32,000 nucleotides of DNA from Candidatus Heimdallarchaeota archaeon (lineage in GTDB: Archaea > Asgardarchaeota > Heimdallarchaeia > Heimdallarchaeales > Kariarchaeaceae): NCBI GenBank assembly GCA_030149205.1, contig JASBSB010000003.1, positions 150,001-182,000 on the forward strand, in the 5' to 3' direction. Of this stretch, positions 1-32,000 are shown in pieces (the stretch's first letter is position 1; each line of letters starts with the position of its first letter). The translations under genes and the position numbers were made by a program. Under the pieces are notes generated by a model, which searched no databases, had not been told where the DNA came from, and worked only from the letters and a program-made list of their open reading frames with translations.

Positions 1-73
1 TGCCTCTAATAGAAAGCTTTCGAACATTACCGTCTTCTTTCTCAATTTGAAAAACCGTCAATAATTCTACCAC
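1..73 (-). CDS. Possible N-terminus of a gene running off the left edge (MVELLTVFQIEKEDGNVRKLSIRG...)
   Basis: GTG at 73-71 opens a frame with no stop to base 1, divergent from the gelsolin gene. Only 24 codons are visible, so the product is unknown. Confidence 0.3.
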   Translation of the reverse strand, partial: MVELLTVFQIEKEDGNVRKLSIRG

Positions 74-212
74 TCAGTTAGAGAAATAAACACTGTTATT
101 GATTTATGATAAAGAACAAATCCAAAACAAAAGTCAGGTGTGAATTTAGAAATTTTGGGACGTGTAACCAAATGATTAATATTCTATAAGCCATTATAAA
201 TAATAGGCTAGT

Positions 213-1082
213 ATGGATATAGAATTTTATGAGGTTCTTGAAGAAGGAAACATGAACCCTAAGGATTCCTTCAATCGGGAAACTGACAAAGTGTATATTG
301 TCATTGACAACAAAAAAAGAAATATATTTCTTTGGAAAGGCTCGGCAGCAGGAGTCAGATTAAAGTTTATAGGATCTCGTGCGATGGGTGAAAAGAGACA
401 GGAACTAGGGTTCCATTATCAAATTCATGTATTAGATCAGGATGATGAAAATAATGCGTTTCTCTCTCTTTTTGATGATTCCATTGAGGATTCATCACCT
501 ACTCACCAACCTAAGATTTTTACGGTTGAGGCAGAGTCTCCCCCTAACCTTGAGGAATTAGCCAAAGCACAAGGTGTTTCAATTGAGGAAGCGACCCGAG
601 AATTTGAAGCAAATCAAGAACACCTCGAGGGAAAGGTTGCTAGTATGGGTGGAATAAGTAATCGACCAAAACGAACCTTATTAACAGAGTTGGACAGTCC
701 AGACACCATTCCAGCACCAAAGAAAGAAATACACAAGAAAAAAGAACCTCCCAAACCTCGCAGTTCTCAGAGAGACCTTGTAAAAGAAGCACAAGATATT
801 ATCAAAGAACTTGGTGACCTAAAGGGATATTCAAGAGAGATGGTTGTCATTGGTGAATTAGTCTATCGGGTAGGACAGGATGGAACAAGTCTTGAAGACT
901 TAGACACACCATTGGAAGGTATCTTCAAAGTTGATGAGTATGTTCCACGTTTGATTTGTGAATCCGGAAAAGTGAAACTAATTGAATTGCTTAAACAAAC
1001 AGGTTCATCAGATGACCTTGATGAAAAACTTACACAGAACCTCTCTGACCTAACTAGTATGTTTATGATTGAAATCGAATAA
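213..1082 (+). CDS. Gelsolin-domain protein, single gelsolin domain plus C-terminal domain (Asgard 1DGelX-like)
   Basis: The N-terminal ~90 aa (VYIVIDNKKRNIFLWKGSAAGVRLKFIG...DQDDENNAFLSLF) match the gelsolin-repeat pattern (strand-strand-W.G, helix, Q/E..E...F..LF). A Pro/Lys-rich linker follows, then a compact C-terminal domain (GYSREMVVIG...YVPRLICESGKV). Confidence 0.8.
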   Translation: MDIEFYEVLEEGNMNPKDSFNRETDKVYIVIDNKKRNIFLWKGSAAGVRLKFIGSRAMGEKRQELGFHYQIHVLDQDDENNAFLSLFDDSIEDSSPTHQPKIFTVEAESPPNLEELAKAQGVSIEEATREFEANQEHLEGKVASMGGISNRPKRTLLTELDSPDTIPAPKKEIHKKKEPPKPRSSQRDLVKEAQDIIKELGDLKGYSREMVVIGELVYRVGQDGTSLEDLDTPLEGIFKVDEYVPRLICESGKVKLIELLKQTGSSDDLDEKLTQNLSDLTSMFMIEIE

Positions 1083-1156
1083 TAATTTAACATCTAAGTA
1101 AGCTTATCATCATTTACATTAATAAATGAAGAAATATACTAATAGTATAGAGAATA

Positions 1157-1558
1157 ATGTCGGTCAGAGTAAACAAACTTATCGCTGCAGATTTAGCAAA
1201 GGAGCTTAGGTCAATCACCCAAGAAGCAAAAATAGACACTTTAGCAGTTATTACAAAAACAGGTGCAAGAGTTGCTTTCTTCACCAAATCTAGTGCTGAT
1301 GCCTCTGAATTTTCAGCAATCAGTGCATCTCTCCAAAATTCTGGCGCCTTAGCAGTCCAAAAACTTGGGTTAGGAGATACTACAGATATAATGGTAAGGG
1401 GAAAAAATGGTTTTATGATCCTCAGAAATCTAGACAGATTTATCCTAGTTGCGGGTGCAAGAAACATTGAAACTTTTACATCTAGTGCCTCGATATTGGT
1501 AAAGCATGCGCCTAAACTTAACACAATTTTAGAAAACATTCCAGATGACCAATATTAG
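1157..1558 (+). CDS. Roadblock/LC7 (MglB-like) domain protein
   Basis: 133 aa with the roadblock topology: helix, LAVITKTGARV strands, helix FSAISASL, then IMVRGKNGFMILR and FILVAG strands, ending in a helix. Confidence 0.85.
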   Translation: MSVRVNKLIAADLAKELRSITQEAKIDTLAVITKTGARVAFFTKSSADASEFSAISASLQNSGALAVQKLGLGDTTDIMVRGKNGFMILRNLDRFILVAGARNIETFTSSASILVKHAPKLNTILENIPDDQY

Positions 1559-1750
1559 CTTTTGTTTTACAAATGTGCTATAAAATCGTAAAAATGTTCA
1601 ACCATATCTCAATTAATGGTGCACTTCTAAAATATGTATGTTGTTAAAATAGATAGATTAGTTTCTTGTGCTAGAGCTTTTATTCTATTAATGTATAATG
1701 AATTATTGGCTTCTCGAGAGTGGAGAACTTAGTTTATTTTGGTGAAAACA

Positions 1751-3883
1751 ATGACAGAAAATGTTTATGATGAAACCTCAATTAAAGTCTTAGAAGGTAT
1801 TGAGGGGGTTAGAAGAAGACCTTCTATGTACATTGGTGATGTAGGTTCCAGGGGTCTTCACCATCTGGTGTTTGAGGTTGTCGACAACAGTGTTGATGAG
1901 GCAATGGCAAACAGGTGTAGCGAGGCAGAGATAATAATTTACGAGGATAACTCGATATCAGTCCGAGATGATGGGGCAGGAATACCCTCAGATATTCATC
2001 CAGAATATAAAATCTCAACCTTGGAAGTAATTCTAACAAAACTCCATTCTGGTGGAAAATTTGGTAAGAAGGCATATACTGTGTCTGGAGGTCTACATGG
2101 TGTTGGACTCTCTGTTGTAAGCGCACTAAGTGAAAAGTTCGAGGTTTTAGTTACAAGAGATAATAAGGTATATTTACAAGAATACTCAAAAGGGAAAAAA
2201 CTATGGGATGTTAAAGTTAGGGAGCAAACACCTGAAGACATTCATGGTACCATGATCAAATTCAAACCAGATCAGACGATTTTTTCGATTACTGAATTTT
2301 CCTTTGACATTTTAGCTGGAAGATTAAAGGAATTGGCTTATCTTACTCCTGGTTTTACTATAACCCTTGAGGACAGACGAGTTATTGAAACTGGTGAAAA
2401 TGGTGAACCTAAATTTAAAAAAGTTACATATAGGTTTGATGGTGGACTCAGAAGCTTTATACAGGATACAATTGTAAATAGAAAGAAAATTGAAGTTGAA
2501 GCTGACATTTTTGTGGTAAATGGTTCTCAAAACGGAGTGATGGTTGATATTGCTCTGACTTATACGGACACATTTCAAGAATTATTAAGGGGGTATGTAA
2601 ATAATATTAACACCACTGAAGGTGGAACTCATATCTCTGGATTTAAAACCGCCTTAACCAGAACAATCAATGATTTTGCGAGAGAAAACAAATTACTAAA
2701 GGATGGAGAGGATAACCTGAGGGGAGATGACTCTAGAGAGGGAATCGTTGCAGTAATTTCTGTAAAAGTTCCTGAACCACAGTTTGAGGGTCAGACTAAA
2801 ACAAAACTTGGCAATTCAGAAGTTGATGGGATTGTTCAGGGAGTATTTGGGAAAGCGTTTAAAAATTTCTTAAGCGAAAATGTAAATTATGGAAAAGCTA
2901 TAGTACAGAAGGCAGTCCTATCAAGAAGAGCCAGAATGGCTGCACAAAAGGCAAGAGATCTAATTCGGAAGAATAACTCAAAGAAAGTCTCTCTTCCCGG
3001 TAAGTTAATTGCATCTCGAGAAAAAGATCCGATGAAAAGAGAATTGTTTTTAGTAGAAGGTCAATCTGCAGGAGGTACTGCTGTAGAGGCCAGAAACGCG
3101 GAAAATCAGGAAATTTTATTTCTCAGAGGTAAAGTTCTTAATGTCGAAAAGGCTCGATTATCAAAAGTTTTAGATAATCAGGAAATTAGAAATATTATCA
3201 CTGCTATTGGGACTGATATAGATGAACGATTTGACATTTCAAATTTAAGGTATGGTAAAATTATCATTCTCACAGATGCAGATGTTGATGGTTTACACAT
3301 TGCAACATTACTTTTAACTTTATTCTATAGGCATATGCCTGGCCTCATAGAAGATGGATACATCTATGTTTCAAGACCCCCTCTCTTTAGATTAACATTT
3401 CTTGGTAAAAGCTCCAAAGTTTACGGCAAGCCATATACTTACCTTGTCTCTGAAAAAGACCTCGATACCATGTTAACAAGTGCTAAGGATATGGATATTG
3501 AAATGAAAGATGTCTCAATATCTAGGTTCAAGGGTTTGGGTGAAATGAATGCAGAACAACTGGAAGAAACTGTTATGGATGTACTCACAAGAAAATTGGA
3601 ACGAGTGATTGTTCCAAATTTTCAGGATGCAGAAACTTGGATAACAAGATTAATGGGTGACGATATACAAGGACGGAAGAAATTTATCAATCAAGAAGTT
3701 TTTGCAAATGAAACCGAAAACATTGAAGGTGAATTTTTTAATTCGGTTTTTAATAAGGTCGAAGAAGAGGAAACCCTGGAATTGTACAATGATGAGATTG
3801 ATGAGATTGAAAATCGTGAACTTTCAAAGGATGAAGAACTGGTTGCACTTCTTGAGGACTGGGCCCAAGAACCACACTTTTAG
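1751..3883 (+). CDS. gyrB: DNA gyrase subunit B
   Basis: Motifs SIKVLEGIEGVRRRPSMYIG, EVVDNSVDE, DDGAG, LHSGGKF, SGGLHGVGLSVV, PQFEGQTKTKLGN, TDADVDG and RFKGLGEM. The ATG at 1751 is preferred over the upstream TTG because GGTGA (1741-1745) is a ribosome-binding site. Adjacent to gyrA. Confidence 0.96.
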   Translation: MTENVYDETSIKVLEGIEGVRRRPSMYIGDVGSRGLHHLVFEVVDNSVDEAMANRCSEAEIIIYEDNSISVRDDGAGIPSDIHPEYKISTLEVILTKLHSGGKFGKKAYTVSGGLHGVGLSVVSALSEKFEVLVTRDNKVYLQEYSKGKKLWDVKVREQTPEDIHGTMIKFKPDQTIFSITEFSFDILAGRLKELAYLTPGFTITLEDRRVIETGENGEPKFKKVTYRFDGGLRSFIQDTIVNRKKIEVEADIFVVNGSQNGVMVDIALTYTDTFQELLRGYVNNINTTEGGTHISGFKTALTRTINDFARENKLLKDGEDNLRGDDSREGIVAVISVKVPEPQFEGQTKTKLGNSEVDGIVQGVFGKAFKNFLSENVNYGKAIVQKAVLSRRARMAAQKARDLIRKNNSKKVSLPGKLIASREKDPMKRELFLVEGQSAGGTAVEARNAENQEILFLRGKVLNVEKARLSKVLDNQEIRNIITAIGTDIDERFDISNLRYGKIIILTDADVDGLHIATLLLTLFYRHMPGLIEDGYIYVSRPPLFRLTFLGKSSKVYGKPYTYLVSEKDLDTMLTSAKDMDIEMKDVSISRFKGLGEMNAEQLEETVMDVLTRKLERVIVPNFQDAETWITRLMGDDIQGRKKFINQEVFANETENIEGEFFNSVFNKVEEEETLELYNDEIDEIENRELSKDEELVALLEDWAQEPHF

Positions 3884-3893
3884 AGGGATTTAG

Positions 3894-6563
3894 ATGGCAG
3901 TAAGTGAAGAATTTATAAAAGAAATATCAATTACCGATGAGTTAAGGAATGGGTTTGGAGAATATGCAAGGTACGTGATAGAAGACCGAGCACTCCCAGA
4001 TGCTAGAGATGGATTAAAACCTGTTCATCGAAGAATAATTTATGCAATGAATGAGCTTGGTGTAACATACAGGTCTAAGCATAAAAAATGTGCAAGAATT
4101 GTTGGTGAGGTAACAGGAAAATACCATCCCCATGCTGGAGGTACTTATGAAACTCTCGTTAGATTGGGACAGACCTGGTCACTAAGATACCCTCTAGTCG
4201 ATGCTCAAGGAAATTTTGGAAGTATCGATGGTTTTCCACCTGCAGCAATGAGATATACAGAAGCAAGACTCTCCCGTATTGCAGATACATTACTTACAGA
4301 TTTATCACCAAAAGTTGTAAAATATATTGATAATTTTGATGGAGAAGAGACAGAACCAGTTGTTTTACCTGTTCGTGTCCCTCACCTTTTGTTGAACGGG
4401 ACAAAGGGGATAGCAGTTGCAATGTCTTCGAATATTCCCCCACATAATCTTACAGAATTGTTAGATGCTTGTATGGCAATAATTGACAGACCAAGTATTA
4501 CTATCTCTGAGTTGACGGATATTGTAAAAGGCCCAGACTTTCCTACAGGAGGTAAAATCATTGGGACGAAAGGAATTGAAGAGCTATATAGCAAAGGTAA
4601 GGGAAGTTTAACTGTCAGATCAAAAGTCCATGTTGAATCTCCTGACACCCATAAAGTTAGACACACAATGTTAGTGGTCGATGAGATCCCATATTTTGTA
4701 AACAAGGCCTCATTAGTGGAAGAAATTGCAGAACTAATCAACTCGGATAGATTACGAGGTGTTTCAAATGTCAGAGACTTATCTAAAAAGGAAATTAGAA
4801 TAGAAGTTATTTTAGAACCAGGTTATGAAGATGAAGGATCAATTAAGACGATCAAAGCCCAACTATATAAGAAAACACAGCTTCAAACTTATTTTCATGC
4901 AAGGACATTAGCTTTTGTATACGGGAAACCTAGAATATTAAATTTAAAACAGGCATTAGCTGTGTTCTTAGATTTTAGAGATCAAATCATAAAAAGGAGA
5001 GCGGAAGAGGAGCTAGAAAAGGTTTTAGCTAGATTACATGTTCTTGAGGGGTTAATTATTGCCTCCAATAATATCGATGCAATAATAAAGATGATTAGAG
5101 AATCTGAAAGTAGAAGAGATGCCCATGACAACCTTAAGAAAAATTATGGACTTTCAGATATTCAAGCAAAGGCAGTCTTGGATATGACTCTTGCCAGACT
5201 TGCAAAGGTCGAACAAAGTGAACTCTTTAATGAGGCAGAGGACAGAAGATCAAGGGCTGAGTATCTCGAATTAGTTATTACAAACCGAGAAGAACGGCTA
5301 AAAATAATGAAAGAGGAGTTGGAGGATGTAAAAAATAAATATGGGGACAAGAGAAGAACTGAAATTCTTGAATTTGATGAAATAGGACATAAAGGTGAAA
5401 GGTCTCTGCTCCATGAAAGGTCTCTGCTTATTAGCAGTACAAGTCTTGGATATGTACGAACCATAGATTTTGACAAATTTAAAGTTCAGGGAAGAGGAGG
5501 AGTAGGAGTGATAGGTTTACCGCTGAGTGAAGGAGAAAAACTACTAGATCTTGTAATAGCCTCCAACAAAGATGAACTTTTACTTATCACCAGAGAAGGG
5601 TTGGTTCACAAATTACCTGCATTTGAGTTAATTGAAGTCCAAAAAAGAACTCAAAAGGGTAGAAAGCTTCAATCAATAATTCCTGTTACATCTGAGGTTG
5701 TTAAAATTGTTCCAGTACAACACGATGGTTTTACGAGTGATAGAATTTTAGTTACGGTAACCAAAAAAGGAATTATCAAACGAACCACTTTAGACAAGTT
5801 TGGTGGAATTCGAAAAACAGGGATTAAATGTCTTAAATTCAAGTCAGAAGATGATAAAGTCGCTGATGCATTTGTTACTGATGGAGACTCATATATTTTC
5901 ATTGCTACAAAAATGGGTAGTGCAGGTCTCTTTGAGGAAAAAAATGCCAGTCTAACTGGTAGAGTGGCTCAAGGTGTGATTGGATTAAAACTTCGTGAGG
6001 GTGATGAGGTTATTTCTGCTTTTCCAATTTCAAAAGAAGAATTTGAGAATATATCAATTTTGACTGTCACGGTCAAAGGATATGGAAAAAGAACTGAAGC
6101 AACCAAGTATAGAGTGACAAATCGTGGAGTTTTTGGTGTGAGAAATATAAAAATCACCAAGAAAAATAGCTATGCGGTTTCTGCATTGCCAGTACCGATT
6201 TCTGGTGACGACACAACCATATCGTTACTTAACTCATCTGGAAAACTTATCAAAGTTAGTGTTGATGGAATTCGTATCATGGGTAGATCGACACAAGGAG
6301 TTCGCGTTATGAGATTACCACGTGGGGCAACACTAGAATTAGCATCACAAATTGTTGATGAGTCTGGAGTTGATGAATCCGAGGATAGTCCTGAACTACT
6401 TGAAGAAGAGGTGGATGATGAAACCGCTGATGAGTTAGATGATGAAGTGTTAGATGATGATGAAGACTCTGAGGATGAAGAACTTGATGATTCAGAAGAT
6501 GATGATGAAGACCTTGAAGAAGAAGAACCTGAGGACTCAGATGATGATGAGGGTTTTGAGTAG
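3894..6563 (+). CDS. gyrA: DNA gyrase subunit A
   Basis: Motifs RALPDARDGLKPVHRRI, GNFGSIDG, catalytic AAMRYTE, NIPPHNL, GPDFPTG, a GyrA-box-like QGRGGVG, a beta-pinwheel C-terminal domain and an acidic tail. Confidence 0.95.
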   Translation: MAVSEEFIKEISITDELRNGFGEYARYVIEDRALPDARDGLKPVHRRIIYAMNELGVTYRSKHKKCARIVGEVTGKYHPHAGGTYETLVRLGQTWSLRYPLVDAQGNFGSIDGFPPAAMRYTEARLSRIADTLLTDLSPKVVKYIDNFDGEETEPVVLPVRVPHLLLNGTKGIAVAMSSNIPPHNLTELLDACMAIIDRPSITISELTDIVKGPDFPTGGKIIGTKGIEELYSKGKGSLTVRSKVHVESPDTHKVRHTMLVVDEIPYFVNKASLVEEIAELINSDRLRGVSNVRDLSKKEIRIEVILEPGYEDEGSIKTIKAQLYKKTQLQTYFHARTLAFVYGKPRILNLKQALAVFLDFRDQIIKRRAEEELEKVLARLHVLEGLIIASNNIDAIIKMIRESESRRDAHDNLKKNYGLSDIQAKAVLDMTLARLAKVEQSELFNEAEDRRSRAEYLELVITNREERLKIMKEELEDVKNKYGDKRRTEILEFDEIGHKGERSLLHERSLLISSTSLGYVRTIDFDKFKVQGRGGVGVIGLPLSEGEKLLDLVIASNKDELLLITREGLVHKLPAFELIEVQKRTQKGRKLQSIIPVTSEVVKIVPVQHDGFTSDRILVTVTKKGIIKRTTLDKFGGIRKTGIKCLKFKSEDDKVADAFVTDGDSYIFIATKMGSAGLFEEKNASLTGRVAQGVIGLKLREGDEVISAFPISKEEFENISILTVTVKGYGKRTEATKYRVTNRGVFGVRNIKITKKNSYAVSALPVPISGDDTTISLLNSSGKLIKVSVDGIRIMGRSTQGVRVMRLPRGATLELASQIVDESGVDESEDSPELLEEEVDDETADELDDEVLDDDEDSEDEELDDSEDDDEDLEEEEPEDSDDDEGFE
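5396..5428 (+). repeat. Perfect 15-bp direct repeat with 18-nt period inside gyrA (encodes ERSLL-H-ERSLL)
   Basis: TGAAAGGTCTCTGCT at 5396-5410 and 5414-5428. Confidence 0.9.
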
Positions 6564-6686
6564 AGTCACATTACATTAAATAGATCAGAATAAGTTCCAA
6601 TTCAAAGTATTATTAGTTTAAAGAAATTTTATAGATTATAATTACTCTTAAGATAAATCTAAAAACAAATTAGCAGAAGTTACATT

Positions 6687-7598
6687 ATGATTGGTAAGCG
6701 AATTGATCAGTGGTTTCAACCTAAGAAGATATATGATGCACATTGTCATTTTTTTACATATTCCGGACTATTACAAAGGGCATCAAAACAATCTGAAGAA
6801 AAACCTGAGGAGTTAATCAAAAAGTTCAGTGAAAGAATTAATACCCCTATTACACTTCCTCCGAAGGATGATAAAGAATTTTTACAAATATGGATTGATG
6901 AATTAGATAGAAACAATGTTGATAAGGTTGTGACACTCCCAGACTGGAATATGGATGAATTTGTGAGATTAGGGATGAGTGAGTATCCAGACAGGTTTAT
7001 TCCATTTCTGATGATAGACCCAAGAGAAAAAGGGGTTGTTGATCTACTTGAGACTGCGTATTCTGACTTCAATCTTAAAGGAATTAAGTTATACCCCCCT
7101 ATTCACTACTACCATGCTTTTGACCCAATGTTGGATCAAATTTATGAATTTATAAATGATCACAGATTGATTATTACTTATCACATGGGGATATCAATTG
7201 GAAGTCAAGCTGATTTAAGATACATGAACCCATCAGATGTCTCCCCTGTTGCTCGAGAGAATCCACATACAAATTTTTTGTTTGCACATTTTGCAACTGG
7301 TTATCTGAAGGAGCTTTTATTTCTAATGTACCATCTTGATAACATTTATGCAGAAACAAGCAGCAGTAATAAGTGGATGGAATACCTTCCTTACCAAATA
7401 AACCTAATTGATGTGTTCAAGAGGGTAATAGATGTTAAAGGAGTTGAAAAACTTATCTTTGGAACTGATTCTACCCATTTCCCAAGAGGGTGGCGACAAG
7501 CGATCTTTCAGAATCAATTAAGTGTTTGTAATCAATTGGGGCTGAAACAGGAAGAAATTGATAAAATTTTTTATGGGAATTTGGAAAGACTGATCTGA
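6687..7598 (+). CDS. Amidohydrolase family protein (amidohydro_2 type TIM barrel)
   Basis: Metal-ligand motifs IYDAHCH, GIKLYP, YHMG, AHF and LIFGTDS. Substrate unknown. Confidence 0.85.
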   Translation: MIGKRIDQWFQPKKIYDAHCHFFTYSGLLQRASKQSEEKPEELIKKFSERINTPITLPPKDDKEFLQIWIDELDRNNVDKVVTLPDWNMDEFVRLGMSEYPDRFIPFLMIDPREKGVVDLLETAYSDFNLKGIKLYPPIHYYHAFDPMLDQIYEFINDHRLIITYHMGISIGSQADLRYMNPSDVSPVARENPHTNFLFAHFATGYLKELLFLMYHLDNIYAETSSSNKWMEYLPYQINLIDVFKRVIDVKGVEKLIFGTDSTHFPRGWRQAIFQNQLSVCNQLGLKQEEIDKIFYGNLERLI

Positions 7599-7617
7599 TA
7601 ATCTTAAATTTGTTCTA

Positions 7618-8925
7618 CTAGATCTTGTGAAGAATAGAGTCCAAGATGGAGACAGCTTTCAAAAGATCATCATTTTCAACATTTAATATCGGTCTAAACC
7701 TGATGGAGTTTACACCTGACTTTAATATTAATAATTTTTCTTTTAGGGCTTGATTGACAACCTTATTTCGAAGTTCTGTGGAACCAAGGTCGAAAGCTGC
7801 CATTAAACCTTTATTTCGGACATTGCTGACCTGGGTTGAGTGATCATTTTCCATATCAAGTAGTGCTTTTTTGAGAACTTCACCCTTTTTGTTTACATTT
7901 TCAATGATTTTGTTTGCCATAATGTGTTCGATGTAATGTGTTGACCTTACCATATCAACCAAATTTCCACCCCAGGTTGAATTTATTCTGGACTCTTCAT
8001 GAAATACGTTCTTATCTACTTCATCAATTCTTTTAGTGCTAAAGATGCCACAGACCTGTGCTTTTTTACCAAAAGCAACTAAATCAGGTGTAGATTTTTC
8101 ATCATATTCAAATGCCCATCTTTTCCCGGTTAATCCCATTCCAGTTTGTACTTCATCATAGATGAGCATGATCTCATTTTGATCAGCTACCTCTCTTAAC
8201 TTTCTGAGGAACTCTGGTCTGAAATGGTTGTCACCACCTTCTCCTTGGATTGGTTCAATAATTATTGAACTAATAGGATCCTGACTAGTTTCGATTGCTG
8301 AATGGATTTCCTGAAGAGATTTCTTCTCTAAATTTTCGACCAGCTCCTGATTTTGTTCATTCAAGGGAAAACTGATTTTTGGGTTTGTCACCCTTGGCCA
8401 GTCAAATTTTGGAAAGTACAAATATTTTCTAGGATCAGCAGTGTTTGTTAAGGAGAGTGTGTATCCTGAACGTCCGTGAAATGCCTCTTTAAAATGGATC
8501 ACTTTTGTATTTTCATTGCCACCAGTCTTTCTTGCCTTCCAATCAAAGGCTGCTTTTAAAGCATTTTCAACTGCAAGCGTTCCACCAGAGATAAGAAATA
8601 GATAGGGAAAGTTCTTAGGAACCATTTTTGAGGTAAAAACGTCAACAAACCTGACAAATTGATCAGTATAGAAATCACTATTCGATATTTTATTTGTAGA
8701 AGCGATGAGTAAGTCATTTTTCACTTCTGAGGTCAACATAAAATCAGGATTCATACCTAGAGGCATTGAAGCATAAAATGACATCATATCTAAGTATTTT
8801 TCACCAGTTGCCTTGTCAAATAAGGTGGTACCTTTACTTCTCTCTAGGTCCAACAAAAGTGGGTAACCCCCAGCTAGAATATGTTGCTTAAGAATCTCAA
8901 GGTAGTTGAATTCAATTGTGTCCAT
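7618..8925 (-). CDS. lat: L-lysine 6-aminotransferase (class III PLP enzyme)
   Basis: Motifs SGGTLAVENALKAAFDWK, FHGRSGYTLSLTNT, IEPIQGEGGD, DEVQTG, FGKKAQVCG (PLP lysine) and RINSTWGGNLVDM are characteristic of the LAT subfamily. Confidence 0.85.
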   Translation of the reverse strand: MDTIEFNYLEILKQHILAGGYPLLLDLERSKGTTLFDKATGEKYLDMMSFYASMPLGMNPDFMLTSEVKNDLLIASTNKISNSDFYTDQFVRFVDVFTSKMVPKNFPYLFLISGGTLAVENALKAAFDWKARKTGGNENTKVIHFKEAFHGRSGYTLSLTNTADPRKYLYFPKFDWPRVTNPKISFPLNEQNQELVENLEKKSLQEIHSAIETSQDPISSIIIEPIQGEGGDNHFRPEFLRKLREVADQNEIMLIYDEVQTGMGLTGKRWAFEYDEKSTPDLVAFGKKAQVCGIFSTKRIDEVDKNVFHEESRINSTWGGNLVDMVRSTHYIEHIMANKIIENVNKKGEVLKKALLDMENDHSTQVSNVRNKGLMAAFDLGSTELRNKVVNQALKEKLLILKSGVNSIRFRPILNVENDDLLKAVSILDSILHKI

Positions 8926-9089
8926 ATTATTACAATATCTTTGTGAGATGTTAAATATTTGGATTAGAATAATTAAAATTTAATTAATCCAAAGGATTGA
9001 AGTACTGATTTGATAAGGATAATATTGATTTAAAGTGTTATAATAACAACAATTCTTGGGCGTTTTGATAATTTTCATGATAGGAGGAG

Positions 9090-10226
9090 TTATCCTTTGA
9101 TTACTTCCCTTGCAATAACCATTCTCATAACTTCAGAGGTCCCTTCATATATCTCTGTTATTCTAGCATCTCTGTAATACCTCTCAACTTCAAAATCCTT
9201 TAAGAACCCACCGCCACCATGAATTTGGATTGCTTGGTGTGTAACTTTTGTGGATATTTCAGATGCAAAGAGTTTTGCGATGGCTGCTTCTTTAATAAAG
9301 GGTTTTCCCATATCCGCAAGCTTTGCGGCTTCTTGGTACAGGAGACGTGCTGCATGTATTTGTGTTGCCATATCAGCCAATTTGAATTGTATTGCTTGGA
9401 AATAAGACAATGGTTTACCAAATTGAATTCTCTCTTGAGCATACTTTATTGAGTCTTCAAAGGCTGCTTGAGCAATTCCAACAGCTTGAGCTGCAACTGC
9501 AATTCTACCCTTGTCGAGTATAGATAATGCCATTCTCAAACCATCACCTTCTTTAGCTAGCAAATATTCTGAAGGAATCCTAACATTTTCAAAAGACATA
9601 GCACTGGTTACACTGGCCTTTATTCCTAATTTTTTTTCAGGAGGCATTACTGTTATCCCCGGAGTATCTGCAGGAACAATAAATGCTGAGATTCCTTTGC
9701 TCCCCAATTCTGGGTTAGATTTCGCAAAAACGATGAAAACTGTTGCTTCTTTCGCATTTGTGATATAAAACTTAGAGCCATTAATTACCCATTCATCCCC
9801 ATCTCTTACAGCTCGTGTTGATAAGGCACCGGGGTCTGATCCTGCATGAGGTTCTGAGAGACAGAATGCCCCTAACCCTTTTTCTTTGGTGAACCTTGGT
9901 AAAAATTTAGCCTTTTGTTCTTCAGTTCCATATTTCAGTATTGGTCCAATCCCCAAGGAGTTATTCCCGGCAAAAATTGTTGCTGTGGATGCACAACCTC
10001 TTGCGATTTCCTCACAAACTGTTGCATAAGTCAGGGTATCTGCCCCAATTCCCCCATACTTCTCTGGTATTGTCATATAAAGAAACTCTGATTCCCTTAA
10101 TGCTTGGATTGAATCTTCTGGAAAACGTTCTTCATCATCATACACACGTGCTAAGGGTTTAATTTTGTCAGTGACAATATCCCGGATCGTGTTTTTAATC
10201 ATCATTAGATCTTCATCAATTATCAT
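9090..10226 (-). CDS. Acyl-CoA dehydrogenase (short-chain/butyryl-CoA type)
   Basis: Motifs FCLSEPHAGSD, INGSKFYITNA, GRIAVAAQAVG, RIQFGK, QIHGGGG and catalytic IYEGTSE. Confidence 0.93.
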   Translation of the reverse strand: MIIDEDLMMIKNTIRDIVTDKIKPLARVYDDEERFPEDSIQALRESEFLYMTIPEKYGGIGADTLTYATVCEEIARGCASTATIFAGNNSLGIGPILKYGTEEQKAKFLPRFTKEKGLGAFCLSEPHAGSDPGALSTRAVRDGDEWVINGSKFYITNAKEATVFIVFAKSNPELGSKGISAFIVPADTPGITVMPPEKKLGIKASVTSAMSFENVRIPSEYLLAKEGDGLRMALSILDKGRIAVAAQAVGIAQAAFEDSIKYAQERIQFGKPLSYFQAIQFKLADMATQIHAARLLYQEAAKLADMGKPFIKEAAIAKLFASEISTKVTHQAIQIHGGGGFLKDFEVERYYRDARITEIYEGTSEVMRMVIAREVIKG

Positions 10227-10356
10227 GAGGTCTACACATAATTGTGTTTTGTAAATTTATAGGTTAACTCATAAAACCATGATGATTATTTTGAGATTCG
10301 TGAGTAACATCAGAATATTACCTGCCCTTAACTTAAAATAAAATACAAAATAATCA

Positions 10357-10728
10357 ATGGAACTTTATCCTCAAAATTCTGAAACACAGACACACTTTAT
10401 TAAGGATTGGTTAAATTATTTTAATTTGGAGTATGAATCAGACTTCAGCTACCAGGGTGTGCTCATAGACTACTTTCTATCTGGAATTAAACTTGCAATT
10501 ATTGATCCAAAATGGAAAAGACCGCTTACAGTAGCATATTTGCATAAATTAATTGAGGTTATAGAAACCCTCAAATTGACAAAGGTTTTTGTACTCTCTG
10601 AAAACCTTAGTGCAACACTAGAGGATACAATTGAGAGATATAAATTCCCGATCGAATTCATCAGTCCAACTAGTTTGTCTTCAGTTGCAATTTACCTCGG
10701 CAACCATATTAAGATCTCAAGATTTTGA
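10357..10728 (+). CDS. Small PD-(D/E)XK / Mrr-like restriction-endonuclease-fold protein
   Basis: LIDYF...AIIDPKWKRPLTV followed by a helix and the strand KVFVLS resembles the D...(D/E)xK core. Inference from pattern only. Confidence 0.5.
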   Translation: MELYPQNSETQTHFIKDWLNYFNLEYESDFSYQGVLIDYFLSGIKLAIIDPKWKRPLTVAYLHKLIEVIETLKLTKVFVLSENLSATLEDTIERYKFPIEFISPTSLSSVAIYLGNHIKISRF

Positions 10729-10905
10729 GATATTACCGAATCCATCACAGTTCTTTCCGATTTCATCATCTCTTCGTAAACATTTCCCAGATTTTGTGAT
10801 CCATCCTTTACATAAACCACCAGTTTCAGGGGTTCCATCATACAGATCACACTCTGACTTAAATTCTTTCTTTTCAGAGTTTACATTAGGTAAAGGTATA
10901 CTCAT
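10717..10905 (-). CDS. Small Cys-rich protein (62 aa, C-x12-C-x9-C-x10-C)
   Basis: ATG at 10905-10903. The ORF fills the gap downstream of the coiled-coil gene on the same strand and overlaps the convergent neighbour by 12 nt. Confidence 0.5.
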   Translation of the reverse strand: MSIPLPNVNSEKKEFKSECDLYDGTPETGGLCKGWITKSGKCLRRDDEIGKNCDGFGNISKS

Positions 10906-10976
10906 CAATATTAATTTACTTTATTCCTAAAAAACCTTTACGGACTCACAAAGGTATTTAGAATAAATTCAGATAC

Positions 10977-12242
10977 TTATTTGATTAGAGTTCTTCTTCT
11001 TAGTTGTGCAATTTCAGATTGTAAATTTATTTTATCAAGGATATTTTCACGCTTGACTTTTTCCAAATCTTCCTTTAATTGCTTAATTTCTTGTTCCCTA
11101 AAGGCTAAAGCCTCAATAAAGTCATAATTCAATTGATTTAATCCCCAAAGACCAATGTTTTTTAAAACTTCACTTTGGGATTTGCTTGCCTTTTCGAAAA
11201 ACATTCTCAAATCATGGTCATTTACATCAGAGCTTTTCTCCTTTACAATATAATTTGAGAAGAACTCAATCGGGCTGTTATCAGTACCATCACCCATTAA
11301 TGATGCTATAGTATCTGGTTTTAGTTCTTTTTCAGCTGACTGATTCTGGGACATCATCTGTTCCAGTTTATCAATTGATTCAAGTTCTTCGGTGTCCGAA
11401 ACTGAATTTGAAATATCATCTTGAACCTCTTGTAAAGTTTTAAGCTGAGCTTTGATCTTTTGAGCTTCCTCAAACCTAAGATGTCCTTTGTTAAAATCAG
11501 GAACATTTTTTCTAAGAGATTTTGGTCTCTTTGGTTTAAGTTCTAGGAGATTTTCAAGATAGTTTGTTTTTTCGTTAAGTTCTGCATTCTCTGACTTCAG
11601 TTCCTCTATTTTTAAAGTTAAATCATTAATTATGTCGTTTTTGTCATCAAGTTGTTTTTGGAGCTCCATTTCATTAAAATCTTGTTTTTCGAAGTCTGAT
11701 TTTTGGGTTAATAACTCCTTTAACTGGTTTTTTTGATTTACTCTTATTTTTTCTTGAGTTTCAAGCTTGTCTTCAAGGGTGTGTACCTGATTAATAACTT
11801 GCTTTAATTTAACCGAATATTCTTTATTTTCTTCTTTCAATTCCTGATTAACCGCAGATAGATCTCTGTTTTCTTCAATGATCTTAGCCATCTGAGACTC
11901 AGTAGCTGTCAGTTTATCCTCGAGTTCTCCTTCTAATTGAACCAATAGCTTGTTTAAATTTTCCTTTTTTGAATCATTTTCATTTTTTAGTTCCTGGATA
12001 GAATAATGTAATTCGTCTATGAGTTCTTCTAATTCTATAATTTTTGCTGAGGTTGTTTTTAGCTCTGAGATAAAACTGTTAATAATATCCCTTGTTAGAG
12101 GATGGTAATCCCCCCAAAATCGTCTGATGAAAGCATCAAATTTTCGATGGGATTCACTAAATTTGAAGATATCATACTCTATGATGTCAGAGCCAAATTC
12201 AGGGACATAGTTTTTTATACTATTTCCAGTTGAATCCTTCAT
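10977..12242 (-). CDS. Long coiled-coil protein of unknown function
   Basis: 421 aa, E/K/L/Q/N-rich heptad pattern from about aa 60 to 235 and again at the C-terminus. No ATPase motifs. Confidence 0.75.
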   Translation of the reverse strand: MKDSTGNSIKNYVPEFGSDIIEYDIFKFSESHRKFDAFIRRFWGDYHPLTRDIINSFISELKTTSAKIIELEELIDELHYSIQELKNENDSKKENLNKLLVQLEGELEDKLTATESQMAKIIEENRDLSAVNQELKEENKEYSVKLKQVINQVHTLEDKLETQEKIRVNQKNQLKELLTQKSDFEKQDFNEMELQKQLDDKNDIINDLTLKIEELKSENAELNEKTNYLENLLELKPKRPKSLRKNVPDFNKGHLRFEEAQKIKAQLKTLQEVQDDISNSVSDTEELESIDKLEQMMSQNQSAEKELKPDTIASLMGDGTDNSPIEFFSNYIVKEKSSDVNDHDLRMFFEKASKSQSEVLKNIGLWGLNQLNYDFIEALAFREQEIKQLKEDLEKVKRENILDKINLQSEIAQLRRRTLIK

Positions 12243-12345
12243 TAAATAATATACATTAAGCCCTTTGATTTAAGATTTGTCATATATTTGACTGATAGAT
12301 TTCCTCCAGAATGGTTACTTTGAACAGATTTTATCGATCACGGAC

Positions 12346-12354
12346 TTATAAATA
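12346..12354 (+). promoter_or_regulatory. Candidate archaeal TATA box for cgi121
   Basis: TTATAAATA ending about 32 nt before the GTG at 12387. Confidence 0.35.
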
Positions 12355-12386
12355 AGTATTAAGAGTGTTTTCTTAACATTAGTTAT

Positions 12387-12830
12387 GTGGAAGAATTGTA
12401 TCTAGGTTATAGAGATGTATCTAGCAAAGAGATCATGAAATTTAAAGAACAGATTTTAAGCGATGAAAAATTCCTTACAATTATAGACACAAAGAATATA
12501 ATTTGTAAAGAGCAAATTTTGCATGCAATTCATCAAACATCATTTAATTTTGAACAGAATCTAAACAGTTCAAAAGAATGGGGCATAGAGTTTATTTTAA
12601 ATTTGTCTGCTTCAAGTAGAATAGAGGAGGCTCTTAACTTATTTGATGTTAATGAGTCTACCATTCAAGCTTTTTTAATTTCCACTTCAGAATTACCTGA
12701 CAATGTTATTTCAGGCTTCCCTGAATTTACACCTGAACATGACACTTTGAAAAAATATGGAGTAAATGACCAAAACTTAGATCTATGTTTAGATGTTATT
12801 TCCCAAATTACATATTCGAAAATCAAATAA
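12387..12830 (+). CDS. cgi121: KEOPS complex subunit Cgi121
   Basis: 147 aa. The segment IICKEQILHAI...EWGIEFILNLSASSRIEEALNLF matches the Cgi121 pattern (E.LL..S..RQI..A...G). Confidence 0.7.
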   Translation: MEELYLGYRDVSSKEIMKFKEQILSDEKFLTIIDTKNIICKEQILHAIHQTSFNFEQNLNSSKEWGIEFILNLSASSRIEEALNLFDVNESTIQAFLISTSELPDNVISGFPEFTPEHDTLKKYGVNDQNLDLCLDVISQITYSKIK

Positions 12831-12840
12831 TTAAACGGGT

Positions 12841-15213
12841 TTAGTTTGCGCTAACTAAGTAACTAAATCCTTTACGATTTTCCCACCAAATTCCAAATTT
12901 TGTGAATATTGAAATCTCTTCCTTTGGAATTAGTTCGATGATATTTGAGTAAAATATTGCATAATCAATTCTCTTCAGGTCGTATTCGTTTATACCAGAT
13001 TGTTCTTTTACACGTATTTTTTGTTGTTCAGAGTCAACTGATTCAAGTGTACCATTGATTTGGATATCATAATTATCCTTCGAGTACAATCCTACTTTAC
13101 TAGAAACAAAATATCGGAATAATTCAATTTCTTCTTCGCTTTTATCTTTTCTGAGCTCAATACCTATAGGAGAAAATCCTACAATAAATTTTGAACCCTC
13201 TCTGATTTGATCATCAATGTTTAACTTAATCTTATCCCAATCTGCTACTTCTGAATCAATGTTAAACTTTGATAAGACTGATTTTCCCTTGGTGTAAAGT
13301 ATTGTAGTCTTGTTATTAAATTCATCAAGATACTTTAATGGTATACCTATATCTTGAAACTTGAGGCTACTACCATCCTTTAACTTAACTAACAATCCTT
13401 TCTTTTTATCAAATTCATAGGAGGTGGGTACAACGATCACACCTTTCTTAGTATAATGGGGTTCATTCCACTCTATCCATTTTATCAGATAATTTGCAGA
13501 AAGCGCTGATTTTCCATCCACAGTTAAAGAAATTGGAGAGTAAACTTGATAGGATCGTTCAATAGTTTCAAGTTTTCCCTCAATTATCTCAGAATTAATT
13601 GGGTCGAATAAAACCAAATTCTTGTTGAGATAATTTTTATACATCTCTTCCCAGGGCATTATTTCATATACTTTTTCTAGGTCTTCCTTTGTGAAATCTG
13701 CGAAATAAGTTTGATTTATTATTTCTGCAACTCTTTCACGGTTGCTTTGAAGTAATTTTATTCGATTCTTTCGTTTGTACAAGCCTATAATATTATATGG
13801 AAGAAAAGCTGCTTTTAATGGAGGAAGCTTATCAGTGATTAACGCACTAATCCTATAACTTGTTCTTGGGTGAGATACGAATATATTAGAAAAGGCTTGT
13901 CCTCGAGTTGGTGAGATAATTTCTTTATAAATTCTTACTGAGGCTTCTGCAGAGAATCTCACTTTTTCTTCTCTGGTTTGGGTTTTGTCTGTAAGTAAGT
14001 TAACTGATACACCGAAATCAGCGGCTACACCCTGGTAAAACCCTTCTAACCTTATCAATGCCTCACTTAACTCTTCACCATATCCAGCATCTTTGGTAAC
14101 TTTATCAGCATGGCCTTCAAGAGCTCTAACAAACACGTAAAGGAAAATAACTAGAACATAACTAAATATAAGATAAGGCACAAAGTCTATGTTGAATTTT
14201 CCGCTTGAACTAAAGATATAATCATAAGTTGTAGCTGGAATTAAAAGTGCCTTCTTAATAGCGAGTTCAAAGATTGAAAGTAGCAACAATATGAAAACAT
14301 GATGCTTAGATGCATGCGCAAGTTCGTGTCCCACAATCCCTTTGATATCTGAATCAGTGAAACTATTAAGGTCGTTACTTATAAAAGCAATTCTTTTGTC
14401 GAAGAAAGGTCCGTATGCAAAGGCATTGAGAATAGGAGCTCGTACAAAACCTACTTTCACATCTTCCTTAATCCCAAGTTTATGAGCAACGGTTTGTACC
14501 TTTGCAATAATTTCTGGGTCAGTTACAGATTTCACACCATATAAGACATCTAGCAACCAACCAGATATGAAATACATAAAAATCATCACTAGAGCAAGGA
14601 TCTCATAGATTCCAAAACTAAGGAATATAACTCTGTTATTCAAGGGACTATTTCCCATGAAGTGAATGATAGTATCTTTGAAAAAATAAGCAAATACTAC
14701 ATAAACTAACCCGAACAGTAACAGATACACAATTTGAGGAGATGAGAATCTAGAAACTAGAATAAATTTCTTTCCAAAAAAGATATATGCGAATATTATG
14801 AACACTATAAAACTAAAGGTAAATGAGGCAGAAAAGAACTGTTCATTTTTTGGTGTTCCATTGAGAAAGTTGTAGACCATCTGTACTATCTTTCCGATTA
14901 GAACAACAACATACGAAATTGTTGCAGATAACATAAGTTTGTTCCAAACAGGGACATCTCTTAATTCATATGTCTGCCACACCATCAACACTGTTAAACC
15001 CATAAAAAAGCCAAAGGCCACATCATTGAAGGCAAACGTCAACGCAGATCCTATGAATATTGAACTCCAGAGCACTAAATATTCAATGGATGAATTATGC
15101 TTTAGATAAACCCGTAATTCAGAGAATATTAGTACTAGAGCAAAAAGAGCAATAATCAAAGAGATTCCCCTTAAACCATTTGCAGATAGCCATGCAATAG
15201 TTTCATTAATCAT
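12841..15213 (-). CDS. M48 family (HtpX/Ste24-like) membrane zinc protease with long C-terminal extension
   Basis: Multiple N-terminal hydrophobic helices, ILNAFAYG, HExxH as HELAH (14328-14314), third ligand LEGHAD, and HPRTSYRI. Confidence 0.85.
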   Translation of the reverse strand: MINETIAWLSANGLRGISLIIALFALVLIFSELRVYLKHNSSIEYLVLWSSIFIGSALTFAFNDVAFGFFMGLTVLMVWQTYELRDVPVWNKLMLSATISYVVVLIGKIVQMVYNFLNGTPKNEQFFSASFTFSFIVFIIFAYIFFGKKFILVSRFSSPQIVYLLLFGLVYVVFAYFFKDTIIHFMGNSPLNNRVIFLSFGIYEILALVMIFMYFISGWLLDVLYGVKSVTDPEIIAKVQTVAHKLGIKEDVKVGFVRAPILNAFAYGPFFDKRIAFISNDLNSFTDSDIKGIVGHELAHASKHHVFILLLLSIFELAIKKALLIPATTYDYIFSSSGKFNIDFVPYLIFSYVLVIFLYVFVRALEGHADKVTKDAGYGEELSEALIRLEGFYQGVAADFGVSVNLLTDKTQTREEKVRFSAEASVRIYKEIISPTRGQAFSNIFVSHPRTSYRISALITDKLPPLKAAFLPYNIIGLYKRKNRIKLLQSNRERVAEIINQTYFADFTKEDLEKVYEIMPWEEMYKNYLNKNLVLFDPINSEIIEGKLETIERSYQVYSPISLTVDGKSALSANYLIKWIEWNEPHYTKKGVIVVPTSYEFDKKKGLLVKLKDGSSLKFQDIGIPLKYLDEFNNKTTILYTKGKSVLSKFNIDSEVADWDKIKLNIDDQIREGSKFIVGFSPIGIELRKDKSEEEIELFRYFVSSKVGLYSKDNYDIQINGTLESVDSEQQKIRVKEQSGINEYDLKRIDYAIFYSNIIELIPKEEISIFTKFGIWWENRKGFSYLVSAN

Positions 15214-15357
15214 ATTCTTAAAATCACAACTTAGTTTAAAGAAGTACCTATATCATAACATATATTTTTACAGCTCTATGTAGTTTCTATAATCCCTGAA
15301 GTAATATTCAAAATCATAATTTAGCATTATCAAAATGACAAATTTAAAGGGGAGTGT

Positions 15358-15420
15358 CTGACAAAGTCTGTCAGGTTTACGACCATAATTTATAAATACG
15401 TAAAAAACGGTCAAAACCTG
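15358..15420. promoter_or_regulatory. TATA-like box (TTTATAAA, 15389-15396) flanked by an imperfect inverted repeat, plus an adjacent small palindrome
   Basis: CAGGTTT-AC-GACC (15372-15384) and GGTC-A-AAACCTG (15409-15420); CTGACA-N5-TGTCAG (15358-15374). Lies in the divergent intergenic region between the protease and the GcvH-like gene. Confidence 0.5.
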
Positions 15421-15444
15421 TATCAAATTAAAGATGTGATGTGA

Positions 15445-15966
15445 ATGATAACAATTGGAAACATAAAAATTGACCCATCATACCTCTATTATAATGAGTA
15501 CGTTTGGTTATCTGTTGAAGATGAAAATGAGGTCCTCATAGGATTGACAGATTTTGGACAGCAACAATTAAAGGATATAATTAATATCGATGTTGCCTCC
15601 ACATCACAACGGATTGCCACAGGAAAACCATTAGCCACAATTGAATCTATATCCAGAGAATACGTCCTAAAATCTCCAGTTTCATGTGTAGTTCTTGAAG
15701 TAAACGAAGATGTTGTGGAGAACCCCGAATTGCTTAATGAAAAACCCTTTTCAAGCTGGTTAGTCAGAGTTGAAGCCTATGATCCTGATGAGTTGGATAA
15801 GCTTATGGATAGTGACTTAATGGCAGACCAGATCGCTGACCTTGTAGAAATAACCGAAGAAAAGGATGATCTAGATGACGATTTTGAATTTGAAAATGAA
15901 ATGGACTCTGAAGATGAATACTATGACGAATATGAAGAATTCGAAGAATTTGATGATGAATTTTAA
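15445..15966 (+). CDS. Glycine cleavage H-protein-like protein lacking the lipoyl-lysine, with acidic tail
   Basis: Motifs VLIGLTDFGQQQLKDI, IES, SPVS.VVLEVNE and NPELLNE.P..SWL are GcvH-like, but ESVK reads ESIS. Confidence 0.85.
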   Translation: MITIGNIKIDPSYLYYNEYVWLSVEDENEVLIGLTDFGQQQLKDIINIDVASTSQRIATGKPLATIESISREYVLKSPVSCVVLEVNEDVVENPELLNEKPFSSWLVRVEAYDPDELDKLMDSDLMADQIADLVEITEEKDDLDDDFEFENEMDSEDEYYDEYEEFEEFDDEF

Positions 15967-17252
15967 ACCTTGAATTTTGACAAAACTTCTTCTGATTTTT
16001 CTATAGCTAATCCTACATCGAATGTGTCAAAGATCTCTCTCAATTTTTTTTCGGTAACTAAATCTTTTATCTGTGAGTCATTGAGGACATCTTGCTTAAA
16101 ATTCTTCGAACCCACATATTTTCGAAGTAACTCATGCCCAGTCTGTCTCCCAACTTTTGGAACTAGTTCTCTTAGAATTTGTTCAGAATGTCCCACTGCT
16201 GCTTTTTCTAAATTCTTCTTTAAATTTTCATCATTGATTTCCAGACCATCTAGGATTGCATTAATTTGCAAAATCATGTAATGAGATACAATTACACTCT
16301 CTGGTATAACCAATCTTTCTGGTGCAGAGTTTGAAATTTCTCGTTCATGCTCTAAAGCGATGTTTTCTAATCCCACAGATACATTTGACCTAACAACCCT
16401 TGCTAAACCGTTTAATCGCTCAGTTTTATGAGGGTTTCTTTTGTGAGGCATAGCAGAGCTTCCCACCTGTTTGGAGCTCCGAGGTTCAAACCATTCTTGT
16501 ATTTCACTTCTCTGGAGATGCCTTATTTCCTTGGACAATCTTTCAATGACTGAAGCTACCTGAGCAAGGTGGTACAGAAAACTCGAATGCACCAACCGAG
16601 TTACAACCTGTGTAGATATGGGAACTGGGGACAATCCTAGCTTTTGTAGAACCAAAGCCTCCAATTCCCTACTATGTGATGACGCATAATTTCCGACTGC
16701 ACCAGAAAATTTACTAATTGCAACATCACACTTTAATAACTCCTGATAACTTCGATAAAACTCATAATAGTAGTTTGAGAACTTGAAACCGACTGTTGTA
16801 GGAACGGCAAATTGCCCATGGGTTCTTCCAATTGTAGGAACAGATTTGTATTTCTGAATTTTTTCACGTAAAAGACCTAAGGTTTTCTTTAATTCCTCAA
16901 GAATAATTGTTTTAGCATCTCTCATTTGTTGAGCTAACACAGTATCCTGAATATCCATAGACGTAGCTGTATAATGTATCCATTCTCCCGCATCACCACA
17001 CTGTTCTGCTAATGCTCTAACTACTGCCATTAGATCGTGGTTAATCTCTTTATCGATTTCTTCCACTCTGCTCAGTTTAACTTTAGGTATTTTTTCTGAA
17101 ACGATGGTACTAATTCCATTGGGAATCTTCCCTAATTCTTCAAGAGCTTCAGTAAGCTTCAGTTCTGTTTGTAATTGAAGTGCAAGCTTGTTTTCTGCTG
17201 AGAATAGATCAGCAATTGGTGTACGGTATCTTGTATACCCCTCAGACCACAT
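15963..17252 (-). CDS. purB: Adenylosuccinate lyase
   Basis: Motifs NHDLMAVV, HYTATSMDIQDT, GRTHGQFAVPTT, KFSGAVGN, signature GSSAMPHKRNP and LEHEREISNS. Confidence 0.95.
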   Translation of the reverse strand: MWSEGYTRYRTPIADLFSAENKLALQLQTELKLTEALEELGKIPNGISTIVSEKIPKVKLSRVEEIDKEINHDLMAVVRALAEQCGDAGEWIHYTATSMDIQDTVLAQQMRDAKTIILEELKKTLGLLREKIQKYKSVPTIGRTHGQFAVPTTVGFKFSNYYYEFYRSYQELLKCDVAISKFSGAVGNYASSHSRELEALVLQKLGLSPVPISTQVVTRLVHSSFLYHLAQVASVIERLSKEIRHLQRSEIQEWFEPRSSKQVGSSAMPHKRNPHKTERLNGLARVVRSNVSVGLENIALEHEREISNSAPERLVIPESVIVSHYMILQINAILDGLEINDENLKKNLEKAAVGHSEQILRELVPKVGRQTGHELLRKYVGSKNFKQDVLNDSQIKDLVTEKKLREIFDTFDVGLAIEKSEEVLSKFKV

Positions 17253-17282
17253 ACAGTTTCATTAGAATATGATTATTTGTAG

Positions 17283-17425
17283 ATTGTCTAGTGGTCATGA
17301 TTTTTCAAATCAAAATCTAGACAATTGATATGAAAGATATAACGGCTGCTAGGAAACTCTAGTTCATAGCTATCGCTCGGAGAGAACCATGACATTTAGC
17401 AGCCGATCCACCATTAAAATGGAGA
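17283..17425. other. Cluster of hairpins in the intergenic region upstream of purB (candidate structured RNA)
   Basis: ATTGTCTAG (17283-17291) pairs with CTAGACAAT (17317-17325), with inner TGATTT/AAATCA. CGGCTGCTA (17343-17351) pairs with TAGCAGCCG (17397-17405). A small CCAT-TAAA-ATGG hairpin lies near 17411-17422. Confidence 0.55.
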
Positions 17426-17460
17426 TTTAAGGAATTTTTGTAATCAACCATGAGAAAGTG

Positions 17461-18558
17461 CTATCCGCTCTTCGATTCAATTACCATAGGAATTCGATTG
17501 AGTATTGAATTGAACCCAGGTCTAAATCCTAGGTAAAATGTAAAAAAGCCTAAGGTGATAAACCCTAAAACCGATACGTAATACGATGCAAAAACATACA
17601 TTGATAAAACAATATTGTTTCTTAAAAGCAAGAGTATTCCAATATCTAAAATAATGGAAAATATAAAGTAGCCCAAAACAAAAATTATCATAAGTTTTAA
17701 ACTTCGGTTAAAGCCAAGAGACTCTAGCCTATATCCAAAAAACCATCCCATTACTAAATAGAAGATCCATGATATGAAAATTCCAACTACACTTACAGTA
17801 AAAACATTTGGATTTGATATGTTAGCAACCATATCCTGAAGAAGAATATTTGGATTATAGAGTCGAATACTCAAAGGACCTAACAAAATCGAGATTACAC
17901 CCCAGTACACATATTGCGTAATAAAAATTGAGACAAGTTTACCCTTTGATGTTGGTTGAACTTCCAATCGCTTAGATTCGATTTGTACTGTTTCAATTTC
18001 TCTTTTCTTAACCTCAAATTGTGGTAAACCAGGAAGGCTAGGCATCGTTTTCTTTTCTTTATTAACAGAAATTTCTGCTTCAGGTTCCATTGGTAAAGAT
18101 CTACCATCCATAGATTCAGTTCTATCCTCAATTTTCTTATCGATATCATTAGGTGGATCACTAAATTCGAAATCAGGAATCTTAGGTAAAGATCTATTTG
18201 TCAATTTGTGTCCCTCTGGAGGTTCTGAATTGTCATCCCTACTTATCGGATCTCTTTGTGTTGATTCTTTTCCTGAAATGTCGGTTATATCATCGCTTGT
18301 ATTGAGATTATTTGGTTCGAAGTCTGGTAATTCAGGTAGCTGTCCTGGTTCTTTTTGTATCTCCTTGTTAACTTTAAAATCTTTATCCCCCAATTCCTTT
18401 AGAGAACTTAGATCAAGATTTTTCAATTTCTCTGGATTAATCTTTCCTTTTAGATCATCAATAGACCTGTCTTGAATTTGAAAACCACAATTAGAACATT
18501 GAGTATCATTAGTTGTGATTGTATTTCCACAGTTGGGACAGACCTTGTTTTTGCTCAC
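17461..18558 (-). CDS. Zinc-ribbon membrane protein with disordered Pro/acidic linker
   Basis: N-terminal CPNC-x10-CSNC, a ~180 aa low-complexity linker, and about 4 hydrophobic helices at the C-terminus. GTG start. Confidence 0.8.
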   Translation of the reverse strand: MSKNKVCPNCGNTITTNDTQCSNCGFQIQDRSIDDLKGKINPEKLKNLDLSSLKELGDKDFKVNKEIQKEPGQLPELPDFEPNNLNTSDDITDISGKESTQRDPISRDDNSEPPEGHKLTNRSLPKIPDFEFSDPPNDIDKKIEDRTESMDGRSLPMEPEAEISVNKEKKTMPSLPGLPQFEVKKREIETVQIESKRLEVQPTSKGKLVSIFITQYVYWGVISILLGPLSIRLYNPNILLQDMVANISNPNVFTVSVVGIFISWIFYLVMGWFFGYRLESLGFNRSLKLMIIFVLGYFIFSIILDIGILLLLRNNIVLSMYVFASYYVSVLGFITLGFFTFYLGFRPGFNSILNRIPMVIESKSG

Positions 18559-18642
18559 AATGTTTAAATCATCGTAAAAAATAAAAGCCTACTGTGTATC
18601 AAGAAAATTTTTGTTTTGTTCCATCCATAATTTAAACAAGGT

Positions 18643-19017
18643 TTAACTGAGTACTTTTCTCGCTTCCTCAGTTAATGATTTTATGTTCATTTCACGTAGA
18701 CCACTTACTTCCTCTCGGTTTGTGATAACTACCAAATTGTAACTTTCATTGATCTGTCGAACATAAATAAGAATATTTTCCTCCTCAATAAGGACAGACT
18801 TGAGTTTAAAGTTATCTCGTAATAAACTCTTGAGAATTGTGTTTGTGAAATCCATTATTTTTGCGGAAGTACCTTGTACCACCCCGGTGGGAAAGCTACT
18901 TGACACTTCAGCCATAACTAATGCCTGTTTAGAGTCAATTACACTTAAACCTAAGACTCCTTCTGTTCTTTCTTCAAATTTTTTCAATATTCCTTCGAGC
19001 TTTGACCCGATTGACAT
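18643..19017 (-). CDS. Roadblock/LC7 domain protein
   Basis: 124 aa: helix, GVLGLSVIDSKQALVMAE strands, helix, then SVLIEEENILIYVRQINESYNLVVIT strands and a terminal helix. Confidence 0.75.
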   Translation of the reverse strand: MSIGSKLEGILKKFEERTEGVLGLSVIDSKQALVMAEVSSSFPTGVVQGTSAKIMDFTNTILKSLLRDNFKLKSVLIEEENILIYVRQINESYNLVVITNREEVSGLREMNIKSLTEEARKVLS

Positions 19018-19187
19018 ATTAATTATTATTCAATAATTATAATTTAAGTTATCCGTATTGCTTGATACATTTAGAAAAAATTCAATTTAAATCTGAGTTG
19101 TAATTGATTAATATTTTTTAGGAACAGATTAAATTCACCAGTCTAATTTAAGTTATCTTTATCAATAAAAGAATAAGAATTCTAAAT

Positions 19188-20579
19188 ATGAGCTATCTCG
19201 AACGTGCAGTATTCGATTTTACTAAATCTGTTCTAACTGATGGGTTTAAAACCCTGTTAACCAAAAAATATCTCCCTTATACTCTAACTGCTCTAGTCAT
19301 TATTGTATTCAACTCCTTGCTCACCTTCTCAGAACTTATAAAATTAAATTTGATCACACCTCAAATTACAAACCTGCTCATTACAGTAGAGATTGCCCTT
19401 GCCACTGCGTTTATTATTGTGGGGCTATTCTTTTCAAGATTAAGCAACCTTATGCAATTAATCATAATATTCATCTCTACTCCAATATTTACCTGGATAT
19501 TCTCAATCCCCTTTGTGTCAGAAAATATATTGAATTACATAGTTGCATTCTATTTTATTGCCTGGTTGATAGTATCATCATTTTCTGAGTTTTCATTCAT
19601 GAGAGATCTACTGGGAAATTACGTGTTTGGAGGGGTTCTCTTCCTTGGTAAACCCAAAGATGATGGTAAACTTCTTTTTGGAGGGATTGTTGCTGTTATC
19701 ACAATTATCAATATTGGTATTGGCTTCTTTTTAGTCACCAGGTACAATAATTCAGTAGGTCTAAGCATTTTAGGATTTTTAATTATGCTAGTTGGGGTAA
19801 TTAATTTGATTCCTTTATTAAATTTACAAAGATCGGGTGATGTATTCTTCACTTCATTAGGATGGTATTACTCTTTAAATGTTATTAGAGCTATAAGCCT
19901 CATCGCCACCTTACTTTTTTTCTCTAACAACGCCACTTCCTCTTCACTTATTAGTACAGCTTTCACACTGTTTCTTGTCCTGTTTGCAGTACATAAAGCG
20001 GCACAATACAGCGTTAAGCTTGGTAAAAAGGTGAGTCTGAAAGATCAACTCTTATTGAATGATGATGCTGGTCGTGAAAAGCGACCTGAGCTTGGGTTAA
20101 TTTATCTGCTCTCAAGACTCTTTAAAGACAGAGGAATCGTCCTGCTCATCTTAGGATTTGTCCTTGGATTTCATACAACACAACTACAAATTCGGCTAAG
20201 AACTGGAACCTTTTTCTCAACCTTTATTTTAACAGAACAAATCAACCCAAATGTCTGGAGTAATCAGATATATCTATACACAGGAATGACCATTTATTTA
20301 TTTATGATAGGATTATTCTTTTTTTCTAAAAGCTTTAGGGACTATGCTAATCCCAGTATTTACAGAGCTGAATGGTTACCACCCTACGAAGATATGAAGG
20401 ACTTAATCTATGGCATTAAACGAGGAGAAGTTGATTATAAAACAAATTTATTGAAGATGACAGGTGGAATGATCAAAGACCAGCTAGGTAAAAAATTACT
20501 TGGAAGAGATACCAAACATGAACAGAGAATCAATAGCACCCTCAAATCTTTGATAAACAAAAGAAAAAATAAAAAATGA
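19188..20579 (+). CDS. Polytopic membrane protein of unknown function
   Basis: 463 aa with roughly 10-12 hydrophobic segments and a basic soluble C-terminus. No family motif recognised. Confidence 0.75.
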   Translation: MSYLERAVFDFTKSVLTDGFKTLLTKKYLPYTLTALVIIVFNSLLTFSELIKLNLITPQITNLLITVEIALATAFIIVGLFFSRLSNLMQLIIIFISTPIFTWIFSIPFVSENILNYIVAFYFIAWLIVSSFSEFSFMRDLLGNYVFGGVLFLGKPKDDGKLLFGGIVAVITIINIGIGFFLVTRYNNSVGLSILGFLIMLVGVINLIPLLNLQRSGDVFFTSLGWYYSLNVIRAISLIATLLFFSNNATSSSLISTAFTLFLVLFAVHKAAQYSVKLGKKVSLKDQLLLNDDAGREKRPELGLIYLLSRLFKDRGIVLLILGFVLGFHTTQLQIRLRTGTFFSTFILTEQINPNVWSNQIYLYTGMTIYLFMIGLFFFSKSFRDYANPSIYRAEWLPPYEDMKDLIYGIKRGEVDYKTNLLKMTGGMIKDQLGKKLLGRDTKHEQRINSTLKSLINKRKNKK

Positions 20580-20622
20580 TATCGGTCAATAATTTAGGGT
20601 TTATAAATATTATGCAACTACA

Positions 20623-20630
20623 TATAAATA
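20623..20630 (+). promoter_or_regulatory. Candidate TATA box
   Basis: TATAAATA ending 22 nt before the ATG at 20653, compatible with a near-leaderless transcript. A second TTTATAAATA lies at 20600-20609. Confidence 0.4.
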
Positions 20631-20652
20631 CCCGTTTTTAAACAATTAGAGT

Positions 20653-21486
20653 ATGTTAAAGTTCCGAATTTTTATCGATAAGAACAATGAAACACATGAA
20701 TCATTTGAGGAAGTGTTTAAGGAATTAAAAGAGACAGTAAACTCTAAAGATTTCACATATGAACTTTATGACATCAATGATGAGAAATCTCGTGATCTTG
20801 CGCTTAAAATTGATATTGATGAAGTGCCTGCATTAGTATTCAATCAGGTTAAAATCAGTGGACAATTAAATGAATATTTCTTACAAGCCTTAATTTCTCA
20901 AGTGTTAGCAATTGAATCAGAGGATCAAAAGATTACCAGTCTCTCATTAGATGGAGAAGAAGGAACTTTGAGACTCAACATAGCATCAAACTTGCTTCTC
21001 AAACAGAGTCAACTCCGAGAAGATACGAAGAGCTTCGTTATGCTGATCCGTGAAACACCGGATAAATTCAATATTCCGACTTTGAAGAACTTAGTCGAAT
21101 CAGGAACAACTATTTTTCTGTTAACAAACTTCAAAAAAGGAAAGAAAAACAAAGAGCTTGCCCAACTAGGGGAAAACCCTAATATTCTTACTGGCCACAT
21201 TATGAGAGACAATATACACATGACAATGAGTGTGACAATACGAAAGAACAGACCGTTTTTCGGTTCATATCTCCGTACTAAACTAAACACCGACAGTAAA
21301 TGGGTTGGTACTTGGTCACCACTCCTTCATGACACTGTAACCGAGCTAAAGAAGTTTTATATTCCTCTGTTCTCCACAGCATCTCCAGTTCAATTAGATG
21401 GAACAATAAATGAGCCAAGAGAAACCAATAGAGTGGTCGCGAAGGTCAAAGACAATATTGAAAGAGTTAAGACCTTGTTCTTTTAA
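20653..21486 (+). CDS. Cysteine-less thioredoxin/glutaredoxin-fold domain fused to an unknown alpha/beta domain
   Basis: The N-terminal ~85 aa show thioredoxin spacing with DEVPALVFN (cis-Pro loop) and ISGQL. There is no Cys anywhere in 277 aa. Confidence 0.6.
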   Translation: MLKFRIFIDKNNETHESFEEVFKELKETVNSKDFTYELYDINDEKSRDLALKIDIDEVPALVFNQVKISGQLNEYFLQALISQVLAIESEDQKITSLSLDGEEGTLRLNIASNLLLKQSQLREDTKSFVMLIRETPDKFNIPTLKNLVESGTTIFLLTNFKKGKKNKELAQLGENPNILTGHIMRDNIHMTMSVTIRKNRPFFGSYLRTKLNTDSKWVGTWSPLLHDTVTELKKFYIPLFSTASPVQLDGTINEPRETNRVVAKVKDNIERVKTLFF

Positions 21487-21571
21487 GAATAAGTAAAAAG
21501 TTATAAAATTTTCATACACCGCTAAATATTAAATAAGTTTATATTGCAAATCACACCCAATAGTATAGAGA

Positions 21572-21934
21572 ATGAATATTTTTGATGAGCTTCATATATT
21601 GGAGAAACTCAAGAGTGAAACTAATACAACAATTTTCATGAGTACATTTGATAAAGATGACACACTTTCTGCGTTGATGCACGAAACAATCTTATCATTT
21701 GATTCATGTGCTCAAATTTTAGAAACAAATTTTGAAGATCCAGAATTACATCTTACAAGAATTCTACTTGAAATCTCACGAATAGAGGCATTACTCAGAG
21801 CCTTTGTTGATCAGGTGGAATATTATTTGCAAATTGTTGAAGGAAAGCCCGATAAGTCAAAACTGTTCGATAGTGTCACAAAATTCATTAATCATTCATT
21901 TATAATTCTTGAGAAAATTGTAGTTGTAATTTAA
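21572..21934 (+). CDS. Hypothetical alpha-helical protein
   Basis: 120 aa ORF with ATG start filling the available space. No motif recognised. Confidence 0.6.
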   Translation: MNIFDELHILEKLKSETNTTIFMSTFDKDDTLSALMHETILSFDSCAQILETNFEDPELHLTRILLEISRIEALLRAFVDQVEYYLQIVEGKPDKSKLFDSVTKFINHSFIILEKIVVVI

Positions 21935-22413
21935 TAAACTGACAATTTAGAATTTTGAGAGTTGGGGAGAAGTCTTTTCAGAGCTAGTTGCCATTTCATT
22001 TGTATAAGATTGACCATATCAAAATACATAGATGAATCAGCAATTCCCAAAATTTGTGGTGGAGAAAATTTGGATAAGGTTAATTCTAGAGTGACATCTA
22101 TCTTTTTATTTCCAAAAGGTACTCGTACTAGAGCTGTTATTCCATCTATCACAGAAATATCTCCAAGAATTTCTACGATATTATCAAATAAAGAGTGAAA
22201 ATTCACATTGTGAGAGTCGCTTACCTCGATGATAATCATAGAATTAATGTATTTTCCAGTTACCCTGGAATCATTAAAAGTTTCAGTCAACTTTCCAGTG
22301 AAATCTTCATCAACCCCTAATAGATCTACTTGGACTGTTATTATCTCCCCGATCGATGAAAGTAGCTCGATCTCATACACAATACCATCGATTTGTTGCT
22401 TTATTGTTTTCAT
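21931..22413 (-). CDS. Hypothetical protein
   Basis: 160 aa ORF sharing a TTAA stop overlap with its convergent neighbour. No motif recognised. Confidence 0.6.
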   Translation of the reverse strand: MKTIKQQIDGIVYEIELLSSIGEIITVQVDLLGVDEDFTGKLTETFNDSRVTGKYINSMIIIEVSDSHNVNFHSLFDNIVEILGDISVIDGITALVRVPFGNKKIDVTLELTLSKFSPPQILGIADSSMYFDMVNLIQMKWQLALKRLLPNSQNSKLSVY

Positions 22414-22640
22414 TTCTTCTGAATTTATATATGCAAACTAGTATTAATACACTTTCAAAAAACCAGAATTTAGTTCAACTAAAATCAAATTTTCATTTTA
22501 CACAATATATCCACAACCAAAGGTGATTCTGCGCAAAAATAGCAATAATTTTAACCTTCAAACACATCTCTATAAATTTAATGAGATACAACCCACAGAC
22601 ATAATTTACACTACGTGGTGTCTGATTTGGAATATTTAGT

Positions 22641-22904
22641 ATATACACAACCCTACACAAACTTGCGTAACAGATTTCCTTGTAGTCTGATCCACTCACA
22701 CCTAAACAGGTCTAATACGACCTCAAAAAATATACAAATATACACAATAGCAAACAAATGAATACAAAAAAATACACAATACACACGAAAGATACAAGGA
22801 AAATACACAAAAATACACATAAAAATCCAACGAACTTGCATCAAGATTAAGCAGAGATGACCCTATAGAGAAAACCTTAAAAAACAATACACAAATATAC
22901 ACAA
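22641..22904 (+). repeat. Array of short ATACA(C/A) direct repeats, many about 10 bp apart
   Basis: ATACAC at 22643, 22740, 22772, 22779, 22803, 22813, 22887 and 22897; ATACAA at 22732, 22762 and 22792. Only 6 G in 22731-22830. Confidence 0.85.
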
Positions 22905-23438
22905 GTGAATAATCATTGGAAAAGGGAGGGACAAAAACAGGTTTCATTTTGGATAGATCTAGATTTAGAAGAGAAAATTCAGGAGTTTATCTCTGAGAAC
23001 CATATGACCAGATCAGGGTTTATCATTGCCGCCATTGAGGAATATCTAAAACCGGGATCAGACATTAAGTCACCTGGGTTGATCAAAGAAATGACTGAAA
23101 TAAAGCTGATGATTGAGGGATTGATTAGCTCAAAAAAGGCGCTTATACCACCAAAAACCTTCATCTCAGAAGAGTCTCATGAGAACATTGAATTCCCTGA
23201 AAGGCTAAACTCATATCTTAGGAACGCTAATCTGCAACCTTCACAAAAGAACCCTGTGAAGGAGACATTATTAGCAATTTTAAATTTCAATGGAAGTGCG
23301 ACTTCAGATCAAATTGCAACATTTAGAGGATTAAAAAGACCTGAGTCCATCAGAAGACAAATTGCTAAGTTAGTGAATGATGGAATTGTGGTTAAAGACA
23401 CATCAACAGTTCCCTTCAGGTATACCATAAAACAGTAA
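22905..23438 (+). CDS. DNA-binding protein: N-terminal ribbon-helix-helix (CopG-like) plus C-terminal winged HTH
   Basis: KQVSFWIDLDLEEKIQEFISENHMTRSGFIIAAIEEYL is a beta-helix-helix pattern with the T/S-R-S turn. ETLLAILNFNGSATSDQIATFRGLKRPESIRRQIAKLVNDGIVVKD...RYTI is a wHTH pattern. Confidence 0.75.
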   Translation: MNNHWKREGQKQVSFWIDLDLEEKIQEFISENHMTRSGFIIAAIEEYLKPGSDIKSPGLIKEMTEIKLMIEGLISSKKALIPPKTFISEESHENIEFPERLNSYLRNANLQPSQKNPVKETLLAILNFNGSATSDQIATFRGLKRPESIRRQIAKLVNDGIVVKDTSTVPFRYTIKQ

Positions 23439-23498
23439 ACTTATCAGTTGGCTTTGTTAGTATTCATAGAGTTAATATCTGTTAATCTATTGAAAACC

Positions 23499-23927
23499 AT
23501 GCCTTGGGAATATTTAGAAGAAGAAGCCATAGCCGATATCGGTATAAAAGTAACTTCAACTGAGCTAAACACCCTTTTTGAAGACTCAGTATTGTCTATT
23601 TGTAACCTGATGACAGACCTTAAGACATTCAATGCGGATCTTGAGAAAACTGAAAATTTTGAGGATAAATCTGTTGAAATGCTGTTGTATCAGGTATTAG
23701 AAGAAGTGGTGTATTTAAAGGACGCTGAGCTGTTTTTTGTAAAATCTAACAAAGTTAGAGTCTCCCCAGACAACGACCACTTCATCGCGACTGTTACATT
23801 TGTAGGTGGAAGATTTGATCCCTCGATACATGAAATTGGAAACGATATCAAGGCAATTACATTACATGATTTTTATGTAAAGAACACTAAAGATGGATTT
23901 GAGGCACATTTTATTATTGATATCTAG
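23499..23927 (+). CDS. Archease (RtcB tRNA ligase cofactor family)
   Basis: MPWEYLEEEAIADIGI at the N-terminus and DIKAITLH...AHFIIDI at the C-terminus. The ATG at 23499 fits the family length (142 aa) better than the upstream start. Confidence 0.88.
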   Translation: MPWEYLEEEAIADIGIKVTSTELNTLFEDSVLSICNLMTDLKTFNADLEKTENFEDKSVEMLLYQVLEEVVYLKDAELFFVKSNKVRVSPDNDHFIATVTFVGGRFDPSIHEIGNDIKAITLHDFYVKNTKDGFEAHFIIDI

Positions 23928-24715
23928 TCTTGGAATGTAACTTTTTCAATATCACTAGGAAGTGCGACAGAGTTGAATCCACCATCAACGAAAATAGTTT
24001 GACCAGAAATTCCAGAGCTTAAATCACTTAATAGGAACACTGCGGCCTTCCCAACATCATCCTGATAAACATTTCTTCTGAGGGGGGCCGTATGTTTCAT
24101 GAACCCTAGAATATTATCAAATCCGGGAACATGACTTGCAGCTAATGTTTTTATCGGTCCAGATGAAATAGCATTAATTCTGTGACCCGCAGTCCCTATA
24201 TCGTTTGAAAGTTCTCTCACAAAAGATTCTAATGCTGCCTTTGCAACACCCATTAACCGATATCCTGGTACAACACGTGTCGATCCCAGATATGTAAGGG
24301 TAATTATACTGCTGTTAGGATTTAATTTGCGAAGGCTATGTCTAACAATTCGCTGCAAAGAATATGCAGATATTGTTAACGCTGTATTAAAATCCGCTTC
24401 TGAGGTATATATTAAAGGTTTTTCAAGAGCTGAAGCGGGTGCGTAGCCTATGGCGTGAACAATCATATCGAATTTTCCCTCTAAGGAATTAAAAAAGTCC
24501 CGAACTTGCTCTTCATAGGCAACATCACATTCAGACATGTTTTCAACGAAATCAACATCTTTTGTTAAACCGTACAACCTTGATCTAAATCGTGTTTGAT
24601 ATGAGAGGGTAATTTTAGCCCCAGCTTTTGCAAGCCATTTACAGATCGCCCACGCGATACTATCTTCTGATGCCACTCCAAAAACAATGGCTCTTTTTCC
24701 TGTTAAATCAATCAT
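23924..24715 (-). CDS. fabI: Enoyl-[acyl-carrier-protein] reductase (NADH), FabI type
   Basis: Motifs GVASEDSIAWAI, VHAIGYAP, ISAYSL, catalytic Y-x6-K (YRLMGVAK), NAISSGPIKTLAA and VDGG. ATG at 24715, with GGAGG 9 nt upstream on the minus strand. Confidence 0.93.
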   Translation of the reverse strand: MIDLTGKRAIVFGVASEDSIAWAICKWLAKAGAKITLSYQTRFRSRLYGLTKDVDFVENMSECDVAYEEQVRDFFNSLEGKFDMIVHAIGYAPASALEKPLIYTSEADFNTALTISAYSLQRIVRHSLRKLNPNSSIITLTYLGSTRVVPGYRLMGVAKAALESFVRELSNDIGTAGHRINAISSGPIKTLAASHVPGFDNILGFMKHTAPLRRNVYQDDVGKAAVFLLSDLSSGISGQTIFVDGGFNSVALPSDIEKVTFQD

Positions 24716-27700
24716 TTTTTGTTTCCTCCATAATTGCCAATGACATGGCCCATTTATCATTTACTGAAGATTTCACAAGTATTTTGCTATCTCCAATTAA
24801 AACACTATATTTATGTGTTGAATGTCCATTTTGGACTTTGGTACTTTTTAATTTAGCTTTTAATCCTGTACCTTTAGCCTTCATTGCACTTTCCTTTATA
24901 CTCCAAAGCTGAGTTATAATTTGAATTTTTTCAGGTTCGATAGAAAATTCCTCAATTTCATTTTTTGTAAATGCTGTTTTAATGAAACTTTTATCCCTCT
25001 CTTCTACTTTCTCAAGGTCGAATCCTAAGTTAAGATACTCATCAGAAACAGCAATTGCATATCCATTAGAATGAGAGATTGTCACAGGAAAATCAACACC
25101 TTGATAAACCCCCTTAGGTTTACCCATCTCATCCTTGACTATTTCTATTTCATCCTCTGGAAGGTTAAATTTGATAGATATTGCTCTCTTAGCTGCAATC
25201 TGACCTGCGCTCCATTCCATTCTTCTTTTTTTGACTTTTAACCTGCTGTATAGAACTTTCCCAGCCTTCGTAAAATAGCTATCAAGAACATCTTCATTGA
25301 TATCCTCAAGAACCTTTGTTGAGAGCACCACACCATTTTCACTTAGTTTGTATAACTGATGTTCTAACAGAGCCACCTCAATTTCATCTTCTGATATTTT
25401 AAGTGAATGAGTAACTGGACTTTTCCCAGTGTGAATCATTTCAAATTCTCTTAATTCACAAACGAGTTCTAACTTTTCATTAAAGGCATAAACATTATAT
25501 AAACTAGTCATTGAGTTTTCTGCTAAAAATATTGCAAACACATAGGTCGCAGGAAGATCTGAAGTGTAATGTTGAACTTTTCGGACTTTGGAAGGAAGTG
25601 ACATTACCCCCTTTTGCAATAACCCATAAAGACCAGCTGTCTGAAAGCAGGCTTCAATAAGCAGAGGTTGAAACGAAACCTTTGCATCTTGATTATTAAA
25701 GAGGGTTCCTGTATCAGTGTCAATTTTGGTAAGAATTGAATTCTCAGAGAGAGATGCAACAAAATCAATCACTTGATATTTTGGTCCATGAAAAAATAGA
25801 TCATAGATTTGGGCTTTCTGCATCAGAATACCCTCTTGTGAGATCAGGGAGTTCATTTCTTCGGGAAAATACCTCATTGCAGGTAGACTTTTCCCCTCAA
25901 TTACACCTACACGAAAATGATCTCTAAGATCTCCAAGCTGTTTTCCATCTGGGCCAATGAATTTTGACTTAAGGTGGAGATGAGTCACTCCCATCAATTC
26001 ATTGCTTTCTTCTGGTATCACAAATACCTCAAGTGGTTGATCCCTAGGTAGTTTAATTGGGGACTCAAATGAAACATCAACTAATGATCGGGGTATCCCA
26101 TCAAACCTTTGAACAAATTCAATTATGGTTTCTAAACCCATCACACCAGGGAGAACCGCTTTATCATCAATACGATGATGATCCAAATACAAATCTCGGC
26201 TGAGGGAAAGGAGTCGACCCGCATATGGAATTCCACCTTCAATTGAATAGAAATCTATCATTGGATATTCTGAGTCAACCTCAGATTTTGAGGAGATAGT
26301 TGACGGAATTTCAAACTTTGCTGATTGTTCATTTTTGTTATTGCCTACTGAACCTCTTTTACTGGAAATTTCCTCGTTTACTTCAACTCCTTCTATTGAA
26401 TCCTGTCTATCATGTTTGGCCAAATGACCTTTCTTAATTGGAGTGTTTTCTAGTAATTTTCCTAATTCACCACTTATAACCACCTCAGTCTCATTTCCAT
26501 AAAAAAATTCATCAAGAAATCTCTTGACACCTTCTTGTGGAGAGATTGGAGTTACACCAGCCATCGAAAGTACTGTCATGGTTGAACCTCTAGTAGCCAT
26601 TCCAACCTCGCTCCACGCTGACCAATCGATGGCGGTGGATTCAATACCTCTTGACCTTAGTTTATCACTGGTTTTTGTTAGATACTCGTTTGCGGCAGAG
26701 TAATCAACCTGTGTGGCATTTCCAAACCGTCCAGCAACTGAGGTAAACAGAATAACTCTATCGGTATCTTCTGTGATAAAAGGTTCTATTGATTGATACC
26801 CTAAAACCTTGGTGTTGTAGACTAAGGAGAACTCATCCTTTGATTTTTGTTTGGTGGGACGAGAGATTTCAATTCCTGCACCATGGATCACGATGTTAAA
26901 ATGATCTATATCAAGTTCATTCATATTTACCTTAATTGCTTCTCTGACTTCGTCTTGATTTGTAATGTCACAAGAGATGTACAATACACTTGCTCCGCTC
27001 TCTTGGTATTTTTTCATTGATTTATACACATTTGCTGATTTTATGAATTTTGAATATTCGTTTTCAAGTAATACAGGCGTAACTTTATCATTTTTAGATT
27101 TAAGTTTTTGAAGAAGATCAGATTTAAATTTTTTAAGCTGTTCTGAATCATAGGTTGAAAGGTCTTCTGCGTTTGAGAGGACTTTAGTTCTTCCAATAAC
27201 AATGATCTTTGGATTTTTGAAGCGTTTAATTAGGTTAGAGGTTGTTTCAAACGTGATCCCTTGGGCACCACCAGTCACTAAGAGTGTTGGAGATTCAGGT
27301 AGTTTTATACTCTCTGGAGAGAGATCCCCATTTTCTAACAGTGCGGTTGCTTTAGCAGATTGTGTTGAGACAAGTATCTCTGTTAAATCATGGTTAAGGT
27401 ACTGTAAAGCCGTCTTTATATCATCTGAGACAATTATGCTTCCCTTAAGTTTTGAAAATTCAGCCTTTAATGCTTTAAGCATTCCACCAATTGCCCCTTC
27501 TAAGGGAGAGATTTTATTTATAGAATCTGTCTCTGAATTTATTGAAATAAGATTAAGAGACAAAATATCATCTATATCATTCTTAATTCTATCAAAAAAT
27601 GAGGGGATATCTGTTATGAGATTTTCATCAATATTTAACAAAACCAGATTTTTTGGAAGTGAATTTGGAATACTGTTGATCAAATTTAATTCTGATATTC

Positions 27701-30700
27701 CTTCTCCGTTATGTGCTAAAAACGTGAATACTGAAAGATCCAGATTTGTGGGGGTAATATCAACAGTGTCTAGAGTAAATCTCTTACTCTTAGGAATACT
27801 TTCAGACTTTGAACTGTAAGCATCTCTAATATTATCTAACAGGTTGCCTACAGTTAAGCCAGTTTCTATTTTGGTTAACTTTAAGTCAAATAAGGTTGAT
27901 AGACGATTGAACAGAGTTTCAATATCTGGCTCTGTCAGTCCTAAATCAGTTCTTAGGTTAAGCTTTAAATCAAGAAGTTCAGGTGGGTAACCAGTTATCT
28001 CTATAATTAACCCTAAGGTTTTGGATTTAATTTCCTCTGCGAAATCTAAGCTAGTGTCCTTTTTGGTATTTTGAGAATGTACAATGGTTTGATTTTGTTT
28101 TTCAATAACTTTCGAACCCTGTAAATTGTCCTTAACAAATTGAGTTACCTTTCTAATTGTACTGTATTGACTTATATCTAAGTCCTCAATCAACGGAATT
28201 CCAAATTTTTCTCGGATTACACCAATTAATTCTGCTTGTTTGACTGTATCTATTCCAAGGTCTGCCTCCATATCTAAATCTGGCTCTAACATGGTTTCAG
28301 GATACCCTGTTTTCTCAGACACTATATTGGTCACGGTGCTTAGCACTTCATCTGCTGAGATAGGTGTACTTATATCACTCTTCACCTCAGGGCTTTTACT
28401 CATATTTTTATCTTGTTCAATTTGATTGTGTTCAGTAATTTTTGAGGCTTCTGTGGTGTTTTCGATAACAAATTCAGCGACCCTGTTAATAGTATTATAT
28501 TGACTTATATCAAGGTCTTCGATCAATGGTATCCCAAAATTGTCTCGGATTACTCCAATAAGTTCAGCTTGTTTCACTGTATCTATGCCTAGGTCAGCTT
28601 CCATATCCAGGTCTGGTTCAAGCATTTCAACTGGATAACCAGTTTTCTCAGCAACAATCTGAATAACTTGACTCAATATGTCTTCATTTACAGAACTTCT
28701 GAGATTCTTTTTCTTGGTTTTAGCACCTGGCCCTTCTACAATGACATTTACGGTCTCCTCAGTAGGACGTTCTGTGTTTGATTTTACAAACTCAGATATT
28801 TTTTGTATCGTGTTGTATTGTGAGATATCAAGGTCATCAATTAAGGGAATTCCGAACTCCTCTCTAATTATGCCAATGAGTTCAGCTTGTTTCACTGTAT
28901 CTATACCAAGATCAGCTTCCATATCAAGATCTGGCTCTAGCATCTCGACTGGATAACCAGTTTGTTCTGAAACCCTTTCTATTATTCGATTAAGTATTTT
29001 TGAATCTGTTAAACTTGCTTGGTGTTGATCAATTGGTTTAGAACTTGAGGCAGTGGGATTTATCATTGATTGATCTTTACTTATTTGTTCAATCACAAAT
29101 TCTGAAATTTTTTTAATTGTATTATATTCAGAAAGGTCGAGGTCTTCTAATAGGGGAATTTCAAAACTCTCTCTGATTATTCCAAATAATTCAGCCTGTT
29201 TAACTGTATCAATGCCTAAGTCTGCCTCCATATCAAGTTCGGGATCTAACATTTCTTTAGGATAGCCTGTTTTCTCAGCAACAATTTCTAAAACTCTCAT
29301 TAACACTTCAGGAGATGAAGAATTTTGTTTATTTGCTTGACCTTGAGTTTTAATAGAAGTAGTCTTAGTGGAAGATGAGTTCTTAGAAAGATCCATTTTG
29401 CTTAATTGTCGATTAGGAGAGGTGGATAGAGGCTTTAACAATTCGAGGATTTTTTGAACCGTGAATTCTTCATCAGATAAATTTTTTAATGTACTTTCAT
29501 CAATGTACGCAATAAAGTCTTCTTTTCTCATTCCAATTTCAGTTATTAAATTTAGTGAGTTGGTTAACAATTCCGGAGGATATCCAGTGACCATTGAAAG
29601 AATACCTAGTGGAGTTTTTGGCTCATTTACTTCATGTTTGATTGTATTTGAAACTGTCAAACTTTTCGGAAGTTTGGATACTTTAGGATCAACTGGAGTT
29701 TCCCTTGTGCTTATGACTGTTTCTTGAAAAGAGCCAATTGATGGGTTTTCTTTTACTCTGAGTGTCTTTCCAACCTCAATGAGGTCTTCTTCGGATGACC
29801 CTATGGATTTAAGCCATTTTCCATATAGCATTGTCTTTCGAGATCCATAGCTTGCTTTTTTGTATAAGACAAATGCCAGTTGTGAACCGAAACCAGCGGC
29901 TAACCGAATCGCATAAGTTATATCATGCTTTTGTCCATCACCAAACTTTAAATTTCCAAGAGCTGGATCAGGTTGTTTTAGATTTGCAATTGGTGGGACA
30001 ACTCCAAATTCTAAAGTTTTTAATGCAATTGCATCTTCAATCCCAGCACCCATAGGATGTCCGGTAAATCCTTTTGTGTTAGTTATAAAAATATTTTGAG
30101 CATGATCCCCAAAAACGTGTCTTAAGGATTCGATCTCTGCAGCTGCACTACCACCTCTTGCGGGGGTGTAGGTCTCATGACTCATAAAAATACAAGACTC
30201 AGAAATCTCTTCAGGAGTTAATGCGTGTTCTGCTGTTACTTTCTTAAAAAAGTACTCAAATTCAGAAGAGATATGAGTCACATCAAGCCTAGTTCCATGA
30301 AATGCTGAGTTTGCATAGTGAGAGCTTAGGATTTGAGCTATAGGGGCAATGCCTCTTCTTTTAGCTTCTTCCTCGGTTTCAATTACCAAACCAACAGCAC
30401 CCATTCCCACGATCATGCCATGCCTTCTCTCATCAAAAGGCAGTGCTGCTTTTGTAACGTCTCCCTCGGTTGTAGCTGCTCCAGAGGATAAAAATCCTGA
30501 ACCTATCCAGGGGAACAGATGATCACTCGTGACATTGTCAGAACCAATAATTATTACTCGTTTACATCTCCCGTTTCGTATCCAGTCTTGAGCGATTCCA
30601 ACAGCCTGAGTTGTGGATGCACACGCAGCATTCACCTGAGTGTTTGGACCTCTGGCTTTGATGAGTTGTGCAAATTGAGAATGACCCATTGATAAAATTC

Positions 30701-32000
30701 TGAAGAGAAACTTTCGATTGAATATATACTCAGGTGTATTAGATTCAAGCTCTTCTAATATATTTTCAATGAATTCTATTATTCTCTCCTTGTCCTCAGA
30801 ATCTTTTAGTTTTCGATGAATTTCAGAGTATATTATACGTGTTAATGTTTTTTCATCATCAGATTTTTTCCACTTGTAATACCGTGTGAGTTCATCTACC
30901 AGACTATCAAACCCAGGAAATGCCGAAGCAAAAATTACGCCTGTATCATCTTGTAACTCTTTGGGTAATACCCAATCACCTGGGAGGTAACTTCCAGTTG
31001 TAGTTTTGACGTATTCTCTCTGAAGTGGGATGTAAGCATCCTTAAGGGCTTCAAGGCCTGCTGCAATCGCAAGTTTTGTTGATGAATCATAGGTTTCAAT
31101 TAATTTTTCTGCTAACTGAAATTCTGCCACTAAATCAAATTTTCCGGGTTGTGCAGCTAATTTAATGACATCAGACCGCTTGTTGATTTTGTCTAGGGTT
31201 GGGCTCCCCTTGTCTCTTTTTACTAATTTGACTATGTTTTTGTCAGTTTGTTCATCTAAAGCGACCTCTGATAATTGATCAATGAGGTTTTCTCCCCTAA
31301 ATATTCTTTGGATATTTTTTGAATCAAAGATTTCTTTGTATTTACCCGGAAGACCTACCCCTGTACCTGTAACTACAATATTATCAAGGTTTATACCCAT
31401 TCGACTAATTTTATCTGAAAGCTTAAGGGAGGATTCTTGCTTAAACCTGTTAAAACTCTCTTCTACAAACTTGTTAAGTAAGTCACCTTGGAACTGCAAG
31501 TAAGACTTAAACATAGGGTCATATTTTGCATCTGCTGTGATATAATTATCTGAATTAAAACTGTGTTGAATTTCACCTTGAAACTCATCTTTGGTTAAGG
31601 CAGTACGAATTTGAGGTGAAATCTCCTTTACTTGAGGAGTTTTTGTAAATTTGTTGGAGTATGAAAAGTGGGATAATGTTGGTGTGGCTACCTTAACATC
31701 ATAAATACTCTTGTCAATCAAATTTCCTTCAATGGATGGCTTGATCACCATTTTCCCAGCAGCAAACAATCCGGCTAATGCCTCATTGAGTTGCTTGGTT
31801 TCTCCCTTCTTGGGATGAACTGTTATTAAAGTTAGTGAGTTCTCATCTGAAAGTATTGTTTCCACAAAGCTAGATAAAGCTCTTTTTGGTCCGACTTCAA
31901 CAAAGATTCTCCCACCATTTTTATATAAATTATTAATTTGTTGAACCCATTCTACCGCAGATTCAACTTGTTTCTCCAGTAGAGATCTTATCTTCTCAGG
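24708..32000 (-). CDS. Type I PKS/FAS megasynthase, 5'-truncated: AT(end)-KS-ACP repeats-KR-DH-PPTase
   Basis: The frame is open from base 32000 (PEKIRSLLEKQVESAVEWVQQINNLYKNGGRIFVEVGPKRAL, the end of an AT domain), so the GTG at 31865 is not the start. KS triad NAACAS / SHETYT / GHPMG. Four LGIDTVKQAE repeats. KR motifs VTGGAQGI and YSAAN. DH motif LDHHRIDDKAVLPG. PPTase motifs SHS, GFDLE and WSIKESAMKAKGTGL. Confidence 0.95.
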   Translation of the reverse strand, partial: PEKIRSLLEKQVESAVEWVQQINNLYKNGGRIFVEVGPKRALSSFVETILSDENSLTLITVHPKKGETKQLNEALAGLFAAGKMVIKPSIEGNLIDKSIYDVKVATPTLSHFSYSNKFTKTPQVKEISPQIRTALTKDEFQGEIQHSFNSDNYITADAKYDPMFKSYLQFQGDLLNKFVEESFNRFKQESSLKLSDKISRMGINLDNIVVTGTGVGLPGKYKEIFDSKNIQRIFRGENLIDQLSEVALDEQTDKNIVKLVKRDKGSPTLDKINKRSDVIKLAAQPGKFDLVAEFQLAEKLIETYDSSTKLAIAAGLEALKDAYIPLQREYVKTTTGSYLPGDWVLPKELQDDTGVIFASAFPGFDSLVDELTRYYKWKKSDDEKTLTRIIYSEIHRKLKDSEDKERIIEFIENILEELESNTPEYIFNRKFLFRILSMGHSQFAQLIKARGPNTQVNAACASTTQAVGIAQDWIRNGRCKRVIIIGSDNVTSDHLFPWIGSGFLSSGAATTEGDVTKAALPFDERRHGMIVGMGAVGLVIETEEEAKRRGIAPIAQILSSHYANSAFHGTRLDVTHISSEFEYFFKKVTAEHALTPEEISESCIFMSHETYTPARGGSAAAEIESLRHVFGDHAQNIFITNTKGFTGHPMGAGIEDAIALKTLEFGVVPPIANLKQPDPALGNLKFGDGQKHDITYAIRLAAGFGSQLAFVLYKKASYGSRKTMLYGKWLKSIGSSEEDLIEVGKTLRVKENPSIGSFQETVISTRETPVDPKVSKLPKSLTVSNTIKHEVNEPKTPLGILSMVTGYPPELLTNSLNLITEIGMRKEDFIAYIDESTLKNLSDEEFTVQKILELLKPLSTSPNRQLSKMDLSKNSSSTKTTSIKTQGQANKQNSSSPEVLMRVLEIVAEKTGYPKEMLDPELDMEADLGIDTVKQAELFGIIRESFEIPLLEDLDLSEYNTIKKISEFVIEQISKDQSMINPTASSSKPIDQHQASLTDSKILNRIIERVSEQTGYPVEMLEPDLDMEADLGIDTVKQAELIGIIREEFGIPLIDDLDISQYNTIQKISEFVKSNTERPTEETVNVIVEGPGAKTKKKNLRSSVNEDILSQVIQIVAEKTGYPVEMLEPDLDMEADLGIDTVKQAELIGVIRDNFGIPLIEDLDISQYNTINRVAEFVIENTTEASKITEHNQIEQDKNMSKSPEVKSDISTPISADEVLSTVTNIVSEKTGYPETMLEPDLDMEADLGIDTVKQAELIGVIREKFGIPLIEDLDISQYSTIRKVTQFVKDNLQGSKVIEKQNQTIVHSQNTKKDTSLDFAEEIKSKTLGLIIEITGYPPELLDLKLNLRTDLGLTEPDIETLFNRLSTLFDLKLTKIETGLTVGNLLDNIRDAYSSKSESIPKSKRFTLDTVDITPTNLDLSVFTFLAHNGEGISELNLINSIPNSLPKNLVLLNIDENLITDIPSFFDRIKNDIDDILSLNLISINSETDSINKISPLEGAIGGMLKALKAEFSKLKGSIIVSDDIKTALQYLNHDLTEILVSTQSAKATALLENGDLSPESIKLPESPTLLVTGGAQGITFETTSNLIKRFKNPKIIVIGRTKVLSNAEDLSTYDSEQLKKFKSDLLQKLKSKNDKVTPVLLENEYSKFIKSANVYKSMKKYQESGASVLYISCDITNQDEVREAIKVNMNELDIDHFNIVIHGAGIEISRPTKQKSKDEFSLVYNTKVLGYQSIEPFITEDTDRVILFTSVAGRFGNATQVDYSAANEYLTKTSDKLRSRGIESTAIDWSAWSEVGMATRGSTMTVLSMAGVTPISPQEGVKRFLDEFFYGNETEVVISGELGKLLENTPIKKGHLAKHDRQDSIEGVEVNEEISSKRGSVGNNKNEQSAKFEIPSTISSKSEVDSEYPMIDFYSIEGGIPYAGRLLSLSRDLYLDHHRIDDKAVLPGVMGLETIIEFVQRFDGIPRSLVDVSFESPIKLPRDQPLEVFVIPEESNELMGVTHLHLKSKFIGPDGKQLGDLRDHFRVGVIEGKSLPAMRYFPEEMNSLISQEGILMQKAQIYDLFFHGPKYQVIDFVASLSENSILTKIDTDTGTLFNNQDAKVSFQPLLIEACFQTAGLYGLLQKGVMSLPSKVRKVQHYTSDLPATYVFAIFLAENSMTSLYNVYAFNEKLELVCELREFEMIHTGKSPVTHSLKISEDEIEVALLEHQLYKLSENGVVLSTKVLEDINEDVLDSYFTKAGKVLYSRLKVKKRRMEWSAGQIAAKRAISIKFNLPEDEIEIVKDEMGKPKGVYQGVDFPVTISHSNGYAIAVSDEYLNLGFDLEKVEERDKSFIKTAFTKNEIEEFSIEPEKIQIITQLWSIKESAMKAKGTGLKAKLKSTKVQNGHSTHKYSVLIGDSKILVKSSVNDKWAMSLAIMEETKND
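28130..29307 (-). repeat. Four tandem ACP-coding repeats
   Basis: The core TGYP..ML.P.LDMEADLGIDTVKQAEL.G.IR..F.IPL..DLD.S.Y.TI repeats four times. Thr codons at 29207, 28898, 28580 and 28247 give spacings of 103, 106 and 111 aa. Confidence 0.95.

Follow-up and report, generated by a model that had tools for sequence, protein, structure and literature searches.

A 32,000-nucleotide stretch of the genome of a Heimdall-group Asgard archaeon (the window) contains part of an operon that we consider, with good confidence, to be native, intact and conserved and to encode an iterative, self-priming type I synthase of the fatty-acid/polyketide type; no expression or biochemical data are available. 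To our knowledge, archaea are generally said to lack carrier-protein-based acyl-chain synthesis. If our reading is correct, a Heimdall-group Asgard archaeon stably carries complete, intact machinery of this kind for long acyl chains, the product of which is unknown. Our analysis establishes which domains and catalytic residues the synthase has, that it is native and conserved, and to which family it belongs. The original interpretation of this locus is supported, as each of its testable elements held.

Architecture of the megasynthase and its operon

The original prediction of a gene of more than 2,430 codons followed by fabI is confirmed: a minus-strand open frame runs from the window edge to a stop codon at 24708-24710, and a gene for a FabI-type reductase follows (Table 1). 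Retrieval of the upstream sequence showed that the megasynthase extends 2.5 kb past the window, adding an N-terminal KS-AT part of the type I PKS type, and that the frame of ~9.8 kb is intact to its start, without lesion and with all catalytic motifs retained. The whole protein comprises ~3,278-3,281 residues and reaches window-equivalent position 34544/34553 (L001:1708-11553); its database record lists 3,278 residues on a 473,709-bp contig. The full order is KS1-AT-KS2-(ACP-like)-4xACP-(ACP-like)-KR-DH-Sfp-type PPTase. Within the window, Pfam and NCBIfam models recovered the AT tail, KS, four PP-binding domains, KR, PKS-type DH and ACPS-superfamily PPTase in that order; the predicted domains were all there, but the order beginning AT-KS reflected a partial view.

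Table 1. Features of the synthase locus, in window coordinates
Feature	Coordinates	Strand	Basis
Archease, flanking host gene outside the operon	23448..23927	+	Pfam Archease, 98.7 bits
fabI, trans-acting enoyl-ACP reductase, 263 aa	23924..24715	-	Pfam adh_short_C2, 233 bits
Megasynthase gene, C-terminal 2,430 codons	24708..32000	-	ORF and domain calls
Sfp-type 4'-phosphopantetheinyl transferase domain, C-terminal	24711..25286	-	Pfam ACPS, 42 bits
DH, PKS-type double-hotdog dehydratase	25437..26210	-	Pfam PKS_DH_N, 30 bits (above cut-off)
KR catalytic subdomain	26607..27287	-	Pfam KR, 95.5 bits
Degenerate ACP-like domain 2	27789..28040	-	DLGLTEPD, no acceptor
Four tandem acyl carrier domains	28104..29321	-	Pfam PP-binding, 4 stretches, 113 bits
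Degenerate ACP-like domain 1	29394..29636	-	Alignment to the four carriers
KS2, FabF-like second ketosynthase, divergent N-terminal half	29829..31391	-	Pfam/NCBIfam and motifs
AT domain, C-terminal end	31827..32000	-	Pfam Acyl_transf_1

Catalytic residues for condensation, acyl transfer, ketoreduction, dehydration, enoyl reduction and self-priming are all in place, as expected if a full elongation cycle is encoded, although this is evidence from sequence and no activity has been shown. In the full protein, the Acyl_transf_1 match (E 2e-46) spans residues 611-909, with the GHSLG, VRGKAM and AAFHS motifs just outside the window edge. The KS2 triad (Cys1311, His1459 and His1499; codons 30621-30623, 30177-30179 and 30057-30059) is intact, falls exactly at the predicted coordinates 30623, 30179 and 30059, and is unchanged in all 26 family members compared; the closest solved structures are those of FabF, with a match limited to the C-terminal ~280 residues. 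The KR tyrosine and DH histidine are likewise intact, as had been proposed. KR retains TGGAQGIT for NADPH, the serine of FTSVAG and the tyrosine of YSAAN (26700-26702). The H-x3-D-x4-P motif of DH reads HRIDDKAVLP (His 26175-26177) and is accompanied by EACFQ as a second motif. An aspartate occupies the place of the glycine of the canonical HxxxGxxxxP, which we count against a working synthase, and the second Pfam model, PS-DH, scored 16.6 bits, below its cut-off. The PPTase domain aligns with Bacillus subtilis Sfp over 142 residues and keeps GKP, ISHS, G-x-D-x-E and W-S-x-K-E-S, seen in the window as GFDLEK and WSIKES.

The fabI gene begins at the ATG at 24715 and shares 8 nt with the end of the megasynthase gene, stop codon included, in ATGATTGA, as read directly from the sequence. 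The 263-residue FabI is the form on record and contains the Y-x9-Y-x6-K motif (TYLGS...PGYRLMGVAK); the best NCBIfam FabI models score ~240 bits, below all NCBIfam equivalog cut-offs. Both genes of the envisaged two-gene system are thus present, but the operon is larger: directly upstream of the megasynthase and on the same strand lie the carboxyltransferase, BCCP and biotin carboxylase genes of an acyl-CoA carboxylase, together with a KSIII-like gene just outside the window. The operon is bracketed in this genus by archease on one side and rtcB on the other, and the order SBP-rtcB-KSIII-BC-BCCP-CT-synthase-fabI-archease is identical at the two loci examined, in the same-genus genomes G001 and G003.

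Threonine carriers, nativeness and conservation

Every one of the four carriers reads DLGIDTVKQAEL, with the motif DLGIDT and a threonine at the phosphopantetheine-acceptor position (codons 29208-10, 28899-901, 28581-83 and 28248-50) that lines up with the serine of the DS motif in ACPs of known structure. The original prediction made no mention of threonine in place of serine. In the first degenerate domain, the TGYP...L core aligns with the carriers without DLGID[TS] or any Ser/Thr acceptor motif. No DNA tandem repeat was scored across the carrier array, so repeat collapse is unlikely. We know of no precedent for threonine at a carrier acceptor site, and priming of the carriers is therefore an assumption. 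The replacement of the canonical serine in four of four carriers, and the split of the Ca. H. aukensis gene into frames of 1,506 and 2,653 residues, could be taken to mean that the gene is a decaying relic or that its threonine-type carriers are dead and no chain is made. We find this very improbable, since the long frame is intact with every catalytic motif kept, a dedicated PPTase domain is still present and threonine is the norm throughout the family (120 archaeal and bacterial homologues have 376 Thr and 14 Ser), with serine and threonine carriers coexisting in a single Heimdallarchaeum protein. Between members of the genus, moreover, synonymous sites are saturated and dN is 0.23, while the ~3,200-codon frame has remained open.

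The genome, estimated at 93.5% completeness and 2.8% contamination in 12 contigs, carries an archaeal 16S and shares its order with Ca. Heimdallarchaeum aukensis and its genus with a MAG named Ca. Heimdallarchaeota, in agreement with the proposed Asgard host. The archease expected next to the operon was found, but the expected Asgard-signature genes were not borne out, as Pfam detected no eukaryote-signature domain in the other genes of the window; the basis for the Asgard assignment is kinship at the genome level. The 12-contig assembly, its contamination estimate and the prevalence of the synthase family in bacteria could suggest that the MAG contains bacterial contamination or a chimeric join at this locus, a reading that we nevertheless regard as barely credible. 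The locus lies mid-contig (~174-189 kb of 474 kb) with archease, RtcB, Cgi121 and a TFIIB-type zinc ribbon on the same contig; the megasynthase has a tetranucleotide profile typical for the genome, with a distance that ranks at the 61st percentile of 10-kb windows; and the junctions are the same in the two genus mates. Together with the orthologues in two closed Ca. Heimdallarchaeum chromosomes and the monophyly of the Asgard copies, these observations effectively refute both a chimeric assembly and contamination.

KS2 was detected within the order in 32 of 41 relatives, including those closed chromosomes, in 13 of 13 genera and in all 8 high-quality genomes; of the 301 genomes sampled across the phylum, 51 have the synthase. 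The 17 Asgard rows of the KS2 tree cluster together (SH-aLRT 91) beside Thermoplasmatota and apart from a 64-row bacterial clade (support 100). Within the window's family, fabI and the KSIII-like gene each occur in 9 of 11 genomes, versus 0 of 30 in the order's other families.

Relationship to described synthases

PfaA and the enediyne PKSE had been put forward as the closest architectures. The 'Type R' secondary lipid synthase is closer than either and is the closest described architecture, and the megasynthase belongs to a very large uncharacterized family that matches it, found in at least 577 species genomes, mostly of bacteria but also of Thermoplasmatota. Type R synthases (KS-MAT-'CLF'-ACP3-6-KR with a PPTase) were described in Ca. 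Koribacter, Ca. Solibacter, Elusimicrobium and Roseiflexus, and their products are unknown (Shulse and Allen 2011, PLoS One 6:e20146, PMC3098273). They share with the Asgard protein a single giant PfaA-like chain with KS-MAT, a second KS-like domain, three to six ACPs and KR, along with a dedicated PPTase and, in Koribacter, linkage to an acetyl-CoA carboxylase gene (PMC3098273), comparable to the carboxylase genes found here. Relatives from these bacterial groups (Korobacteraceae, Bryobacteraceae, Chloroflexota and Elusimicrobia) are ~50% identical in KS2. The system described here differs in its archaeal host, in a PPTase fused to the C-terminus, in the PKS-type DH called in the protein and in a 'CLF' that has the Cys-His-His residues of an active-type ketosynthase, for which there are no activity data. 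Its operon adds the coupled FabI, the three-subunit carboxylase and the KSIII-like Cys-His-Asp protein, and its carriers bear threonine, of which the Type R paper makes no mention (PMC3098273).

PfaA (TIGR02813) likewise combines KS-MAT, tandem carriers, KR and PKS-type DH in one iterative protein and is the best NCBIfam match for the carrier array, but its score of 447 bits falls short of the 1,010-bit cut-off, the best-scoring stretch being that array only, and the Asgard chain has a second KS and threonine carriers. Because the Asgard system lacks the PfaB, PfaC and PfaD partners and a FabA-type DH/isomerase, polyunsaturation is not expected. The enediyne PKSE (KS-AT-ACP-KR-DH-PPTase) is also an iterative type I synthase with a PKS-type DH and a C-terminally fused Sfp-type PPTase, but has one KS and one carrier versus the two KS, four carriers and coupled FabI found here; its partner is a dedicated hotdog thioesterase, and its product is a conjugated polyene formed with no enoyl reduction step. 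No enediyne model was among the top NCBIfam matches to the megasynthase.

In other Asgard families, Ca. Heimdallarchaeum among them, the orthologous KS-AT-KS-ACPn-KR-DH-PPTase core, which belongs to the same Asgard group of the KS2 tree and also has a carboxyltransferase gene directly upstream, carries a fused N-terminal FMN-type (NMO/PfaD-like) ER. The replacement of that ER by FabI is new for the lineage of the window, as are the KSIII-like protein with its Cys-His-Asp triad, the DLGIDT motif in all four carriers, and a genome with PlsY and PlsC but without PlsX. The ER-fused version is accompanied by a downstream alpha/beta hydrolase and flanked by PlsY and biotin ligase, whereas the window's family has the KSIII-like gene; the window's genome contains no close homologue of that hydrolase or of the NMO.

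Proposed pathway and fate of the product

We propose that the co-transcribed biotin carboxylase, BCCP and carboxyltransferase would supply malonyl-CoA, a step that is inferred and whose substrate is undetermined; as the carboxyltransferase is of the PccB/MmdA type, propionyl-CoA or another acyl-CoA could be used instead. The synthase's own PPTase would first add the phosphopantetheine arm to the carriers, apparently on threonine (also inferred), and the AT, which has a malonyl-type AAFH motif, would load malonate onto them. Two putatively active ketosynthases, the PKS-type KS1 and the FabF-like KS2, would extend the chain in respective roles that are unknown. Each beta-keto group would be processed by KR and then DH, and the translationally coupled FabI may reduce the enoyl intermediate in trans. 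We predict that this cycle yields a long, largely saturated acyl chain, the length of which has not been shown.

This chain may end in a specialized ('secondary') lipid or reduced polyketide, for example for envelope, storage or signalling, and not in bulk membrane lipid, with the KSIII-like protein esterifying a non-glycerol acceptor. We hold this reading tentatively, a little short of an even call. The match to the Type R architecture, whose products are unknown, the spread of the family across bacterial phyla, the presence of a PKS-type DH and tandem carriers, as is usual in PUFA and glycolipid synthases, and the patchy occurrence across the phylum all point to it. Bacteria of such phyla also have an ordinary type II FAS. 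However, presence in every genus of the order resembles core metabolism, and in Ca. Heimdallarchaeum a PlsY paralogue adjoins the synthase cluster with only a biotin-ligase gene between them. The latter arrangement would suit a synthase that makes fatty acids de novo for the ester-linked or mixed membrane glycerolipids of the Heimdall group, with chains passing to PlsY/PlsC-type acyltransferases, which we consider possible but unlikely. In its favor, the window's genome has a strong match to PlsY (146 bits) along with three acyltransferases of the PlsC type, neither of which occurs in any of four control archaea; its only PP-binding domains are the four carriers, leaving it without another acyl carrier; and, in the phylum sample, PlsY is found in 47 of 51 synthase-positive versus 69 of 250 synthase-negative genomes, a phylogenetically confounded comparison. 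PlsX, which would be required for acyl-ACP to supply PlsY, was nonetheless not found in this genome or in three closed relatives, which supports a specialized lipid over a membrane glycerolipid. PlsY lies on another contig in the window's genome, and ether-lipid genes are apparently present (a 120-bit Fe-ADH_2/G1PDH-like match and a weak GGGPS match). The only Asgard lipid data we know of, from cultured Lokiarchaeia, show ether lipids, a further point against membrane glycerolipids, as is the absence of the second acyltransferase from Ca. Heimdallarchaeum according to Wu et al. On the other side, ester-lipid genes have been reported from Asgard archaea in the literature, with no fatty-acid source named.

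No thioesterase is present, in line with the original remark that no release enzyme is visible in the window, a view amended by the KSIII-like gene just beyond the edge. Its product is the best candidate for moving acyl groups onto or off the carriers, an inference drawn from three aligned residues and weak alignments. In this lineage-restricted protein, C110, H269 and D274 do not vary among 16 orthologues and appear to form a Cys-His-Asp triad of the type documented for ChlB3 and CerJ (PMC9573744), enzymes known from secondary metabolism (PMC9573744), which again favors a specialized lipid. Similarity to CerJ/ChlB3 (PDB 3S3L, 7EQI) comprises the thiolase/KAS III fold, the triad and its H-x4-D spacing, the GHVGAGD motif of CerJ aligning with H269 and D274, but is very weak (E 0.004-0.007), and canonical FabH structures match better overall. 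Only 27 homologues of the KSIII-like protein are known, and those with a named source come from Heimdall-group archaea, except for one labelled Methanobacteriota.

Domain architecture of the synthase and its operon

The synthase gene forms a minus-strand open frame from the window edge to its stop codon. The window (G000:C7:150001-182000) is part of a contig of 473,709 bp, and the genome spans 3.31 Mb in 12 contigs with ~35% G+C. Pfam and NCBIfam assign to the part inside the window the end of an acyltransferase (AT) domain, a ketosynthase, four PP-binding domains (carriers), a KR domain, a PKS-type DH domain and a phosphopantetheinyl transferase (PPTase) of the ACPS superfamily. When the contig beyond the window is included, the whole gene comprises 3,281 codons if a TTG is taken as the start and 3,278 with the ATG on record, and reads KS1–AT–KS2–(ACP-like)–ACP x4–(ACP-like)–KR–DH–PPTase. 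The AT–KS–(ACP)n–KR–DH–PPTase order put forward in the original prediction is thus borne out by the domain calls within the window, but the upstream sequence adds a KS1–AT at the start of the gene. The codons assigned to the ketosynthase triad are located exactly where they had been placed, motif reading recovers the KR tyrosine, the DH histidine and the PPTase motifs, and the gene that follows does encode a FabI-type reductase. The observation itself is therefore confirmed, and its interpretation as a complete elongation cycle for long acyl chains is supported with the amendments described here.

The N-terminus of the synthase is a type I PKS-type KS–AT didomain whose best solved relatives are KS–ATs of modular PKSs such as CurL. 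Among solved structures, KS2 resembles FabF over its C-terminal half only. We predict that KS2 is an active ketosynthase and not a chain-length factor, since its Cys-His-His triad is invariant in 26 of 26 aligned family members. The C-terminal domain aligns with Bacillus subtilis Sfp (1QR0) over 142 residues with conserved catalytic motifs (Pfam ACPS, 42 bits) and fulfils the description of an Sfp-type PPTase (two lobes, ~230 aa, G-x-D-x-E and W/F-S-x-K-E-S).

Upstream, the same strand encodes a PccB/MmdA-type carboxyltransferase, a biotin carboxyl carrier protein (BCCP), a biotin carboxylase and a KSIII-like protein of 316 aa, followed by rtcB, and archease flanks the operon at the opposite end. 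In this genus the lipid operon is placed between archease and rtcB, so that ~15 kb of lipid genes keep the RNA ligase apart from its activator. An acyl-CoA dehydrogenase gene 14 kb from the synthase suggests a capacity for beta-oxidation.

Coordinates of the synthase domains and of other features (window positions unless a contig, locus or residue range is named)
Feature	Location	Strand
Synthase gene, part inside the window	24708..32000	-
Synthase stop codon	24708-24710	-
KS1	synthase residues 26-437	
AT	synthase residues 611-909	
KS2	synthase residues ~1055-1575	
KS2 triad, Cys codon	30621-30623	-
KS2 triad, His codon	30177-30179	-
KS2 triad, His codon	30057-30059	-
archease	23448-23927	
rtcB (contig region beyond the window)	L001:16400-17842	
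gyrB and gyrA	1739-6563	+
Acyl-CoA dehydrogenase gene	9090-10226	-
124-aa ORF	18643-19017	-
ORFs without family match	19188-22413	
177-aa ORF	22905-23438	+
Free-standing KS2 paralogue	G000:C8:519455-520942 (L101:7455-8942)	-
PlsY gene with the convergent alpha/beta hydrolase gene	G000:C4:500894-502469 (L102:3894-5469)	
Synthase locus of H. aukensis (L016)	G015:C1:479000-498999	

Two architectures, the bacterial PUFA synthase PfaA and the enediyne PKSE, had been proposed as the closest to the synthase, and neither is retained. The synthase fails the full-length PfaA model (TIGR02813), with 447 bits against a curated cut-off of 1,010, the best-scoring stretch being the carrier array only. The partners pfaB, pfaC and pfaD (with the FabA-type DH) are absent, and the neighbors are instead carboxylase subunits, the KSIII-like gene, fabI, rtcB and archease. 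The PKSE has the order KS–AT–ACP–KR–DH–PPTase with a single ketosynthase and a single carrier, whereas the synthase has two and four, respectively. The match is found in the Type R secondary lipid synthases, defined as KS–MAT–CLF–ACP3-6–KR plus a PPTase, with an uncharacterised product (Shulse and Allen 2011, PMC3098273). Their single PfaA homologue, KS–MAT–CLF/KS-like–ACP(3-6)–KR, is paralleled here by KS1, AT, KS2, the four PP-binding domains and KR, whereas the PPTase, by definition a downstream gene in Type R, is fused C-terminally. A literature search turned up no subsequent work characterising the Type R clusters. We classify the locus as a variant of this Type R-like, uncharacterised kind, distinguished by its archaeal host, predicted self-priming through the fused PPTase, a FabI predicted to act as an in-trans ER, a putative KSIII-like acyltransferase and threonine carriers.

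Threonine carriers, FabI and the KSIII-like protein

All four carriers read DLGIDTVKQAEL, with D-T-V rather than the serine motif D-S-L/I. They match PF00550 (113 bits, four stretches) as well as solved ACPs, with whose acceptor serine the carrier threonine aligns; the canonical serine acceptor of PF00550 is accordingly missing from every one of the four. Threonine also prevails at the acceptor position among the 120 best homologues, archaeal and bacterial (Thr 376, Ser 14), and is the usual residue over thousands of homologues. Serine is present throughout the carriers of three close Heimdall/Kari-type homologues, and both Ca. Heimdallarchaeum proteins, from H. aukensis and from its sister genome G020, combine carriers of the DS and the DT type in a single chain (DLGIDSI, DLGIDTV, DLGVDSI). 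This interchange of serine and threonine, together with a constant dedicated PPTase, suggests from sequence that the threonine is the phosphopantetheine attachment site. To our knowledge, threonine has been described in this role for no carrier protein, and a literature search returned nothing describing threonine-linked phosphopantetheine. If the threonine is modified, the accepted chemistry of phosphopantetheinyl transferases would need to be extended. The same threonine motif is present in Planobispora takensis NBRC 109077, and such cultured bacteria offer an easy test of this modification. A tandem-repeat finder reported no repeat over the carrier array, and the four carriers have thus diverged at the DNA level.

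The fabI gene (263 aa) starts within the last codons of the synthase gene, with the overlap ATGATTGA. Its product scores 233 bits across the full Pfam adh_short_C2 model, as required of an SDR fold, and contains the Tyr/Tyr/Lys catalytic motif (TYLGS...PGYRLMGVAK), whose residues presumably correspond to those of E. coli FabI. Its best NCBIfam score (240 bits) is below every equivalog cut-off (299-477), and we therefore assign it, on similarity scores, to a putative divergent FabI clade. Its closest named relatives are from Heimdall-group archaea and, outside this lineage, from Thermoplasmatota and Marine Group II.

The KSIII-like protein has only 27 known homologues; those with a named source are from Heimdall-group archaea except one labelled Methanobacteriota, and a protein-atlas look-up returned generic KAS III-like clusters only. 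It does not qualify as a KAS III (FabH) condensing enzyme: the Cys of the FabH Cys-His-Asn triad is kept, but the position of the catalytic His is occupied by Ser and that of the Asn by His. C110, S238, H269 and D274 do not vary among 16 orthologues. ChlB3 and CerJ, which are KSIII-like acyltransferases, have a Cys-His-Asp triad (PMC9573744), and the operon protein matches it with C110, H269 and D274 and the H-x4-D spacing of this type; its PHMGTND aligns with CerJ GHVGAGD. We infer that the protein loads acyl groups onto the carriers or removes them, and it may provide the release step in place of a missing hydrolase. As the alignments are weak (E 0.004-0.007), this role should be read as a lead only, and acyl-transfer activity itself is inferred.

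Host, distribution and module exchange

The genome holding the window contains an archaeal SSU rRNA and is estimated to be 93.5% complete with 2.8% contamination. Its order includes Ca. Heimdallarchaeum aukensis (G015, CP084166), the closest named synthase homologues are labelled Kariarchaeaceae or Heimdallarchaeota, and a MAG named Ca. Heimdallarchaeota has exactly the KS2 sequence of a second genome of the genus (G002). The host is an Asgard archaeon by this genome-level kinship with named Asgard genomes; the Asgard-signature genes invoked nearby in the original prediction were not recovered, as none of the ORFs between 18.6 and 23.4 kb of the window has a eukaryote-signature domain by Pfam. 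A chimeric assembly would place a bacterial gene on an archaeal contig. The tetranucleotide profile of the synthase is genome-typical (61st percentile among 10-kb windows), and the order SBP–rtcB–KSIII–BC–BCCP–CT–synthase–fabI–archease is identical in two other, independently assembled members of the genus. On composition and on junctions conserved in other assemblies, the locus is native and a chimera is effectively excluded. A decayed gene is likewise disfavored: between genus members the frame is kept open with a dN of 0.23. Saturation of synonymous sites in all pairs tested precludes a dN/dS ratio.

KS2 is present in 32 of 41 close relatives, covering all 13 genera and all eight high-quality genomes of the order, and in 51 of 301 genomes sampled over the Asgard phylum. 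The positive genomes cluster in the window's order, in a further family within its class and in portions of two more families; three large Asgard families gave no positives (0/21, 0/76 and 0/19). Outside Asgard archaea, the candidates scored comprise at least 3,683 clusters of the synthase family, which extends to at least 577 species genomes, mainly of Chloroflexota, Acidobacteriota, Actinomycetota and Myxococcota, with Thermoplasmatota archaea in addition. A quick KS2 tree by maximum likelihood, built from 92 sequences, places the 17 Asgard sequences in one group (SH-aLRT 91) beside a Thermoplasmatota group (SH-aLRT 90), both apart from a 64-sequence bacterial clade (support 100). KS2 is ~50% identical to relatives in this tree from Korobacteraceae, Bryobacteraceae, Chloroflexota and Elusimicrobia MAGs; the type strains of Shulse and Allen (Koribacter, Solibacter, Roseiflexus and Elusimicrobium) were left out. 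Since the tree is unrooted and its sampling biased to the query, the direction of transfer between domains remains undecided.

Other Asgard families carry the same core with a fused N-terminal FMN-type (NMO/PfaD-like) ER, and in most of their loci examined the synthase is succeeded by an alpha/beta hydrolase gene and preceded by one for a biotin ligase. In place of these features, the window's family possesses FabI and the KSIII-like gene, each found in 9 of its 11 genomes and in none of 30 from other families of the order. A tblastn search of the host genome with the ER of the other families gave no match, and with their hydrolase only two weak matches (26-27% identity). In Ca. Heimdallarchaeum, a PlsY paralogue lies beside the biotin ligase gene of the synthase cluster. 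The window's lineage and the others thus constitute a natural experiment in module swapping within one synthase family. The closed H. aukensis genome encodes the orthologous synthase in two frames (1,506 and 2,653 aa), and its sister genome (locus L017) in a single frame of 3,515 aa.

Several other genes of the window merit mention. Tandem gyrB and gyrA genes encode a bacterial-type DNA gyrase on this archaeal contig. The 177-aa ORF by archease has a weak N-terminal match (30 bits, cut-off 60) to aCcr1, a family of archaeal cell-cycle regulators, and its position is kept in two same-genus genomes examined (34-36% identity). The 124-aa ORF appears Roadblock/LC7-like by eye, with no Pfam or NCBIfam match at E 0.001. 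One of the ORFs without family match is a multi-pass membrane protein.

Possible fate of the acyl chains

Archaea are textbook isoprenoid-ether organisms in which ACP-dependent fatty-acid synthesis is thought to be absent. Heimdall-group Asgard archaea are close archaeal relatives of eukaryotes, and the origin of bacterial-type acyl-ester membranes in eukaryotes is a long-standing problem. In the open Asgard papers that we consulted, bacterial-type ester-lipid genes have been reported without naming a fatty-acid source or discussing a Type R-like synthase, and our literature search found nothing on Heimdallarchaeota with an acyl carrier protein. The operon is a candidate for this source, being self-contained and order-wide, with predicted malonyl-CoA supply, a full reducing cycle and self-priming. 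Because it is self-contained, conserved in the order and adjoins PlsY in sister families, the question becomes testable by expression and lipid mass spectrometry.

The host genome encodes a strong PlsY and three PlsC-type acyltransferases, neither of which occurs in any control archaeon. It also has a Fe-ADH_2 protein resembling G1PDH and gives a weak match for GGGPS. PlsX was found neither in this genome nor in five relatives, of which three are closed genomes, and a GpsA search gave only weak matches, to the N-terminal Rossmann part. In the phylum sample, PlsY accompanies 47 of 51 synthase-positive versus 69 of 250 synthase-negative genomes, an association strongly confounded by shared ancestry. 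This genome context is compatible with a membrane-glycerolipid fate without showing it. That Heimdall-group archaea would build acyl chains de novo from malonyl-CoA on threonine-linked phosphopantetheine carriers and, without PlsX, pass them through PlsY and PlsC into ester-linked or mixed membrane lipids is a tentative proposal, which we consider rather unlikely as a whole. If true, archaea would possess a pathway of their own for crossing the 'lipid divide'.

The single PlsY gene of this genome is convergent with a gene for a 299-aa alpha/beta hydrolase and overlaps its end; this hydrolase is no close homologue of the synthase-linked one of other Asgard families. Apart from the four synthase carriers, no PP-binding domain was found in the genome, which also encodes a free-standing 496-aa paralogue of KS2 (44% identical) that keeps Cys-His-His without the ~41-aa insert and adjoins an ABC-2 transporter pair and a DUF3179 gene. 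In the absence of a free ACP, this paralogue may act in trans on the synthase carriers. Similar free-standing copies (537-561 aa) are present in several genomes of the order.

What the first reader, a model, noticed from the sequence alone, without database searches (positions are those of the whole stretch)
28245..29207. All four ACP domains have threonine at the phosphopantetheine attachment site
Seen: each repeat reads DLGID-T-VKQAE, with codon ACA at 29207-29205, 28898-28896, 28580-28578 and 28247-28245, while surrounding synonymous sites differ between repeats. No Ser lies near the helix II start. Known: ACPs are primed on the Ser of (D/E)xGxDS (PfaA: LGIDS), and I know of no demonstrated Thr-phosphopantetheinylation. 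Inference: either the fused PPTase primes Thr, which would be new carrier-protein chemistry and would explain keeping a dedicated cis PPTase, or these ACPs are non-catalytic and a Ser-ACP lies outside the window. Four independent sequencing errors are implausible.
Basis: partly seen in the sequence, partly recalled or inferred. Interest (0 to 1): 0.88.

Follow-up and report, generated by a model that had tools for sequence, protein, structure and literature searches.

The report
Threonine-type acyl carrier domains, Asgard megasynthase
All four carrier domains of a giant self-priming fatty-acid/polyketide synthase in a Heimdall-type Asgard archaeon have threonine where every studied carrier protein has the serine that holds the phosphopantetheine arm. 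This is the fixed rule in a large bacterial and archaeal enzyme family, so the arm is probably attached to threonine, a linkage I could not find described.

Summary
Four Pfam PP-binding domains read DLGIDTVKQAE, with ACA at the stated coordinates, and the Thr aligns with the Ppant Ser of solved ACPs.

It is neither an error nor a decayed site:
- It marks the 'Type R' Pfa-like family (KS-AT-KS-ACPn-KR-DH). Thr occupies 492 of 496 sites in 94 homologues, and 232 of 234 sites in 80 loci chosen by their second KS domain. All four Thr codons are used.
- Classic PfaA has Ser at 150 of 150 sites.

The host is an Asgard archaeon, 93.5% complete. Its only detectable carrier domains are these four, and its only PPTase is the Sfp-type domain fused to the same protein.

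The gene sits in a complete operon: KASIII-like, BC, BCCP, CT, megasynthase, FabI.

Family PPTases are fused, or found at the locus, in 50 of 57 informative loci.

Two Ca. Heimdallarchaeum genomes carry a Ser-Thr-Ser array next to the same kind of cis PPTase.

Best reading, about 0.75: Thr is the working phosphopantetheine acceptor. This is inferred and not shown; mass spectrometry is needed. I found no report of it in print. E. coli ACP S36T is described as unmodifiable.

This scan has noted the same trait on many other genomes. What this window adds is the Asgard host, the absence of any other carrier or PPTase, and the natural Ser/Thr mix.

The parts
24708..32000 (-). 3' 7.3 kb of the megasynthase gene. 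The full gene is G000:C7:174708-184553, 3281 aa, with the order KS1-AT-KS2-ACPx4-KR-DH-PPTase. The window holds the AT C-terminus onward.
   Evidence: TIGR02813 (PfaA subfamily) scores 1099 bits against a cut-off of 1010.
29094..29297 (-). ACP1 (PP-binding), site Thr codon ACA at 29207-29205
28785..28988 (-). ACP2 (PP-binding), site Thr codon ACA at 28898-28896
28467..28670 (-). ACP3 (PP-binding), site Thr codon ACA at 28580-28578
28134..28337 (-). ACP4 (PP-binding), site Thr codon ACA at 28247-28245
24711..25355 (-). C-terminal Sfp-type 4'-phosphopantetheinyl transferase domain (P0001 residues about 2215-2430). It is the only ACPS-family hit in the genome. The motifs GKP, ISHS, GFDLE and WSIKESAMKAKG are intact.
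29979..31416 (-). Second ketosynthase domain (KS2; the 'CLF' of Shulse & Allen). It is the family marker that co-occurs with Thr-ACPs. The active-site Cys and two His are invariant.
23924..24760 (-). FabI-type enoyl-ACP reductase gene. Its called ORF overlaps the 3' end of the megasynthase ORF.
   Evidence: adh_short_C2, E 3.5e-69

Best explanation
The four domains are working acyl carrier domains of an iterative type I fatty-acid/polyketide synthase. The threonine at the start of helix II is their phosphopantetheine acceptor. The Sfp-type PPTase domain at the C-terminus of the same polypeptide transfers 4'-phosphopantetheine from CoA to the Thr hydroxyl. Its conserved Glu (Sfp E151 equivalent) would act as base, and the Asp/Glu pair would hold Mg2+. 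The holo-ACPs then carry malonyl and acyl thioesters between AT, KS1/KS2, KR, DH and the trans FabI. Malonyl-CoA comes from the acyl-CoA carboxylase encoded upstream.

Shown: the sequence facts, the family-wide fixation of Thr, its linkage to a PPTase, and the absence of any other carrier or PPTase in this genome.

Inferred: that Thr is modified, and that the product is a fatty acyl chain.

Unknown: why Thr is kept instead of Ser. Possibilities are insulation from AcpS- or AcpH-type enzymes, or a more stable phosphodiester; both are speculation.
For: 1. The Thr aligns with the Ppant Ser of solved ACPs.

2. Selection acts for Thr specifically. In 94 homologues with KS-AT-KS-ACPn-KR-DH architecture the site is T 492, S 3, N 1. 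In 26 classic PfaA proteins it is S 150 of 150. In 80 species loci picked by KS2 alone it is T 232, S 2, with codons ACG 109, ACC 95, ACT 16 and ACA 12. Ser is one base change away from Thr.

3. No other Ser or Cys is conserved in the domain.

4. The genome's only PP-binding hits are these four, and its only ACPS hit is the fused domain. That PPTase therefore has no other detectable client.

5. The PPTase catalytic residues are invariant in 67 family PPTases: H96, D114, E116, E156 and K160, corresponding to Sfp H90, D107, E109, E151 and K155.

6. The PPTase is linked to the synthase. It is fused in all 20 archaeal relatives examined. Among the 80 loci it is fused in 5, the next gene in 26 and elsewhere in the locus in 19, out of 57 loci with downstream DNA.

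7. There is a natural Ser/Thr mix. Two Ca. Heimdallarchaeum genomes (one is CP084166.1) carry an S-T-S array with a fused PPTase, and one of them sits inside the archaeal Thr clade of the KS1 tree.

8. The operon is complete: KASIII-like, BC, BCCP, CT, megasynthase, FabI. The synthase is found in 44 of 61 related genomes.

9. In the complex model of PPTase, ACP3, CoA and Mg the score is 0.83 and the best control is 0.01. That mark was reached by 58 of 80 solved complexes and 2 of 110 mismatched pairs. The runs agree in at least 96% of contacts, and the partner's pLDDT is at least 83. Thr44 touches Glu156 and Asp43 touches His96. This may reflect memory of solved Sfp-PCP complexes.
Against: No chemistry has been done, and no mass or structure shows Ppant on Thr in any family member.

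The one experimental precedent points the other way. E. coli ACP S36T 'cannot be post-translationally modified by 4'-PP' and does not complement (PMC3340395). That result concerns AcpS, not an Sfp-type enzyme.

The assembly is 93.5% complete, so a Ser-ACP in the missing part cannot be excluded. A same-genus MAG has an 85-aa Ser-type ACP ORF on a 3.2-kb contig.

Three Thermoplasmatota-like homologues and Ca. Heimdallarchaeum do have at least one Ser-ACP. In those proteins a Ser could be doing the work.

The docking model cannot distinguish Thr from Ser reactivity.
Confidence: 0.75

Rival explanations
1. The Thr-ACPs stay unmodified and serve as scaffold or docking domains. The real carrier is a Ser-ACP supplied in trans, lying in the unassembled 6.5% of this genome.
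For: E. coli ACP S36T is not modified. A same-genus MAG carries a small Ser-type ACP ORF on a 3.2-kb contig. A few family members have one Ser-ACP beside their Thr-ACPs.
Against: No other carrier is found in G000 by four independent searches. A scaffold would not keep Thr at 99% through all four codons while Ser is one mutation away. The PPTase would have no client, yet its catalytic residues are invariant. Of 94 Thr-type homologues, 91 have no Ser-ACP at all. The neighbours of the same-genus Ser-ACP contig have no syntenic counterpart in G000.
Confidence: 0.08
2. The megasynthase works on CoA thioesters without a carrier, as proposed for ACP-independent archaeal fatty-acid synthesis. On this view the ACP array and PPTase are inherited baggage.
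For: Archaea generally lack ACP and AcpS (established knowledge). The family appears to have moved between domains, since bacterial and archaeal members interleave.
Against: The ACP core motif is nearly invariant, and the PPTase catalytic residues are conserved across at least 67 proteins and many phyla. The four repeats show heavy synonymous divergence with conserved protein sequence. The synthase is retained in 44 of 61 related genomes, and always with the PPTase in the 20 examined.
Confidence: 0.05
3. Thr is modified, but not with plain 4'-phosphopantetheine through a phosphodiester. It might carry a different CoA-derived group or be directly O-acylated. Alternatively the arm sits on another residue.
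For: Nothing direct. Its only support is that the chemistry is untested. Helix II also differs from Ser-type PfaA (TVKQA against SIKRV).
Against: The PPTase is an ordinary Sfp-type enzyme with all CoA/Mg motifs. No other hydroxyl or thiol residue is specific to the Thr-type domains. KS, KR and DH active sites need a long flexible thioester arm (established knowledge of FAS/PKS).
Confidence: 0.05

Closest known systems
'Type R' secondary-lipid (Pfa-like) synthase gene cluster, Shulse & Allen 2011 (PMC3098273)
   Same: It is a pfaA homologue with KS-MAT-'CLF'-ACP(3-6)-KR followed by a PPTase gene, sometimes with an ACC gene between them. It occurs in Acidobacteria, Elusimicrobia and Chloroflexi, and its product is unknown. 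My loci show the same cassette in the same phyla. The window's KS1 groups with these proteins and not with classic PfaA.
   Different: Here the PPTase is fused to the C-terminus, the ER is FabI rather than an acyl-CoA dehydrogenase with ETF, and the host is an Asgard archaeon. The paper does not mention the Thr: 'threonine' and 'serine' each occur 0 times in its text. It calls KS2 a CLF, although KS2 keeps its Cys and both His.
PfaA of bacterial PUFA synthases, with its PPTase PfaE (TIGR02813)
   Same: Both have tandem ACPs with the core MEADLGID-x-(I/V)K, KS-AT at the N-terminus, KR-DH after the ACPs and a dedicated Sfp-type PPTase. TIGR02813 scores 1099 bits, above its cut-off of 1010.
   Different: PfaA has Ser at 150 of 150 sites and no KS2. 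It works with PfaB, PfaC and PfaD; no PfaD_N hit was found in this genome. The one PfaE compared (Shewanella ANA-3) differs from the Thr-family PPTases at conserved positions: R45A, W49G, G52V, S93N, E119R and R121S.
Sfp-PCP and AcpS-ACP priming of Ser (PDB 4MRT, 1QR0; E. coli ACP S36T)
   Same: The PPTase fold and motifs are the same (E 4e-9 to Sfp). The docking mode is predicted to be the same, with the acceptor residue at the catalytic Glu.
   Different: The acceptor is Thr. In E. coli the S36T change is reported to block modification.
Cis-PPTase megasynthases (fungal FAS alpha subunit; Pseudoalteromonas PfaC-PPTase fusion)
   Same: A PPTase domain sits in the same chain as its carrier. PDB 7bc4, a FAS alpha subunit, appears as a weak hit. 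The Pseudoalteromonas fusion is noted in PMC3098273.
   Different: Those systems prime Ser. The fungal PPTase is AcpS-like, whereas this one is Sfp-like.

Membership tests
Acyl carrier protein / PP-binding (PF00550) | Profile match to the four-helix carrier domain | tested here: met
   Four domains match, each above the cut-off when scanned alone. They align to solved ACPs.
Acyl carrier protein / PP-binding (PF00550) | Conserved Ser of the (D/E)xGxDS motif as Ppant acceptor | tested here: not met
   Thr is at the aligned position in all four domains.
Acyl carrier protein / PP-binding (PF00550) | Covalent 4'-phosphopantetheine on the domain | not testable with these tools
   This needs mass spectrometry.
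Type R secondary-lipid synthase (Shulse & Allen 2011) | pfaA homologue with KS-MAT-KS-like('CLF')-ACP(3-6)-KR | tested here: met
   The order is KS1-AT-KS2-ACPx4-KR-DH.
Type R secondary-lipid synthase (Shulse & Allen 2011) | PPTase encoded directly downstream | tested here: met
   The PPTase is present but fused in frame, not a separate gene.
Type R secondary-lipid synthase (Shulse & Allen 2011) | KS phylogeny groups it with Type R members | tested here: inconclusive
   KS1 falls with the Thr-type bacterial proteins, from Acidobacteria-, Chloroflexi- and Elusimicrobia-labelled MAGs, on the opposite side of a 100% branch from classic PfaA. The five named Type R strains themselves were not in my tree.
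PUFA synthase PfaA (TIGR02813) | Score above the curated cut-off of the subfamily model | tested here: met
   1099.1 bits against a cut-off of 1010.1.
PUFA synthase PfaA (TIGR02813) | KS-MAT-ACPn-KR order, with PfaB/C/D partners | tested here: not met
   An extra KS2 lies between AT and the ACPs. The neighbours are ACC subunits, a KASIII-like gene and FabI. No PfaD_N hit was found in the genome. PfaB and PfaC were not searched genome-wide.
Sfp-type 4'-phosphopantetheinyl transferase (PF01648) | Profile match and the catalytic/Mg motifs (GxDxE; W/FxxKE(S/A)xxK; His of ISHS) | tested here: met
   Pfam E 9.9e-11 and Sfp E 4e-9. D114, E116, E156, K160 and H96 are conserved.

The most novel reading that the evidence does not exclude
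O-(4'-phosphopantetheinyl)-threonine is a natural modification. It would be used as the rule by a whole family of megasynthases present in at least 599 species genomes across more than eight phyla of Bacteria and Archaea, and made by a dedicated clade of Sfp-type PPTases. In Heimdall-type Asgard archaea this self-priming enzyme would be the only carrier-protein system. With ACC and FabI it would form a complete ACP-dependent fatty-acid synthase in relatives of the archaeal ancestor of eukaryotes.
Probability: 0.7. Interest if true: 0.9.

Novelty: new variant of a known kind. Interest (0 to 1): 0.8.

Why it matters
Carrier-protein biochemistry, annotation rules and PKS/NRPS mining tools all assume a Ser acceptor. 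S-to-T mutants are used as standard 'apo' controls. A large natural family that uses Thr would have several consequences:

- It would add a new form of a universal cofactor attachment.
- It would define PPTases with a new acceptor specificity, useful as labelling tools orthogonal to Sfp and AcpS.
- It would correct annotations that may now treat these domains as inactive.

In this genome it also bears on the lipid divide. An Asgard archaeon encodes a complete, self-priming, ACP-dependent fatty-acid-type pathway, conserved in 44 of 61 related genomes. The whole pathway hinges on these Thr-ACPs being functional.

Tried and rejected
**Sequencing or assembly error.** Rejected. The repeats are 62-67% identical in DNA, and the trait is family-wide with all four Thr codons.

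**Alternative acceptor residue.** Rejected. The helix-III Ser of the window's ACPs is only 30% conserved in the family, and no Cys is conserved.

**Ser-ACP in the unseen N-terminus.** Rejected. That part is KS1-AT.

**Ser-ACP elsewhere in the genome.** Not found with PF00550, TIGR00517 or PF14573. It was also not found with phmmer using three stand-alone ACP queries, or with hmmsearch --max on all six-frame ORFs of 35 aa or more.

**Literature.** Ten full-text searches were run for Thr-phosphopantetheinylation, the GIDT motifs, Asgard or Heimdall PKS, and 'replaced by threonine'. None gave a report of a Thr acceptor. Subscription-only papers are not covered.

**Papers read in full text.** The JACS Au 2026 paper on Pfa hybrids mentions only the conserved Ser. 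The Minicystis paper's 'threonine' hits concern kinases.

**PPTase comparison.** I compared the Thr-family PPTases with only one PfaE and with Sfp. This gave family-specific residues but no demonstrable Thr pocket.

**Structure prediction.** No separate structure prediction of the ACP was run. The complex job served that purpose.

Full report
**Observation**

The 5'-open minus-strand ORF at 24708-32000 translates without a stop (P0001, 2430 aa). Pfam finds, in order:
- the end of an acyltransferase;
- a ketosynthase;
- four PP-binding domains;
- KR;
- a PKS-type DH;
- a C-terminal ACPS-family PPTase.

Each carrier segment scored alone passes the PP-binding cut-off. All four read EADLGIDTVKQAE.

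phmmer against all PDB chains aligns the Thr with the phosphopantetheinyl-Ser of PigH, AcpP and other solved ACPs.

The four repeats are 62-67% identical in DNA, and about half of their identical-residue codons differ synonymously. They are old copies under purifying selection.

**The whole gene and its host**

The window is G000:C7:150001-182000 of a 3.31-Mb, 35% GC assembly of 12 contigs, 93.5% complete.

The small-subunit rRNA is archaeal (1198 bits). A eukaryote-like actin is present (Pfam Actin 445 bits). The closest named relatives of the gene are Ca. Heimdallarchaeota MAGs and Ca. Heimdallarchaeum aukensis. The host is therefore a Heimdall-type Asgard archaeon.

The full gene encodes 3281 aa with the order KS1-AT-KS2-ACPx4-KR-DH-PPTase.

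It lies in a co-directional operon: KASIII-like, biotin carboxylase, BCCP, carboxyltransferase, megasynthase, FabI-type enoyl reductase. This is every activity needed for ACP-dependent fatty-acid-type synthesis, including the malonyl-CoA supply and the priming enzyme.

**Is there another carrier or PPTase?**

PF00550 finds only these four domains in the genome, and PF01648 finds only the fused domain. TIGR00517 and PF14573 add nothing.

I also ran two searches of my own over all six-frame ORFs of 35 aa or more. One was phmmer with three stand-alone ACPs taken from relatives. The other was hmmsearch --max with a broad ACP profile. Both hit only the megasynthase.

The caveat is the 6.5% of the genome that is not assembled. 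In addition, one same-genus MAG has an 85-aa Ser-type ACP ORF on a 3.2-kb contig with no counterpart here.

**The Thr is a family trait**

I collected the 120 best homologues of the ACP region.
- 94 have the KS-AT-KS-ACPn-KR-DH architecture. Their 496 ACP domains carry T 492, S 3, N 1 at the site.
- 26 are classic PfaA (Shewanella, Colwellia, Vibrio, Psychromonas). They lack KS2 and carry S at 150 of 150 sites.

The helix II motif differs as a block: D-T-V-K-Q-A-E in the first group against D-S-I-K-R-V-E in the second.

To avoid defining the group by the trait, I searched GTDB species genomes with the KS2 domain alone (alignment A1). The best 80 loci come from Heimdallarchaeota, Thermoplasmatota, Myxococcota, Chloroflexota, Acidobacteriota, Actinomycetota (including the cultured Planobispora takensis NBRC 109077), Elusimicrobiota and Bacteroidota.

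Their ACP sites are T 232 and S 2, with Thr codons ACG 109, ACC 95, ACT 16 and ACA 12. Ser is one base change away from Thr, so the amino acid itself is under selection.

No other Ser or Cys is conserved in the Thr-type domains. The helix-III Ser of the window's copies is present in only 30% of them.

A KS1 tree of 110 proteins puts all Ser-type proteins on one side of a branch with 100% support. The S/T label needs only one change on that tree.

**Linkage to a PPTase**

In three bacterial loci a 250-268-aa ACPS gene directly follows the megasynthase.

Of the 80 loci, 57 have a detectable ACP and DNA beyond the synthase. Among these:
- the PPTase is fused in 5;
- it is the next gene in 26;
- it lies elsewhere in the locus in 19, mostly about 5.7 kb downstream;
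- in the remaining 7, the locus ends just about where the PPTase would begin.

In the two loci of the 5.7-kb kind that I inspected (L075 and L088), a large gene of 1863 or 1826 aa fills the gap. In L075 it is a single-chain acetyl-CoA carboxylase.

All 20 related archaeal genes I extracted have the PPTase fused. The synthase is found in 44 of 61 related genomes.

In 67 family PPTases the catalytic and cofactor residues are conserved. H96, D114, E116, E156 and K160 correspond to Sfp H90, D107, E109, E151 and K155.

These PPTases also share residues that differ in the one PfaE compared (Shewanella ANA-3): R45, W49, G52, S93, E119 and R121. Whether any of these relates to Thr is unknown.

**A natural experiment**

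Two single-contig genomes of one genus have an S-T-S array next to the usual fused PPTase. One is Ca. Heimdallarchaeum aukensis, CP084166.1. The three sites read DLGIDSIKAAEI, DLGIDTVKQAEIF and DLGVDSIKIAEI.

The one of the two that entered the KS1 tree sits inside a well-supported set of 12 Thr-only archaeal proteins.

Three Thermoplasmatota-like proteins have one divergent Ser-ACP ahead of four or five Thr-ACPs.

So Ser and Thr replace each other at this position beside the same kind of cis PPTase. That is what one expects if both are acceptors.

**Docking model**

I modelled the PPTase domain with ACP3, CoA and Mg. The score was 0.83 against a best control of 0.01. That mark was reached by 58 of 80 solved complexes and by 2 of 110 mismatched pairs. 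The three runs agree in at least 96% of contacts, and the partner's pLDDT is at least 83.

In the model, Thr44 of the ACP touches Glu156, the Sfp E151 equivalent. Asp43 touches His96. Val45 packs against E116, W152, F125, A129 and R121.

This is a textbook pair, so the pass may come from memory of solved Sfp-PCP complexes. It shows likeness, not reactivity of Thr.

**What is known**

Shulse & Allen (2011, PMC3098273) described this cassette as 'Type R'. It is a pfaA homologue with KS-MAT-CLF-ACP(3-6)-KR followed by a PPTase gene, with an ACC gene in between in Koribacter. It occurs in Acidobacteria, Elusimicrobia and Chloroflexi, and its product is unknown.

Their text contains neither 'threonine' nor 'serine'.

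E. coli ACP S36T is reported as a variant that 'cannot be post-translationally modified by 4'-PP', and it does not complement (PMC3340395). It is still used as an apo control.

Ten full-text searches found no report of a Thr acceptor. The library lacks most subscription journals, so this is absence in what I could search.

Earlier notes of this scan describe the same trait on many other genomes, mostly marine Group II archaea and bacteria. I took from them the pointer to Type R and checked it myself.

**Verdict**

The most likely explanation is that Thr is the working phosphopantetheine acceptor, primed by the fused Sfp-type PPTase (about 0.75). The main rival is unmodified domains with a carrier supplied in trans (about 0.08).

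The chemistry is inferred, not shown. Intact-mass and MS/MS analysis of the ACP array co-expressed with its PPTase would settle it.

This window adds three things to the family picture:
- an Asgard host in which the Thr-ACPs and the cis PPTase are the only carrier system detectable;
- a complete operon that depends on them;
- the natural Ser/Thr mix in sister genomes.

Noticed in passing
window 29979-31416 (-); alignment A1: The second ketosynthase-like domain, called 'CLF' in the Type R description, keeps an invariant active-site Cys and both His across 34 diverse members. It also has an invariant motif, SHETYTPARGGS, in place of the usual HGTGT. It looks like an active, unusual KS rather than a Cys-less chain-length factor.
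   Followed up: partly
window 29400-29700 and 27750-28050 (-); P0001 about 815-880 and 1330-1400: The four ACPs are flanked by two degenerate ACP-like segments (…GYPPELL…EIGMRKED… and …GYPPELL…DLGLTEPD…). They have no Ser or Thr at the site and no Pfam hit. In some relatives the downstream one reads EMGIDNA. They may be pseudo-ACP docking elements.
   Followed up: partly
L127:3024-3269 (-), L129:3017-3271 (-), L133:3039-3341 (-): Several related Heimdall-type genomes encode an ACP-like ORF with Lys or Glu at the acceptor position (DLGLDKNG, DLGMNEDD), in open frames of 82-101 aa. It cannot be primed in the usual way. No counterpart was found in this genome.
   Followed up: partly
L130:2503-2760 (+) (same-genus MAG G003, 3.2-kb contig): This is an 85-aa ACP ORF with a canonical GLDS site on a small contig of 38% GC. 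The ACP itself has no counterpart in G000, and only one neighbouring ORF has paralogues there. It could be an accessory cluster or contamination.
   Followed up: partly
L075:4158-21574 and L088 (Planobispora takensis): Acidobacterial and actinobacterial members have the cassette ETF-alpha, acyl-CoA dehydrogenase, megasynthase, a large downstream gene, PPTase. In L075 the large gene is a single-chain, eukaryote-like ACC (BC-BCCP-central-CT, 1863 aa). The enoyl-reduction step may therefore use an ACAD/ETF pair instead of FabI.
   Followed up: partly
L137:7400-8842 (-) and window 23448-23927 (+): RtcB lies upstream and archease downstream of the lipid operon, so the two partners of the tRNA-ligase system flank it.
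   Followed up: no
G000:C2:232008-233114 (-): A eukaryote-like actin gene (Pfam Actin 445 bits) is present. This is consistent with an Asgard host.
   Followed up: no
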